Below are positions 1 to 64,000 of a DNA stretch of 64,000 nucleotides, in pieces; positions within the stretch are counted from its first letter, which is position 1, and every line of letters begins with the position of its first letter. A program made the translations under genes and the position numbers. The notes under the pieces were generated by a model, which saw only the letters and a list, made by a program, of their open reading frames with translations, was not told where the DNA came from and did not search any database. Source of the DNA: an uncultured Gemmataceae bacterium (GTDB taxonomy: Bacteria; Planctomycetota; Planctomycetia; Gemmatales; Gemmataceae); assembly GCA_963750165.1 (NCBI GenBank), contig CAVVPN010000003.1:1920001-1984000 (forward strand), written 5' to 3'.

Positions 1-96
1 GGAACAGCCGCTGGCCAGCCCGGCCCGGCGAATCTTGCAGGCGGGGCGGCCTTCCCTACACTGGCAACGGCGCCCGCTTGAACAGGGAGAAACGCG

Positions 97-888
97 ATGG
101 GCTTACCGCTGTTCCAGGTGGACGCATTCACCGACCGACCCTTCGCGGGCAACCCGGCGGCGGTGTGCCTGCTGCCGGGGCTGCGCGACGACCGCTGGCT
201 GCAGGGCGTCGCCGCGGAGATGAACCTGTCCGAAACCGCCTTCCTGCTGCCGCGCTCCGACGGTTTTCAACTGCGCTGGTTCACCCCCGCGGTGGAGGTG
301 TCGCTGTGCGGCCACGCCACGCTGGCCGCCGCCCACGTCCTGTGGGAGACGCAGCGCCTGGCCGCCACGGAGCCGGCGCGCTTCCACACGCACAGCGGCC
401 TGCTGACGGCGGAGCGCCGCGGCGACGACATCTGGCTGGATTTCCCATCCCGGCCGGCGACGCCGTGTGAGGACGAGCACGGCCTGGCCGCGGCGCTGGG
501 TGTGCGGCCCGTGTGGGTGGGCAAGAACGGCCTGGATTACCTGGTGGAAGTGGCGAGCGAGGCGGCGGTGCGACGGCTGCAACCGGACATCGCGCAGCTG
601 GCGGCGCTGCCGGTGCGCGGCGTCATCGTCACGAGCCGGGCGGACGGCAGCGGTTGCGATTTCGTGTCGCGCTTCTTCGCGCCGGGGGTGGGCGTCGCGG
701 AGGATCCGGTGACGGGCTCGGCGCACTGCTGTCTGGCGCCGTTCTGGGGACAGCGCTTCGGCAAGGTCGATCTGGTGGGGCATCAGGTGTCGGCGCGCGG
801 CGGTGTGGTGCGCGTGGGCGTGCGCGGCGACCGGGTGCTGCTCGGTGGCCGGGCGGTCACGATGCTGCGCGGGGAGTTGTTCGCATGA
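97..888 (+). CDS. PhzF family isomerase/epimerase
   Basis: VDAFT...GNPAAV, EMNLSETAF, LCGHATLA and EDPVTGSA motifs. Confidence 0.93.
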   Translation: MGLPLFQVDAFTDRPFAGNPAAVCLLPGLRDDRWLQGVAAEMNLSETAFLLPRSDGFQLRWFTPAVEVSLCGHATLAAAHVLWETQRLAATEPARFHTHSGLLTAERRGDDIWLDFPSRPATPCEDEHGLAAALGVRPVWVGKNGLDYLVEVASEAAVRRLQPDIAQLAALPVRGVIVTSRADGSGCDFVSRFFAPGVGVAEDPVTGSAHCCLAPFWGQRFGKVDLVGHQVSARGGVVRVGVRGDRVLLGGRAVTMLRGELFA

Positions 889-1385
889 GTGTCCGGCTGG
901 AGGCCGTCAGCGCCGCGGCTGACGCGGCGCCCGCCCGGGAACTGCTGCGCGAGTACGCCGCAGGGCTGGATTTCGACCTGTGCTTCCAGAACTTCGAGCA
1001 GGAGTTGCGCGACCTGCCGGGCTGCTACGCGTCGCCGCGCGGCCGGCTGCTGCTGGCGCACCGGGACGGCGAATTGGCGGGCTGCGTGGCGCTGCGGCCG
1101 CTGACGGCGGAGGTCGGCGAGGTGAAGCGGTTGTACGTGCGGCCGACGCACCGTGGCTGCGGGCTGGGCCGGCAGCTGGTCGCGGCCGTCATTGAGGCGG
1201 GGCGGGAGGCGGGCTATCGGCGGTTGTGTCTGGACACGCACCCGAGCATGACCGCGGCGCAGGCGCTGTACCGCGACCTGGGCTTTCAGCCGACGGAGCC
1301 GTACTGTCACAATCCGCACGCCGGTGTGCTGTACTTCGCGCTGGAGTTGGGCGGCGCCGACGCCGCGGAGGAGTCCGGTCGCTGA
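885..1385 (+). CDS. GNAT family N-acetyltransferase
   Basis: ATGA overlap with the PhzF stop; GEVKRLYVRPTHRGCGLG acetyl-CoA motif; C-terminal part of ORF 513..1385. Confidence 0.9.
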   Translation: MSVRLEAVSAAADAAPARELLREYAAGLDFDLCFQNFEQELRDLPGCYASPRGRLLLAHRDGELAGCVALRPLTAEVGEVKRLYVRPTHRGCGLGRQLVAAVIEAGREAGYRRLCLDTHPSMTAAQALYRDLGFQPTEPYCHNPHAGVLYFALELGGADAAEESGR

Positions 1386-1430
1386 CCCCGTTTACGTTTC
1401 GACTTCAACTCGCGCGAAACGTAAACGGGG
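1386..1430. repeat. 16-bp perfect inverted repeat between convergent genes (terminator or REP-like)
   Basis: CCCCGTTTACGTTTCG ... CGAAACGTAAACGGGG. Confidence 0.7.
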
Positions 1431-1503
1431 CCTTCTTGTCGCACGTCAACGCTAAATCCTGACTCACTCAACGCGCTCCTTCGCCCAGGAAAACGCCCAG
1501 CGA

Positions 1504-3291
1504 TCACTGCCCATACACGCGAAGCTTGGGCGCGGCCTTTTTCAGCTTCGCGATCCCCTGCGGCGTCAGGCGGGGGCAGTCGGTGAGCGTGATCACGCTC
1601 AGCGCCGGCATGGTCGCCAGCGCCTCCAGCGCCGCGTCGGTGATCTGCGTTCGCGACAGGTCCAGGTGCCTCAACGTTTTGATCGCAGCCAGCGCCGGCA
1701 GGGCCTGATCGGTGATCTTCGTGCCCGAAAGTCGCAACATCTGCAGCTTCAGCGCGGCCGCCAGCGACTTGACGCCAACATCGGTCAGCGCTGACCCTTC
1801 CGCTAGCAAATCCAGCAGGTTCGGCAGGGCGGCGAGGTGCGGCGCCGCGGCGTCGGTGAGCGGGCAGCCGTCCAGCGACAGCGTCATCAACTTCGGCAGG
1901 CCGCGCAGGTGCATTAGCCCGGGCCCCTTGATGGGGTTGCCCGCCAGGTACAGGATTTCCAGCGCGCGTAAGTCCTTCAGGTGCGCCAGCCCCAGGTCGG
2001 TGACGCGGCCGTGGCACAGCGACAGTTTCTTCAGGCCGGTCAGCCCCTGCAGGTGTGCCAGGCCAGCGTCGCCCAGGGTCACGTCGTCGCCGAGGTGGTT
2101 GTTCAATTCCAGATGCGTCAGATTGCTCATGCCCGCAAGCGGGGCCAGGCCGGCGTCGGTGAGTTTATGCTTTTGCAGGAAGAGCCGTTCCGTCGCTTTC
2201 AGAGACTGCAACTCCGCCATGCCCGCGCCGTTGATGGGCGTGTCGAACAGGTACAGTTCGTAGATCCGCGGCAGCCGCGCCAGGGCCTGGGCGACCTCCG
2301 GTTTGAGGGTGCCGTCGGCGTTGAAGTGCCGGTTGGTCAGTTGCACCTGCCACGCGCCGTTGAACGGCTGCGTGACCTTCACCCCCGCCTTTTTCAGCTG
2401 GTCCGCGGCCTGTGCCCCGTCCGTTTTGTCGGCCTTGTTGCGGTTTTTGATGTCTTGCAACGTCACCGCCGGCGCCTGTGTGGCCGAGCCCGGTTGGCTG
2501 CTCTCGCTCAGCACCGGCATGCAGTACTTCAACATGAACTCACCCGGGTCCGCAAAGATCGGGTCGTACTTGCCGACGAGTTTGATGCGGTCACCCGGGA
2601 TGAATTTGTTCACCAGGCTCCTGGCGACTACCTCGAAACTGCATCTCACGGAAAGGTGGTCGTTGCCCTGAAGGTAAAGGCTGAAGTCGCCGAGGTCGTT
2701 GACCTCCCTGGCCAGGATTACGCCGGTCACCGCCAGGTATTTGTTCTTGTAACGCTCCCGGGCGCCGGTCGGGGCCTTCGTCAGTTCCCCGGCCAGTTGC
2801 TCGGACGTGAGGACCACTCCCTGATACGGGCCGGTCGTCACCAGCACCGTGTCCTGGAGCATCGGAATAATACTCTCCTCATACCGGCCCCGGATCACGA
2901 CTTCCTGGCCCGGCACAGCCTTTGCCCACGGTTCCTTCTCGTTGCGCAGGTAGCACACCACCTGCTCCAGGAAGTCGGCCCCCTTCAGGTTGAGTTGCGC
3001 CTTGCGCTTGCCGAGGTCGTAGCCGCAGAAGGAGACCTGGCCGCTGAGTTCCAGCGTTTTCCCATGATATTTGGCGCCGGTGGCCTGCCGGTCCTGTTTG
3101 TAGACCGCGAGCAGTTCCATAGCGGTCAACCGGAAGTCCGGTTTATCCGCGGCCGGCTTGACCTGAGGTTGCTCCTGGCCGGGATTCGCGTTCTGCTCGA
3201 CCTCGACTTTGCCAGGGTTGCCGCCACAGGCCACGAACACACCGCAGAGCAGCACCAGCAGGACGCGGGGACCGGAAAGCTGCTTCATCAT
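1504..3291 (-). CDS. Lipoprotein with two OB-fold (tRNA_anti-like) domains and C-terminal leucine-rich repeats
   Basis: Signal peptide with FVAC lipobox; two 'Y..K.L.L.G.V' OB-fold repeats; repeated 'L..L.L.gt.ItD.gL..L' LRRs. Confidence 0.8.
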   Translation of the reverse strand: MMKQLSGPRVLLVLLCGVFVACGGNPGKVEVEQNANPGQEQPQVKPAADKPDFRLTAMELLAVYKQDRQATGAKYHGKTLELSGQVSFCGYDLGKRKAQLNLKGADFLEQVVCYLRNEKEPWAKAVPGQEVVIRGRYEESIIPMLQDTVLVTTGPYQGVVLTSEQLAGELTKAPTGARERYKNKYLAVTGVILAREVNDLGDFSLYLQGNDHLSVRCSFEVVARSLVNKFIPGDRIKLVGKYDPIFADPGEFMLKYCMPVLSESSQPGSATQAPAVTLQDIKNRNKADKTDGAQAADQLKKAGVKVTQPFNGAWQVQLTNRHFNADGTLKPEVAQALARLPRIYELYLFDTPINGAGMAELQSLKATERLFLQKHKLTDAGLAPLAGMSNLTHLELNNHLGDDVTLGDAGLAHLQGLTGLKKLSLCHGRVTDLGLAHLKDLRALEILYLAGNPIKGPGLMHLRGLPKLMTLSLDGCPLTDAAAPHLAALPNLLDLLAEGSALTDVGVKSLAAALKLQMLRLSGTKITDQALPALAAIKTLRHLDLSRTQITDAALEALATMPALSVITLTDCPRLTPQGIAKLKKAAPKLRVYGQ

Positions 3292-3318
3292 CGCGATTAC
3301 TCCCTGGTCGTGAGCAGG

Positions 3319-3360
3319 GCCGTCGGCTGAGCGCGGCAGGCGCCGCGCTCAGCCGACGGC
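3319..3360. repeat. 19-bp perfect GC-rich inverted repeat (REP-like hairpin)
   Basis: GCCGTCGGCTGAGCGCGGC-aggc-GCCGCGCTCAGCCGACGGC. Confidence 0.75.
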
Positions 3361-3480
3361 AAAATCCGTATGGTGACGCCCTATCTTTACGGTGAAGGTG
3401 TTGGATCGCAAAGCCAGGGGACGACCCACGCGTCCGCATGTCGCGGCCCTGAAGCGCCGGCGCAGTGACGCCGGGAGGAG

Positions 3481-3816
3481 CTACCCCACCGCAAACTCAG
3501 TGTACTGGCGTAAATCGGCCGGCTGAAATCCCAGGACAATGTCCGAGCGTGGGATGCCCGCGGCCACCAATTCGTCGGCGACCGGGCGGTTGGTGCCGTC
3601 GTATTGAATCCACACCTTGCCGTTGATGATGTCGAGGTGAATGACACACCCATGCACGCGACGCCAGCGATCCCAGCCCACGTGCATGACTTCATAATGG
3701 TCCTTGGCGGGATCAATGACGGCTTCAGTATCGATTTGGCCGTGAGAAGGCTTGTAGCTCGCGTATTCCTCAACCACACGGCGTACAATCTCACGGTAGC
3801 GCTCTAACTTGTCCAT
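3481..3816 (-). CDS. xisI: XisI family protein
   Basis: DHYEVMHVGW..RRVHGCVIHLDIINGKVWIQYDGT...GIP..DIVLGF signature. Confidence 0.92.
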   Translation of the reverse strand: MDKLERYREIVRRVVEEYASYKPSHGQIDTEAVIDPAKDHYEVMHVGWDRWRRVHGCVIHLDIINGKVWIQYDGTNRPVADELVAAGIPRSDIVLGFQPADLRQYTEFAVG

Positions 3817-4223
3817 TGAATCACCTTCTGCTGCTCCACGTCGAACACCAGAATCCGAAGTTGTAACCGATTTACAATGAGCTGCCCAAAGCGTTCGGTA
3901 AGAATCCCGTCATAAAGCTGACGCGACACCGCGAGGTAAAGCATCCGATCAGGTTCGATTTCTCCCAGGACAGCCCGATAGACCTGGTACTGTCCGACCG
4001 CTTCCTGCAGATCGCGTACTGGAGAGGGGTTAAGAAAACTCTGTATTTCCACCGCGATTTGCCGATCCGCTTTCTCCGCACCAATCATTGTCAGCTCAGC
4101 GCCCAGATCCACAAATAAGTCCTTGTCGCCGTAGCTGACGCGCAAGGGATCGTCGGTAATGGTCCACCCGTCCGCGATCAGCGCGCGGACCACTACGTCG
4201 TGATGCACGTTCTTTGCGGGCAC
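3804..4223 (-). CDS. xisH: XisH family protein
   Basis: PAKNVHHDVVVRALIADGWTITDDP, IAVEIQSF, AVGQY; probable GTG start at 4223 with a purine-rich RBS. Confidence 0.9.
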   Translation of the reverse strand: MPAKNVHHDVVVRALIADGWTITDDPLRVSYGDKDLFVDLGAELTMIGAEKADRQIAVEIQSFLNPSPVRDLQEAVGQYQVYRAVLGEIEPDRMLYLAVSRQLYDGILTERFGQLIVNRLQLRILVFDVEQQKVIQWTS

Positions 4224-4295
4224 GGCATCCCCCTGAATAAGAACCGGCAAGCGCCGAATCAATTTAGGGTACTTTAGCAAGACCCCGCAGCGACG

Positions 4296-5744
4296 TCACG
4301 TCAACAGTTTCTCCACCACGCGCCCATGCACGTCCGTCAGCCGGAAGTCGCGCCCCTGGAAGCGGAACGTCAGCCGCCGATGGTCCAGTCCCAGCAAATG
4401 CAGCAGCGTCGCCTGCACGTCATGCACGTGCACGCGGTCCTCCACCGGCGAGAAGCCCAGTTCGTCCGTCGCGCCCAGGTTCAGCCCCGACCTGATGCCG
4501 CCGCCGGCGAACCACATTGTAAAGGCATCGATGTGATGATTGCGGCCCACCGTGTCGCGGATTTCACCCATCGGCGTACGGCCGAACTCGCCGCCCCAGA
4601 CCACCAGCGTCGAATCCAGCAGGCCGCGCTGCTTCAGGTCGCGGACCAGCGCCATGCACGGCCGGTCGATCTCGCGGCAGCGCCCGTCCAGGCCGGCGCC
4701 CAAATTCTCGGTGCCCAGGCCGTGATGGTCCCAGTCCGTGTGGTACAGCGCCACGTAGCGGACGCCGCGCTCCACCAACCGCCGCGCCAGCAGACAGTTG
4801 TTGGCGAACGACGGCTGTCCCGGCTGTGCCCCGTACAGCGCCAGCGTCTGCGCCGACTCGGTGCCGATGTCGATCAACTCCGGGGCGCTGGTCTGCATGC
4901 GGAACGCCATCTCATACGAGGCGATGCGCGTGGCGATCTCCGGGTCGCCGGTGTCGGCGAGGCGGACGCCGTTCAGGTCGCGCACCGCGTCGAGCACCTG
5001 CCGCTGCTGCGTGGCGCTGACGCCGCGCGGCCGCGTCAGGTTCAGGATCGGCTCGCCGCCACTGCGGAACGGCACACCCTGGAAGGTGGTCGGCAAAAAG
5101 CCGCTGCCCCAGTTCGGGGCGCCGCCGCGCGGGCCGCGTGGGCCGGACTGCAGCACCACGAAGCCGGGCAGATCCCGGGCTTCGCTGCCGATGCCGTAGG
5201 TCACCCAGGCGCCAATGCTCGGCCGGCCGAACTGCGGCGAACCGGTGTTGAAGAAAATCTTGGCCGGAGCGTGGTTGAACACGTCCGTCGCGACCGAGCG
5301 CACCACGGCGAGGTCGTCGGCAACGGTCGCCAGGTGCGGCAGGCACTCCGACATCCAGGTGCCGGCGCGGCCGTGGCGGGCGAAGCGGCGACGGCTGCCG
5401 AGCAGTCGCGGCACCTCGCGCGTGAAGCTGTCCATGAACGCGAAACGGCGGCCGCGCAGGTACGAGTCCGGGATCGGCTGGCCGTTGAGCCGCACCAACG
5501 CCGGCTTGTAGTCGAACAGTTCCAGCTGACTCGGGCCGCCGGCCATGAATAGCTGGATGACGCTGCGTGCCCGGCCGGGGAAGTGCGGCGGCCGCGGCGC
5601 CAGCGGGTTGGCCGACGCCTGCGGTTCCGCTGACAAGCGGTTGTCACCGAGCAGCGACGCCAGCGCCAGCGAGCCGAGGCCCAGGGCGCATTCGTGGAAA
5701 AAGTGCCGCCGCGTTCGCCACAGCAAGGGGTCGGTGTCGTGCAT
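4296..5744 (-). CDS. DUF1501 domain protein (Tat-exported, sulfatase-like)
   Basis: TRRHFF twin-arginine signal, LFMAGGPSQLELFD, WGGEFGRTP, GRDFRLTDVHG. Confidence 0.93.
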   Translation of the reverse strand: MHDTDPLLWRTRRHFFHECALGLGSLALASLLGDNRLSAEPQASANPLAPRPPHFPGRARSVIQLFMAGGPSQLELFDYKPALVRLNGQPIPDSYLRGRRFAFMDSFTREVPRLLGSRRRFARHGRAGTWMSECLPHLATVADDLAVVRSVATDVFNHAPAKIFFNTGSPQFGRPSIGAWVTYGIGSEARDLPGFVVLQSGPRGPRGGAPNWGSGFLPTTFQGVPFRSGGEPILNLTRPRGVSATQQRQVLDAVRDLNGVRLADTGDPEIATRIASYEMAFRMQTSAPELIDIGTESAQTLALYGAQPGQPSFANNCLLARRLVERGVRYVALYHTDWDHHGLGTENLGAGLDGRCREIDRPCMALVRDLKQRGLLDSTLVVWGGEFGRTPMGEIRDTVGRNHHIDAFTMWFAGGGIRSGLNLGATDELGFSPVEDRVHVHDVQATLLHLLGLDHRRLTFRFQGRDFRLTDVHGRVVEKLLT

Positions 5745-5750
5745 GGTCGG

Positions 5751-8264
5751 CTACTCCCGGGTAATGAACTCGTCGAGGTTCAGCAGCACACGCGCCAGCG
5801 TCGTCCACACGGCGAAGCGGCGGGCCTGGGCGTCCATCGGCTCCGGCGCCGCCAGCAACTGCGTCAGCAGGGCCGTCAACCGCTGCTGCTCGATGGGCCG
5901 CGGTTCACGCGCCAGGCACAGACGGAAAGCGTGGCGGAGGCGGGCGGCGTCGTCGGCCGGGGCCTCGCGCAACACGCGCGCCGCCAGGCCCTGGGCGAAC
6001 TCGTAAAACGCCAGGTCGTTGAGCAGCGTCAGCGCCTGCAGGGGCGTGTTGCTGCGGTTGCGGCGCGTGCAGGTGGCAGTCGATTCGGGGGCGTCGAAGA
6101 CCGTCAGCGCCGGGTGCGGCGCCGACCGCCAGAAGTGCGTGTAGATGCCGCGGCGGTAGCGGTCGGGGCCGGCGCTGGGCGTCCAGTCGCGCTGCACCTG
6201 GGTGAAGCGGAAGACGCCGTCCGGCTGTGGCGGGAACACGCTCGGGCCGCCGATCTTCGGCGACAGCAGCCCGCTCGCCGCCAGCGCCGCGTCGCGCACC
6301 ACCTCCGCTTCCAACCGTAGCCGATTCTGGCGGGCCAGCAGTTTGTTGCGCGGATCGACCGTCGCCAGTTCCGGCCGCGTCTTCGATGACTGGCGGTAGG
6401 TGGCGCTGGTGACGATCAGGCGGTGCAGCGCTTTCAGGCTCCAGCCGCGCTCGCGAAATTCAACCGCCAGCCAGTCGAGCAGTTCGGGGTGCGTCGGCGG
6501 CGTGCCCTGGGTGCCGAAGTCGTTCTCCGTCTCGACGATGCCCAGGCCGAAATGGTGCATCCAGACGCGATTGACCGTCACGCGCGCCGTCAGCGGGTTG
6601 GCGGGATCGACCAGCCACTTCGCCAGGTCCAGCCGGTTCGCCGCCTTCGCCGGCAGCGGGTGCAGCACCGCGGGCGTCGCCGGCCGCACCGGCTTGCCCT
6701 TGCGCAGGAAGTCGCCCTGGATGTGGACGTGCGTCGTGCGCGGCGTCTTGCGCTCCTGCAGCACCAGCGTCGTCGCGATCTTCGGTTCCTGCTTCTTCAG
6801 CTGGGCGACGCGCTGCTCGATGCCGGTGCGCAACACAACCGGGTGCAGCTGCACTGCCAGGTGCTGCGGCCCGGTCAGGCTCAGCGGCGCCAGCGCCGCG
6901 CCGGCGGTGCCGGTGACCTGCCGCGCCTGGTCCGCCCGGCGGAAGGCGTCGGCGAGCCGTTTCTTCTGGCCGGCGTCGCGCTGGTAATCCGGCGTGTCCA
7001 GAATGTCCTTGATCGCCCGCGGCAGCTGCGTGCGCTGGGCGGGCGTCAGCGCCACCTCCCACGCCTTCTGGCGGCCGGGCGTCGCCAGGTCGAGGGCCTT
7101 GACCGATTGCTGCAGCCCGGCGATCTGCGTGCGGATTTGCTTCAGCTGCTTCGTCTCGGCGGCGGTCGGCAGGGACAACGTGGGCTCGTCCTGGTTGTTG
7201 AGGAAGGCGAAGAACTGGTAATACTCAAGTTGCGAAATCGGGTCGAACTTGTGATTGTGGCACTGGGCGCAGCCGAGCGTCAGGCCCAGGAACACCACCC
7301 CCGTGGTGTTGACGCGATCGACCACCGACTCGATGCGGAACTGCTCGTGGTCGATGCCACCTTCCTGGTTCAGCAGCGTGTTGCGGTGGAAGCCGGTCGC
7401 GATCCGATCCGCGGTGGTGGCGTTTGGCAGCAGGTCGCCGGCCAGCTGCTTGATGACGAACTGGTCGAACGGCAGATCCCGGTTCAGCGCGGTGATGACC
7501 CAGTCGCGGTAGGGCCAGATGGTGCGGGGTGCGTCGATGTTGAAGCCGTTGGAGTCGGCGTAGTGCGCCAGGTCGAGCCAGTGACGGCCCCAGCGCTCAC
7601 CGTAGTGCGGCGACGCCAGCAATCGGTCCACCTGGCGCTCGTAGGCGTCGGGCCGTGTGTCCTTCACGAAGGCGGCCACCTCCGCGGGCGTCGGCGGCAG
7701 TCCGGTCAGGTCCAGGCTCAGCCGCCGCAGCAGCGTCACACGGTCTGCCGCCGGCGCGGGCGTGATCTTCGCTTTTTCCAGGCGGGTGAGGATGAATCGG
7801 TCAACAGGGTTGCGCACCCACGCCTTCGCCTGGACGGCGGGCAGCGCTGGCCGCTGGATCGGTTGGAACGCCCAGTGGCCGGGCTGGGCGGCGACAGCGA
7901 CCTCGTTGGCGGGGGCCTTCGCGCCTTCGTCGATCCAGCGCTCGATCAGGCGGACTTCCTGGGCGCTGGGCCGGGCCTTGCCCGGCGGCATTTTGGTGTA
8001 GTTGTCTTCACCGTGCAGCGCCTTGAGCAGGCCGCTCTGCCGACCCTTGCCGCGCACGACGCCGGGGCCGGTGTCGCCACCCTTGATGGCGCCGGCGGCG
8101 GTGTCGAGACGCAGACCGCTGCGCTGCTTCTGGGGGCCGTGGCAGCCGACGCAGTGTTTGGCGAAAATCGGCTTGATGTCACGGAGGTAATCGACCGGCT
8201 CGTCCGCGGCGAGCGGCGGCGTGAACAGGAGCCAGCACAGACTGCACAGGGAAAGGTGTTTCAT
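5751..8264 (-). CDS. Planctomycete cytochrome c / DUF1549 / DUF1553 (PSD1) protein
   Basis: CVGCH and CAQCH heme motifs; YGERWGRHWLDLA; NPLTARVTVNRVW; LLNLDEFITRE C-terminus. Confidence 0.93.
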   Translation of the reverse strand: MKHLSLCSLCWLLFTPPLAADEPVDYLRDIKPIFAKHCVGCHGPQKQRSGLRLDTAAGAIKGGDTGPGVVRGKGRQSGLLKALHGEDNYTKMPPGKARPSAQEVRLIERWIDEGAKAPANEVAVAAQPGHWAFQPIQRPALPAVQAKAWVRNPVDRFILTRLEKAKITPAPAADRVTLLRRLSLDLTGLPPTPAEVAAFVKDTRPDAYERQVDRLLASPHYGERWGRHWLDLAHYADSNGFNIDAPRTIWPYRDWVITALNRDLPFDQFVIKQLAGDLLPNATTADRIATGFHRNTLLNQEGGIDHEQFRIESVVDRVNTTGVVFLGLTLGCAQCHNHKFDPISQLEYYQFFAFLNNQDEPTLSLPTAAETKQLKQIRTQIAGLQQSVKALDLATPGRQKAWEVALTPAQRTQLPRAIKDILDTPDYQRDAGQKKRLADAFRRADQARQVTGTAGAALAPLSLTGPQHLAVQLHPVVLRTGIEQRVAQLKKQEPKIATTLVLQERKTPRTTHVHIQGDFLRKGKPVRPATPAVLHPLPAKAANRLDLAKWLVDPANPLTARVTVNRVWMHHFGLGIVETENDFGTQGTPPTHPELLDWLAVEFRERGWSLKALHRLIVTSATYRQSSKTRPELATVDPRNKLLARQNRLRLEAEVVRDAALAASGLLSPKIGGPSVFPPQPDGVFRFTQVQRDWTPSAGPDRYRRGIYTHFWRSAPHPALTVFDAPESTATCTRRNRSNTPLQALTLLNDLAFYEFAQGLAARVLREAPADDAARLRHAFRLCLAREPRPIEQQRLTALLTQLLAAPEPMDAQARRFAVWTTLARVLLNLDEFITRE

Positions 8265-8385
8265 GCGCGGCTTCGGGGTGAGACGGCGGGATGGTATTGG
8301 GGCAAGTGGGCTGTGAAGTAAATGATACCGTGTTGCCGCGGGTGTTCCAAGAAAAAAGGCGGCGGCTACGCCGCAGAAAAAGCGG

Positions 8386-9411
8386 TCACGTCACGGCCAC
8401 GGCCCGGCCCGTCCGCACCGACTCGCACTCCTTGTGGCACAGCACCAGCGCGTCGCGCGCCAGCTGGCCGCTCAACAGGTCCGGCTCCTTGCCCGCCACC
8501 ACGCCGTCCACCGCCGCCTGCAGTTCGTAGGTGAACGCCGTGGTCGCGTCGTCGCCGCCCGCCAGCGGCACCACCGCGGATTTGCCGTCCGCCGTCAACA
8601 GCGTCAGCGGCGCCGTGCCGGACTCGTACACCAGCGTCGCCCGCTCCAGGTAAATCTCATAGCCGTGGACAAACGGCCGGCCCTTCATCGCCAGCGCCCC
8701 GCTGGAGCACGACACCGCCTTGCCGCCGGCGCGGTAGAGATACAGCGTCGTCAGATACTGGACGGCGCCGTTCTCCTCGACGCCGGTGGCGAAGACCTGC
8801 TCGGGCACGCCGCAGATCAGGCCGATGAAATGGGTGTCGTGGATGTGCAGATCAACGGCGGGACCGCCGGTCTTGCTGGCGTCGCCGATCTCGGCAGACC
8901 AGTCCGGCCGCGAGATGACCCGTTTGAAGTGGCCGCCGAGTAGTTTGCCGTACTGGCCGCCGCGGACGGCCGCAGCGGCGTAGGCGAACTCGGGGAAGAA
9001 CGGCAGCACATGGGCGACCATGAGGAGTTTGCCCGCCTTGCGGGCGGCGGCGAGCATGGCGTCGGCGTCCGTGGGCTGCAGCGCAATGGCCTTTTCGACC
9101 AGCACGTGCTTGCCCGCCTGCAGGGCGCGGAGGGCCGTCTCGGGGTGCAGGTGTGTCGGGTTGCAGACATCAATCAGGTCGATGTCCGGGTCGGCCAGCA
9201 GGTCGTCGAGGCGCTCGTACTTCTTGACGCCGGCGAGGTCCATCTGCTCGCCGCGCGGGCCAAAGTTGCCGTGGATGCCGCGCCAGTCGCCGGCGAGCTT
9301 TTTCGAGTCGCGGCTGCACAGGGCCGTGACCCCGGCGCCGCGGAGTTTGCGCGCGGCTAGGTAGTGGATCATGCCCATAAAACCAAGACCGACAATTCCG
9401 ATTCGTACCAT
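8386..9411 (-). CDS. Gfo/Idh/MocA family oxidoreductase
   Basis: GIVGLGFMG Rossmann motif, GKHVLVEK, DLHIHD. Confidence 0.92.
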   Translation of the reverse strand: MVRIGIVGLGFMGMIHYLAARKLRGAGVTALCSRDSKKLAGDWRGIHGNFGPRGEQMDLAGVKKYERLDDLLADPDIDLIDVCNPTHLHPETALRALQAGKHVLVEKAIALQPTDADAMLAAARKAGKLLMVAHVLPFFPEFAYAAAAVRGGQYGKLLGGHFKRVISRPDWSAEIGDASKTGGPAVDLHIHDTHFIGLICGVPEQVFATGVEENGAVQYLTTLYLYRAGGKAVSCSSGALAMKGRPFVHGYEIYLERATLVYESGTAPLTLLTADGKSAVVPLAGGDDATTAFTYELQAAVDGVVAGKEPDLLSGQLARDALVLCHKECESVRTGRAVAVT

Positions 9412-9648
9412 TGACGTATCCTCTTGCCATTGGTCGCTTTGCGTAATTCTGCGGATTCTGTGAATCTCACGATTTCAAGCTGTTTACGGCCATTTTCAGG
9501 CCATTCTTGCTCGTCATTCTTGCTCGTTTTCGCCCGGGTCGTGGGCTATTCTACGCGGTTTGGCATGGGAAGTTCAGCCGCCCCCGCATCGAACCTGCCC
9601 TGCTCCGCGACTGTCCCTAAAATAGCGATACAAGAGGAGACGCGCCCC

Positions 9649-10233
9649 ATGATCAACTTCCGCGGCATCTGTCCGCGCTGCAACCGGCTGTCGTTGGTGA
9701 ACCTGCAGACGCCGTGCCCCAACATCTTCGGCGACGGCCGGGTGTGCGGCTATGCGCTCACGACCGACGTGATGAGCGGCAACCACACCTACCGGGCCAA
9801 AGAACTGAAGCACACAAGCCCGCCCCCCTCAGGTTCAACCAGCGACCACTCGTGGACGAACCCGGGGCGGTACGACCTGCACCAGACGGCTGCGCTGGCG
9901 TCGGGCAACCTGTGCTACGACACGGTCAACCGGTACTTCTGCCTGTCTGCGTCGCTTGGCAGCGGCGAAGCGAAGGTCGCCTACCGGCAGAGCGGGACGA
10001 CCGCGGATGCCTGGCGGATCACCATGCCGCTCAACTCGAAATGGCCTAACCTGCACCTGCACTACCGCGAGAACGAAACCGGCCTGGTCCCGATCGCGAG
10101 CGGCGACTTCGTGTTCGCGGGCTCGGGCATCATGGTCTCGGGCGTGGAGCAGAAGGCGTACAGCATCTGGCAGGGCAGCCAGGTCGTCGCCGTCTACGAC
10201 CCTGTCGGCTCGGGGCTCGTCACGTTCAAGTAG
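9649..10233 (+). CDS. Hypothetical protein with N-terminal Cys cluster (possible zinc ribbon)
   Basis: GAGGAG RBS before ATG 9649; CPRC...CP...C; strong GC3 bias. Confidence 0.65.
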   Translation: MINFRGICPRCNRLSLVNLQTPCPNIFGDGRVCGYALTTDVMSGNHTYRAKELKHTSPPPSGSTSDHSWTNPGRYDLHQTAALASGNLCYDTVNRYFCLSASLGSGEAKVAYRQSGTTADAWRITMPLNSKWPNLHLHYRENETGLVPIASGDFVFAGSGIMVSGVEQKAYSIWQGSQVVAVYDPVGSGLVTFK

Positions 10234-10614
10234 CGCCGCCAGCGCGCACAATTCATGCACTTGCAGTCGCACCAATCGCGATAAGAAAAACTACAGCCTG
10301 TCTTCCAACGAGTGGCATCGTGCCAAACGGGATTTTCCGAGGCATAGCTCCGGTGTTCGATGGTGGGAAGAAGGGCGGAATGCCTTGTGGATCCAGTCCG
10401 ATTGACAGTAGCGAAATCAGGACACTACCGGCATACTTCGCAAGGTGGACATGGTATACAATAGACCACATTGATGCAGGGTACACTCGGGGGCTTCTTT
10501 GTCTCTGCGGGATGAGTGCCCCGGCCAATTTACCATCGGCTCGATGCCGCTCGTGCGAGCCGGATGCTGACCCTTCCGCAGGTGGGGTCAGCTCAACTGG
10601 AAAGCCGTGTCCGC

Positions 10615-13044
10615 ATGAAAGTCGTGCTCGCCGAGAAGCCGTCGGTCGCCCGTGAACTAGCCTCCTTCCTTCGCGCCACGGCGAGGGCCGATGGGTATTT
10701 CGAGGGTCAGGGCTACCAGGTGACCTGGGCCCTGGGGCACCTCGCCACCCTCAAGGAGCCGGAGGACTACGACCCGGCCCTCAAGCGCTGGTCGCTGGAG
10801 ACGCTCCCCATCGTGCCCGAACGCTTCGGGCTCAAACTCGTCGAGGACAAGGGCGCCCGCAAGCAGTTCGCCGTCATCAAGCGCCTGTTCCGCTCGGCCG
10901 GCGAGATCATCTGCGCCACCGACGCCGGCCGCGAGGGCGAGCTCATCTTCCGCTACATTCTGGAGCTCGCCGGCTGCGCCGACAAGCCGGCCCGGCGCCT
11001 CTGGCTAAGCTCCCTCACCGAGGCTGCGACCCGGGAAGCCTTCCGACGCCTGCGCCCGCTGTCCGACTACGACGCGCTGTACGCGGCGGCGCGCTGCCGC
11101 AGCGAGGCCGACTGGATCGTCGGCCTGAACGCGACGCGGAACTACACCGTCCGCTACCGCTCGGGAGGGGTCCTCTGGAGCGTCGGCCGCGTGCAGACGC
11201 CGGTGCTGGCCATGATCGTCGGCCGCGACGATGAGATCCGCACCTTCAAGCCCGAACCCTTCTGGGAGCTTTGGACCCGCTACCGCGAGGTCACCTTCAA
11301 GTTTGCCGGCGAGCGCTTCGCGAAGGAAGACGACGCCCGGACGCTGCTGGGGCGCGTGCAGGGGCACCCCTTCACCATCCGGGACGTCGAACGTAAGGAG
11401 GAGCGGGTCCAGCCGCCGCAGCTCTACGACCTGACCGAGTTGCAGCGGGACATGAACCGGCGCTACGGGATGTCGGCCGACGCCACGCTGAAGGCCGCCC
11501 AGGCGCTCTACGAGAGCAAGGCGATCACCTACCCCAGGACCGACTCGCGGCACCTGGGGGGCGACATGAAGGCGCAGATCCCGCGCATCCTGGGCGAGCT
11601 CCGTTCTCTCAAGCCGACCGAGATCGGCAAGCTCGACCTCGGCGCGCTGGCCTTCAGCGCGCGCATCATCGACGACAAGAAGGTCAGCGACCACCACGCG
11701 ATCATCCCGACCGGCAAGCCGCCGGGGTCCCTCTCGCCGGAGGCGGAGAGGGTCTACGACGCCGTCGTCGTCCGCCTCCTCGCCGCCTTCTACCCTCCCT
11801 GCGTGAAGGAGGTGAAGAGCGTCGCCGGCGTGTCGAATGGCGTGCCGTTTCGAGCCAGGGGTGTGCGAGTGCTCGAGCCCGGGTGGACCACGCTGTACCC
11901 TCGGAAGGAAGAGGACAAGAGGGACGACGAGCAAGACCTGCCGGAATTTCGCCCCGGCGAGAGCGGCCCGCATGAACCGTTCGTCCAGCGGGGCGAGACC
12001 ACACCTCCGAAGCCCTTCACCGAGAGCACGCTCCTCGGGGCGATGGAAACGGCGGGGAAGCTCGTGGACGACGAGGACTTGAAGGAGGCGCTAAAGAAGC
12101 ACGGCCTGGGCACGCCGGCGACGCGGGCGGCAATCATCGAGACGCTCCTCGCGCGGGGCTACATCGTGCGGGTGAAGAAGACGCTCGCCGCGACGGATCT
12201 GGGGCGCTACCTCGTGGCCCTGGTCCGGGACCGGGCCCTGAAGTCTCCCGAGTTGACGGGCGAGTGGGAGGCGAAGCTCCGGGAGATCGAGGGCTCCCGC
12301 CTCGACCCCCGCCAGTTCATGGCCGAGATCATCCAGTACACGACCGAGGTCATCCGCTCCGCCGATGCGGCCGCTGTCGATCCAACGCGTCTGGGGGACT
12401 GCCCGCGTTGCGGCCGGCCGGTCATCGCAGGGCAGCGCGGGTGTGGCTGCTCCGGCTGGCGTGAAGGCTGCCCGTTCGTGCTCTGGAAGGACTACCGGGG
12501 CCAGCCCCTCGGAGAGGGGGCGGTCCGGGAACTCCTGCAGTGCCGCGTCCTGCTCAAGCCCATGAAGTTTGTGGATGCGGCCGAGGTTATTCTCAGCCTG
12601 ACGGATTCGGGCGTGTTGACCGAGATCCCGGTCCCCATCGGCCGGCCACAACGCCCAGCGAAGACTGAGAGACCCAAGCGTGCGAGCAGACGCTCGAAGC
12701 CGGGCACGCGCCTCGGACAGCGAGGCTCGAGTGACGGCGCAGGCTCCCCCAAGGCTGAAGAGACTCCTGCGACGCCCGCGGGCGAACTGGGTCTCTGTCC
12801 TCTCTGCGGCTCCGAGGTCATCGAGCAGCAGAAGTCCTACGGCTGCAGCGGCTGGCGGGGCGGGTGCAAGTTCACGATCTGGAAGACCATCGCCGGCAAG
12901 CGGATCAGCGCCCGCACGGCCCGGGCGCTCCTTCGGCGCGGCAGGAGCCCGGTGCTCAAGGGCTTCCAGTCAAAATCCGGGAGGGCCTTCGACGCGCGTC
13001 TGAAGCTGGAGCAGGGCGCGGTCCACTTCGATTTCGAGCCCTGA
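10615..13044 (+). CDS. topB: DNA topoisomerase III (type IA) with C-terminal zinc-ribbon repeats
   Basis: LAEKPSVA Toprim, ATDAGREGE, GRVQTP, ITYPRTDS catalytic Tyr, GLGTPATRA, two CPxC..GCSGW modules. Confidence 0.93.
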   Translation: MKVVLAEKPSVARELASFLRATARADGYFEGQGYQVTWALGHLATLKEPEDYDPALKRWSLETLPIVPERFGLKLVEDKGARKQFAVIKRLFRSAGEIICATDAGREGELIFRYILELAGCADKPARRLWLSSLTEAATREAFRRLRPLSDYDALYAAARCRSEADWIVGLNATRNYTVRYRSGGVLWSVGRVQTPVLAMIVGRDDEIRTFKPEPFWELWTRYREVTFKFAGERFAKEDDARTLLGRVQGHPFTIRDVERKEERVQPPQLYDLTELQRDMNRRYGMSADATLKAAQALYESKAITYPRTDSRHLGGDMKAQIPRILGELRSLKPTEIGKLDLGALAFSARIIDDKKVSDHHAIIPTGKPPGSLSPEAERVYDAVVVRLLAAFYPPCVKEVKSVAGVSNGVPFRARGVRVLEPGWTTLYPRKEEDKRDDEQDLPEFRPGESGPHEPFVQRGETTPPKPFTESTLLGAMETAGKLVDDEDLKEALKKHGLGTPATRAAIIETLLARGYIVRVKKTLAATDLGRYLVALVRDRALKSPELTGEWEAKLREIEGSRLDPRQFMAEIIQYTTEVIRSADAAAVDPTRLGDCPRCGRPVIAGQRGCGCSGWREGCPFVLWKDYRGQPLGEGAVRELLQCRVLLKPMKFVDAAEVILSLTDSGVLTEIPVPIGRPQRPAKTERPKRASRRSKPGTRLGQRGSSDGAGSPKAEETPATPAGELGLCPLCGSEVIEQQKSYGCSGWRGGCKFTIWKTIAGKRISARTARALLRRGRSPVLKGFQSKSGRAFDARLKLEQGAVHFDFEP

Positions 13045-13208
13045 AAAGGGCTTCCGCCATCCACTGTTCCCCTGCGCCCAAGAGCTACCCGCGGCAAATC
13101 GCCCCTTTCCGACTGGCAGTACGAAGGATTGGAGGCCCAGTTTGCACCCCATGGTCAGGCGACCCGAATTGCGCGGTTCCCTGCTCACGCTTCTTCAGGC
13201 TTACTCGG

Positions 13209-14120
13209 TCAGCTCACAAGCTCGAACAAAAAATGCTGGGCAGTCGCGCTTCCGAAGCCAGATGTCGCCTCTGTCAAGGGGACCTTGATCAGATAATCCA
13301 CCTCTTCCGGCCCATCACCTGTCGCGGCCCAAGCAATTCTGATGGTCGCGCAAGCATCGCCGCGCCACCAGACCGGCGTGAGATAGCGGATAAGCTGATT
13401 TTTGGAAGCCCCGAGCACCGGCCTCGCTTTTTCGGTGGGCACCGTATCCTGCCTGCCATACTCGTCATGGTCGCAGCCAGGGATTTCCCAGATGCACTTC
13501 CGAAGCTTCGCGTAGTAGTGTTCCTTGAAGGGCGTAACGTACAAGCAGAGTCCGAGGTCCCCACCGATGACCCGTCGTAAACTGGCCCACAGGGTTATGT
13601 CATTTTTGTACTTCGACTGAAGCAGCGCTGCGCCTACCATTTCGAGCCGGGAACGCCAATCGGCCGCGCTTTCCTCAGTGAGCCGAATCAAAAAGACGTT
13701 GCCATAAAGGACCCGAACTCGGGATATGGAAACCGGGTCGAGGCCCGTCTGATGGTCTACCTTAATCACCCGCGTCGGCCAACCGGAGGCAATCGCCAGC
13801 CGGTTTGGATTCCAGCTATTGAGGAGCCAGTGCGTGCCAACTCGCGCAGTTTCCACCATCCGTTCGTCCTTCCAGTGCCCGCAGACGACCGGAGCAGCTG
13901 TACACTCGTGTTCATCAGCCCGAATCCACGGTAGGAAAGAGAACATCATGCCCGCAAGAAAGGCGCTCCCCTCATCCCTCTCTTGTCCACGCTCGATTTC
14001 GTTGGTGTCAAACGTCAAGAGCCCTTCGACGGAAGGGCAGTTCGCGGGCAGGGTTGGTTGAAGATAGCCAGCCTGTACCATTTCCTTCATCAAAGGAGGT
14101 AGCTCTTCTCGCCATGCCAT
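13209..14120 (-). CDS. Hypothetical protein (lower GC)
   Basis: 303-aa ORF; ATG abuts the IS630 target TA; no recognised family. Confidence 0.55.
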   Translation of the reverse strand: MAWREELPPLMKEMVQAGYLQPTLPANCPSVEGLLTFDTNEIERGQERDEGSAFLAGMMFSFLPWIRADEHECTAAPVVCGHWKDERMVETARVGTHWLLNSWNPNRLAIASGWPTRVIKVDHQTGLDPVSISRVRVLYGNVFLIRLTEESAADWRSRLEMVGAALLQSKYKNDITLWASLRRVIGGDLGLCLYVTPFKEHYYAKLRKCIWEIPGCDHDEYGRQDTVPTEKARPVLGASKNQLIRYLTPVWWRGDACATIRIAWAATGDGPEEVDYLIKVPLTEATSGFGSATAQHFLFELVS

Positions 14121-15305
14121 ATTACCTCGGCAAATAATATTCTCACATATTCAGAAGGCTGCCGCATAATGGATACACGAGTGTTTGAAGTAATTCCTGA
14201 CGTGAGTGGGCAAGTGGGCCAGGCGGCGCATGAAGGTTTGCAGCCGCGAACGCAACTCCGGCTTGCTCGACGGCAAGCCCTGCGCGTTCACCTGCCCTTT
14301 GACATCGTTGTTCAGGTACTCGTCCGCGTTCAGCTCCGGCACGTAGGGCGGCAGGTGGAACAACTCCAGGCGGTCGGCGTGCGCCTCCGCCCACGCGAAC
14401 ACCGCCGGCGTCAAGTGCGCCTGCAACCGGTCCACGATGATGTAGACTTTCCCGGTCGTGCTCCGCAGCAGTCGCTCCAGGAAGGTGAGGAACACCGCTG
14501 CTGTCAGCGTACTCGTGTACGTCATGAAGCGTACCGCCCCTTCGTTGGTAATGGACGAGATCATGTTCACGCGGATATGGGGGTCCGGCACGTCCACCGT
14601 CGCCGGTTGCCCTTCGCGGGCGTAGCCCTGGCCGGGGTGTTCGTCGGCCGCAACGCCGGTCTCGTCGCACCAGTGGATGGTAGCGCCCTCTTCGGCCGCC
14701 CGTGCCTCGATACCCGGGTAGATCTCCTCCAGCCATTCGCGGACTTCCTCCGGGTCTTGGTTTTTGCTGGGCCGCCGCGGCCGCTTCGGCGTGTAGCCCC
14801 AGCGGCGCAGGTAACTGCCGACCGTGCGTACGGGCAGGTCGATGCCACATTCCAGGCGAATCAACTCGCGTACGGCACGGCGCGACCACAGGGCGGCCGC
14901 GATGCCGAAGTCGGCGGGAGAGCGTTGGTCGAGGAGTTGCTGGAGGCGGCCGGCTTGCGCGTCGGTCAAGATGCGGCCCGAGCCGACGGGCCGGCCGCTG
15001 CGGTCGTGCGGTAGGGCGTCAGGACCGCCAGCGTGGTAGGCGCTGACCCAGCGGGACACCGTTTCGCGGGCGACACCGAGGAGTTCCGCGACTTCAGCTT
15101 CGGTGTAGCCCTGTTCGCAGCCGTGAACGGTGCGCAGACGCAAGGCTTCGAGGACTTCATCGGACAGCAAGCGAGCATCGGGTAAGGTGAGAGCCATGAT
15201 AGGTTCCTCCCCGCCGTCGAGGGCAAACACTACGACGGCGTTAGCCGGGGCGAACCGCATCGAATCCACCAAGAATGCGTGAGCAGATTACATGCCGAGG
15301 TAATA
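14120..15305 (-). mobile_element. IS630 family insertion sequence with ~27-bp TIRs and TA target duplication
   Basis: TATTACCTCGGCAAATAATATTCTCAC (14120-14146) is the imperfect inverse of GTGAGCAGATTACATGCCGAGGTAATA (15279-15305). Confidence 0.9.
14151..15197 (-). CDS. IS630 family transposase
   Basis: N-terminal HTH; WCDETG, IVDRLQAH, LPPYVPELNADE DDE motifs; GGAGG RBS before MALTLPD. Confidence 0.93.
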   Translation of the reverse strand: MALTLPDARLLSDEVLEALRLRTVHGCEQGYTEAEVAELLGVARETVSRWVSAYHAGGPDALPHDRSGRPVGSGRILTDAQAGRLQQLLDQRSPADFGIAAALWSRRAVRELIRLECGIDLPVRTVGSYLRRWGYTPKRPRRPSKNQDPEEVREWLEEIYPGIEARAAEEGATIHWCDETGVAADEHPGQGYAREGQPATVDVPDPHIRVNMISSITNEGAVRFMTYTSTLTAAVFLTFLERLLRSTTGKVYIIVDRLQAHLTPAVFAWAEAHADRLELFHLPPYVPELNADEYLNNDVKGQVNAQGLPSSKPELRSRLQTFMRRLAHLPTHVRNYFKHSCIHYAAAF

Positions 15306-15542
15306 GGCTCACCTCAAGCTGAGACGCATGTTCTGGTCAAATGTTACGCTCTTTTCCTGCCCGTGCAACGACAAACCCTTGCCTTGAGCCACCAACAAAC
15401 CCGTCGATGGGAGCGAAGCGCAAAGCATCGGACCTCGGAACACGTTTTAGGCCCCGTTCTCCGCGCGGCGGAAAGCCGCTACGAACAGGAAGAGGATCGA
15501 GGTCCAAAAAGGATACGGGGCTTGGGCCCAGTGAGTACCACC

Positions 15543-15639
15543 GTGTGAGGATCGCAAACTCGGAGTGGAAGTGACGTCGCCCGATCGACCTCCTGAACCC
15601 GATTGAGCAGTTTTCCAGGGATTTCCGTGCAATTCAGTG
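15543..15639 (+). repeat. Dispersed repeat, copy 1 (homologous to 45549-45731)
   Basis: 33-bp exact match 15607-15639 = 45699-45731; 48/65 ungapped identity of 15543-15607 with 45549-45613. Confidence 0.85.
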
Positions 15640-15817
15640 GAAAGAAGGCCCGTTCACCGAATGATCGGCGATGTTCAGGTGCGTAAGAGGCGGCAGGACG
15701 CGCCGCAAGACTTCGATGGGTGGTCATCACGCCAATTGCCGCGAGTAGCTTCCAGGCCATCGACAACAGGCGGGTCCGCAGAGAACTGCTATCTGCCAAA
15801 CTCAAAACATGGTTGGG

Positions 15818-17177
15818 GGCAAGTGCCAGTACATCCCGAACAGTTTTGTGTCAGTACATCCCGAACACTCAGAGGACTATAATTCACCTTAAACTGATCC
15901 TTCATGAGGTAGTTCCATGAGCAAGCAAAGCGTCAAGAGGAGCGTCGCCGAAACATGGTAGCCGCCGTTCGACGAGGCCAGCCGCTTCGTGCCGTCGCTG
16001 GCCGTTTCGGCGTCGGCCACACCACGGTTGCCTACTGGGTTCAGCGCGCCGACGGGTAGCGGCTGGACCGGTCAATTGGTCCGATCGCTCGCGTGCGCCG
16101 CACAAGACCCAACGCACAGCAACTTCCCTGGAGGATCTCGTTCTGCAGACGCGGAGAGACCTGGCCCTTGGCGACCTCGGTGCCATCGGAGCCGACGCCA
16201 TTCACCAGGCCCTGCGGGACCAAGGGGTTGCCAATGTCCCCTCGGTGCGGACCATCAACCGTATCCTCGGACGCCGCGGCGCTTTGGACGGCCGCCGGAG
16301 GATCCGGCGGCCTTCTCCTCTCAAGGGTTGGTACTTGCCCGATGTTGCAGCTGCCAAGGCCGAGCTGGACAGCATCGACATTGTTGAGGGACTTATGATC
16401 AAAGGCGACCCCGAGGTCGAGGTACTCAACGGTGTGTCCTTGCACGACGGCCTGGTCGCCTCCTGGCCGATCGCCTCCCCGGTCACGGCCCAGATGACCA
16501 TGGCGTCGCTGATCGAGCACTGGCGCGAATTCGGCCTGCCCGCCTACGCCCAGTTCGACAACGACCTGATCTTCCACGGCGCCTATCGATACCCGGATGC
16601 CCTGGGGCGGGTCATCCGCCTGTGCCTGAGCCTGGGGGTAGTCCCTGTGTTCGTGCCCCCGCGAGACCGGCTTCCAGGCCATGATCGAGAGCTACAACGG
16701 CTGGTGGCAGACCAAGGTCTGGTCGCGGTTCCAGCATGACAACCTGGCGGTGTTGCTGGGGCATTCCCAGAAGTACGTTGCTGCCTTGCGGAAGAAGCGC
16801 GCAATGCGGATCGAAGATGCCCCAGACCGTCGAGCGTTCCCTGAGGAGTGGAAACTCGAGCTGAAGAAACGGCCTGGTGGCCGGCTGGTCTATCTGCGAC
16901 GCAGTAATGGCGTCATTGAGGTGAACCTGCTGGGCCAGACCTGGACACTCGGCCAAGTTTGGCCCAACCGCCTGGTTCGCTGTGAAGTGGGTTTGAACAA
17001 GGACAAGATCCGCTTCTTCACCCTGCGAAGGAGAGAACCGACAATTCAACCTAAGATCCTTGAAGTGGACTATCGGCTTCCCAACCGCGGGTTCCAGGAC
17101 TGATGGGGCTGTTCGGGGTCTATTGGCAGATGTCAGCACGCGCGCACTTTTTTGTTCGGGACGTACTGGCACTTACA
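15818..17177 (+). mobile_element. Decayed IS481-like insertion sequence
   Basis: AAGTGCCAGTACATCCCGAACA (15821-15842) inverse to 17153-17174 with 1 mismatch; right end terminates in ACA; extra internal copies of the end motif. Confidence 0.8.
15917..17103 (+). pseudogene. IS481-like DDE transposase, frameshifted with an internal stop
   Basis: HTH 'LRAVAGRFGVGHTTVAYWV', then TAG; VPSVRTINRIL; WREFGLPAYAQFDN; IESYNGWWQ, in different frames. Confidence 0.8.
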
Positions 17178-17357
17178 CTTTCTAAATCGATGAACCAGGA
17201 GGGGGGATGCATCAGGGTGGTTCCGAGCGGAAGCGCTTTCATCTCTGTCGGAAGTGCCTCGCGAGACCTGCCGATGGCGCCATGTGGCGACAGAACACGA
17301 ATCGGTTCCCAGGCACTCTAAGAACTATCATACCGTATGCGCTCACGAAGCAACCTT

Positions 17358-17567
17358 ATGAAGGACAACGACAAAGCGGAAAGAAAGGCGCAGGTGAACG
17401 ACGACCCGATGAAGCGGGTCGTCATCCCTGTGATGAACTCGGGCAACAAATACGGCCAGGACCTACCGGAGATTCGGAACTGGAAGTGGGGCGTGACCAA
17501 CTTAGGCACGGCATGCTCACAAGACTCCGATCCTGCCTCTTTATCCCAGGATTGGAATCCTGCCTGA
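17358..17567 (+). other. Short ORF carrying a phosphoketolase C-terminal-tail-like motif
   Basis: [13 protein letters not shown] versus [13 protein letters not shown] at the end of xfp (55306). Confidence 0.45.
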
Positions 17568-17578
17568 CGAATACCCTC

Positions 17579-19051
17579 TCACTCTCCCTCCTTGAGAGCA
17601 TTCCTCGGCGTCTTCGACAGGGCGTCGGCCAGCTGTGGCGACAGTTTGTCTTCCGGGCTCAGCCTGGAGGCAGTGCGAAGTTCAGCGATGGCGGCGTCGT
17701 GGTCATCGAGCACGAGGTAGTGATACCCCAGCAGGAAGTGCCCCTTGCTGTCGTTGGGGTGGTTGCCGACAAAAGCCTCAAGAGCGCGAATCTGCTGGGT
17801 ATACGCGTCCGTGCTGGCGTACAGTCCCGTCATCGTGTCCCAGTCCCACCCCGGTCCGTTCGCGAGCACTGCGTAGATCGCCGCCGCCGCATCGGCGTAC
17901 ATGCCGCGCGCGAACAGGACTAGCGCCCGAAACTCGTGCATCGAGCGGTCGCCCGGCAAGAGCTGCACCGCGCTATCTACCTCCGCGGTCGCGTTGTCGT
18001 AGTCGCCTCTCTTGAAGAACGCCCGCGCCTGCGCCAAGTGGCCCACCGCGTCCGTGACGGTGTCGCCCTCGACTTCCGCCGCTTGGGTGTCGGTCGGCAC
18101 CGGGATCGGCCGGGAGTAGTCGAGCGCCGCGACCGTCGCGGTATATGGGTCGCCGACACCGTATTCCCGATCCATGAAATAGGGATTCTCATAGACGAAT
18201 GAGGTCCCGGAAGCCCACGGCGTCAGCCAGTAGCCGCCCGTCAGACCGGCCCAGAGCGCCGGGTAGGTCGGCCAGTTGTACCAGGCCCCGTGATACCAGC
18301 CGCGATGATACCCCCGCCACGGACGGTTGAAGTTGTCGATCGCGGTCACGAATTGCGAGCTTCGATTGATGTTCGTAATGCTCGTACGGTCGTTAATGGT
18401 GGTCCGGCTTCCGCCGATGCGAGTGCGGTCGCCGCCGCCGATCGTGGTCGGACCGCCTGGACGAATCGGTCGCGGCCTATCCGGTCGCACGAGAGGCCCG
18501 CCGGGACGGGCAGGCGGCCTCTCCGGACGGATCGACGGTGGACGAGCCAGCGGGCGAACGCCTCCAGCAATCGGCCGGCCGGCACCTGGCCGGGTCGGAT
18601 TGACCGTCGGGCGCTCGGGACGCGGTCGGATGGGATGCGATCCCGCAAGACCGGGACGGGTCGGCAAAGGATGGACAGTCGGGCGAGTCGGCCGGGCGAT
18701 CGGGGGACGACCGGCCGCCGGAGGGCGAATCGTGGTCGGATGGCTGGGCCGCGGGGGGGCCGCCGGTCGAGACACGGTCGGGCGCGGCGCTGTCGGGCGC
18801 GGGGCTGCTGGACGAACCACCGCTGGACGCGGCGCGGCCGGGCGGGGCGCGGCCGGGCGGGGGGCTGCCGGACGCGGAGCCGGCGGACGAGGCTGTGCCG
18901 GACGGCTCGCCGGTGGAGCATGCGCCGGTATGTGCGGTGGCGGCGCATGCGGCGTACCGCCCTTGGGCGCCGGTCGCGGCACAAGGGCCAGCACCGGGCC
19001 CGCCAGCAAGGTGGCGCTCAGAACGATCACTCCAAGGCTTAAAGGTCTCAT
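17579..19051 (-). CDS. Secreted Pro/Arg-rich protein with C-terminal TPR domain
   Basis: Signal peptide, tandem RPAAP repeats, Trp/Tyr-rich middle, TPR helices (ARAFFKRGDY...HFLLGYHY). Confidence 0.8.
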   Translation of the reverse strand: MRPLSLGVIVLSATLLAGPVLALVPRPAPKGGTPHAPPPHIPAHAPPASRPAQPRPPAPRPAAPRPAAPRPAAPRPAVVRPAAPRPTAPRPTVSRPAAPPRPSHPTTIRPPAAGRPPIARPTRPTVHPLPTRPGLAGSHPIRPRPERPTVNPTRPGAGRPIAGGVRPLARPPSIRPERPPARPGGPLVRPDRPRPIRPGGPTTIGGGDRTRIGGSRTTINDRTSITNINRSSQFVTAIDNFNRPWRGYHRGWYHGAWYNWPTYPALWAGLTGGYWLTPWASGTSFVYENPYFMDREYGVGDPYTATVAALDYSRPIPVPTDTQAAEVEGDTVTDAVGHLAQARAFFKRGDYDNATAEVDSAVQLLPGDRSMHEFRALVLFARGMYADAAAAIYAVLANGPGWDWDTMTGLYASTDAYTQQIRALEAFVGNHPNDSKGHFLLGYHYLVLDDHDAAIAELRTASRLSPEDKLSPQLADALSKTPRNALKEGE

Positions 19052-19072
19052 GGTTGCAATCTCCAGGGCGGC

Positions 19073-20071
19073 TTAGCGCACCTTCTCCTTGCGAACGAAG
19101 GTGACGTTCAGGTCCGGTAACGGCAATTCATCCGCCTCGCGGTCCGTGGCCGACCACTCGACAGTGTTGTCGTCAACGTATTTCCAGAGATGCACGGACG
19201 TGGAAACCTTGCCGTCGGGAAACACGCCTTCGCAATCGATCTGCCAGTTATTTCCATGGCGCGTCCAGAAACCACCGCCGAAGCCGCCGGACGAGTCGAA
19301 CAGCCAGGAACGCAGACCCTGGCTGTTCGCGTCCCAGCCGATGCGCTGGCGGGCGCTGAGCTGCGTGCCGTCGGCGTGCTTGATGGAGAATTCCTGGATG
19401 AGGAAGGTCTGGTTGGGCGCCCAGCGGCAGGTCATGCGCACCTCGCCCTTGCTGCCCTTCTCCTCCCATTCGCCGACCATCCATGCCAGCGGTTTGAGCT
19501 TCGTGTACGCCGTGGACTGCTCTTCCTCCGTGCCTTCGGGCAGGTCGCGCACACAGCTGATCTGCCATTTGCCGCCCAGCTTGACCCAGACGGCGCTATA
19601 GCGGCCCGGCTCGACGTTGCCCTCCGGGGAGGTCATGAAGACGGTCCCCTCCTCCAGGGCCACGTCCGGCTTGATGAAGCGGAGGCTGCGCACCTTGACT
19701 GACTGCTTGCTGCCCTTGTGCTCGGCCAGCGCTTTCTTGAGCAACCGGCGAATGGCCGCGCGACCCTGCTGCACCGCGCCGGTCTCGGGAATGTACTCGG
19801 CGTCTTCGGTCCAGAAGCCGACCAGAGCGTCCAGATCGCCCTTGTTGAAGGCCTCGGTGTAGTCCTGGCAGGTCTTGCGGATGGCCCGCTCCTCTGCCCG
19901 CCGGGAGAACGGCGTTTCCTTGAGAGCGGCTTTTGGTTTTACCGTGCTGCTTTTGCTGTTGTCTCCGCGTTCGTCCGGATAGGCCCCGGCACGGAACATG
20001 CCTGACAGGGCCAAGCCCGCAACGGCCATGATCGTCAGCAACGCAGCCGCTATCCATTTACGGCTCGACAT
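19073..20071 (-). CDS. SgcJ/EcaC family (SnoaL/NTF2-like, DUF4440) secreted protein
   Basis: YTEAFNKGDLDALVGFWTEDAEY, LRFIKPDVALEEG, LAWMVGEW, RIGWD...SWLFDS.GG. Confidence 0.85.
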   Translation of the reverse strand: MSSRKWIAAALLTIMAVAGLALSGMFRAGAYPDERGDNSKSSTVKPKAALKETPFSRRAEERAIRKTCQDYTEAFNKGDLDALVGFWTEDAEYIPETGAVQQGRAAIRRLLKKALAEHKGSKQSVKVRSLRFIKPDVALEEGTVFMTSPEGNVEPGRYSAVWVKLGGKWQISCVRDLPEGTEEEQSTAYTKLKPLAWMVGEWEEKGSKGEVRMTCRWAPNQTFLIQEFSIKHADGTQLSARQRIGWDANSQGLRSWLFDSSGGFGGGFWTRHGNNWQIDCEGVFPDGKVSTSVHLWKYVDDNTVEWSATDREADELPLPDLNVTFVRKEKVR

Positions 20072-20181
20072 GATGAAGCACCCCGGATGAGAGAACCCCC
20101 GGAGCACCTGGACGCGGCGCCGCGTACCTCTGTTCCCCACTGGTTCGCGAAGAGAACGGCGCTCCTATTTGTTCGTCTTGG

Positions 20182-20197
20182 AGCAGATTGCGTGCCG
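20182..20197 (-). promoter_or_regulatory. sigma54-type -24/-12 promoter for the SgcJ/TPR operon
   Basis: Minus strand CGGCACG-caat-CTGCT (GG-N10-GC). Confidence 0.6.
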
Positions 20198-20551
20198 AAC
20201 GCTCTGCTGGTGTTTCCCTCTTTCCGACGATGCTTGAAGTTGTCTGAATCGTAGCCGTAGCGACGGTAGTGCCACCGCCTGGGCACCTCGACCAGGGCGC
20301 GGATCGGCGAAGACCAACGAGCCGGGCACGACCTCGTCGGCGTGCCCGCCGAACTCGTCCGTTGCTCCTCCCTGCCCTCGGGAGTCGTCATCCGGGCAAG
20401 GTGGCTGTGCGGTTGTGATAGTTGGTTGAGCGGTTCGGGCACACGGTGCCGGCCAGCAGAGGAAGTCAGGCGGTCCTTGCACAAAGTCGATCAAGCGTAC
20501 ACCAGAGCATCTTGCCGCCTTGCAACGATCGATTTGTTGGGCGACATATTT

Positions 20552-20567
20552 CGGCATGAAAAATGCT
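20552..20567 (+). promoter_or_regulatory. sigma54-type -24/-12 promoter
   Basis: CGGCATG-aaaa-ATGCT (GG-N10-GC). Confidence 0.6.
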
Positions 20568-20592
20568 CTTTCTATTTTGCGGTCAAGATTGA

Positions 20593-20706
20593 GATGGTCG
20601 GATGACTCATCGAACGGCAACCCGCCGAAGGCGGGGGGCTTGTTGACGGGTAAGCCGACGGGGAGGAACACCTCGGGTGTTCCTCCCCGTCGGCTTTGTT
20701 GCTTTT
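20593..20706 (+). ncRNA. Unassigned structured leader RNA/attenuator, copy C
   Basis: GTCGGATGACT-N4-GAACGGCAACCCGCCgaaGGCGGGGGGCTTGTTGA plus a perfect 21-bp terminator stem (20652-20696) and U-rich tail. Confidence 0.75.
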
Positions 20707-20812
20707 GACCTGGCATTTGGCTTCGACGTCCAGGTGTGACGCCGGCCTTGATGCCATCTGCGAGTGACGTCATGCGGCCGACATTCCAGGTTGCCCAGGA
20801 GGATTCTCACCT

Positions 20813-21274
20813 ATGAAGACTACACTCATGGCAGTGGCGGCGGCGGCGCTGATCGCGTTCGTCGGTTGCAGCAGTGGCACCCCCGGTGGGCCGGGGGCCG
20901 ACAAGGAAAAGGACAAGAAATCGAGGGTGGAGCGGGCCGAGGACATCGTCAGGCAGGCCGAGGACACCTTCAGCCTGAGCGTCCCAACGTTCTCCGTCAA
21001 GATCAAGCAGGGCGAGTCCAAGGCGGTCACCGTCGGCATCAGCCGTGGGAAGAACTTCGGCGAGGACGTCGCGCTGAAGTTCGACGGCCTGCCCAACGGC
21101 GTGGCCATCGATCCCGCCAACACGGTGATCAAGCACGGCGACAAGGAGGCGAAACTGACCTTCAAGGCGGCGGACGACGCTGCGCTGGGTGACTTCACCG
21201 TCAAGGTCATCGGACACCCGGAGAAGGGCCCCGGCGCCACCAACGAGCTGAAGCTGACCGTGCAGAAGAAGTGA
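20813..21274 (+). CDS. Lipoprotein with beta-rich (Ig-like) domain
   Basis: AGGAGG RBS; FVGC lipobox; strong GC3 bias. Confidence 0.75.
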   Translation: MKTTLMAVAAAALIAFVGCSSGTPGGPGADKEKDKKSRVERAEDIVRQAEDTFSLSVPTFSVKIKQGESKAVTVGISRGKNFGEDVALKFDGLPNGVAIDPANTVIKHGDKEAKLTFKAADDAALGDFTVKVIGHPEKGPGATNELKLTVQKK

Positions 21275-21395
21275 CGTCGCGCTCAGTGGGCCGCACCCGC
21301 CGAACGGGTCGTCGGCCGAAGGACCCATGCAGGCGGCGACAGGCCGTGGCGTCCACGGCGGCCGCCGCTGTGTCTCAAACCATCGAAAGACGTGA

Positions 21396-21647
21396 TTGAT
21401 CTGTCACCTCTGGGGCGGCCAGCCGTTCCAGGTCCCCGACCAGAGCCGGAACAATTTGCTGTTTGGCGTCCTGGCGCTGGGGGAGGGGTGGCTCAACAAC
21501 CACCACGCTTTCCCGACCTCGGCCCGCCACGCCTTGCGCTGGTGGCAGGTAGACCCGAGCTACTACTTCATTTGTACCCTCGCCCTGCTGGGGCTCGCCT
21601 GGAAAGTCCGGCTGCCGGCGGCGGCTCCGATACCGCCCGGACCGTGA
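21396..21647 (+). pseudogene. C-terminal fragment of acyl-CoA desaturase
   Basis: SRNN..FGVLALGEGWLNNHHAFP.SARH.LRWWQ; His box degraded and N-terminus absent. Confidence 0.8.
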
Positions 21648-21710
21648 TCCCGGAGGCTGAGGACAGGCCGCGCACTTGTCGCCTTTGTAATCTTTCTGGA
21701 GGGTTGAATC

Positions 21711-21886
21711 ATGACGATCGGTTTTGTTTACTGGTTGCTGATGATCCTGTGGCTGCTGTTCGGGCTCTACTGGAACCGCGGGGACATCCGGGGGGCAACT
21801 ACAGCATTCTGGGCGGCAACCTGCTGCTGTTCCTCCTGCTGTTCCTCCTGGGATGGAAGGTGTTCGGCTTTATCATCCAGGGGTGA
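21711..21886 (+). CDS. Small membrane protein, frameshifted in a G run (~21790)
   Basis: MTIGFVYWLLMILWLLFGLYW joins GGNYSILGGNLLLFLLLFLLGWKVFG if one G is added. Confidence 0.6.
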
Positions 21887-21988
21887 GACGGGGCCGTGAC
21901 GCCGTTTATTCGCCCACCCTGACTGGTCTGTTGCCCACCGGGGTGATGCTCTCCCCCCGGCAAGTGTGATTCCAAGCGGAGATAAAGC

Positions 21989-23326
21989 ATGCTTGACCAC
22001 CAGCGGGGCGGGCTCGAGGGGAACGCCGATGGCCAGCGCCTGCCCTCCCCTGCGCCATCCGACCGCGAGGCGGTCATGGCCTCCACCTCGCAGCCCCAGT
22101 CAGCAGGCGGGCACGCACCGTCCCTTTTCGGGCGGCTGGCCCGCCAGATCTTCCGAAGGGCCCGCGTCCCCTTGCGGGTGGTCCTGGGGAACGGCGAAGA
22201 AATCACCACCTTGCCCGGGCAGCCGATCGCCTGCGTGCGAATCCGGGACCGGTGGACCGTCCTGCAACTCCTTGCCGGTAATGACCTTGCCTTTGGCGAC
22301 GCCTACAGCGACGGGCGGATCGAGGTCGAAGGGGATCTCGTCCAGTTTCTCGTAGCGGTGTTCCGGAAGCAGGCGAGCGCGGGCCCGCATGGCAATCGGG
22401 GTTCCTGGCTACCGCCCTGGCTGGCCTGGCCGAGAGTCAACAGCCTGACGGGCTCGCGCGGCAACGTTTCCCACCACTACGACGTTGGCAACGACTTCTA
22501 TCGGCTCTGGCTGGACGATCAACTCGTCTACACCTGCGCCTACTTTCCAGACCCCGCACTGACACTGGAGGCGGCGCAGACTGCGAAGATGGACCATGTC
22601 TGCCGCAAGCTACAGCTGCGGCCGGGGCAAACGGTGATCGAGGCCGGCTGCGGCTGGGGGGCGCTGGCCCGGCACATGGCCCGGCACTATGGGGTGACGG
22701 TCAGGGCGTTCAACCTGTCCCACGAGCAGGTCGAGTACGCACGCGCACGGGCGAAGGCGGAAGGGCTGGACCGACAGGTGCAGTTCGTGGAAGACGACTA
22801 CCGGAATATCTCCGGTGAGTGCGACGCCTTCGTGTCCGTGGGGATGCTGGAACACGTCGGCGTCAGCTATTACCGCGACCTCGGGGGCGTCATCCACCGC
22901 TGTCTGAAGCCTAATGGCCTCGGCCTCATACACTCGATCGGCCGGAACTGGCTCTTCCCAACGAGTGCCTGGATAGAAAGGCGCATCTTCCCCGGCGCCT
23001 ACATACCCATCCTGCGCGAGATCATGGGGATCTTCGAGCCGTGGAACTTCTCCGTCCTGGACGTGGAAAACTTGCGCCTGCACTATGCCAGGACGCTCGC
23101 GCACTGGCTGGCGCGTTTCGACCAGGCGGTCGGCCGGGTCCGCGATATGTTCGATGATCGCTTCGTGCGGTCCTGGCGGCTGTACCTGGCCAGTTCCCTG
23201 GCCGCGTTCTCCACCGGGTGGAATCAGCTCTTTCAGATCCTGTTTGCCCACGCCGCGAACAACGACATCCCCTGGACGAGGGGGCACGTGTACGAACAAC
23301 CGTCAGGGAGCAGATCCGCATGTTGA
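21989..23326 (+). CDS. Cfa-family SAM-dependent lipid methyltransferase (start may be 22076)
   Basis: HHYDVGNDFY.LWLD, YTCAYF, EAGCGWG, SVGMLEHVG, IFPG, ENLRLHYARTL. Confidence 0.92.
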   Translation: MLDHQRGGLEGNADGQRLPSPAPSDREAVMASTSQPQSAGGHAPSLFGRLARQIFRRARVPLRVVLGNGEEITTLPGQPIACVRIRDRWTVLQLLAGNDLAFGDAYSDGRIEVEGDLVQFLVAVFRKQASAGPHGNRGSWLPPWLAWPRVNSLTGSRGNVSHHYDVGNDFYRLWLDDQLVYTCAYFPDPALTLEAAQTAKMDHVCRKLQLRPGQTVIEAGCGWGALARHMARHYGVTVRAFNLSHEQVEYARARAKAEGLDRQVQFVEDDYRNISGECDAFVSVGMLEHVGVSYYRDLGGVIHRCLKPNGLGLIHSIGRNWLFPTSAWIERRIFPGAYIPILREIMGIFEPWNFSVLDVENLRLHYARTLAHWLARFDQAVGRVRDMFDDRFVRSWRLYLASSLAAFSTGWNQLFQILFAHAANNDIPWTRGHVYEQPSGSRSAC

Positions 23327-24462
23327 GCTGTGACGTCCTGATCGTCGGGGGCGGGCCAGCCGGTTCTTCCTGTGCCTGGCACCTGGTGAAGGCTGGCCTC
23401 GACGTTCTCGTCCTGGACCGGAAGGCCTTTCCGCGCGACAAGCCCTGCGCCGGCTGGATCACGCCCGCGGTCTTCCACGAATTGGATATCGACCCGAACG
23501 AGTATCGCCAGCAGGGGCGCGTGCTGGAGCCGATCACGGCGTTTTGCACCAGCCTGATGGGCGGGGCCGAGGTGGAAACAGGCTATGGCAAGCCCATCAG
23601 CTTCGGGGTCCGTCGGTGCGAGTTCGACCATTACTTGCTGCGGCGTTCGGCAGCTCGCCTACAGCTGGCGGAGCCCCTGAAGACAATTGAGCGCTCGGGG
23701 GAAGGCTGGGTGGTCAACGGCCAGATCCAGGCCCGCCTGGTCGTCGGCGCCGGCGGCCATTTCTGCCCGGTCGCCCGCTTCCTCGGCGCCAGGGTCGGGC
23801 GAAACGAAACGGCGGTGAACGCGCAGGAGATCGAGGTCGAGCTGGACGCGGACCAGATGGCGGCGTGCCCCGTCAGGTCCGGCATCCCTTATCTGTACTT
23901 CTGCTCAGACCTGAAGGGATACGGGTGGTACTACCGCAAGGGGAACTACCTCAACGTCGGGCTGGGGCGGGAGGACGAGGATAGGCTCTCCGAGTACGTA
24001 CACACGTTCTGCGCCTGGCTGAAGGCGCAAGGCAAGGTCCCGCGCACCGTCCTGGAGAAGTTCAGCGGGCACGCCTACCTGCTGTATCCGCGAGCGGGGC
24101 GGCGGCGCCTGGTGGACGACGGCGTTCTGTTGATCGGCGACGCCGCGGGGATGGCCTACTCCCCGAGCGGGGAAGGCATCCGCCCCGCGGTCGAATCCGG
24201 GCTGCTGGCCGCCGACGTCATCCTCGAGGCGGCTGGCGACTATCGCCTAGCGCGGCTGGAGCCCTATCGAACACGCTTGACGGCCCGGTTTGGCAAGAGG
24301 CCCGCCAACGACTTGGCCTCCCGCATCCCGGAGTGGCTGAAGCGACTGATCGCGCGCCGACTGATGGCCTGGCGCTGGTTCTCGCGACACGTCCTGGTGG
24401 ATCGGTGGCTCTTGCACCTCCACGAGCCCCCGCTCGAGGCTGCCACTGCGGCGAGCCGGTGA
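23320..24462 (+). CDS. Geranylgeranyl-reductase-like FAD-dependent oxidoreductase
   Basis: VLIVGGGPAGS, FPRDKPCAG, GYGWY, LIGDAAG...GEGI; overlaps the cfa stop. Confidence 0.88.
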   Translation: MLSCDVLIVGGGPAGSSCAWHLVKAGLDVLVLDRKAFPRDKPCAGWITPAVFHELDIDPNEYRQQGRVLEPITAFCTSLMGGAEVETGYGKPISFGVRRCEFDHYLLRRSAARLQLAEPLKTIERSGEGWVVNGQIQARLVVGAGGHFCPVARFLGARVGRNETAVNAQEIEVELDADQMAACPVRSGIPYLYFCSDLKGYGWYYRKGNYLNVGLGREDEDRLSEYVHTFCAWLKAQGKVPRTVLEKFSGHAYLLYPRAGRRRLVDDGVLLIGDAAGMAYSPSGEGIRPAVESGLLAADVILEAAGDYRLARLEPYRTRLTARFGKRPANDLASRIPEWLKRLIARRLMAWRWFSRHVLVDRWLLHLHEPPLEAATAASR

Positions 24463-24549
24463 AGCCCGAGTCTCTGCTGAACTCGCCGGGCCGCGCAGAT
24501 GCCACGTCACCACCGCCCGTTCCCCAACTGTGGGTGGGCAGAGCCGGAG

Positions 24550-25200
24550 TTAGCTGGACAGGGCAATCAGGGCCAAGGTGATGGTGCCGCCAATCACCGC
24601 ATAGCCGATGGTGGCCCGAACCCAGCCCTCCCTGCCGTGCAGACAACCGAGGTGAGCTTGCGCAACCAGGAGGTCCTGATCCTGCTTCTGGAGGGCGGCC
24701 TCCGCCTCACACGCCCTGGCGTATTCGGCGTCCGCACCGGGAAGGGGGCCTTTCTCAGCCAGTGCAGCAGCGGCCAGTTGCCGGACCAGCCTCACTCGTT
24801 CGGCTTTCAGCGTCCCACCCGAAGTCTTCGCAGCCCCGGCCCAGCGTATCTTCTCGTCCAGGGCGCTGATCTGCGCCCCAAGCTCGCCATCGTCAATCCC
24901 GCCGGTGTACATGCGCTGGCCGAGGGCCAGTTGGGCCATGGCGAAAGCCCGGCTCAATGAGCGCCTGCGCCACCGGCCCCTGGCGTGCGTCACGAATCGA
25001 ACCGGGTGCTCATAGGTCGCCCAGCACGTCTGTCGTATCTCCCGCAGGAGCCGTCTCCCCACGGAGTTCGCGAAGACCAGGGCCCGACCGCCCAGATGGG
25101 CAGGAAATCCAGACCCGGTGGCCCAGGAAGGTTCGGGTGAGACTTTCAGCTGGCCGCAGGCTGGGCTTCGTGCGGAATCGGCGGAGATAAAGTTTGACAT
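24550..25200 (-). CDS. Hypothetical protein with coiled coil and C-terminal TM segment (start uncertain)
   Basis: Open frame with AQLALGQRMY..GIDDGELGAQI and a hydrophobic C-terminus. Confidence 0.5.
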   Translation of the reverse strand: MSNFISADSARSPACGQLKVSPEPSWATGSGFPAHLGGRALVFANSVGRRLLREIRQTCWATYEHPVRFVTHARGRWRRRSLSRAFAMAQLALGQRMYTGGIDDGELGAQISALDEKIRWAGAAKTSGGTLKAERVRLVRQLAAAALAEKGPLPGADAEYARACEAEAALQKQDQDLLVAQAHLGCLHGREGWVRATIGYAVIGGTITLALIALSS

Positions 25201-25236
25201 GGCGTCCTTCCAATCCCCTCCCCGACGGGGACTCAC

Positions 25237-25404
25237 TCACAGTTGTATAACTCGCAACAGGAACAGAACGAGGAGGATGACCAGGATCAACCCGAGGAGA
25301 CCGCCGCCGCCGGCGAGGATATTGTTGCCGCTGCGGTAGCCGTAGCCGCCGCCCAGCAGGACGAAGATCAAGATCACGACAAGGATCAGCACGATAGGAC
25401 TCAT
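25237..25404 (-). CDS. DUF3309-like small membrane protein
   Basis: MSPIVLILVVILIFVLLGGGYGY...GGGGLLGLILVILLVLFLL; below the ORF-track size cutoff. Confidence 0.75.
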   Translation of the reverse strand: MSPIVLILVVILIFVLLGGGYGYRSGNNILAGGGGLLGLILVILLVLFLLRVIQL

Positions 25405-25490
25405 GGTTCACTCCCGGAGACCAAAGACCAGCTACAGATTCTCCATTCGCACGGAAGGGGGCCACCCTCCGGTTCGTCGGCCTCCCGCGC

Positions 25491-25709
25491 CTACTTCACC
25501 GCCCCAGGGAACCGAACTTCTTTCTCGAACCAGGCGATGGCCCCTTCCGCTTCCTTCTCTCCGTAGCCGTAGAGGCGTTGGAGGGAAACCCCCAGCTTGT
25601 CCCGGCGGCCATCAATCTCCTCCAGGTCCCTGTCCGTGAGCTTCGCCCAGTAGGTCTTGAGGAGCGAACTCGACCCCTTCCAGTCCAATTGCAGTTCTTC
25701 CCAATTCAT
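25491..25709 (-). CDS. CsbD/YjbJ family stress protein
   Basis: MNWEEL..DWK....WAKLTDRDLEEIDGRRDKL...LQRLYG; GGAGG RBS. Confidence 0.85.
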   Translation of the reverse strand: MNWEELQLDWKGSSSLLKTYWAKLTDRDLEEIDGRRDKLGVSLQRLYGYGEKEAEGAIAWFEKEVRFPGAVK

Positions 25710-25807
25710 GGCACCCTCCGTCTCCTCACGCTTGGCGACCTAATCGCGGACAAGCCGTTCTTGGTCTGGCCGGCGCCGTTCTGGACCATCGCCGTCTGCA
25801 CCACGGG

Positions 25808-26152
25808 TCATTTGGCTTCGATTTTCTTGGGCTGGGTTTCCGCGCCACCTGCCTTGATGGCGACCTTCACGGCATCCTCCATCGGATCTTTGAACGGCAC
25901 CTCGATGCGGAGCAGGCCGTGCTCGTAGATCGCTTCGGCCTTGTCAGGTTTCACCGGCCAGGCCAAAGCCAGTGCAGAAACATACTCGACGTCCCTTGCA
26001 GGCGCCGTGAGGTGGATGCTGTCTGCCAGGGTCTTCACATCGATGGTATCCGTTGGCACTCCGGGGAGGGCGAACTCCACGACCAGCTTGCGGTTCTTCT
26101 CGTCAGCATACGCGACGGTATCGGGCGCAACCCTCATCCGATAGTCAGGCAT
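25808..26152 (-). CDS. Hsp20/alpha-crystallin small heat shock protein
   Basis: EFALPGV...IDV, AEAIYEHGLLRIEVP; AAGGAGG RBS. Confidence 0.85.
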   Translation of the reverse strand: MPDYRMRVAPDTVAYADEKNRKLVVEFALPGVPTDTIDVKTLADSIHLTAPARDVEYVSALALAWPVKPDKAEAIYEHGLLRIEVPFKDPMEDAVKVAIKAGGAETQPKKIEAK

Positions 26153-26218
26153 CCTGGCAACCTCCTTCGTTAGGCATGGACCCCTGGAATGGTCTCTTGT
26201 TCTTCCGCCACCGAAAGC

Positions 26219-26328
26219 AAAAAAAGCCGGCGTGGTTGAGCACCTCGAGGGTACTCGACCACGCCGGCCTACTCTTCGACGAGCCCCCCGGTACAGCCGA
26301 GGTGCCCTTCATCTAGTCGTCCGACAAT
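26219..26328 (-). ncRNA. Unassigned structured leader RNA/attenuator, copy A
   Basis: Minus strand GTCGGACGACT-N4-GAAGGGCACCTCGGctgtaCCGGGGGGCTCGTCGA plus terminator GGCCGGCGTGG...CCACGCCGGC-T7. Confidence 0.75.
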
Positions 26329-26442
26329 TCTTACTCTATGCGTCGCTTCACGAAAAGCAAGTAGAAAACTTGCCCGCTCCGGTATTTGCGTTTTTTCTTC
26401 CTTGTCCAGCATCGTTAGCGGTTGGGCCTTGGCCTTGATCCA

Positions 26443-27453
26443 TCATCGGGGCGCGGGGTGGAGGTCGGCGAACGTCGGGACTGGTGCGTCCACAGCGGTT
26501 ATCGTGGGCTGGATGAGACGGTGCGTCAGCGCCTTCTCGCCTGGCTTGCGCAGATGCCATACCAGCCCGAGGCAGCGCAGGCAAAGCAGCGTCATGTAAC
26601 TGATGTCGATCTCCCACCAGAAGAAGCCCTGGTTCGCGCTGCTCTGGTAGTGGTGGTGGTTGTTGTGCCAGCCCTCGCCCAGCGTGATCAGCGCCAGCCA
26701 GACGTTGTTGCGGCTGTCGTCGGGAGTGTCGTAGCGGCGCGAGCCGAAAAGGTGGCTGAGCGAGTTGATCGTGAAGGTGGCGTGGTAAACCAGGATGGTG
26801 CTGACCACGAAGCCCCACACCAGGCCGCTCCAACCGCCCACCAGCCAGCACAGCACCGCCAGACAGATGCCCGGTACCCAGTGGTTGCGGTCCAGCCAGC
26901 GCAGCTCGGGGTAACGGCTCCAATCCTGGATTTGCTCCCAGGGTGTCTCGGTGTGCTCGCCGGACAGAATCCAGCCGACATGAGACCACCAGAAGCTTGT
27001 CTCGTGGGGCGAGTGGGGGTCGGCGGGGGTATCGGAACGCCGGTGGTGCTCACGGTGGTGAGCCGCCCACCACAGCGGTCCCTTCTGAAGGGCCGAGCAG
27101 CCCAGCCAGGCCAGCACGAACTGGAAAACACGACTGGTCCGGTACGAGCGATGAGCAAAGTAGCGGTGGTAACCCGCCGTGATGCCGAACATGCGCAGGA
27201 AATAAGCAACCCCGCAGAGGATCAGCGCGGTCGCCTCCACGGGGACGAAGAACACCGATACCATGGCCAGGTGCAGGGCAATGAACGCAGCACACTTCGT
27301 CCAGTCGGGCAAGCGGAACAGCAATGGCCGGGCTTGCGGAAGTTGGCCCGCGACAGGCTGCCGGGAGGGCCGGGCGGACGTGTCGGCAGCACCGCCGATC
27401 ACGGGGGCAGAGTGGAACCCGGCAGGTGCTTGCGGGCAGCTCGTTTGACTCAT
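26443..27453 (-). CDS. Acyl-CoA (delta-9 type) fatty acid desaturase
   Basis: Three His boxes: HRYFAH, HREHH, EGWHNNHH. Confidence 0.92.
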   Translation of the reverse strand: MSQTSCPQAPAGFHSAPVIGGAADTSARPSRQPVAGQLPQARPLLFRLPDWTKCAAFIALHLAMVSVFFVPVEATALILCGVAYFLRMFGITAGYHRYFAHRSYRTSRVFQFVLAWLGCSALQKGPLWWAAHHREHHRRSDTPADPHSPHETSFWWSHVGWILSGEHTETPWEQIQDWSRYPELRWLDRNHWVPGICLAVLCWLVGGWSGLVWGFVVSTILVYHATFTINSLSHLFGSRRYDTPDDSRNNVWLALITLGEGWHNNHHHYQSSANQGFFWWEIDISYMTLLCLRCLGLVWHLRKPGEKALTHRLIQPTITAVDAPVPTFADLHPAPR

Positions 27454-27539
27454 GACCTTCTTTCCCAAGAGTCGGACCGACACCTACCATGGGTGTCTCG
27501 ATTTTCATCAAGTAACACATATTCACCGTAAGCCGTGCG

Positions 27540-27923
27540 TCATCTCTTCACGGCTTCGAGGGCCTTCTCTCTGGTCGGGTGGATGGGCCAGACGCAGTCG
27601 AGGCCGGTGGCATGCAGCATGCCGCTGGCATCGCGAGAGACGTTGCAGAGGACCATCCGCCCGTCACGATCTCGGGCCTTCTTCCACAGGCGAAGAAACA
27701 GGCCCAGAGCCGTGCCGCCGAAGTTTCTCGCCCTATGAAGGTCTACGACAATGTTATGCGCTCGCACGTCGTTTAGCAGGCCCCGTGCCACGTCGTCCGC
27801 CCAGGCCTGGCTCTCTTGACAGTCCAGCTTTGGCAATGCCCCCAGCGGAGTCATGATGACCGTCTCGCCCTCACGCTCCACCTCGAAGCTTCGCGTCGCC
27901 GTCCTCGCGTCTGTCCCGCTCAT
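27540..27923 (-). CDS. STAS-domain anti-anti-sigma factor
   Basis: IVVDL....FGGTALGLFLRLWK...DGRMVLCNVS....L..TGL; GAGGT RBS. Confidence 0.82.
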   Translation of the reverse strand: MSGTDARTATRSFEVEREGETVIMTPLGALPKLDCQESQAWADDVARGLLNDVRAHNIVVDLHRARNFGGTALGLFLRLWKKARDRDGRMVLCNVSRDASGMLHATGLDCVWPIHPTREKALEAVKR

Positions 27924-27975
27924 GTCGTAAACCTCATGCCTGCTCTGCCCACCCGGCTTCTCGGGCAGCGTTTTA

Positions 27976-27991
27976 GGCAAGTGCCGTGCCA
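27976..27991 (-). promoter_or_regulatory. sigma54 -24/-12 promoter for STAS-desaturase
   Basis: Minus strand TGGCACG-gcac-TTGCC, near-perfect consensus. Confidence 0.78.
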
Positions 27992-28225
27992 GCGGTGGAT
28001 CGCGAGGCGAAGGAAGTGGTTTCTGCCGGGTTTGTTTGAAGCAACGGGTTTTCCGTAAAGCCTGGCAGTGTGCTTCCATCGCATATTCCGGCGAGCCAGT
28101 GTGCCACTGCCGCACAGTTCCCTCTCGGCTCCAGGTATTCGCCCTGTCCGCGTACGAGATCGGCCGCATGTAAACCGGAGGTCTCCTCGCGGCCCGAAGC
28201 AATCGCTTCGTTGGTCGGTATGCTT

Positions 28226-28241
28226 CGGCATGACAAATGCT
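28226..28241 (+). promoter_or_regulatory. sigma54-type -24/-12 promoter
   Basis: CGGCATG-acaa-ATGCT; nearly identical to 20552-20567. Confidence 0.6.
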
Positions 28242-28270
28242 CCTGTGATCGTGCGAGGAGGAGTGAAATG

Positions 28271-28366
28271 ATCGGATGAATCCAGGATGGGCAACTCGTG
28301 AGTCCGCTGCTCGCGTTCGGTAGTGGAGTTCCACGGCGAGTCACGCAGAGCTAGGGGGGATTTCCC
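28271..28366 (+). ncRNA. Diverged copy D of the leader RNA (no terminator)
   Basis: ATCGGATGAAT-N4-GATGGGCAAC; same 32-nt offset from the -12 GC as copy C. Confidence 0.5.
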
Positions 28367-28651
28367 ATGACTACCTTGGTAGAGAGCATCCATCATCCAG
28401 GCGGCCTCGTCTCCTGGCTGATCGTTGGTGTCGTTGCCGGCCTCCTTGTGGGCTTCTTGATGAAAGGCGCCCATGGCATCATCGGCGACCTCGTCGTGGG
28501 CGTGTTCGGGGCCGTGATCGGCGGGTTCCTGTATGGGCTCTTCACCGCCGGCACCACCGGCTTCTGGGGCAGTATCGTCGTGGCCTTCCTCGGCGCCTGC
28601 ATCCTCATCGGTGTCGAACGGGCCGTGTCTCGAGCACGGGACAGGCTCTGA
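28367..28651 (+). CDS. GlsB/YeaQ/YmgE family stress membrane protein
   Basis: WLIVGVVAGLL...GIIGDLVVGVFGAVIGG...IVVAFLGACIL. Confidence 0.88.
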   Translation: MTTLVESIHHPGGLVSWLIVGVVAGLLVGFLMKGAHGIIGDLVVGVFGAVIGGFLYGLFTAGTTGFWGSIVVAFLGACILIGVERAVSRARDRL

Positions 28652-28702
28652 CACGCAGCGGGCCCCCGCCAGCGTGGCTACAGAGCGACGGAGGACAAGG
28701 CC

Positions 28703-29363
28703 ATGTCTCAATTGATTAGCCAGAAGATCAATCCGCCCGCGGACTCGCCCGTGGCCGCACCGACCGCGGCCTCGCCATTGGGTGAAGAAGCCACGCCCTG
28801 TCCTGCCAAACAACCCCAGGGGCTTCCCACCCCTCCGCCATCGGCATTCGTGCTCATCATGGTGTTCTGGATGCTTCTGGGAGGAGCCGCCGGGATCAAG
28901 ATCATGCAGAGCATCTGGCACATCCTGGGTGTTGATATCGGGTCGGTGGCCATCGCAGTCCCGGTCGGAGGCGTAGTCGGAGCACTGGCCGGAGGGCTCC
29001 TGGGCCTGATCAGTAACCCGCGCTGGCTCGTGCTCCTGATGGCAGTGTTCGCCGGCTCGGCAGCCGGAGGGGTCGCGGGACAGGTTCCGTGGGGGGCGAT
29101 CGGGCAAATCGGGGGTCAAGTTGCCGGCGGGGTGGTTGGCGTGATTGTCTGGGCTACCTGGCTGTTTTTCGGGCGCGGGAAGGATTCAACGGCGGAACCC
29201 GTGCGCAGCACGACAGCCGTCGGCGGCCATCCAGGTCCCGCCGCTTCTCGACCCCCTCAGAGCGTGCCCAAGGAGGTGGATGATGGTGATCCGAGAGATG
29301 AGCACGGAAGAGTGCCTCCGGGTGCTGGCCGGAGCGAGGTTGGCCAGGCTGGGTTGCGCCATG
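28703..29363 (+). CDS. Gly-rich membrane protein (3' end uncertain)
   Basis: About four hydrophobic Gly-zipper segments; reads through into the next gene only because of an apparent 1-nt deletion. Confidence 0.55.
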
Positions 29364-29929
29364 AGAATCAACCGTACGTCGTCCCCGTCACCCTCGCCTA
29401 CGATGAAGTGTCCCGGTGTCTCTACGGCTTCACGACCCCTGGCCAGAAGATCGAGTGGATGCGGGCCAACCCTCTGGTCTGCGTCGAGGTGGACGAGGTC
29501 GCGGCCGACGACCAGTGGGTAAGCGTCATCGCTTTTGGCCGCTACGAGGAGGTGCCGGAGGGCCCAGAGAGCGATGGCGGACGGCTCCCGGCCCTGGAGC
29601 TTCCGCGGCGGTTCGCCGAAGCCCCGTCTGCCTGGTCCGCCGACAGCCACCAGCGCCAGTGCGATGACGAGCGGGAACGGGCATGGCAGGTCCTCCAGAC
29701 CCACCCTATGTGGTGGCAGCCGGCCAGCTCGGTCTGGGCAGCTCGCGCCCACCGCGACCCGGCCGAGCCGTTCCATTCTGTCTACTACAAGATCCGGATC
29801 GACCGGGTCACAGGTCGTGAGGCGACGCTGGACGCCAGGGATGCGATCGCTCACGCCGTGCCAGGCCCGCATATTGAGAGATGGGGCCGGTTGCGCTGGA
29901 CAACAACGAGAGTGCTCGGCGGCAAGTGA
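29283..29929 (+). CDS. Pyridoxamine 5'-phosphate oxidase-like flavin-binding protein, frameshifted ~29360
   Basis: MVIREMSTEECLRVL...LARLGCA joins HENQPYVVPV...GQKIEWMRANPLVCVEVD; GGAGG RBS. Confidence 0.8.
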
Positions 29930-30087
29930 AAGGAGACTCGCTCGGCCGCGCGTGTGCGTTTTCGCCCATCATCGTTGGCCGTTCCTGGTCGGCGCAAGTC
30001 TGTCCTATGGGTATGCGCCAGGGACGGTATCACGTCAGTCTCGACAGAAGAAGGGCTTCCAGCATTCCTCCTGATTTGTTCGCCATG

Positions 30088-30103
30088 CGGCATGAAAAGT
30101 GCG
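30088..30103 (+). promoter_or_regulatory. sigma54-type -24/-12 promoter
   Basis: CGGCATG-aaaa-GTGCG (GG-N10-GC). Confidence 0.5.
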
Positions 30104-30242
30104 AAGAATCATGACGGCATCGAAGGAACGATGGGACCATGAATCGGAGTAGGAGTTGTAGCCAGGGCCCCCGAGCGGTACGATGAAGCAAGCGACGGAC
30201 CGCCGATGAACATTGGGCCCGCCTTGACAACCAGGTGAATCG

Positions 30243-30356
30243 CAGTCGTCGGAAGACTGGGCGAAGGGCAACCTGGCCGTGCCGGGGGGCTCGTTGAGAA
30301 GAAGGCCGACGTGGTTGAATACCTCATCAGGGTGTTCCACCACGTCGGCTTTTTTT
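30243..30356 (+). ncRNA. Unassigned structured leader RNA/attenuator, copy B
   Basis: GTCGGAAGACT-N4-GAAGGGCAACCTGGccgtgCCGGGGGGCTCGTTGA plus terminator GGCCGACGTGG...CCACGTCGGC-T7. Confidence 0.75.
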
Positions 30357-30465
30357 ATTTGACTTCAACCAAACTCTGGAAAGGGGTTGATCGGGAGGAA
30401 AGGCGATGCTGGCGCTCAGCCCGTCATTCCTCACAAGTCACCCCACTCTTTAAGGAGAACAGGCC

Positions 30466-30651
30466 ATGTTGCGTTCAACCATCGGACTGGCGGTCGCGTT
30501 CCTTGTCATCGCTCTGATCGCCGGATTCTTCGGCTTCATCGGAGTCGGAAGCCTTGCGTGGGAGGGGGCGAAGATCCTCTTCTTCATCTTCCTCGTCCTC
30601 GCGGTGCTGGCTTTCGTGGGAGGGTTCTTCTTCAGAGGGAGGAGTGTCTGA
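30466..30651 (+). CDS. DUF1328 (YtjA-like) small membrane protein
   Basis: FLVIALIAGFFGF.GV......AKILFFIFLVL; AAGGAG RBS. Confidence 0.88.
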   Translation: MLRSTIGLAVAFLVIALIAGFFGFIGVGSLAWEGAKILFFIFLVLAVLAFVGGFFFRGRSV

Positions 30652-30736
30652 CGGACGAGAGCCTGTCGTCAGAAGCTTCCCGAGCAACTGAAGGGAAAGC
30701 TGGCGTTCTGGTCGTCGGCGAGGAAGGAGGACGAGT

Positions 30737-30797
30737 CCCCGCACCACCCTTCTTCACGGAACCCGACTGTTTTCGATTGTGAAGAGCGGGGTTTTTT
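30737..30797 (+). terminator. Bulged hairpin with T tract between DUF1328 and DUF2934
   Basis: CCCCGC..TCTTCAC / GTGAAGA-GCGGGG followed by a T run. Confidence 0.45.
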
Positions 30798-30837
30798 CAA
30801 ACTGTCAGATCGCCCAAGGACACAAAGGAGTGATCTC

Positions 30838-31071
30838 ATGCACGCACATCCCCACAAACATGCCACACCGGCACAGCCTGGTCCGACTGGACCAACGCCT
30901 GCGACACAAACTGCCGTCGCCTCTTGCGACAAGGGCCACAAGGCCCCGTTGGTTTCCGATGAAACCATTCGGGTCTGTGCCTACCGGAAATGGGAGAACG
31001 CAGGAAAGCCGACCGGGGACGACGTCCAGTTCTGGCTCGCAGCGGAGCAAGAGCTGCGCCAGGGCAAGTAG
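30838..31071 (+). CDS. DUF2934 domain protein
   Basis: ETIRVCAYRKWENAGKPTGDDVQFWLAAEQEL. Confidence 0.85.
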   Translation: MHAHPHKHATPAQPGPTGPTPATQTAVASCDKGHKAPLVSDETIRVCAYRKWENAGKPTGDDVQFWLAAEQELRQGK

Positions 31072-31118
31072 GCAGCAGGTTTCGGGCAATCACAGGAACC
31101 CTGAAAAAGGAGTTTTCC

Positions 31119-31541
31119 ATGCGTCACACCGGAATCCTCGCCCTGGGACTCACGGCCGCCCTTCTGCTGCTCGGGTGTGAAACGACAACTTCGCCCACCG
31201 CGGACTCCAAGGCGAAGATCGCCACCGCGAAGGAGAAGATCAAGGACGCCGCGGACTCGACCGCCGAGGCCGCCAGGGCGAAGCGGGACGAATACGCCCG
31301 CGAGATGCACAAGCAGCTGGACGAGTTCGACGTGAAGTGCAAGCAGCTGGAGGCCCGCATCACCGAGGCGAAGGGCCAGGCCAGGAAGGACCTGGAGAAG
31401 AAGCTCGAAGAAGCGAAGGTAAAGCGCGACGTCGCGGCCAAGAAGCTCAGCGAGCTGAAAGAGGCAAGCGCCGACCGCTGGGAGAAGGTCAAGGAGGGGG
31501 TGGGAAACGCCCTCGATGATCTGAAGAAGGTGTTTGATTAG
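31119..31541 (+). CDS. Coiled-coil lipoprotein
   Basis: LLGC lipobox; charged helical body ending WEKVKEGV..ALDDLKK; AAGGAG RBS. Confidence 0.78.
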   Translation: MRHTGILALGLTAALLLLGCETTTSPTADSKAKIATAKEKIKDAADSTAEAARAKRDEYAREMHKQLDEFDVKCKQLEARITEAKGQARKDLEKKLEEAKVKRDVAAKKLSELKEASADRWEKVKEGVGNALDDLKKVFD

Positions 31542-31691
31542 CCCAGCAATCAGAGGGCCTGGTTGATAGACGAGTCGAACAATCACGGCTTCCCAGCGTT
31601 GGGTGCCCAAGGCCGCTGCCGACGTTCGGCAGCGGCATGTTTCCCAACGAGTCGCAGAGTGCATGCACCTCGAGGAGAAAGGAGAGTTGTC

Positions 31692-33536
31692 ATGGGTGTT
31701 CTTCTGCAAGCCTTTTTCAGGCCGGGCGATAAAGGGGTCCCGTGCCCTGGGGACGGAGACCTGGGTGCTGACTGGTGGTGGGATCACCTCGCCATGCAGG
31801 CTCACGCGATTCGCAAGGCGGGGTTCACGGCCGTCTGGTTGCCCCCCGTATGGAAGGGAGCCTCCGGGATCCAGTCCATCGGTTACGACCCCTTTGATGA
31901 CTACGACATGGGCGCCAAGGATCAGCGCGGGACGCTGCCGACGCGCTACGGTAGCCGCGAGCAGTTGGCCAGGTGCGTCGCCATGCTGCGGGCCAATGAC
32001 CTGGACGTCTATGTGGACCTGGTGGAGCACCACCGGGGCGGTGGCATTGGCCACGAAGGCAAGACCTTCCGCTACGCGGATGCAGAAGGCAGGCCCAGCG
32101 GCGGGCGCTTTCCCAAGGACACGTCCAGTTTCACTGGCGGCGACATCCCGCGCGAGCCGAGGATCATCGAGGATTTATCCTTCGGCTCCGTCCTGGCTCC
32201 GGTCAACGGCAGGCCGCATGCCTACGTCTTCGGCGGACTACTTGCCAGCGCCGACTGGATGACGCGGGCCCTGGACATCCAGGGCTTTCGTCTGGACTTC
32301 GTCAAGGGGATGTCCACGGACTTCGTCTTCCCCCTACTGCAACACGGCGCGCTTGAAGGCAAGTTCGGAGTGGCGGAATTCTTCGACGGTGACCTTGGCC
32401 TGGTGCGCGATTGGGTTTCCAACCCCAGTGGCATGCGCGGCCGCGTCAGTGCCTTCGACTTCCCGCTCCGTGGCCTCCTTGTCCAGATGTGCAACAACGC
32501 CGGCTCCTTTGACATGTCCCAGCTGGACCACGCGGGCCTGGCCGGGATCGACCCTCAGCACGCCGTCACCTTCGTGGAGAACCACGATACGGACACCGGG
32601 CACGGGCCGATCTTCTGGAACAAGGCCCAGGCCTATGCGTATATCCTGACCTCCGAGGGTTATCCGTGCGTCTATTACAAGGATTACAGCACGGACCCTG
32701 GTTGCTATGGGTTGAAAAAGGTCATCGACAACCTGGTCTGGATCCACGAGAAACTGGCGAACGGCCCGACCCAGCGGCGCTGGAAGGACTACGACGTGTA
32801 CGCCTACGAGCGACTGGCCGGCGCCCATCTGCTGGTCGGTCTAAACAATCATGGTGAAGCGCAGCGATCTATCACGGTGGACACGGGCTTCGGGCCGAAT
32901 GCGATACTGCACGACTACACGGGGCATGGCGGCGACGTGCGGACCGATGACCGCGGGCGCGTGACGATCACCATCCCCCGGAACGACAGCGGTCGGGGCT
33001 ACGTCTGCTATTCGCGGGCCGGGATCAGCGGGGACTTCGCCATCAAGGGCCACAGTGTCACCCAGGACTACGAAGGCGCCCTGGACCTGGACATCAAGCC
33101 TGCCGACAGCACGCGGTTCGTGCAGGTTTGTCGGGTGTGGGTGGCGCAGGACAAGCCCATTCGCGCATCGCTGCGTTACGACACGTCCTCCTGGGCGGAT
33201 GCAACGAGCATGGTTTTGGAACTGGCCGATCCAATGGGAAATCGGATCGCGAGCCGAACCTACACGCTGAAAGCACAGGGCGAGGCGCTGGATGCCACCG
33301 CCGCAACGCCGAGCTGGTATACGTTCCGTATTCGCTCGGTGAACCCTCCCGCTGCCAACCCGAAGACGAGTTACAAGCTGACCGTCACGTACCAGGCGCC
33401 TCAGCAAATGGTCGAGAGCAAGAACTCCGTCGAGTCGGAGTGCCACTCGGGTACGACACTGGAGAGCACACACGACGAACGCCAGGAGGCCGCGTCCTCC
33501 ACCCGGTCGAACGCTGAGCAGGCCACGGCCGTGTAG
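31692..33536 (+). CDS. Alpha-amylase (GH13) with C-terminal extension
   Basis: GYDPFDDYD, GFRLDFVKG nucleophile, VAEFF, FVENHD. Confidence 0.9.
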   Translation: MGVLLQAFFRPGDKGVPCPGDGDLGADWWWDHLAMQAHAIRKAGFTAVWLPPVWKGASGIQSIGYDPFDDYDMGAKDQRGTLPTRYGSREQLARCVAMLRANDLDVYVDLVEHHRGGGIGHEGKTFRYADAEGRPSGGRFPKDTSSFTGGDIPREPRIIEDLSFGSVLAPVNGRPHAYVFGGLLASADWMTRALDIQGFRLDFVKGMSTDFVFPLLQHGALEGKFGVAEFFDGDLGLVRDWVSNPSGMRGRVSAFDFPLRGLLVQMCNNAGSFDMSQLDHAGLAGIDPQHAVTFVENHDTDTGHGPIFWNKAQAYAYILTSEGYPCVYYKDYSTDPGCYGLKKVIDNLVWIHEKLANGPTQRRWKDYDVYAYERLAGAHLLVGLNNHGEAQRSITVDTGFGPNAILHDYTGHGGDVRTDDRGRVTITIPRNDSGRGYVCYSRAGISGDFAIKGHSVTQDYEGALDLDIKPADSTRFVQVCRVWVAQDKPIRASLRYDTSSWADATSMVLELADPMGNRIASRTYTLKAQGEALDATAATPSWYTFRIRSVNPPAANPKTSYKLTVTYQAPQQMVESKNSVESECHSGTTLESTHDERQEAASSTRSNAEQATAV

Positions 33537-33644
33537 CGCAAACGAGACATGAAGGCAATTAGAGGAGAGCCAGGTTTTCATAGAATGGCAAGACCAAGCG
33601 GTTTCCAGGTCGCTCGGGTTCCCAAACACGAGGGGGCTTTGCCA

Positions 33645-34503
33645 ATGGCCGGACCGTTCCTGTTGAAGTTTGGGATTAGGCACGCCTGGAGGCCCCGAGT
33701 GTGCCAAATCGCTCTTTTCTGCATCAGTCTTTCCGCGGGATTGGCCGGTTTCGGATGCGAGTTCCCGGGCGGCGCGGAGAGCGTAGGAGAAGGTCCCGGT
33801 CACCGCGCAGACGTTGGCGTTGAGCCCCCAGCAGGAATTGGCGCTCGGCCGGCAGGCCTACAAGGAAGTCCTGAGCAACCCGAGAAAGTACGGGGCCGTG
33901 ATACCGGCTGACCGGCCCGAATGCCAGCGCGTCCGCGCGATCGCCCAGCGTATCATCCACGCGGCGGGTATCGAGCCTCTGCAGCGAGAAATCAACCTGC
34001 GGAAGGGCTACCGGTTCGAGTGGGAGATCAACGTGCTCGACAAGGATCAAGTCAACGCGTTCTGCTTGCCCGGCGGCAAGATGGTCGTCTTTCATGGGCT
34101 TCTTCGGGTGGTCCAGAACGATGACCAGCTGGCCACCGTGATTTCCCATGAGATCGCACACGCGCTGGCCCATCACTCCAGCGAGCGCGTTGCTCGCAAG
34201 GAAATGAACCAGGGGGGGCTCGGGGTCATCTGGAGCAAAGCCTACGATCGCAAGGAAGAATCGGAGGCGGACCACATCGGCTTGTTCTTGATGACCTTCG
34301 CGGGCTACGACCCTGATGAAGCGGTTCGTTTCTGGGAACGGATGCAACGGGCCACCGGCGACCAAAAGCGTCTTCCGGAGATCCTCTCCGATCACCCGAG
34401 CGACGCTCACCGCATTCAGGCGATGAAGGGCTGGGTTCCAAAAGCAAAGGCAGCCCGGCGGGCCTTCGACGAAGGGCGGATTGCACCGGCACCGGGCCGG
34501 TAA
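33645..34503 (+). CDS. M48 family metallopeptidase lipoprotein, frameshift ~33807
   Basis: VNAFCLPGG, HEIAH, ESEADHIG, LSDHP; the N-terminal signal lies in another frame. Confidence 0.85.
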
Positions 34504-34569
34504 GCGATACCAGAGTTTGCGGAGGAAGCCGGGATCGAGTTCTTATTCCACGTCAAGGGAGAGTGTCCT

Positions 34570-34743
34570 ATGAGCACGGGTGGAGGTTTGGGCGGAGGGG
34601 GTTTCTTCGGGCAAGTGCAGGAGGGCATGCGGCCAGGGGGTCCTTACGGTGCCTGGCCCAGCTGCGGCTGTAGCAGTCTGTTTATTATCCTGGCCGGGAT
34701 CTTGCTGGTTTGCGGCGGCTTTCTCAGGATGTTTGGCCAATAG
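34570..34743 (+). CDS. Small hypothetical membrane protein
   Basis: MSTGGGLGGGGFFGQVQEGMRPGGPYGAWPSCGCSSLFIILAGILLVCGG; GGGAG RBS. Confidence 0.55.
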   Translation: MSTGGGLGGGGFFGQVQEGMRPGGPYGAWPSCGCSSLFIILAGILLVCGGFLRMFGQ

Positions 34744-34830
34744 GTACGGGCGAGACGTTTCACCCGACGGGCCGGGAATCGGACAATGAATGGGGCCTCG
34801 AACTTTACACGTTCAGCGGGAGGGTCATCG

Positions 34831-35139
34831 ATGCGAGCACTTTGCGGGGCGATTATCACGGCCGGAGCCCTCATCGGGCTGGGCCTGACGGCCATGGCGT
34901 TTGGCACACGCTACGGGCAAACCGTCGGCCTTGATCGCAACAGCCAGGGGGAGATTATCCAGTTGCACCTGTCGCAGATGGATAAGCCGTTGGTTTTCAT
35001 TCTCGTGTTCTTGACGGCGACGGCAATCATCGGGCTCGGCATTGCCTTCCTGGGGCTGGCCTACCACCACCACCGCCGCCACCACGAGTTCCTCCGGGAA
35101 AAGGGGGCGGCCGCGAATGGGCAGCGCGTCACGGTCTGA
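34831..35139 (+). CDS. Hypothetical two-TM protein with His-rich tail
   Basis: GGAGG RBS; two hydrophobic segments; YHHHRRHHE. Confidence 0.65.
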   Translation: MRALCGAIITAGALIGLGLTAMAFGTRYGQTVGLDRNSQGEIIQLHLSQMDKPLVFILVFLTATAIIGLGIAFLGLAYHHHRRHHEFLREKGAAANGQRVTV

Positions 35140-35245
35140 GTAGGAGAACAATTGCGACCCTGACGCGACGACCGGGCAAGCGGCCGCCGCGGGGAGCGAC
35201 GCCGCGCCCGCGAGACACGAGGCAATTTCCAAGGAGAGCCAAGTC

Positions 35246-35647
35246 ATGCTGCACTTGAAAGAAATCGAACAGGCCATCCTTGCGAACGGGCGGGTCGATG
35301 GCCCCGAGCTAGAGGCGCTGCGCCGGCAGCTGTACGCCGCCGGCAAGATCGAACGACCGGAGGCCGACTTCCTCGTCGAGCTGCACAAACGGGTGCAACA
35401 CCGCACGCCGGCCTTCGAGCAGTTCTTCTACCAGGCCATCAAGGACCACATCCTGGCGGACGGCCGGATCGACGCCGAGGAAACCGCCTGGCTGCGGCGG
35501 ATGCTCTTCGCCGACGGCAAGATCGATGACGAAGAGCGCAAGTTCCTGCACGAACTCAAGGGCGAGGCCAGGCAGTTCGGCACGGAGTTTGAAGGGTTGT
35601 TCCACGAGTGCATGAAGCCGCCGCCGGAGCAGCGCACCTGTGGATAG
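35246..35647 (+). CDS. TerB-like protein
   Basis: Repeated ILADGRID..E / LFADGKIDDEER motifs. Confidence 0.72.
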   Translation: MLHLKEIEQAILANGRVDGPELEALRRQLYAAGKIERPEADFLVELHKRVQHRTPAFEQFFYQAIKDHILADGRIDAEETAWLRRMLFADGKIDDEERKFLHELKGEARQFGTEFEGLFHECMKPPPEQRTCG

Positions 35648-35711
35648 CGAGGCTGCCCCAGGCCCGGCGCCGGCATGACCTGACCGCTGTCTACTGGTAG
35701 AGAGGGTACGA

Positions 35712-36523
35712 ATGTCTCGAGTAAGCGGCAGATACATCCCTGTCAGTTATTTTCGGCGCCTGGTCACCGACCTGATGCATTTCAGCGCCAGGGTCCCCAG
35801 CGTGACCATCGAACGGCGCATGGACCTGGCCCGCCTCGTCGCGGCCCGGCAGGAGTGTACACCCCCACCTACCTGGTCGGCCATTTTCACCAAGGCGTAC
35901 GCCCTGGTGGCTGCTCGCACCCCGGTGCTGCGCACTTCGTATCTGACCTTCCCCTGGCCTCGGTTCTACGAACACTCCACCAACATCGCAACACTTAATA
36001 TCGATCGCCAGCTCGAGGACGAACGCGTCGTCCTCTATGCCCACATCAGCAGCCCGGAAAACTGCACCCTCCGGGAAATCGACGCGATCATCCACGACCA
36101 TCAGCACGAACCGCCGGGGAACATCCCGTCCTACCGCCGGGCCGTCCGCTTGAGCCGCGTCCCTTGGCCCTTCAGGCGACTGTTGTGGTGGGCCGGACTC
36201 AACATCCGCGGCCCGCTCCGCTGCCGTTTCTTTGGCACCTTCGGTATTACCTCCCTCGGCTCTCAGGGCGCCGGCATTACGCACCTGGTGCCGCTGCTGA
36301 CGTCCCAACTCCACTACGGCATGTTCGATCCAGCAGGGCGACTGGAGATGCGGCTGTCGTTCGATCACCGCGTTCTGGACGGGGTCACGGCTGCCCGGCG
36401 CTTGGCGATCTGGAAGGTGTTCTGCTTGGCGAGATCCTGCACGAATGCAGCGAGTCCGCAGGGACCGGAGCGCTTGCCGGGGCGGAAGTCCATCCGGCCC
36501 GCGCCACGGAACGCGGCCGGTAG
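35712..36523 (+). CDS. 2-oxoacid dehydrogenase acyltransferase catalytic-domain-like protein, frameshift ~36397
   Basis: GTFGITSLG and LSFDHRVLDG motifs; C-terminal ALGDLEGVL continues in another frame. Confidence 0.75.
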
Positions 36524-36559
36524 CCTTCAAAAAGATTGCCATCGACGAGGAGATACCGT

Positions 36560-37255
36560 ATGCCCCAGACCCCTCACATCGAGAAGCACTTCACGTCATC
36601 GGAGACGGTCCGTGATGTCGTCATCGGCATGGCGGACGGCCTAACGGTGCCGTTCGCTCTCGCCGCCGGACTGTCGGGCGCCGTGGATTCTACGGCAGTG
36701 ATCATCACCGCGGGCCTCGCCGAAGTCGCGGCCGGAGCGATCGCGATGGGCCTGGGCGGCTACCTGGCAGCGCGAACCGATGCTGAACACTTTGCAGCAG
36801 AACAGGCTCGAGAAGAACGCGAAACCCATGAGATACCTGAAGCCGAAGCGGCCGAGGTTGCCCAGGTCTTCCGCGGTTACGGCCTCTCCGAGGCTACGGT
36901 GACCGCCGTGGTAGGCGCGATCCGTTCGGATCGCAAGCGCTGGGTGGATTTCATGATGAAGTTTGAACTCGGCATGGAAGAGCCGGACCCCCGCCGGGCC
37001 CGGAACAGTGCCCTCACGATTGCCCTGTCCTACGTGGCCGGGGGCCTGGTGCCTCTGGCTCCCTACTTCTTCTTGCGGTCGATTCATGTGGCTCTGTTGG
37101 GGTCCGTGATTGTCACCTTGCTCGCTTTGTTCTTGTTTGGCTTCATCAAGGGACGATTCACCACACATCGCCCGCTGCGCAGTGCCTGGCAAACCGTGCT
37201 GGTCGGCGGGCTCGCGGCTTCAGCGGCATTCGCCATCGCCAAACTCATTGGATGA
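36560..37255 (+). CDS. VIT1/CCC1 family Fe/Mn transporter
   Basis: RDVVIGMADGL, AGAIAMGLGGYL, FMMKFELG. Confidence 0.92.
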   Translation: MPQTPHIEKHFTSSETVRDVVIGMADGLTVPFALAAGLSGAVDSTAVIITAGLAEVAAGAIAMGLGGYLAARTDAEHFAAEQAREERETHEIPEAEAAEVAQVFRGYGLSEATVTAVVGAIRSDRKRWVDFMMKFELGMEEPDPRRARNSALTIALSYVAGGLVPLAPYFFLRSIHVALLGSVIVTLLALFLFGFIKGRFTTHRPLRSAWQTVLVGGLAASAAFAIAKLIG

Positions 37256-37313
37256 CCCCGCGGGCCTCCAGGAACCTTCTGCGTTGCTCTCCGGCAGTGA
37301 AACGAGGTGAATC

Positions 37314-39950
37314 ATGCCCGCCTTGCCTACTATTGTGCTTCCCAGGCGGATCCCGCCCCGGCCTGGCAAGCCGGCGTCGGCCATCCAGGTCTCGCCGCTG
37401 CTTCTCGAAGCCGCCGGGAGTGAAGCCGAAGAGGTCTTGCAGAAACTGCATACCTCGAAGGACGGCCTTTCGACCGCGGAGGCCGAGCAGCGCCGGCGTG
37501 AATACGGCCCCAACGTGGTGGCACAGGAAGATCGCCACCCGCGGATGCACCTGCTGGGCAAGGCCCTGATCAACCCCCTCGTGATCCTGCTGGTCGTGCT
37601 CGCGGCCTCCTCGTTTTTCACCGGCGACTACCGGGCCGGGAGCGTCATTCTTCTCATGGTGGTCCTCGGCGTCGTTCTGCGCTTCGTTCAGGAAGCCCGG
37701 GCCGATACCGCGGCCGCCAAGCTCCGGGCGATGATCAGCGTCCACGCGACCGTCCTCCGCGACGGCCGGGCGCAAGAAGAGCCGATCGGAAGCCTGGTCC
37801 CCGGCGACCTGGTGGAACTCTCGGCGGGGGACATGATTCCCGCCGACGTGCGGCTGATCTCGTGTAGGGACCTGTTCCTCACCCAGGCCAGCCTGACCGG
37901 GGAGGCGTTCCCCGTCGAGAAATTCGCCGCCCGGGAAGAGGCCGCCGGCCGATCGCCCCTGGAATGGACCAACGTCTGCTACCTGGGCACCAGCGTCGAG
38001 AGCGGGGCCGCCACGGCGGTCGTCGTCGCCACCGGTCTGAAAACCTATCTCGGCGGCATGTCCAGCGCCATCGTGGACCAGCACGCCGCCACCAGTTTCG
38101 ACAAGGGCATGAGCCGGTTCACCTGGCTGATGATTTACTTCATTCTCGTCATGGTCCCCCTGGTCCTTGTCATCAACGGGCTGACCAAGGGGGACTGGAA
38201 AGAAGCGTTCTTCTTCGCCATGGCGGTGGCGGTGGGGCTGACGCCGGAGATGCTGCCCATGATCGTGGCGGTCTGCCTCTCCAAGGGCGCGATGGCCATG
38301 TCCCGCAAAAAGGTGATTGTCAAGCGCCTGAACTCGATCCAGAACCTCGGCGCCATGGACGTCCTCTGCACGGACAAGACCGGCACGCTCACCATGGACC
38401 GGATCATTCTGGAGAAGCATTGTGACGTGGTCTTGAAAGAGGACGAAGAGGTGCTGGCACTGGCCTACCTCAACAGCCATTTCCAGACCGGCCTGAAGAA
38501 CGTGCTGGACCGGGCCATCCTGAAGCATACAGAGGTTCACGAGCACCCTGCTTTTCCGGAGTACGCCAAGGTCGATGAGATCCCCTTCGACTTTTCAAGG
38601 CGTTTGATGTCCGTCGTGGTCAAAACACCTGCCAACGCTCACCGCCTCATTTGTAAGGGCGCGCCGGAGGAGGTTTACAAGCGTTGCGGCAGCTTCGCAC
38701 TGGACGGCCAAATCCACCCGATGGAGCAGATGAGCCCCGCCGATCTGAAAGAGGAGTTTGACAAGCTCAGTTCCGACGGCTTCCGGGTCCTCGCGCTGGC
38801 GTACCGGGACCTGGAGCCCAAAGCAGCCTACTCCAAGGAAGACGAGCGCGACCTGATCTTACGCGGCTATGTGGCCTTCCTCGACCCACCCAAGGACACG
38901 GCCCGGTCAGCGATTGCCGCACTTCAGGGAGACGGCGTCTCGGTCAAGGTGCTCACGGGGGACAACGAGCTGGTGAGCCGCAAGATTTGCCGGGAGGTCG
39001 GCATCGCCACCGACCAGGTGCTGCTGGGCAGCCAGGTGGAGGGGATGTCCGACGCGGAACTGGCGGAGGCCGCCATCCAGGCGACCCTGTTCGCCCGATT
39101 GTCCCCGGCCCACAAGCAGCGCATAATCAAGATCCTGCAAGGCGCAAATCATGCCGTGGGGTTCATGGGCGACGGCATCAACGACGCGCCAGCCCTCCGC
39201 GCCGCCGACGTGGGGATTTCCGTGGATACGGCGGTCGATATCGCCAAGGAATCGGCGGATATCATCTTGCTGGAGAAAGACCTGCTGGTGCTGGAGCAAG
39301 GTGTTCGGGAAGGGCGGAAGGTCTTCGCCAACATCCTCAAATACATCCGGATGGGGGCCAGCTCCAACTTCGGCAACATGTTCAGCGTCCTGGGCGCCAG
39401 CATCTTCCTGCCGTTCGTACCGATGGCCCCGCTCCAGATCCTGACCAACAACCTGCTTTACGACTTCTCCCAGGTCCCCATCCCCACCGACGAAGTGGAC
39501 CCCGAACAAATCGCCCGGCCGCGCCCCTGGTCGATGAACGCCATCTCGCGGTTTATCCTGCTCATCGGCCCGTGCAGCTCGGTCTTCGATTACACCACTT
39601 TTTTCATCATGCTCTACGTCTTCGGTTGCTGGGACCCGGCTCGGGCGTCACTGTTCCAGACCGGCTGGTTCGTCGAGTCGCTCTTGACGCAGACCCTGAT
39701 CATTCACGTCATCCGGACAAACCGGATTCCCTTCCTCCAGAGCTGGGCGAGCTGGCCGCTGATCGTGACCACCGCGGTCATCATGGCATTCGGTGCCTGG
39801 TTGCCCTTCTCTCCCCTTGGGCCGGCGTTCGGATTCACCCCATTGCCGCCGCTCTATTGGCCGCTGATTGCCGTGACACTGCTGGGTTATGTCGTGCTGA
39901 CCCAGGTGGTGAAGACCTGGCTCTTTCGGAAGGGCTGGGTTTCCGAATAG
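37314..39950 (+). CDS. mgtA: Magnesium-translocating P-type ATPase
   Basis: LTGE, GLTPEMLP, DKTGTLT, GDGIND, ASSNFGN, FQTGWFVESLLTQ. Confidence 0.93.
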   Translation: MPALPTIVLPRRIPPRPGKPASAIQVSPLLLEAAGSEAEEVLQKLHTSKDGLSTAEAEQRRREYGPNVVAQEDRHPRMHLLGKALINPLVILLVVLAASSFFTGDYRAGSVILLMVVLGVVLRFVQEARADTAAAKLRAMISVHATVLRDGRAQEEPIGSLVPGDLVELSAGDMIPADVRLISCRDLFLTQASLTGEAFPVEKFAAREEAAGRSPLEWTNVCYLGTSVESGAATAVVVATGLKTYLGGMSSAIVDQHAATSFDKGMSRFTWLMIYFILVMVPLVLVINGLTKGDWKEAFFFAMAVAVGLTPEMLPMIVAVCLSKGAMAMSRKKVIVKRLNSIQNLGAMDVLCTDKTGTLTMDRIILEKHCDVVLKEDEEVLALAYLNSHFQTGLKNVLDRAILKHTEVHEHPAFPEYAKVDEIPFDFSRRLMSVVVKTPANAHRLICKGAPEEVYKRCGSFALDGQIHPMEQMSPADLKEEFDKLSSDGFRVLALAYRDLEPKAAYSKEDERDLILRGYVAFLDPPKDTARSAIAALQGDGVSVKVLTGDNELVSRKICREVGIATDQVLLGSQVEGMSDAELAEAAIQATLFARLSPAHKQRIIKILQGANHAVGFMGDGINDAPALRAADVGISVDTAVDIAKESADIILLEKDLLVLEQGVREGRKVFANILKYIRMGASSNFGNMFSVLGASIFLPFVPMAPLQILTNNLLYDFSQVPIPTDEVDPEQIARPRPWSMNAISRFILLIGPCSSVFDYTTFFIMLYVFGCWDPARASLFQTGWFVESLLTQTLIIHVIRTNRIPFLQSWASWPLIVTTAVIMAFGAWLPFSPLGPAFGFTPLPPLYWPLIAVTLLGYVVLTQVVKTWLFRKGWVSE

Positions 39951-39986
39951 CATACATACACAACGCCCAGTTTGGAGGTCCCGAAC

Positions 39987-41516
39987 ATGAGTGTACCGAG
40001 AGAACAGCAACGGGCTTTGCTGCTGCGCGTGGCGCGGCAGGCGATGAGCGGGCGTGGCTTCGAGGCCGACTTCCCGGCCGCGGCGCTCGCCGCGGTACAG
40101 GGGCTCACGCCCCCGGTCGGCCCGTACGGCGCCGGGGTGCGCGACCTGCGGAACCTGCCGTGGTGCTCGATCGACAACATCGATTCGCGCGACCTCGATC
40201 AGCTCACCGTGGCCGAGGCGCTGGCTGGTGGCGGCACCAGGCTGCTGGTGGCGGTGGCCGACGTCAGCGCCGTGGTCGCGCCGGGCTCGGCGCTCGACAG
40301 GCATGCGGCTGTCAACACCACCTCGATCTACACCCCGCCGCAGAACTTTCCCATGTTGCCCGATCGGCTCAGCACGGACCTTACCTCCCTGGTCCGTGCC
40401 GAGGACCGGCTCGCCGTCGTGATCGATATGGTGATGGACGACGAGGGCGCGGGCGGAGCGTCGAGCGTCTACCTTGCGGTGGTACGCAACCAGGCCAAGC
40501 TCGCCTACCCGAGCGTGGGCGCATGGCTCGAGGGCGGGGGTGAAATGCCGGCGGCGGTCCAGGCGATCCCCGGACTGGCCGACAACCTCCAGCTCCAGGA
40601 CCGGGTGGCCCAGCGCCTCAAGGCCCGCCGTCACGAGCGCGGGGCGTTGGAACTCGAGACGGTCGAGGTCCGGACCCAGTTCGACGGCAATGCGGTGAGC
40701 GGGCTAACTGCCGAGAAACGCAATCGCGCCAAGGAGATCATCGAGGACTTCATGATCGCGGCCAACGGCGCGATCGCCCGCTTCCTTGAAGAGCGCCGTT
40801 TTCCGGTCTTGCGCCGCGTGGTGCGCTCGCCCGAGCGCTGGCAGCGCATCGTCGAGATCGCGCTCGGCCACGGGGAGAAACTGCCGCCCGCGCCCGACGC
40901 GAAGGCGCTGAACGACTTTCTCCTCAAGCAACGGTCGGCGGACCCGCTCCGCTTTGCCGACCTCTCGCTGTCAGTCATCAAGCTGCTCGGCCGGGGCGAA
41001 TACGCGGCCAGCTTCCCCGATCAGGCGGTAACCGGACATTTCGGCCTGGCCGTGAGCGAGTACACCCATTCGACCGCTCCCAACCGCCGCTACCCGGACC
41101 TCATCACGCAGCGGCTGCTCAAGGCGGCGCTGGCCGGGCGTGAAGTCCCTTACGCGCGCGACCAGCTCACCGCGCTGGCTGCCCACTGCACTCAGAAGGA
41201 GGACGACGCCCAGAAGGTCGAGCGGTTGATGCGCAAGGCCGCGGCGGCGTGCCTCCTCAGCGATCGGATCGGCCAGGAGTTCGACGGCATCGTCACCGGC
41301 GCATCACCCAAGGGAACGTGGGTGCGCGTCTTCGACCCACCCGTGGAGGGCCGCATCGAGCGGGGTGTGGAAGGGCTCGACGTCGGTGACCGGGTGCGAG
41401 TGAAACTCCTCCGCGCGGACCCGGAGCGCGGCTTCATCGACTTCGCCCGAAGTGGCCACAGCCGAGTCGGCCCCGGGAGCAGCGCCCAGACTGGTCCCGC
41501 AGCACAGCGACGGTAG
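39987..41516 (+). CDS. RNB-domain exoribonuclease (short RNase II/R family)
   Basis: SIDNIDSRDLDQ, IEDFMIAAN, YTHSTAPNRRYPDL, C-terminal S1-like domain. Confidence 0.9.
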   Translation: MSVPREQQRALLLRVARQAMSGRGFEADFPAAALAAVQGLTPPVGPYGAGVRDLRNLPWCSIDNIDSRDLDQLTVAEALAGGGTRLLVAVADVSAVVAPGSALDRHAAVNTTSIYTPPQNFPMLPDRLSTDLTSLVRAEDRLAVVIDMVMDDEGAGGASSVYLAVVRNQAKLAYPSVGAWLEGGGEMPAAVQAIPGLADNLQLQDRVAQRLKARRHERGALELETVEVRTQFDGNAVSGLTAEKRNRAKEIIEDFMIAANGAIARFLEERRFPVLRRVVRSPERWQRIVEIALGHGEKLPPAPDAKALNDFLLKQRSADPLRFADLSLSVIKLLGRGEYAASFPDQAVTGHFGLAVSEYTHSTAPNRRYPDLITQRLLKAALAGREVPYARDQLTALAAHCTQKEDDAQKVERLMRKAAAACLLSDRIGQEFDGIVTGASPKGTWVRVFDPPVEGRIERGVEGLDVGDRVRVKLLRADPERGFIDFARSGHSRVGPGSSAQTGPAAQRR

Positions 41517-41957
41517 TGCGGCCGCCTCGGCATCTCGACCCGGGCGCGGAACGGCGACGTCCAATGAGCCGGACACGACCTCATGGGGGTGTCAGCCGAA
41601 CTCCTCCGTTGCCACTCTCTTCCTCGGGGATCGTCATCCAGGCACGGCCCGAGTGAGGGCACTCTGGCGACCACGCTGCATGAGGACTTGTAGCCGGCCG
41701 ACGAGGGCAACAGCGAGGGACGTCCGTGGAGCCATACCCACGTCTGACTGCAAGTCAAGCACATGGGTGTGACCGCGACGGCCGTGGCATTGTTCTTCAC
41801 AGAAGTAGCCGCGGCACCCGCGGTGTGCGTTTTCGCCCACCACCGTTGGCCACTCCAGTGGGCGTAAGTCTGGCCAACGGGCATGCAGCGGTGACAGCAC
41901 GACGCAAGCCTTGACAGAACAATATCTTGTGACATTCTATCTTGTTTGTCTGTCATT

Positions 41958-41973
41958 TGGCATGCGACGTGCC
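41958..41973 (+). promoter_or_regulatory. sigma54-type promoter upstream of DUF2294, flanked by TGACA/TGTCA boxes
   Basis: TGGCATG-cgac-GTGCC (GG-N10-GC). Confidence 0.55.
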
Positions 41974-42123
41974 CACCAACAGTTGACAAGTGACAAGGAG
42001 CGACCGTCCCTGTGGATGTGTTACCGGCACGGAGATTACCTGATGACCCAGGTTGTATCACAACGTATAGCCTACCGCCCGTGTAGGCCTGCGACTGCGC
42101 ATTGGGACAGTTCTGAGGTCCCC

Positions 42124-42504
42124 ATGAAAACCCAGGGCGAGATCGAAGCCGCCATATGCGACGGGATCAGCCGCTTCCAGCAAGACTACATGGGCCGCGG
42201 CCCCAAAGACATCCGCGCCTACTTGATAGGTGACTTCCTCGTGGTCCGCCTCCGGGGCGTTCTGACCGTGCCCGAACAGCAACTGGGCAAGTCGCTGCCG
42301 GCCGAGAAGGGACGGGACCTGGTCAAACAGGTACGCACGCAGCTGATCGAACTGACGCGGCCGGTCCTGGAGGCGATGATCCAGGAGGTCACAGGCGTCA
42401 AGGTGGTGAGCCTGCACCACGACATCAGCACCGTGACTGGAGAAGAGGTCGTGGTCTTCACCCTGGCCCAGTCGCCTGATTACCGGCGGCCGAAGAAACA
42501 CTAG
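42124..42504 (+). CDS. DUF2294 (MpsC-like) protein
   Basis: MKTQGEIEAAI, YMGRGPKDI, GRDLVKQVR, SLHHDISTVTGEEV. Confidence 0.9.
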   Translation: MKTQGEIEAAICDGISRFQQDYMGRGPKDIRAYLIGDFLVVRLRGVLTVPEQQLGKSLPAEKGRDLVKQVRTQLIELTRPVLEAMIQEVTGVKVVSLHHDISTVTGEEVVVFTLAQSPDYRRPKKH

Positions 42505-42532
42505 GCATCGCCCCAAAGGGAGAGACCAGACC

Positions 42533-42817
42533 ATGTGGAACCTTCTCGTCTTCGCCGTCATCGGCGTGCTCACTGGCGCCGCTGCCCGGGTGTTGTACCC
42601 GGGACGGCAATCCATGCACATCCTGGGCACCATGCTCATTGGCATCATCGGCGCCGTGGCCGGCGGTGTGACTTCCTGGATTTGGTGGCCGGCCGTGGAG
42701 GGTGTCTTTCTTACCGGCAACCTCGTCCTGTCGCTCCTTGGGGCCACGATGGTGATTGTTCTGTGGGCCGGTGTCGTTTACAAGCGAAGCCTCCGAGGGG
42801 TGAGGAACTCGTCCTAA
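42533..42817 (+). CDS. GlsB/YeaQ/YmgE-like membrane protein
   Basis: VIGVLTGAAAR.LYPG.....LGTMLIGIIGAVAGG. Confidence 0.78.
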   Translation: MWNLLVFAVIGVLTGAAARVLYPGRQSMHILGTMLIGIIGAVAGGVTSWIWWPAVEGVFLTGNLVLSLLGATMVIVLWAGVVYKRSLRGVRNSS

Positions 42818-42879
42818 TGACGAACGGGTTTAGTTCAGGGCCGAAATCGGCCTGGTTTTCGCCCAGGGAGGGAAAGATC

Positions 42880-42972
42880 ATGGGTACTCTCGAGATCGTC
42901 CTCTTGATCGTCGTGCTGCTGGTTCTGTTCGGCGGCGGTGGCGGCTATTATTGGAGCCGCCGTGGGCGGTAA
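42880..42972 (+). CDS. 30-aa single-TM protein (DUF3309-like)
   Basis: MGTLEIVLLIVVLLVLFGGGGGYYWSRRGR; GGAGG RBS. Confidence 0.65.
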   Translation: MGTLEIVLLIVVLLVLFGGGGGYYWSRRGR

Positions 42973-43107
42973 GGATTCTCTGGCCTGTCGCAGGTTTTCC
43001 TGCGACAGGCAACCTGCACAGCAGGACCAGGCACGTGCATTCGCCAAAGTAAACTCCCGGCTACCACCAGGCTGCCGGGTGATCTCAGGATCAAAAGGAG
43101 CGAAATA

Positions 43108-43515
43108 ATGACCAAACACCACGACAAACATTCAACCGGAGCGCACGCTGGCCCAGGCAAACCGACGACCCCAACGCAGGCCGCCGCCGCCTTCAGCGAC
43201 AACGTCCACACCGGAAAGCGGGTTTCGGACGAGGACATTCGGCTTCGTGCCTACCAGAGATGGGAGGCCGCTGGAAAGCCGGCCGGGGACGGTATCCAGT
43301 TCTGGCTGGAAGCGGAGCAAGAGCAGGTGGAAGGTCAGAATGAGAAGTTCGTCCAGCGGGGCAGCTGGCCCGGACATCGCGAGCGGGAAAGGCTGGAGGC
43401 CGAGAGGGCGGCGGTCAACGAGCGCAATGTGAGCGAGGACAGTCACTACCGGGACAACAACAGGATGTTCCAGAGCCACGGGGAACGGGGCCATCGACGC
43501 GGTGGCAGCGGCTGA
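43108..43515 (+). CDS. DUF2934 domain protein
   Basis: EDIRLRAYQRWEAAGKPAGDGIQFWLEAEQE; AAGGAG RBS. Confidence 0.85.
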   Translation: MTKHHDKHSTGAHAGPGKPTTPTQAAAAFSDNVHTGKRVSDEDIRLRAYQRWEAAGKPAGDGIQFWLEAEQEQVEGQNEKFVQRGSWPGHRERERLEAERAAVNERNVSEDSHYRDNNRMFQSHGERGHRRGGSG

Positions 43516-43565
43516 GCCACGCAATGGAAGAAGCGGAGGCGGGGTTGCGGCCGCGCCTCTCGCTG

Positions 43566-43822
43566 ATGTCCACAATCTCGGAGGAAGGCGCCCAACTTCA
43601 CGCGAAGCAGACTTCTTGGAAACTGATCTTCGCCCAGTTGTACGATCTGCCACGCAAGAAGGGTGCGGCCCGCATCGACAAGGCGTTGACCCCGGCAGGC
43701 CCTCAAGACGCGGCACACCACCTGGTGAACACCTACTCGGGGTGGATTTCCTCGTGATGGTCGCCACCACCGGCATCCTCACGCTCATCGGCGCCTGGTT
43801 CTACCCGCGCCTGGCCCAGTAA
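43566..43822 (+). pseudogene. Fused remnants of an ABC transporter ATPase and a permease
   Basis: LIFAQLYDLPR...ARID.AL...DAAHHLVNTYSG joined to a hydrophobic C-terminus ending YPRLAQ*. Confidence 0.55.
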
Positions 43823-43939
43823 GCGCAACGATTATGGGTGTTGCTGGTAACGTGTTGCATCATGCCCAAGGGAGACGACCTGAGCCAGACGCCGAATCCC
43901 GACCCGGTCGCCGGGCAGCCTCAGGGGGCACGGCGTGTG

Positions 43940-44145
43940 GAACCGGTTGACGAGGCCCTCGCAGAAGCTCTGAGCCAGAATTAGTCCAATCGTCGTGGGC
44001 CCCGAGACGCCGCCGAACGCAATCAGGGCCAGAAGCCCGACTTCGACCATGAAGAGCGTCTGGGTAACGACAAGCAGCCTGTGCCGGTCCCACCGATCGA
44101 CCACGATGCCGGCAAACGGGGCGAGGAAGAATGCCGGGGCGGCGG
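43940..44145 (-). pseudogene. MFS transporter internal fragment
   Basis: PAFFLAPFAGIVVDRWDRHRLLVVTQ (MFS motif A). Confidence 0.75.
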
Positions 44146-44196
44146 GCGCGCCTGAATCCAGGTCAGGCGCGCTAGCCCTCGACTGCCTTCCTCGGT

Positions 44197-45285
44197 CTAA
44201 CTGGTCGGCCCCTGTCCGTTCACCCGCCTCATGGCGTCCGCGAGGTGCGATCGCTGCCCCGCGAGATGGACGTAATGCTCGGTGATGCGCGTGGTCGTGT
44301 GGCCCATCAGCTCGGCCAGCGTCTTGATGTCCACCCCGCTCACCACCGCGCGCGTGCCGAAAGCGTGACGCAACCCGTAGAGCTTCACCTCCTCCGGAAT
44401 GCCCGCCTTCTCCCGCGCCCGCTGCATCCGTAGCGACAGGCTGCACCGGTTCCAAGGCGTGCCTCGGTGATTGTGGAACACGTGATCGCCGGGCTCGCAC
44501 CTCTTCCGGATGGCGATTAGCAGGTCCACCAGTTCGGGGACCAGCGGGATCACCCGGGGTTTCGGCTCGCGCTGCATCCGGGAGGTCTTGTGCCGCTTCA
44601 AGACGATGAGCGCGTTGTCGAGGTCGATGTCAGGCCAGGTCAGCCGACTCGCTTCGCATGTCCTTGCGCCCGAGAGGCGAAGGAACCGCAGCAGCTCGCG
44701 GAAGCGGTCGGCGGGGGAGGGGGTTTGGCGGCTCTTTCGCCCCTCGCAGCCGACCAGCAGCTTCTCGAACTCGTCGTCGGTCATGGGCCTACGCGGCTCC
44801 CCGACGCGGTGGGAGACGCCGCGGAAGGGGTTGGCCGCGATGAGCCGTTGACGCACGGCCCAGTTGAACGGCCGATGCACGATGGCGACGACATGGGCCT
44901 TGGTCCAATCGCTCTTCAGCGTGTCGCAGGATTGGAGCCACGAGGTGAGGTGGAAGGGCTTTGCGTCGAGGTCGTTCGCCTTCCTGAAGCCGTGGGCCTC
45001 GGCGAAGGACTGGAGGTAGAGTTTCCGCTCATAGAGCGTCCGCTCGTCCAGGAGCTTCCCCGCGTGGCGCAGGTAAAGCTCGATGACGCCGGCGACGGTC
45101 AGTTCTTCAGAGTCGGGCGTGGGGGACTTATCCCGCACGGCCTGAAGTTCGCGGAGAAGGCGTTTCGCCTCTTCGCGGTGGGCAGAGTCTTTGGGACCCT
45201 TCACGAGCTTGTGACGGACGCCGTCGAGGACGGCCATCCACCAGCCGGTCTGTTTTCTGTACCAGGGCTTCGGATCGCGAGCCAC
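44197..45285 (-). CDS. Tyrosine recombinase / phage-type integrase
   Basis: SGARTCE, HKT, YGLRHAFGT, LMGH..TRITEHY catalytic residues; GGAGG RBS. Confidence 0.93.
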   Translation of the reverse strand: MARDPKPWYRKQTGWWMAVLDGVRHKLVKGPKDSAHREEAKRLLRELQAVRDKSPTPDSEELTVAGVIELYLRHAGKLLDERTLYERKLYLQSFAEAHGFRKANDLDAKPFHLTSWLQSCDTLKSDWTKAHVVAIVHRPFNWAVRQRLIAANPFRGVSHRVGEPRRPMTDDEFEKLLVGCEGRKSRQTPSPADRFRELLRFLRLSGARTCEASRLTWPDIDLDNALIVLKRHKTSRMQREPKPRVIPLVPELVDLLIAIRKRCEPGDHVFHNHRGTPWNRCSLSLRMQRAREKAGIPEEVKLYGLRHAFGTRAVVSGVDIKTLAELMGHTTTRITEHYVHLAGQRSHLADAMRRVNGQGPTS

Positions 45286-45348
45286 GGCAGCACCTCCAGT
45301 TCCCTTGGGAAACCATGAGTGCGGGAGACCGAAAGGTCTGCCGTGCTT

Positions 45349-45385
45349 GGCCCCGGTGATTCGCAGTCACCGGGGCCTTTTTCTT
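45349..45385 (+). terminator. Intrinsic terminator on the + strand between the integrase and the tRNA
   Basis: GGCCCCGGTGA / TCACCGGGGCC followed by TTTTTCTTT. Confidence 0.65.
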
Positions 45386-45394
45386 TGACGCGAA

Positions 45395-45467
45395 TGGGCG
45401 TTGCTGGATTTGAACCAGCGACTCCCGCCGTGTGAGGACGGTACTCTAGCCACTGAGTTAAACGCCC
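45395..45467 (-). tRNA. tRNA-Val(CAC)
   Basis: GGGCGTT/AACGCCC acceptor stem, D loop AGTGGCTA, anticodon loop CT-CAC-AC, T loop TTCAAAT; no encoded CCA. Confidence 0.95.
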
Positions 45468-45548
45468 GACGGCGAAGTGTGCATTATTCTGTGCATGCCT
45501 CGCCGTAACTTCTTACTGTTTCTATCCTTACGCTCGGCGCTTAACATT

Positions 45549-45731
45549 GTGGGAGGATAGCAATTGCAGAGAGGAGATGACGATGCCTAATCGACCGCCT
45601 AAACCCCATTCAGGAGAGTGCAGTCGCGAATTCGCCGGAAAAGACCCCGGAGACTCAGGTTGCGTTATTCTATAGATTCCAGGCAGTCCATGGAAAGGGC
45701 AGTTTTCCAGGGATTTCCGTGCAATTCAGTG
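45549..45731 (+). repeat. Dispersed repeat, copy 2 (homologous to 15543-15639, with ~85 bp extra)
   Basis: GCAGTTTTCCAGGGATTTCCGTGCAATTCAGTG exact at 45699-45731. Confidence 0.85.
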
Positions 45732-45736
45732 CAAAG

Positions 45737-45858
45737 ACGGCGAGCCGGGTACTCCGCTGCCCAAAAAAGGGTTGGCCTGGTGGGACGTGCCGAGGTAGGG
45801 GACGTGCTTGCCGCCCCTGATGTCCAGCGTGCGGATCGTCACGGTGCGGTTCGGCACG
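45737..45858 (-). pseudogene. Fragment of a PEP-protein phosphotransferase (PTS enzyme I-like)
   Basis: VTIRTLDIRGGKHVPYL....ANPFLG resembles the RTLDIGGDK...NPFLG motif. Confidence 0.6.
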
Positions 45859-45979
45859 TTCGGGCACGTTCGGCCCTCGCCCTCTGCTCGGCAAGCCTCT
45901 CGTCGCGTCTCTCATATCAGGCGGGAAGAGGAGTAGAAATCGAGAACCGGAATGGGCAAGGGGCATTTTGCGGGAGTCT

Positions 45980-48235
45980 TTACGTCCGGCCGCGGACCAA
46001 TCCGACGACCGACCGAGAGCGGACGACGTAAAATGCAGACCCCACGCATGGCCCGTCCGCCGGTTCATGAAAGTCGTCCGGGCTGGCCAACGCCGTGTCG
46101 AAGATCTGCTGCCATTCGCCGGGCTGCCCTTCCTGGATCTGGAAGGTTTCTTCCCTGTCCGAAGCATTGATCATCACGTACAGATCGGCGTCTTGCTGCG
46201 AAGCCCCGTACAGGTAAACCGCCAGCGTGCGCGAACCAGGTCCCATGTCTGTCAGAAGCGGTTTGAAAGTATACCACTTTCGCGGAGCCAGTTGAGCCAC
46301 CCTCGGAGAGGGTGTGGTCGCCGTAAGTCCAAGTACGGGTTCCTCTTCTCTGTTGCCGGTCGCTGGAAAAGGGCCTGCGGGGTGGCTCACTTCTGGCCGC
46401 GAAAATGGTACACTTTCTGGCCGCGATTGACACATGTCTACTGCAGGGCCGGTGCCAAACCAGCGCACGTCATCGCGCCAGAACCGGCTCCGGCCCAGCG
46501 AGGGGTGGGCCTTGCGGAAGCCGATCATGCAGCGGAAGAATCGAAAGACATCCCGGTTGACGTGGAGCCGGTCCCAGTCCAGCCAGCTGGTCGCATTGTC
46601 CTGGTTGTACGGATTGTTGTTGCCGCCCTGCGTTTGCAGAAACTCGTCGCCGGCGCGGAGCATCGGCGTGCCGTTTGCCAAGAGCAAGAGGCAGCAGAAG
46701 TTCTTGGCTTGGCGCTGACGCAGTTGCTGAACCTCGGCCGGGGTTCTGTCGTTTCCCTCCCACCCGCAGTTCCAGCTGTAGTTTTGCTCCGGGCCGTCCG
46801 TGTTGTCGTGGCCGTTGGCCTGGTTGCGTTTCCGGTCGTAGGACACGAGGTCGTGCAGGGTGAAGCCGTCGTGGGACGTGACATAGTTGACGCTCTGGTA
46901 GGGATGGAATGCATGCATGCGGTCGTCCGGGAACAGGTCATCGCTGCCATAGAGCCGCTGCATGAGGGCCGGCACGAGGCCGGGATCACCCCGCATGAAG
47001 CGGCGCACGTCGTCACGGAACCGGCCGTTCCACTGGAACCACCGCGTGGCGGGGAAACTGCGGCCCAGTTGGTAGGCCCCCGCGGCGTCCCACGGTTCGG
47101 CGATCAGACGGATGTCCGCCAGATCGGGGTCCGAGAGGATGTCGCCGAAGATCGGCGGGTCCTTCAGATTGAGCGAGCCGTCTTCGTTGCGGGCGAAGAC
47201 CGAGGCAAGGTCAAACCGAAAGCCATCGACGTGCATTTCTTTGACCCAGTAGCGCAAGCTGTCCACGATCATCTTGCGCACAAACCGGTTGGCACAGTGC
47301 AGGGTGTTCCCAGCTCCAGAGAAGTTCTCGTAAGGGCTTTCTGGCCTGCCTGACATAAGGTAGTAGGTGCTGTTGTCGATTCCCTTGTAGCTGTAGACCG
47401 GGCCGGTCTGGTCGCCTTCCGCCGTGTGGTTATAGACCACATCGAGGATGACCTCGATGTCCGCGGCGTGGAGCGCCTTGACCATTGTGCGGAACGCGTT
47501 GTGCTGGTCGCAATCTTCCGGTTGGCTACCGTAGGCGTGGTGCGGGGCGAAAAAGCTCAGCGGCATGTAACCCCAGTAGTTGCCCTCCTGGGGATCGAAT
47601 TGAAAGATGGGCATAAGTTCGACCGCGGTGACGCCTAGGTCTTTGAGATACGGAATCTTCTCGACCAGCCCCGCGAAGGTGCCGCGCCGCTCTGGACGCA
47701 CGCCGGAGTTCGGGTTGTTCGTGAACCCGCGAACGTGCAACTCGTAAATGATGGTATCCGACTCGTGTCGGGGTCGCCAGTCCTCGCCCCAGTCGAACAC
47801 CTCGCCGGCGCGAGCGAGCAGGCCCAGCGGTGCCTTGCCCGCGTTTGACCCGGGATGCGAGGCCGCTGCCCGATCAAAGGCCGGGGGGAAGAAGACTGAC
47901 TTCGCGTAGGGGTCCAGGAGGATCTTGTCCGGATCGAAGCAATGCCGCGCGAAGCCGCCCTGGGGGGCGGGACCTCCTAGCAAGTAGGCGTAGAAGCGAG
48001 CGCCGTGGAGGTCGGCCCGCGCGAGTCGGCAGTGCCAAACCCTGCCTGACTTGTTGCGGAGGTAGTCGAAGGGGAAAGTGAAGACGGGAGTGACTAGGTC
48101 CGCTTCCGCATAGAGCAGCAGCGTAACGCTTTCCGCGTGCTTGGAATACAGGGCGAAGTTCCACGCCTGGGCGCTTTCGATCCAGGTGGCACCCAGCGGA
48201 ACAGGAGACCCTTCCGCCGCGCTCCAGTCCGACAT
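45980..48235 (-). CDS. glgX: Glycogen debranching enzyme (isoamylase) containing an in-frame MITE
   Basis: NYWGY, DVVYNHTAEG, DGFRFDLAS, AEPWD, HDGFTL.DLVSY, GNNNPYNQDN. Confidence 0.92.
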   Translation of the reverse strand: MSDWSAAEGSPVPLGATWIESAQAWNFALYSKHAESVTLLLYAEADLVTPVFTFPFDYLRNKSGRVWHCRLARADLHGARFYAYLLGGPAPQGGFARHCFDPDKILLDPYAKSVFFPPAFDRAAASHPGSNAGKAPLGLLARAGEVFDWGEDWRPRHESDTIIYELHVRGFTNNPNSGVRPERRGTFAGLVEKIPYLKDLGVTAVELMPIFQFDPQEGNYWGYMPLSFFAPHHAYGSQPEDCDQHNAFRTMVKALHAADIEVILDVVYNHTAEGDQTGPVYSYKGIDNSTYYLMSGRPESPYENFSGAGNTLHCANRFVRKMIVDSLRYWVKEMHVDGFRFDLASVFARNEDGSLNLKDPPIFGDILSDPDLADIRLIAEPWDAAGAYQLGRSFPATRWFQWNGRFRDDVRRFMRGDPGLVPALMQRLYGSDDLFPDDRMHAFHPYQSVNYVTSHDGFTLHDLVSYDRKRNQANGHDNTDGPEQNYSWNCGWEGNDRTPAEVQQLRQRQAKNFCCLLLLANGTPMLRAGDEFLQTQGGNNNPYNQDNATSWLDWDRLHVNRDVFRFFRCMIGFRKAHPSLGRSRFWRDDVRWFGTGPAVDMCQSRPESVPFSRPEVSHPAGPFPATGNREEEPVLGLTATTPSPRVAQLAPRKWYTFKPLLTDMGPGSRTLAVYLYGASQQDADLYVMINASDREETFQIQEGQPGEWQQIFDTALASPDDFHEPADGPCVGSAFYVVRSRSVVGLVRGRT
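46250..46432. mobile_element. 183-bp non-autonomous IS21-type miniature element with 6-bp TSD CATGTC
   Basis: TGTCA...TGACA ends; ~50-bp imperfect TIRs with tandem sub-repeats; CATGTC at 46244-46249 and 46433-46438. Confidence 0.88.
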
Positions 48236-48308
48236 AGTCCCTCCCGCTTCTGCTTTGGCCGCGCGTGACCGTGAACCCATCCAATCCGAATGAAGCGGCC
48301 CTCGCTTT

Positions 48309-49322
48309 TCAAGCCGCATTTCCCGCCTTCGCCCTTGTCTCAACAGCCTTTAACAAGCAGCAATGCTTGTACTTCTTCCCGCTCCCACAGGGACATGGAG
48401 CGTTCCGGCCATATCGCTGGCGAACCAACGACGGCAGCTTCAGCAACGATCCGGTGTCCTGGTGGAACATCTCCCGAAGCATCGCGTACAATTGAGGGTC
48501 ATTTCTCTGTAGTAAATCCGGCGACTTAAAGAAATACTCGGCCAGCACCGCGAGGAATTCGTGTTCGTTCGTATATGCGTAGCTGTTGATGTAGGCATGA
48601 TTCTTGGGGGGATGGGAAAGTTCTTGTGCCACGTATTGCACCCAATGCTTGACTGCCTGCCAGGGAACTTCAGACGGGAGCCCGTGTTCGGCCTCTTCAT
48701 TTTCCACCAGGTGAACGAACTCATGTACACCCACGTTGTCCTTGCTCGACGGGTTATCGAAGCCCCCGAGGAGAGACGGCATGGAAAGAATCATCACACC
48801 GCTGAGGTGCTTCAGGCCGACCATGCCAAGTATGTTTTCGTCGGCGTTCCCGGTTGATTGATACTTCTCCCCGAATGAACCAGGGTAGACAAGCACTTCA
48901 CCCAGTCGATGGTATTCCCAATCGTGGAACCCGAAGATGGGGATTGCGGCACTGGCGGCAACGAGAACCCGAACGGTGTCATCGACCTCCGTCCGGATCC
49001 CCGTGATGCGGACTTCATCGAGAAATACGTTGACGATCTGTCGGAAGCGCTCCTTCTCCGGGTCTGGCAGCGCTCGAAAAAACGCGACATGAGATTGCAA
49101 GACTTGTTCCCACGGAGCGGGGAACGGTTGTTTCATTATCCGCAACCGCCGGAGGCAGCGCTTGCGCACCAACCAGTAGATGAGTGGACAGAGGCCAAGA
49201 GAGAGAAGCACCGGAGGTAAAAACCAGCCCGCAACTGCGGCCGTGACTGCCATCACGCCAACAATCGTGAGGGCATCATTACAGTTTCGACGATTGTTTG
49301 CGGCGGTCACCAGCATTGTCAT
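48309..49322 (-). CDS. MtfA/M90 family zinc peptidase with C-terminal SEC-C motif
   Basis: NVGVHEFVH, YAYTNEHEFLAVLAEYFF, GRNAPCPCGSGKKYKHCC. Confidence 0.88.
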   Translation of the reverse strand: MTMLVTAANNRRNCNDALTIVGVMAVTAAVAGWFLPPVLLSLGLCPLIYWLVRKRCLRRLRIMKQPFPAPWEQVLQSHVAFFRALPDPEKERFRQIVNVFLDEVRITGIRTEVDDTVRVLVAASAAIPIFGFHDWEYHRLGEVLVYPGSFGEKYQSTGNADENILGMVGLKHLSGVMILSMPSLLGGFDNPSSKDNVGVHEFVHLVENEEAEHGLPSEVPWQAVKHWVQYVAQELSHPPKNHAYINSYAYTNEHEFLAVLAEYFFKSPDLLQRNDPQLYAMLREMFHQDTGSLLKLPSLVRQRYGRNAPCPCGSGKKYKHCCLLKAVETRAKAGNAA

Positions 49323-49391
49323 GTGCTCCTGGCAAGAAGGCCCCCTTCCCTTTCCGCAAAGGGCTCGGTAATTTGCGATCCTCCGCAGTCG

Positions 49392-50222
49392 CTAGGCTTC
49401 CTTCGCCGCATGATACTCCCGGCGAATATGTTCAAGGTCCACGGAGGGCGGGGGGAATTTCATGTCCAACGCTTCCAAGTGTTCCACGACGATCCGTGCG
49501 ATCGCGAGGTTCCGGAACCACTTGTGGTCGGACGGGATGATGAACCAAGGGGCGTGTTTGGTACTACAGCGGGACAGGACATCCTCGTAAGCCGCCGTGT
49601 AGTTGTCCCAGAACTTGCGCTCCTTGTAGTCGGACTCGCTGATCTTCCATTGCTTGGCAGGATCGTCAAGCCGGTCCTTGAAACGACTCAGTTGTTCTTC
49701 TTTGGAAATGTGGAGGTAGAACTTGAGGATGTGCGTGTTGTCCTCGACGAGTTCCTTCTCGAACGCGTTGATCTCGTCGTATCGGCGGGACCAGACCTTT
49801 TCCGGGACCAGATTGTGGACACGGACGACGAGCACGTCCTCATAGTGGGAGCGGTTGAAGATGACCACTTCTCCTTTTGCAGGAGTAGGCTGATGAATTC
49901 GCCAGAGGAAGTCGTGGGCCAATTCCTTGGCAGTAGGCTGTTTGAACGCCGCCACACGGCAGCCCTGGGGGTTCATCGCGCCCAGGAAATGGTTAATCGT
50001 CCCGTCCTTGCCCCCCGTGTCCATCCCTTGCAGGCAGATCAGAAGTGAGCACCGTCGATCCGCGTAGAGCAACTCTTGCAGCTGGCGCAGCTTGGTCCGG
50101 TCTTGCTCCATTTCCGCGGCCGCATCCTTGTGGCTCTCGTGGTGGCGCTTGAACCCCGGATCGATGTCCTTGAGCTTTACTTTGCTGCCGGCCGCCACTC
50201 CGAACCGATTGACATATTTCAT
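49392..50222 (-). CDS. ppk2: Polyphosphate kinase 2 family protein
   Basis: [11 protein letters not shown]alker [27 protein letters not shown]. Confidence 0.92.
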
Positions 50223-50301
50223 CTTGACCCTCCTATCCCTATCTGCATGCCACCGCCGTGCCCTCGACGAGACCGCTTCGACCAGCGGAGGCCGAGTCGG
50301 T

Positions 50302-53029
50302 TCATTTGGGGGACTCGCCATGCCGAGTCTCTCGCTCCGCCTCAAGCCAGTCTTGATCTGCCTGGCTTTGACCTTGGACTCGCTCCTGGTAGAGTTCATA
50401 GGCCCGTGCTGCGATCTGCGGCGTCAAATCGGACGGCGTCTGCGCTTTGGCTTCAGGCTTACGCTGGGCTCTGGCTTCCGGTGTGGCCCCAGCTTTGGTG
50501 TGATCCAAAATCCAATAGGCGAGCAGTTTCACACGGTCATTCACAAGGAACCAGGCCAGAGCATAGCCCCAAACGAACAGCGCCCATTCCCAGGGGAGAG
50601 CTTCCATGAAGACCCCACAAACCGCGATCAGAGTCGCTATGATCTGCGTGCCGAGCACAGCTATCCAAAGGATCCGCGCGGGGCGTATGGACCAGAACGG
50701 GCCGCGCGTGCGCGTCAGGAAGATCGTCAGGTGGCCAGCCACGGACAGCTTCAAGTACATCAGGGTCTGGATGTGCGCGCGGTCGAGCCGGGGGAGGAAG
50801 CTGTTAAGCAGATTCTCCTCGGCCAGATAGAACAGGCCAAACGCAGCCACGACCCCAACGACCCCGAGCACCGTGGAAATCCCCAGCACCATGCGCATGT
50901 TCCAGGCTTCGGGTTGGTTCCTGTAATGAACGTTGTCGTAGGCGATGGACAGGATGGCGCCGTCATTGAGCAACGCGATCATCACGATCATTACCGCGGT
51001 CACCGGATAGAACTTGAAGATCAGGATCGCCAGCGTCATGAAGAACAGCACGCGCAGCGTCTCGGCGATGCGGTAGATCGCATAGCTGTTCATCCGCTGG
51101 AAGATTTTCCGGCTCTCCTTGATCGCGTCGATGATCACCGACAGGCCGGGCGCCACCAGCACGATGGACGCCGCCGCGCGTGCCGCGTCCGTCGCGCCGG
51201 AAACGGCGATGCCGCAGTCGGCCTTCTTCAGCGCGGGAGCGTCATTGACCCCGTCGCCCGTCATGCCGACGATGTGGCCGCGTTTTTGCAGAACGTCAAT
51301 AATGTGGAACTTGTGTTCGGGGAATACCTGGGCAAAACCGTCGGCCTTGTCAATGGACTCGGCCACCTCCGCGGTCTCTTGCTTTTTCGAGTCGCCCAGA
51401 CTGGCGGCATCAAGGATATTGGCGCCCATGTCCAGCTTTTTGGCGGTCTCCTTGGCGATGGCCAGTTGATCGCCCGTCACCATCTTGACTTTCACGCCCA
51501 TCTTGCCAGCGGTTGCGATGGTTGCCTTGGCATCGTCACGCGGCGGATCGAACAAGGGCAAGACACCGAGAAACTGCCATTGCCCGTTTCCCTCGGTCCG
51601 CGCCACGCCCAAGGAACGAAATCCGCTCGCCGCGAATTCGGCGACCGCTTTGTCGACGGCGGGTTTCACCTGCCCGGCATTGGCCGACATTGCGATAATT
51701 ACCTGGGGTGCCCCCTTGGTTACCTTGAACTCCGTGCCGTCCGCGCCCTTGACGGTGGCTTCGGTGCGTTTATGCACCGGGTCGAATGGGAGGAAATGAA
51801 CCGCCTGATAGCTCTTCAAGGTTTTGTCGTCCTTCACGCCGCCGAGCACGGCCAGATCAATGGTGTCGTTGTCTTCCGCGCGCGACGCCAGGGCACCGGC
51901 AAGGATGACTTGGTCGGCAGGGATACCGTTGACCGTGAACGGATCGCCCAGCGTCAGCTTGTTCTGCGTCAGGGTGCCGGTCTTGTCCGCGCACAGCACA
52001 TCCACGCCGGCCAATTCCTCGATGGCCACCAACTTGCTCACAATCGCTTGCTTCTTGGCGAGCAGACGCGCGCCGACGGCCATCGTCACCGACAACACCG
52101 TCGGCATGGCCACGGGAATGGCCGCGACCGTGAGGATGAGGGCGAATAAGAGGACAGGATCCCTGGGAGGTGTGCGCGTAGAGCATCGGTTCGCCGCGGA
52201 GGATACCGACCGTAATAATGACCGCCACCAAAGCCAGCGCGAGAATGATCAGGTACTTGCCGATCTTCAGTACGGCCTGTTGAAAATGACTGACGGTGTG
52301 CGCCTCCTGCACCAGTTTCGCCGTCTCGCCGAAGTAAGTGTTGGTGCCGGTGGCATAGACCAGGGCGCCGATTTCACCACGACGCATGATCGAACCGGAA
52401 AACACCGCGTCGCCCGGTTTGCGCGTGGCGGGCAGGGACTCTCCCGTCAGCGCGGACTGATCCACCGACACCTCGTCGCCTTCCAGAAGGCGAGCATCCG
52501 CTGGTACGATGTCTCCCAGCCGCAGGCGGATGACGTCGCCCGGCACCAACTCGCTTGCCGCCGGGTTGATCCACTTGCCATCGCGCTTCACTCGGGCCTT
52601 GACCGCCAGCCTGGCCTTCAGGGCGTCGATGGCGTTGCCGGCCTGGCGTTCTTCCCAGAATCCCACCACGGCGTTGCAAATAAGCAAGAAGAGGATGATG
52701 CCGAAATCCTCCCAGTGCCCGACCGCGGCCGACAGAATCACCGCCACTTCAATCATCCACGGGATGGGGCCCCAGAAGTAGGTGAGGAATTTCAGGATCG
52801 GATTGGTCTTCTCTTCTTTGATCTCGTTCGGCCTATATTGGGTCAGCCGCTTCAGCGCCTCGGCTTGAGTGAGGCCGTCAGGCGACGACCCCAATTTCTT
52901 CTCCACTTCCGGCATGGGCAGGGTTTTCAGATCGTCCTTCGCATCGGGCTTCGATTCGGGAGCCTTCCCATTGGGCCCCGACACCGGCTTCGAGTCGGGT
53001 GTCTTGGGCTGATCGACATGGGTTGCCAT
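50302..53029 (-). CDS. Plasma-membrane proton-efflux P-type ATPase (P3A), frameshift ~52165, with a DUF2934-like tail
   Basis: [38 protein letters not shown]; split across ORFs 51857..53254 and 50302..52113. Confidence 0.88.
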
Positions 53030-53135
53030 GATGGGTATCCTTTCTCTTTCGTCTTTGCCACAGGTCTTGTGAGTTGGGGGATACTGGCTCCCGCGCACTG
53101 ATTTGGAGTGCCAGTTCCGGCTGGTGCGATTGCTG

Positions 53136-53924
53136 TCATGCTGGTTGCCCTCCGGTTTTCGGCTCGCTGATCCCAGCCCGGACGATGGCCAGAAACTGGT
53201 CGGCATGCAGGCTGGCGCCGCCGATGAGGGCGCCGTCCACGCCGGGCCGGCCAAGCAGCGCGGCGGCGTTGTCCGGCTTCACGCTGCCGCCGTACTGTAT
53301 GGCAAGCGTCTGAGCCGATTTCTCGTCGAACATCTGGCCATAGCGGCGCCGAATAACGGCGTGCGCCTCTTGAGCCTGCTGGGGGGTGGCGCCGTGTCCG
53401 GGTTTACCGATCGCCCAGACCGGCTCGTAGGCGATGGTCAGGCGCGGCAAGGCATCCGCCGGCACCCCGGCCAATCCCTGAATGAGTTGCCGATCGAGCA
53501 CCGTTTTGGTCTGGTCTGCCTCACGTTGGTCCAGCGTTTCGCCGACGCATAAGATCACGTCGAGGCCGGCGGCCAAGGCAACCCTTACCTTTTGGTTGAT
53601 GAACGTATCGGTTTCGCCCAGAATGTGCCGGCGCTCGCTGTGTCCGAGGATAACGTACTTGCAGCCGAGATCGAGCAGCATCATCGGGCTGACCTCGCCG
53701 GTGAACGCGCCTTCCTTCTCGGGATAGAGATTCTGCGCGCCCAGCGCGACGCGGGTGCCTTTGAGAATCGCCCCGACAACGGCCAGATAAGGGAAGGGCG
53801 GACAGACAGCAACGGATACGCGGCCCTCAATGCCCACGCCGTCCACGACCCCCTTGGCTAGCCGCCTGGCTTCGGCGGCGGTGGTATACATTTTCCAGTT
53901 CCCGGCGACGAGTTTCTGGCGCAT
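53136..53924 (-). CDS. tpiA: Triosephosphate isomerase
   Basis: AGNWKM, GHSERR, AYEPVWAIG, YGGSVK, GALIGGASL. Confidence 0.96.
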   Translation of the reverse strand: MRQKLVAGNWKMYTTAAEARRLAKGVVDGVGIEGRVSVAVCPPFPYLAVVGAILKGTRVALGAQNLYPEKEGAFTGEVSPMMLLDLGCKYVILGHSERRHILGETDTFINQKVRVALAAGLDVILCVGETLDQREADQTKTVLDRQLIQGLAGVPADALPRLTIAYEPVWAIGKPGHGATPQQAQEAHAVIRRRYGQMFDEKSAQTLAIQYGGSVKPDNAAALLGRPGVDGALIGGASLHADQFLAIVRAGISEPKTGGQPA

Positions 53925-53989
53925 GTTTGGTTTCCCTTGGGTGCTCAAAGAGGCTTTCGGCAGATGCGCCGCCACGCGGCGCGCTCTCC

Positions 53990-55015
53990 CTACCGATCCA
54001 TCTCCAACGCGGCATCGTACTTTCCTCGGCGCGCCGCCATGTTGCACCTCGCCCGGTGATATAGAGCTTTCTGTGCCGCTACCACATTGGCTTCCTTGCC
54101 TTGCCAGATCTCTAATGCCGGTTGCTGAATGGCGCGGGCAAATGAAAACCCGACCGCCCAAGGCAGGCGCGCCTTGAATCGAACATTCATCGCATTCAAA
54201 CGGGCCGAGGCCAGTTCACCTGCTTGGCCGCCCGACAAGAACGCAATCCCCGGAACGGCAGCGGGGACGGCTCGCATGAGACACCTGACCGTGGCGTCGG
54301 CTACCTCGTCTACCGTTTCTTGCTTGGAGCACTTCAATCCTGGAAGCACCATGTTGGGCTTCAGCAGCAAACCCTCCAGCATCACCCGTTGAGTGTACAG
54401 CTGGTTGAACAGCGTTCGCAGTACGTCCTCCGTTACCTCGCGGCACCTCGCCAGGGTATGCTCGCCGGCCATCAGGACTTCCGGCTCGACGACGGGAACC
54501 AGTCCGGCTTCCTGGCACAGCGCGGCATAGCGAGCCAACGCCTGCGCGTTGGCCTCGATGCAACCCCGGCTCGGAATGCCACCCCCCAACGTAATCACCG
54601 CGCGCCACTTGGCAAAACGGGCACCCATTTGAGAGTATTCAGCCAGGCGCTTACGCAAGCCGTCCAGGCCTTCGGTTACCTTCTCTCCCGGATGACCTGC
54701 CAGATCCTTGGCACCGGTGTCAACTTTGATGCCGGGAATGATTCCCGCATCAGTGATGACTTTCAGAAAGGGAGTGCCATCTTTCTTCTGCTGGCGGATC
54801 GTCTCGTTGTAGAGAATCACGCCACTGATGCACTCACCGAGATCGGGCGTGGTCACAATCATCTCACGATAGGCACGGCGGGCCTCCTCGGTCTGGGGAA
54901 TCCCAACCTTGGCAAACCGTTTGTTGCACGTTGGATTGCTTTCATCCATGGCCAGGAGGCCCTTGTTGTCGGCAACCAACGTTTTCGCTGTATCGATCAG
55001 GTCTTGTGTTTTCAT
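53990..55015 (-). CDS. Fructose-bisphosphate aldolase class I (eukaryote-like family)
   Basis: KGLLAMDES, GIKVDTG, FAKWR, VEPEV, LKPNMV, FLSGGQ. Confidence 0.94.
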   Translation of the reverse strand: MKTQDLIDTAKTLVADNKGLLAMDESNPTCNKRFAKVGIPQTEEARRAYREMIVTTPDLGECISGVILYNETIRQQKKDGTPFLKVITDAGIIPGIKVDTGAKDLAGHPGEKVTEGLDGLRKRLAEYSQMGARFAKWRAVITLGGGIPSRGCIEANAQALARYAALCQEAGLVPVVEPEVLMAGEHTLARCREVTEDVLRTLFNQLYTQRVMLEGLLLKPNMVLPGLKCSKQETVDEVADATVRCLMRAVPAAVPGIAFLSGGQAGELASARLNAMNVRFKARLPWAVGFSFARAIQQPALEIWQGKEANVVAAQKALYHRARCNMAARRGKYDAALEMDR

Positions 55016-55051
55016 TCGGGTTACTCCACTTTCAGTTGGAATATCCGGCAC

Positions 55052-55309
55052 TCAGCGGCCTCGGGAAGCTACGTCCATCGGCCGCCACCATTTTGGCGGC
55101 GGGTACACGGCCCTGGCGATCGTGGCCGAGAGCCAACCGATCACCCATCCGAGGAAGACCAAGAGGAAGGTGTGCGCAGTATCTTTGCTGGCTACAGACA
55201 CCACAACAGCCAAAATGAAAGCCCATACAACAGCACAGCCGATGCTGTAGACCGTATAGGTCCGTAGTGACAGCTTCATTCCGTCGTCCTTTTTCGTATT
55301 GAGTTTCAT
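55052..55309 (-). CDS. Small two-TM hypothetical protein
   Basis: ATGA overlap with the xfp stop; two hydrophobic helices and YPPPKWW. Confidence 0.65.
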
Positions 55310-57718
55310 TTGGCCCCGCTCCATTTCCAGTGGCGGATTTCCGGCAAGTCTTGGCCGTGCTGGTCGATGTAATGCTTGTGCTCGATGAGCTTGTCCTGCA
55401 CCAACTGCTTCAGGTAGGCACCCTTGGTGCCCAGGTTCGGCAGCCGATCCACCACGTCTTGCACGAGGTGGAATCGGTCCAGGTCGTTCTGCACCCGCAT
55501 GTCGAAGGCCGTCGTGATGGTGCCCTCTTCCTTGTAGCCCCGGACGTGGAGGTTGCGGTTGGTCCGGCGGTAGGTCAGGCGGTGGACCAGCCAGGGGTAT
55601 CCGTGAAACCCAAAGACGATGTGCTTATCTTTGGTGAACAGGGAATCGTAATCCGTCTCGCTCAGCCCGTGGGGGTGTTCGCTCGCAGATTGCAGCTTCA
55701 TCAGATCGACGACGTTGACCACGCGGATTTTCAGATCGGGCAGGTGCTGACGCAGAATGGAAACGGCGGCCAGGATCTCCAGCGTGGGCGTGTCGCCGCA
55801 GCAGGCCATCACCACGTCCGGTTCAGCGTTCTGGTCATTACTGGCCCACTGCCAGATGCCGATGCCTTCGGTGCAATGGACGACCGCGGCGTCCATGCTC
55901 AGCCATTGCGGGAGGGCGTGCTTGCCGGCCACCACCACGTTGACGTAGTTCCGGCTGCGCAGGCAGTGATCGAAGACCGACAGCAGACAGTTCGCATCGG
56001 GCGGCAAGTAGACGCGCACGACGTCGGCCTTCTTGTTGATAACATGGTCGAGGAAACCGGGATCCTGGTGGGTGAAGCCGTTGTGATCCTGCTGCCAGAC
56101 GTGGGAGGCGAGCAGATAGTTCAGCGACGAAATCTTTCGGCGCCAGGGTAGCTCCAAACACACCTTCAGCCACTTGGCGTGCTGGCTGAACATCGAATCG
56201 ACGATGCGAATGAATGCCTCATAGCTGTTGAACAGCCCATGCCGCCCGGTCAGCAGATAGCCTTCCAACCAACCCTCGCACTGGTGTTCGCTGAGCATCG
56301 AGTCCAGCACCCGCCCGGTGGGCGCGAGGAATTCATCATTCTTTTGTTCCCGGGCGTCCCACTGACGGTTGGTGACTTCAAACACCGCGCCCAGGAGGTT
56401 CGAGAGAGTCTCATCGGGACCGAAGATGCGGAAATTACGCTGCTCCTGATTCAGCTTGGCCACGTCGCGCAGGAACTTGCCCAATACGAGTGTATCCTGA
56501 CCGTTCACGGCACCGGGCGAAGGCACATTGACCGCGTGGTCGTGGAAATCCGGCATGCGGAGGTCGCGCAGCAGAATGCCGCCGTTGGCGTGCGGGTTGG
56601 CGCCCATCCGTCGATCGCCCTTCGGCGCCAGCTCGGCCAATTCCGGCATGAGCCGGCCCTTTTCATCGAACAGCTCTTCCGGCTTGTAGCTCTTCAACCA
56701 GGTCTCCAGGAGCTGGACATGATCGGGATGGTCGGCATCAACCAGGATCGGCACCTGGTGCGCTCGGAAGGTGCCCTCGATTTGCAGGCCATCGACGACT
56801 TTCGGCCCCGTCCAGCCCTTGGGCGACCGCAGGACGATCATGGGCCAGCGCGGCCGCATGTTGTCCTTCTTGGTCCGCGCATTCGCTTGGATTTTCCGGA
56901 TGTCCTCGATGGCCTTCTCCACCGTGGCGGCCATGAGTTGATGCATTGTTTCCGGCTCATCCCCCTCCACAAAGTAAGGCGTCCAGCCGCAGCCGCGGAG
57001 AAATTGCTCCAATTCCTCAGGCTCGATGCGGGCCAGGACGGTGGGGTTGCTGATCTTGTAGCCATTGAGGTGCAGGATCGGCAGCACGGCTCCATCGGTA
57101 ATGGGGTTGAGCAACTTGTTGGACTGCCAGGCGGTCGCCAGGGGGCCGGTTTCCGCTTCACCGTCGCCGATCACGCAGGCGACGATCAACTCGGGATTGT
57201 CGAACGCGGCTCCGAAGGCATGGCTGAGCGAGTAGCCCAGCTCGCCGCCTTCGTGAATAGATCCGGGCGTCGTTGGCGCAACGTGGCTGGAAATCCCGCC
57301 GGGAAACGAGAATTGCGTACACAGCTTTTTCAGCCCGGCTTCGTCCTGGCTGACGTTCGGATAGATCTCACTCCAGGTGCCTTCGAGGTAGACGTTGCCC
57401 ACAATCGCCGGGCCGCCGTGACCGGGACCGGCGATGTAGATCATGTCCAGGTCATACTTCTTGATGACCCGGTTCAAATGCACGTAGATGAAGTTCTGGC
57501 CCGGCGTCGTGCCCCAGTGTCCGACCACCAGCGGCTTCACGTGCGACAGCTTCAGCGGCTCGCGGAGCAACACATTGTCGTACAGATAGATCTGCGCACG
57601 ACAGATAGTTGGCGGCGCGCCAGTAGGCGTTCATCTTGTGGAGCAGGTCCGGGGACAGCGCTTGGGGCTTCGGCGTTTTCGTCTTCGTGGTTTCGGTCTT
57701 CAGGGTTTCTGTCTTCAT
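55306..57718 (-). CDS. xfp: Xylulose-5-P/fructose-6-P phosphoketolase, frameshift ~57598
   Basis: YWRAANYLS in one frame; [32 protein letters not shown] in the next. Confidence 0.92.
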
Positions 57719-57736
57719 GATCCTGGTCTCCTTCTT

Positions 57737-58930
57737 TTAGCCAAGGCCGAGAACGCGGTAAACCGTCTTGGCTATCATGAGTTCTTCGTCCGTGCGAATG
57801 ACACGGACGCCAACCCGGCTGGCCGGCGCGGAAATCACGCCCTCAGTCGCCGCGTTTCGCTTTTCGTCGAGTCCGATTCCAAGGAACCCCATCCCAGCGC
57901 AAATCCGGGCGCGAACCGTGGGCGCGTTCTCTCCGATGCCGCCAGCGAACACCAACGTGTCCAGTCCGCCCAAGGCCGCCGCGAATGCTCCGATCCATTT
58001 CTTGACCTGGTAGCAAAAAAGCGAGACTGCTTCAGCCGCCCTCACGTCCTTCGTTTCGCACTTCAGCAAGTCGTGCATGTCGGAACTGGTTTCAGAAATC
58101 CCCAGCAAACCGGATTGGAAATTGACCATCTCGTTGAATTGCTTCGCGCTCATGTTTTCCGTGCGCGCCAGATACCAAACCAGTCCGGGATCGAGATCGC
58201 CCGAGCGGGTGCTCATCGGCACTCCGGCTGTCGGGGTGAAACTCATGCTCGTGTCCATGGATTTGCCGTCCTGCACGGCCGCCAGGCTCGCGCCATTGCC
58301 GAGGTGGGCGAGGATGACCCGGCCTTGTGCCACTTCCGCACCGTCCAGGCGAGCCAGTTCTCCCATGAGAAACGCATACGACAATCCGTGGAACCCGTAG
58401 CGCCGCACCCCCTTCGCTTCGTAGCGGCGTGGGATCGGCAACATGCGGGCAACGCGCGGCAGATCATGGTGAAAGGCCGTGTCGAAACACGCTACCTGGG
58501 GCAGATCAGGAAATCGGCGCTGAAACGCTTCGATCAACAACAGCTCCTCCGGCATATGCTCAGGATCGAATGGACTCAGTCGGTGCAACTCCTGTACCAT
58601 TTCCACGGTGATTTTCTGCGGTTTGCTATACTTCGGACCGCCATGCACCACGCGATGCCCCACCGCGGTCAACGCCTCGCGCCCGCTGCGCTCCTCGATC
58701 CAATCCATCAGAGCGCCCACCGCCGCCGTGTGATCCGGCGCTGTCACCGACCGCGAAAAGTTGTCCGCCTGGTTCAAGCCTTTCACCCGCAAAGCGGCCT
58801 CGGGCAATCCAATCCGCTCAATCGCGCCCGCCAGAATCCGCGGGAGCGAGTCGCTGTCCTCGAACAGCGCGAACTTGATGCTCGACGAGCCGCCATTGAT
58901 CGTCAGGATGCGTGGGCTAGCTGGGTTCAT
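57737..58930 (-). CDS. ackA: Acetate/propionate kinase
   Basis: INGGSSSIK, GHRVVHGG, RYGFHGLS, HLGNGAS, GGIGEN, TDEE. Confidence 0.94.
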   Translation of the reverse strand: MNPASPRILTINGGSSSIKFALFEDSDSLPRILAGAIERIGLPEAALRVKGLNQADNFSRSVTAPDHTAAVGALMDWIEERSGREALTAVGHRVVHGGPKYSKPQKITVEMVQELHRLSPFDPEHMPEELLLIEAFQRRFPDLPQVACFDTAFHHDLPRVARMLPIPRRYEAKGVRRYGFHGLSYAFLMGELARLDGAEVAQGRVILAHLGNGASLAAVQDGKSMDTSMSFTPTAGVPMSTRSGDLDPGLVWYLARTENMSAKQFNEMVNFQSGLLGISETSSDMHDLLKCETKDVRAAEAVSLFCYQVKKWIGAFAAALGGLDTLVFAGGIGENAPTVRARICAGMGFLGIGLDEKRNAATEGVISAPASRVGVRVIRTDEELMIAKTVYRVLGLG

Positions 58931-59564
58931 GGATGACTCCTTCTTCAAGCTGCAATCCTAACGACGCCAGTTTCGCGCACGTGGACTCGTAATCCGTGTG
59001 CAGTATGCTTTGAATCCCCAAACCTTCCGCGATCTGCACGAACATCGGCGTGTTTTCGATATAGAGGATCTGCTCGACTGGCGTCTGGGCGATGTCCAGC
59101 GCGAGCCGAAAGATGTCCACGTCCGGTTTGCGCAGGTGGACAAAGCAGGACGAAATAAAGAAATCCACGAATCCGCTCAGCTTGAACTTCCCAATCCGAT
59201 ACGCATTCACTTCGCGCGCCTCGTTACTAACCACGGCGATCTTCAGCTTGTGCCGGACTTTAAGCTCAGTGAAGAGTTCGATCATTTCAGGATACGGGCG
59301 CAACTGCGCGAACATGAATTCCCGGTACTGATCCCGTGTGAACGGTCGCTCCTCGTAAAAAACCGCCCGGCTCAGGTATTCCTCCAGCGTGAGTTTGCCC
59401 GTTTCATAAGTGTCGAACATCAGGTGATGCAGAATCTCTTCCTCATCCCACTCCAGCTTGAAATACGTCGCCGCCCGTTTCCGCGCTTGATGATCCCACC
59501 CGTTGGTGAGCAGGACACCGCCGATATCCAGAAACAACGTCGTGATCGGGATCGTGTTTGTCAT
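58917..59564 (-). CDS. HAD superfamily phosphatase
   Basis: FLDIGGVL motif I, VSN, RKPD. Confidence 0.88.
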   Translation of the reverse strand: MTNTIPITTLFLDIGGVLLTNGWDHQARKRAATYFKLEWDEEEILHHLMFDTYETGKLTLEEYLSRAVFYEERPFTRDQYREFMFAQLRPYPEMIELFTELKVRHKLKIAVVSNEAREVNAYRIGKFKLSGFVDFFISSCFVHLRKPDVDIFRLALDIAQTPVEQILYIENTPMFVQIAEGLGIQSILHTDYESTCAKLASLGLQLEEGVIHEPS

Positions 59565-61750
59565 GTGGCCTCCGTCAACGTCTTGTGCGACGTTTGTTCG
59601 TTCGTCCTTCGACCCAGAAGTATGGCGCTGCATCGGGGGCTGAGGTGGTACGTTTTGGTGTCTTCCCACAGGGGCTCCTCGCCCACCGCAAATACGTCAT
59701 GTGGCGATTCGCGAGCAGTGTCCACAGCGAGGTGCCAATGAGCCTCAGGCGGTGCGGGAGGCAAAGCGAAATCGACCCCATCGGTGCCGGCATTGAACAT
59801 CAGGTAAAGTGCGTTTGGGTCGCCTTCCTGGATCAGACAGGCAAACTGTCTTTCGTTCGGGTCGGCCCAGTTGGGCAAGCATCCCTGCGGGCTGAACCAA
59901 TGGATGTCGGCGTCCGTGTAGAATTGCTCATCACTCAGAATCGGATGGGCGCGACGAAAGGCGATCATGCCGCGAGTGAATCGGAAAAACGCCCGGTGCT
60001 GTTCCAGGCAGGTCCAATCGTACCAGTTGGTTTCGTTGTCCTGGCAGTACGCGTTGTTGTTGCCGCCTTGCGTCCGCCGGAATTCGTCGCCGCCGAGCAG
60101 CATTGGCACGCCGCGCGAAATGAAAAGTGTCAGCAGAAAGTTCTTGATCTGGACCTTTCTCAGGGCCTCGATCGCGGCATCCGTCGTCGCTCCTTCCGCG
60201 CCACAGTTCTGGCTGAAGTTGGCGTCGGTCCCATCGTGGTTGTTTTCCCCGTTGGCCGCATTGTGCTTGCCGCGGTAGCTCACCAGATCGTTCAGCGTCA
60301 GGCCATCGTGGCAGGTGACGAAGTTGATGCTGGCCTCGGGGCCTTTGCCGGACCGGGCATAGATGTCGGCACTGCCGCAGATGCGGCTTGCGAACAACCC
60401 GAGCATCCCCTCATCGCCGCGCCAGAAGCGCCGGACGTCATCCCGGTATCGGCCGTTCCACTCCGCCCAGCGCCGCTCGGAAAAACTCCCCACCTCGTAC
60501 GCACCGGCGGTGTCCCACGCCTCGGCGATGATCTTGACGTCTCGCAAGACCGGGTCCTCGGCAATCCGCTCGAGGAGCGGGGCGTTGGCGAGCAACTTGC
60601 CGGCACCATCCCGGCCGAGGACCGACGCCAGGTCGAACCGGAACCCGTCCACGTGCATCTCGACCATCCAGTACCGGAGCGCGGCCAGGATGTGGTCCCG
60701 CACCACGGGATGGTTGGCGTTGACGGTGTTGCCCGTGCCCGTATAGTCCTGGTAGTGGCGTTTGTCGCCCGCCAACATATAGAAGATCGCGTTATCCATG
60801 CCGCGGAAACAGAGGGTCGGCCCCAGTTCGTCCCCCTCCGCCGTGTGATTGAACACCACGTCCAGGATCACTTCGATGCCGGCATTGTGAAGGGCCCGGA
60901 CCATTTCCTTGAACTCCAGCTTCTGCTGGCCCAGACCTCCCGAACTGCTGTAGGAAGCTTTCGGCGCAAAGAAGGCCACGGGGTCGTAGCCCCAGTAATT
61001 GCTGAGTGGCTGGCCGGGTTGCGGATTCCGGCGCGTGACGGAGGTTTCGTTGAACTCCTGCACGGGCATCAGTTCGACGGCCGTCACCCCGAGGTCCACG
61101 AGATACGGGATCTTCTCCATGACGCCGCGGTACGTCCCGGTATGCTCCACACCCGAGCTGGGATGGATCGTGAGGCCGCGAACATGCGTTTCGTAAATCA
61201 CGGTCTCCGACCACGGATGCCGGGGAGGTCGGTCCTCCTCCCACTCGAAAGACTCGTTGACGAACACGCATTTCGGCATCGCCCCGGAATTGTCCCGCGT
61301 CGAGAGCGCCAGGTCCTGCTCCGGTGCCGACGGGTCGAATCCACGTGCCGACGCAAAATCCCAATGGGGCAGTCGCGAAATCGCGGAGGCGAAGGGATCG
61401 AGGAGCAGCCGGTTGAAATTGAAGCGGTGTCCCTCACTGGGTTCGTAAGGGCCGTCAACGCGGTACGCATAGAGTTGACCGGGACCGATCCCCCCCACCC
61501 ACACGTGCCAAACGTCGCCAGTGCGGTGGCGCGCGGAATCGAGATCGATGACCCGGGAGGGCGCTGCGTCTTCGGGATGGTCAAACAACTCGAGTCGAAC
61601 ACGGCTGGCATGACGGCTGAAGATCGCAAAATTCGCCCCGCCACCCCGTTCCAGGGTTCCCAACGGCAACGGAGAGCCTGCCCGAACGTCGGCGCGCTCG
61701 GAGACCTCCTGGAGGTAATCGCGTAATTCGTGTTGAGACGTTTTCATCAT
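59561..61750 (-). CDS. glgX: Glycogen debranching enzyme GlgX
   Basis: NYWGYD, DVVFNHTAEG, DGFRFDLAS, AEAWD, CHDG, GNNNAYCQDN. Confidence 0.94.
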   Translation of the reverse strand: MMKTSQHELRDYLQEVSERADVRAGSPLPLGTLERGGGANFAIFSRHASRVRLELFDHPEDAAPSRVIDLDSARHRTGDVWHVWVGGIGPGQLYAYRVDGPYEPSEGHRFNFNRLLLDPFASAISRLPHWDFASARGFDPSAPEQDLALSTRDNSGAMPKCVFVNESFEWEEDRPPRHPWSETVIYETHVRGLTIHPSSGVEHTGTYRGVMEKIPYLVDLGVTAVELMPVQEFNETSVTRRNPQPGQPLSNYWGYDPVAFFAPKASYSSSGGLGQQKLEFKEMVRALHNAGIEVILDVVFNHTAEGDELGPTLCFRGMDNAIFYMLAGDKRHYQDYTGTGNTVNANHPVVRDHILAALRYWMVEMHVDGFRFDLASVLGRDGAGKLLANAPLLERIAEDPVLRDVKIIAEAWDTAGAYEVGSFSERRWAEWNGRYRDDVRRFWRGDEGMLGLFASRICGSADIYARSGKGPEASINFVTCHDGLTLNDLVSYRGKHNAANGENNHDGTDANFSQNCGAEGATTDAAIEALRKVQIKNFLLTLFISRGVPMLLGGDEFRRTQGGNNNAYCQDNETNWYDWTCLEQHRAFFRFTRGMIAFRRAHPILSDEQFYTDADIHWFSPQGCLPNWADPNERQFACLIQEGDPNALYLMFNAGTDGVDFALPPAPPEAHWHLAVDTARESPHDVFAVGEEPLWEDTKTYHLSPRCSAILLGRRTNEQTSHKTLTEAT

Positions 61751-64000
61751 CGTTGCCACAGGATTCGAGTGAATTCCAACGGAACCGCCACTCCGGAGCG
61801 CTGGGGGATCGCACGGGCCGTATAGTCGCTCGTGGAACGTGTCGTGGAAACCGTTGCCCGATAGGTGTAGCATCGGGATGCGCCAGACAGCGGTCCGGTA
61901 CGTTTCATCTCCTGCCGAACGGGCTCGCCGCCGTTGATTCCGTCCGCATAAAGCTCGACTCGCACTGCATTCGGGTCGAGATCATTCAGAAGGAGTTCGA
62001 CTTCAAACACGTGGTGGTCCGCGCTGGTTTGGACCCGAGAGTCTCCGAACCGTAATGTCCCCCACGCCCGATCGACCGCATGCTGCCAATCGACCACTTG
62101 CCTGCCGATGGCTCCTTTCTCGGCAGCGCGCTCCCGGTAGGCGGCTGCCGCCGGTAGGTAGTGTTGCGCGGTATATTCGCGCACCGCGCGGTTGGCAGAG
62201 AAGTGCGGTGTCAACCGCGCCATGCTTTCCCGCATTCGCTTGACCCATGCGGTAGGAATGCCGCTTTCGTCTCGAGTATAATACTCCGGGATCACCTCCC
62301 GTTCGAGCAGGTCGTAGAGCGCGTCAGCTTCGACAGCGTCCCAGGCGGGATCGTCGCCATGCTCCCGGCCGTCCCCCAACGCCCAGCCCACGTCAGGCGC
62401 GTAGGCTTCCGCCCACCAGCCGTCCAGTTCTGAGAGATTGATGCCTCCATTGACGAGCACCTTCATGCCGCTCGTTCCGCTCGCCTCCCAGGGTCGCCGT
62501 GGCGTGTTGATCCAGACGTCCACCCCCTGCACGAGGTGTTCGGTCAAGAGCATGTCATAGTCGCTGATAAAGACCACATGAGGACAGGCTTCGGGCCGCT
62601 GAATGAACTGCGTCCACTGCTTGATCAGCGCCTGCCCCGCCTGGTCCGCCGGATGCGCCTTGCCAGCGAGGACGAGCTGCACGGGGCGTTCGGAATTGGT
62701 CAACAGACGCAGTAACCGCTCTGGGTTTTGCAGCAGCAGGTTCGGTCTCTTGTATGTCGCGAAGCGGCGTGCAAACCCCAGCGTCAACGCGTCGGGATCA
62801 AACAGATGCTTCGCGCTGTCAACCTCCTTGGGAGACGCACCGGATTCGGCACGTTGCAGGGCGACACGCTGCCGGACGTATTCAACGAAACACTTGCTGC
62901 CAGTGGTGCGAAAGTGCCAGAGTCTGGCGTCGGAAACGCGGCGAATGTCCTGGTCCAGGGTTGTCGTTGTCCCCAGCCAGCGGTCTTTTCCACAGGTTTC
63001 CGTCCAAAGATCATCGGCCGGGGCCGAGTCCCAGGTGGGCATGTGAACTCCGTTGGTCACGTGTCCGACCGGTACTTCGTCCTCCGGCCAGTGAGGAAAG
63101 AGCGGCTCGAAGATGTGCCGGCTCACCTGCCCGTGCAAGCGACTCACGCCGTTGACCGCCCCGCTCCCGCGGATGGCCAGATAGGCCATGTTGAAAGTCT
63201 CCGACGAGTCGTTCGGGTTCTGGCGGCCCAGGGCCAGCAAATCGTGAACGGAAATGCCCAGCTTTTCCTGGGCGTACCGACCGAGATACTGCTCGACGAG
63301 TTCCGGAGCGAAGCGGTCAAAGCCGGCGGCCACCGCCGTGTGGGTGGTGAACAGGTTCCCTGCCCGCGTGACGACCAGTGCGACTTCAAAGGGCTGCCCG
63401 GCCTCGTTCATGAAGGTCCGCGCTCGCTCCAAAATGGCGAACGCCGCATGCCCTTCATTCAGGTGGCAGACTTCCGGCTGGATGCCAAGCGCGTGGAGCA
63501 ACCGCCAGCCGCCGATCCCGAGCAGCAGTTCTTGCTTGAGGCGCAGCTCCGGCCCGCCGCCATACAACTCGCTGGTAATCCCTCGATGAATGGGGATGTT
63601 AACCGCGTCATTGCTGTCCAGCAGGTAGAGCTTCACTCTGCCGACCTGGACCTGCCAGGCACGCAGCCAGACCGAATAACCAGGCAAGGCGATCTCCAAC
63701 CGCAACCACTCGCCGTCCGCCTGGCGCAACGGCGCGATCGGCAACTGTCCGGGATCGTTGTACGGGTAGAGGGCCTGCTGCTCTCCGTTCCTGTCGATGA
63801 TCTGGCGAAAATAGCCTTGCTGGTACAACAATCCCACTCCGACCACGGGCACGCCCAGATCGCTGTCGGCTTTGAGCTGATCGCCGGCCACATTGCCAAG
63901 CCCGCCTGAATAGATGGGCAAAGCTTCGCTCAACATGAACTCCATGCTGAAATACGCGACGCAGGTCAGGGAACTCTGCGCATGATTCTGCTGAAACCAT
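61747..64000 (-). CDS. glgP: Alpha-glucan (glycogen) phosphorylase; 5' end beyond the window
   Basis: YFSMEF, YSGGLG, HLNEGH, ARRFATYKR, EASGTSGMK PLP-lysine motif. Confidence 0.95.
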   Translation of the reverse strand, partial: WFQQNHAQSSLTCVAYFSMEFMLSEALPIYSGGLGNVAGDQLKADSDLGVPVVGVGLLYQQGYFRQIIDRNGEQQALYPYNDPGQLPIAPLRQADGEWLRLEIALPGYSVWLRAWQVQVGRVKLYLLDSNDAVNIPIHRGITSELYGGGPELRLKQELLLGIGGWRLLHALGIQPEVCHLNEGHAAFAILERARTFMNEAGQPFEVALVVTRAGNLFTTHTAVAAGFDRFAPELVEQYLGRYAQEKLGISVHDLLALGRQNPNDSSETFNMAYLAIRGSGAVNGVSRLHGQVSRHIFEPLFPHWPEDEVPVGHVTNGVHMPTWDSAPADDLWTETCGKDRWLGTTTTLDQDIRRVSDARLWHFRTTGSKCFVEYVRQRVALQRAESGASPKEVDSAKHLFDPDALTLGFARRFATYKRPNLLLQNPERLLRLLTNSERPVQLVLAGKAHPADQAGQALIKQWTQFIQRPEACPHVVFISDYDMLLTEHLVQGVDVWINTPRRPWEASGTSGMKVLVNGGINLSELDGWWAEAYAPDVGWALGDGREHGDDPAWDAVEADALYDLLEREVIPEYYTRDESGIPTAWVKRMRESMARLTPHFSANRAVREYTAQHYLPAAAAYRERAAEKGAIGRQVVDWQHAVDRAWGTLRFGDSRVQTSADHHVFEVELLLNDLDPNAVRVELYADGINGGEPVRQEMKRTGPLSGASRCYTYRATVSTTRSTSDYTARAIPQRSGVAVPLEFTRILWQR

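Follow-up and report, generated by a model that had tools for sequence, protein, structure and literature searches.

Three copies of one structured RNA element, here denoted C, A and B by position, are found in the window, the 64,000-nt stretch of the genome of an uncultured Gemmataceae bacterium analyzed here (Table 1). A covariance model built from these copies (R1, run with filters off) scores all of them at 120–127 bits, in line with the single family proposed in the earlier note, and the pattern GTCGGANGACT-N3-6-GAASGGCA matches at 20597, 26325 (minus strand) and 30248, three matches vs. 0.00 expected from 100 shuffles. The note had counted four copies; with filters off, and leaving aside echoes of the copies' terminators on the reverse strand, the next independent matches in the window score at most 22 bits and are unrelated GC hairpins. 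The variants of the P2 hairpin among the copies are as originally described, as are the G-C/A-U swaps between the terminators of copies A and B and the different yet perfect stem of copy C.

The distance from the U-tract to the start codon is approximately 107 nt for copy C (ATG at 20813), 66 nt for A (26152) and 109 nt for B (30466), agreeing with the proposed 65–110 nt. The downstream genes are roughly those named before: Hsp20 and CsbD (both weak matches) with DUF3309 after copy A, DUF1328, DUF2934 and an alpha-amylase family protein after copy B, and, after copy C, an ORF with a lipoprotein-like N-terminus (signal peptide and lipobox read by eye from the sequence) and no Pfam family. Copy A is a short form, with the candidate –10 box ending 7 nt before GUCGG, and copy B a long form, with the –10 box ending 59 nt before the model start. 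A simple consensus scan of the spacers in the 20300–30800 region yields no canonical promoters; the same scan missed the promoters of the leaders and two of the three terminators. The window also contains a gene of the MpsC/DUF2294 family (type 1, see below), near which R1 finds no RNA copy with filters off.

Table 1. Leader RNA copies, their parts and associated genes in the window.
Feature	Position	Strand	Evidence or comment
Copy C, leader RNA	20593..20705	+	R1 120.3 bits, E 1.4e-26, filters off; single-sequence fold z –7.3
Copy C, GUCGGAUGAC	20597..20606	+	Conserved; sequence; TCGGAnGAC columns at least 90% conserved
Copy C, P2 hairpin (upper rod)	20611..20645	+	Fold; double-sided changes in 12 of 13 family pairs
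Copy C, intrinsic terminator	20652..20709	+	Perfect 20–21 bp stem, then T-rich tail
Gene after copy C	20813..21274	+	153-aa ORF, lipoprotein-like N-terminus, no Pfam family
DUF3309 small protein after copy A	25237..25404	-	Pfam 23.2 bits, cut-off 22.3
CsbD-like ORF after copy A	25491..25709	-	Weak Pfam match
Hsp20-like, first gene after copy A	25808..26152	-	Weak Pfam match, E 7.5e-4, under curated cut-off
Copy A, leader RNA	26215..26329	-	R1 127.1 bits
Copy A, intrinsic terminator and U-tract	26219..26270	-	Sequence, fold
Copy A, P2 hairpin	26277..26311	-	Fold
Copy A, GUCGGACGAC	26316..26325	-	P1 or antiterminator 5' strand; sequence
Copy A, promoter-like site	26333..26360	-	TTGCTT, 16 nt, TAGAGT; sequence and family pattern scan
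Copy B, promoter-like site	30156..30184	+	TTGTAG, 17 nt, TACGAT; sequence and pattern scan
Copy B, leader RNA	30244..30360	+	R1 124.9 bits
Copy B, GUCGGAAGAC	30248..30257	+	P1 or antiterminator 5' strand; sequence
Copy B, P2 hairpin	30262..30296	+	Fold
Copy B, intrinsic terminator and U-tract	30303..30356	+	Sequence, fold
DUF1328 gene, first after copy B	30466..30651	+	Pfam E 1.7e-12
DUF2934 protein after copy B	30838..31071	+	Pfam E 2.7e-13
Alpha-amylase family protein, last gene of the copy B run	31563..33536	+	Pfam
MpsC/DUF2294 gene, type 1	42124..42504	+	126 aa, 127 bits; candidate trans factor

Covariance-model searches reveal eight copies in the source genome and, across 15 related genomes, 72 that are complete, with up to about 17 per genome; a match is present in 17 of the 61 relatives. 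The family alignment comprises 73 matches (72 at full length) from 63 loci; many of these loci share a genome or belong to related genomes, and the family counts are therefore not independent. The failure to recognize a known riboswitch class agrees with Rfam 15, no family of which matches the leader: only a tRNA is found over the whole window at gathering thresholds, and at E up to 10 the 20000–31000 region yields chance matches to the terminator hairpins (miRNA families, isrB, FinP), all far below the gathering scores. In the parts available to us of the literature on regulatory RNAs, CsrA and attenuators of Planctomycetes and on DUF2294/MpsC/YbcI, no description of the leader was found. In five genomes with MpsC homologues and no RNA match, a wider model (R2) gives nothing among the 150 candidates scored per genome, and direct scans of the MpsC loci yield a single genuine, though truncated, copy along with a group of weak variants of the leader. 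Judging by its sequence conservation and covariation, the leader RNA is a real RNA family absent from Rfam 15.

Each copy carries two conserved blocks, UCGGAnGAC at the 5' end and AGUAAGCCG. In the family alignment, 94.9% of cells are paired, compared to 85.8% in shuffles (none of 500 as high), and changes on both sides are seen in 27 of 35 pairs. P2 and the terminator covary strongly in the relatives (12 of 13 and 15 of 19 pairs, respectively, changed on both sides), as anticipated from the three copies; the lower part of the terminator stem hardly varies in sequence, and the upper part does so freely. The P1 mini-hairpin (GUC/GAC), also thought to covary, proved conserved, with none of its three pairs covarying. 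The loop of P1 is 4 nt long and that at the tip of P2 about 3–5 nt, and no junction or pseudoknot was detected, the structure being a simple rod. A peptide-coding leader was rejected, as the ATGs within the element are not conserved by eye. In the 5' extension of the long form, a GGAGCC...GGCUCC hairpin is seen by eye in many copies and could equally be a DNA operator; MAFFT with RNAalifold gives no consensus pairs for this extension, and its single-sequence folds are no better than shuffles in three of the four tested.

As the earlier note stated, the 5' GUCGG is complementary to CCGRC in the 5' arm of the terminator. These pairs can form in 63–72 of 73 sequences, and alignment position 127 is only A or G, each able to pair with the fixed U6. 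Neither this helix nor ACU:AGU covaries more than shuffles do, both strands being invariant; the putative antiterminator helix is conserved, rather than proven by covariation. In minimum-energy folds of the nascent RNA, cut before the lower 3' arm, at least four of the five GUCGG:CCGRC pairs are present in 66 of 72 copies, and in the full-length RNA the terminator is held in 70 of 72, the forced antiterminator costing a median of 11.2 kcal/mol. Moreover, the conserved stretches UCGGAnGAC and AGUAAGCCG coincide exactly with the strands of the terminator-competing helix. Hence, of the mutually exclusive folds suggested initially, competition between GUCGG:CCGRC and the terminator is supported by the predicted nascent folds, covariation of the antiterminator is not, and the second proposed pairing, GGCU:RGCC, fails: 62.7% of its cells are paired vs. 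63.2% in shuffles, there are no double changes, and it clashes with the covarying P2. An AGUC/GACU helix was likewise rejected as weak (70.5% of cells paired vs. 68.7% in shuffles, with each pair broken in 18–28 of 73 sequences). The ACU/AGU extension is invariant and hence provides no evidence either way, and GUCGGAUGAC of copy C could form either the P1 mini-hairpin or the 5' strand of the antiterminator at the rod base.

Most copies appear to have promoter-like sites of their own: TTGNNN-16..18-TANNNT is found at most 130 nt upstream of 55 of 72 copies, with about seven estimated by chance. In 36 copies, the distance between the end of the –10 box and the model start is 40–80 nt; in 15 it is at most 25 nt, and the remaining four have the box elsewhere. 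A Pfam-supported gene on the same strand starts at most 400 nt downstream of 55 of the 72 copies, and out of 104 opposite-strand ORFs near the copies just one, an integrase, has a Pfam match, the ORF criteria differing somewhat between the two strands. This non-random orientation (55 to 1) and the 27 pairs with compensatory changes argue against a mobile or REP-like intergenic repeat, one of the possibilities raised at the outset. Downstream genes are mostly stress genes, encoding MpsC/DUF2294 (20 copies), CsrA (directly downstream of three of 72 copies), Dps-like ferritin, desaturases (three copies), CsbD, Hsp20, DUF1328 and an ice-binding protein. The intrinsic terminator thus lies in the 5' leader, upstream of co-oriented genes, as in terminator-coupled cis-regulatory leaders.

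The promoters, the long form and the tight placement of two types of DUF2294 genes around the RNA are features beyond the earlier note. All nine MpsC matches and all eight RNA copies of the source genome are localized within two stretches of contig C3. Type-1 genes are divergent, 110–575 nt upstream of 17 of 72 copies; type-2 genes are found 33–102 nt downstream of 20 of 72, their start codons being about 18–60 nt past the U-tract, which leaves no space for a second promoter. A close type-1 gene is found in 15 relatives, of which 13 carry the RNA and a further one carries a copy truncated at a contig end. No DUF2294 gene lies within 1.5 kb of at least 45 of the 72 copies, among them all three in the window. 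The family has thousands of members (at least 8000 relatives were scored in one search). A sequence comparison of DUF2294 with PDB yields nothing under E 0.6. The AlphaFold model is confident (pLDDT 91); Foldseek finds only weak Bet3/TPC6, YslB and H-NOX matches (E at least 0.018, TM at most 0.48), and a wide structure search, unrelated chains (best Z 6.6; V4R, Z 4.7; RbfA, Z 5.4). Hence no fold was assigned, and these searches give no clear match to any known RNA-binding protein.

On balance, we consider it probable that the leader RNA is an ON-type terminator/antiterminator leader of a stress regulon, with type-1 DUF2294 as the likeliest effector. Each element would be the 5' leader of a transcription unit, with its own sigma-70-like promoter and a conditional intrinsic terminator. 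During synthesis, the 5' half of the RNA would pair with the 3' half to form a rod consisting, from the base upward, of GUCGG:CCGRC, a conserved 3x3 purine-rich internal loop, ACU:AGU and the covarying P2. The rod base would occupy the 5' arm of the terminator, so that with the rod intact the polymerase would continue into the stress genes (ON); if the 3' arm of the terminator displaces the rod base, an RNA of about 110 nt (about 165 nt in the long form) would be freed, and the genes would be off. Given a median stability advantage of approximately 11 kcal/mol for the terminator, read-through should need a factor holding the rod. We tentatively suggest type-1 DUF2294/MpsC, divergently encoded beside many copies, for this role and prefer it as a candidate to a small ligand or CsrA. 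Type-2 DUF2294, whose gene directly follows the terminator, would belong to the regulated products and might also provide feedback. The broader view that DUF2294/MpsC constitutes a new class of RNA-binding antiterminators, type 1 holding the rod for the stress regulon and type 2 feeding back, so that the general stress response would be run through antitermination instead of an alternative sigma factor, seems to us rather unlikely at present. The observation made in the earlier note is partly confirmed, and its interpretation, an attenuator of a stress regulon, is partly supported: the family, covariation, co-orientation and competing folds agree with it; that termination is conditional, its ON direction and the effector are inferred.

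The same architecture is known from terminator-coupled ON riboswitches, and a small molecule or ion, e.g., a stress alarmone or an osmolyte-related compound, might steady the rod via the internal loops, with DUF2294 being merely a product. Purine-rich internal loops conserved within an otherwise covarying hairpin, the high copy number (up to about 17 in a genome) and the absence of a neighboring DUF2294 gene at most copies would fit such a switch. Still, we consider it unlikely, since the products of the genes downstream differ widely, from regulators and chaperone-like proteins to ferritin and desaturase, with no shared transporter or pathway to name a ligand, the simple rod has no detected junction or pseudoknot, and the fixed placement of the two DUF2294 types and the co-occurrence of type 1 with the RNA would be left unexplained.

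As a counterpoint to conditional termination, very strong terminators would also be compatible with constitutive termination and an independent small RNA. The copies might then act mainly in trans as sibling small RNAs of about 110–165 nt, with own promoters and a constitutive terminator, and with downstream genes expressed through leak-through or unseen promoters. This is quite unlikely: a promoter paired with a very strong terminator, the multiple copies and the possible seeds UCGGAnGAC and AGUAAGCCG would suit it, but the orientation bias of 55 to 1 would not, MpsC starting 18–60 nt after the U-tract leaves no room for a promoter, and the would-be seeds are both strands of the terminator-competing helix. 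An Hfq-dependent variant is further disfavored by the lack of PF17209 matches in the source genome (93% complete), while five control genomes are positive.

The GGA in the P1 loop, compared to CsrA sites in the earlier note, could make the element a CsrA-controlled leader, where CsrA bound to the GUC-GGAN-GAC loop keeps the 5' strand from the rod and favors termination, and its relief allows read-through. In 67 of 72 copies GGA does occupy the 4-nt loop of a short hairpin, csrA genes follow the three copies mentioned above, and seven CsrA paralogues are encoded in the source genome, two within the first island. Nevertheless, this idea is weak and such control very unlikely, as each RNA has a single conserved GGA with no enrichment (2.04 GGA per element vs. 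2.26 in shuffles, which also leads us to reject a titrating RNA of the CsrB/RsmY/RsmZ type with its multiple GGAs), the A of this GGA is replaced by C in four of 72 copies, antiterminator pairing also accounts for the two Gs, and CsrA is present in all 61 relatives, with or without the leader.

Finally, a factor-independent kinetic or thermal switch, with the first-formed rod lasting in the cold or at an altered transcription speed and so permitting read-through, agrees with the rod being first in the nascent folds and with cold-type downstream genes (the desaturases and ice-binding protein), but is purely inferential, leaves the strict internal-loop conservation and DUF2294 linkage unexplained, and is hardly credible.

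If the antiterminator reading holds, a single RNA switch, occurring eight to about 17 times per genome, would coordinate stress genes of Planctomycetes, placing chaperone-like, membrane, iron-storage, ribosome-hibernation and regulatory genes under one control and offering a direct handle on the general stress response of a group poorly understood in gene regulation. It would also provide the first testable function for DUF2294/MpsC. The predictions are accessible to standard in vitro transcription and binding assays.

Among known systems, GGA in a hairpin loop resembles CsrA/RsmE sites. Like CsrB, RsmY/Z and CsrA-controlled leaders, the leader RNA displays GGA in a short hairpin's loop, and csrA is among the genes downstream of it; in contrast to CsrB, RsmY and RsmZ, it has one conserved GGA rather than many, this GGA doubles as an antiterminator strand, and the Csr/Rsm families of Rfam do not match it. 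Small RNAs derived from riboswitches or attenuators may also act in trans, as SreA does. Termination at the leader would likewise free a stable structured small RNA of about 110–165 nt from many loci, similar to rnTrpL of Sinorhizobium, as far as the available part of the source describes it (PMC6614838).

In ON-type transcriptional riboswitches, such as adenine pbuE, guanidine-I ykkC and the Na+ DUF1646 motif, the closing helix shares a strand with the terminator. The leader RNA resembles them in its 5' leader position, co-orientation with the genes it would control, several copies per genome, predicted mutual exclusion of the closing helix and the terminator, and conserved internal-loop nucleotides in a covarying stem. 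It differs in a gene set suggestive of a general stress regulon rather than of one metabolite, in the tight linkage to the DUF2294 protein family, and in having no Rfam 15 match.

Protein-dependent antitermination at leader hairpins is represented by BglG/SacY/LicT with RAT, HutP with the hut leader and ANTAR regulators. ANTAR-regulated leaders carry a tandem pair of hairpins, each with a hexanucleotide loop, the second of which overlaps the terminator, and depend on an ANTAR regulator; the P1 and P2 loops of 4 and 3–5 nt are not paired hexaloops, and the two ANTAR genes of the source genome, on contig C1 and at 172 kb of contig C3, are far from all eight RNA copies, so we reject an ANTAR-regulated leader. 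For BglG/SacY/LicT-RAT, the CAT_RBD domain (PF03123) has no matches in the source genome (93% complete), with four control genomes positive. Unlike the BglG, HutP and ANTAR factors, DUF2294 has no known RNA-binding fold, and RNA binding is its candidate role. Similarly to all these systems, a hairpin overlapping the 5' arm of the terminator would need stabilizing for read-through, the gene of the candidate regulator adjoins a target leader, and one factor could serve many.

Three leader RNA elements (copies A, B and C) are found in the window, where the earlier note had placed them. The strict pattern GTCGGANGACT-N3-6-GAASGGCA matches three times, against 0.00 matches expected from 100 shuffles, and R1, a covariance model derived from these elements, scores them at 120–127 bits. 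Each is predicted to fold into a tiny 5' hairpin, P1 (GUC-GGAN-GAC), a longer imperfect hairpin, P2, and a terminator of the 20-bp class followed by a U-tract, with z-scores of single folds from –5.2 to –7.3 relative to shuffled sequence. Four copies had been announced; a fourth was not found in the window by R1 with filters off, and contig C3 carries all of the eight full copies that the whole genome has. The sole Rfam 15 match at the gathering level in the whole window is a tRNA gene, none falling on the leader elements, and E-values up to 10 yield just chance matches on terminator hairpins. Hence, as far as Rfam 15 goes, the leader indeed belongs to no recognized class.

Coordinates of leader elements and associated features (window positions unless a locus or contig is named)
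Feature	Location	Strand	Description
Copy C	20593–20705	+	strict pattern match at 20597
Copy A	26215–26329	-	strict pattern match at 26325
Copy B	30244–30360	+	strict pattern match at 30248
Copy A promoter-like site	26360–26333	-	short form; TTGCTT, 16 nt, TAGAGT; –10 ends 7 nt before GUCGG
Copy B promoter-like site	30156–30184	+	long form; TTGTAG, 17 nt, TACGAT
Membrane-lipid/stress-type gene	19073–20140	-	
Membrane-lipid/stress-type gene	21989–23326	+	
Membrane-lipid/stress-type gene	26443–27483	-	
Type-1 DUF2294 gene	42124–42504	+	
tRNA gene	45395–45467	-	Rfam tRNA, 65.2 bits
Split type-1 gene (L011)	C3:2014907–2015241		divergent from copy C3:2014464; outside window
Copy with P2 insertion	L049:11513–11675		
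Integrase (rve)	L054:1287–2183	-	convergent to leader copy
Tandem leader copies	L073:669–781, 1182–1295		
Tandem leader copies	L084:888–1000, 1405–1517		
Broken copy	L088:1–104		
Broken copy	L090:2930–3015		
Leader-like variant element	L091:3241–3331		
Leader-like variant element	L094:3145–3230		
Leader-like variant element	L095:2945–3037		
Leader-like variant element	L096:3195–3293		
Leader-like variant element	L097:3182–3276		

Judging by R1 and by R2, the model rebuilt from all copies, the leader family is patchy and concentrated in the window's own family. R1 matches are present in 17 out of 61 related genomes, with 14 out of 36 in the window's own family, none out of 15 in the sister family, and single genomes in each of two further families of the class; in an even sample of the phylum, R2 identifies the RNA in five out of 121 genomes, counting that of the window. 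Two copies (L088 and L090) are broken inside the terminator at contig ends entering long G or C runs, which look like assembly breaks at a strong hairpin. As assembly apparently breaks at the terminator hairpin, draft genomes give minimum numbers of copies.

To the alignment, 63 loci in 15 genomes contribute 73 matches, of which 72 are full length. Being fitted to the model, the alignment is biased towards the model's structure; 94.9% of its cells pair, compared to 85.8% in shuffles. Changes on both sides are seen in 27 of 35 pairs, none of 500 shuffles reached any of five measures, and pairing drops to 27–51% in slid controls. Covariation, claimed earlier for the structure as a whole, is observed in P2 (12 of 13 pairs with double changes) and in the terminator (15 of 19), but in none of the three pairs of P1 across the 73 sequences. 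Conservation of at least 90% is reached by TCGGAnGAC close to the 5' end, by AGTAAGCCG just ahead of and within the 5' arm of the terminator, and by some purines of the P2 internal loops. In one copy (L049), about 50 nt are inserted into apical P2, yet this copy scores 104.6 bits, suggesting that the P2 tip is free of functional constraint.

For the gene context, 268 ORFs around the 72 copies were scanned with Pfam in two sets, same-strand ORFs of at least 40 aa starting at most 400 nt downstream of a copy, and opposite-strand ORFs of at least 70 aa ending at most 300 nt downstream. A same-strand gene with Pfam support follows 55 of the 72 copies, compared to a Pfam match in one of 104 opposite-strand ORFs, with the caveat that ORF criteria differ somewhat between strands and loci of related genomes are non-independent. 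The leaders are placed ahead of co-oriented genes, as proposed, and not in random orientation. Among the 17 copies with no such gene, three (e27, e28, e67) have less than 400 nt of downstream sequence, and two precede a second, tandem copy. The sole opposite-strand match, an integrase in L054, probably belongs to an insertion sequence that jumped in downstream of the leader.

The same-strand genes encode MpsC (DUF2294) proteins (20 copies), CsrA, Dps-like ferritins and fatty-acid desaturases (three copies each), receiver-domain proteins (two first in line and two second), ECF sigma factors and PAS histidine kinases (two each). Single cases are CsbD, DUF1328, DUF2934, DUF3309, Hsp20, Transgly_assoc, a ribosome hibernation factor, BON, ice-binding, cupredoxin, M48 peptidase and others. 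From the family names, we infer a general stress regulon. The genes named earlier for the window copies are largely in place, that is, Hsp20-like, CsbD-like and DUF3309 after copy A, DUF1328, DUF2934 and alpha-amylase after copy B, and a lipoprotein-like ORF after copy C, but the Hsp20-like and CsbD-like Pfam matches are weak. The 20 MpsC genes start about 18–60 nt past the U-tract, behind a GGGA/GGAG-type ribosome site, and must be reached through the terminator, as this gap is too short to accommodate a promoter of their own. Tandem leader copies about 400 nt apart precede a type-2 DUF2294 gene in L073, and L084 has the same layout, both contigs coming from one genome. Also located around the copies are genes for a cyclopropane-fatty-acid synthase, a SnoaL/DUF4440 protein and, immediately upstream of copy A, a fatty-acid desaturase; this part of the window has the look of a stress island.

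Conservation extends beyond the element, and a clear sigma-70-like site, (c)aCTTGCTTTCC...TACAAT, precedes most copies. The loose pattern TTGNNN-16..18-TANNNT occurs at most 130 nt upstream of 55 of the 72 copies, compared to about seven expected by chance, as estimated from pattern frequency rather than shuffles. In the short form (15 copies), the –10 box ends at most 25 nt from the model start; in the long form (36 copies), 40–80 nt ahead of it; in four copies the site is elsewhere. Copy C has no clean match to this pattern upstream. Many long forms contain an inverted repeat GGAGCC...GGCUCC in the added 5' stretch, whose RNA structure could not be established from these sequences.

Pairing of GUCGG with CCGRC prolongs P2 downwards into a continuous rod joining the 5' and 3' halves, which comprises, from the base up, GUCGG:CCGRC, a 3x3 internal loop (A-N-G opposite A-A-G), ACU:AGU, small loops, and P2. 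The earlier note had set this pairing against the terminator, and the folds do compete: in transcripts truncated immediately ahead of the lower 3' arm, at least four of the five basal pairs are part of the minimum-energy fold for 66 of 72 copies, while at full length this fold holds the terminator in 70 of 72, and forcing the rod base costs a median of 11.2 kcal/mol. The basal pairs can form in 63–72 of the 73 aligned sequences, but their covariation is not above shuffles, as both strands are almost invariant. The lower seven terminator pairs are nearly fixed in sequence and the upper stem changes freely; at the one variable lower position, A-U becomes G-C in 22 sequences, with the purine kept and the fixed U6 still pairable. 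The rod is thus favored by two indirect points, the fixed lower stem and the nascent-transcript folds. A second alternative pairing proposed earlier, GGCU with RGCC, is not supported. According to the folding models, the rod would form first and the terminator would win at equilibrium, the layout of an ON switch needing something to hold the rod. On the whole, the elements are probably stress-regulon leaders with a conditional terminator.

As the leading effector candidate we tentatively suggest a DUF2294-family protein. Two forms surround the leaders: type 1 (126 aa, about 65–80% identity between genera, with a basic tail) is divergently transcribed 110–575 nt upstream of at least 17 of the 72 copies, a lower bound given many contigs ending nearby, and type 2 (about 139 aa) is located 33–102 nt downstream of 20; both adjoin ten copies. 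Among 61 relatives, 15 have a close type-1 gene, defined by 65% identity or more, and 13 of these also carry the leader RNA; in one more the RNA copy is cut by a contig end, and in the last, 80% complete, no RNA was found. The RNA occurs with no close type 1 in two genomes, both fragmented. In the window's genome, all nine DUF2294 matches are on C3, at 538–540 and 1962–2029 kb, and these two stretches or their immediate surroundings also hold the eight RNA copies (539–553 and 1940–2021 kb). No DUF2294 gene is found within 1.5 kb of copies A, B and C, and therefore any action of type 1 on them would be in trans; the window's type-1 gene is 12 kb from the three copies and stands alone, with no leader copy nearby. 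An AlphaFold model of type 1 (pLDDT 91.2) has no clear match among solved folds, and so neither supports nor excludes RNA binding. At L011, the split of the type-1 gene suggests a frameshift, and this may be a decaying module. Five relatives with no main-family RNA have a different leader-like element, co-oriented with and 110–190 nt downstream of a DUF2294 homologue of about 50% identity, with its own promoter (TTGACA-type), a small hairpin, AGGCCGG...CCGGCC and a T-tract; it might represent another variant of the RNA, whose partner would be another DUF2294 subfamily.

Among other regulators, ANTAR genes are present in the genome but located away from the leader copies, and CAT_RBD and Hfq were not found in it. 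Control by a small molecule, as in a riboswitch, seems rather unlikely, and a family of mainly trans-acting small RNAs decidedly unlikely. CsrA control is possible and not favored, indeed improbable, as CsrA is encoded in all 61 relatives (1–11 matches each), and the leader has one conserved GGA with no GGA enrichment, its A being C in four of 72 copies. A kinetic or thermal switch working with no factor is highly improbable.

With no match in Rfam 15 and no description found in the titles and abstracts of the literature, the leader RNA family appears undescribed, and so, at the level of titles and abstracts, does DUF2294 in the role of its putative protein partner; the class of mechanism is already known.
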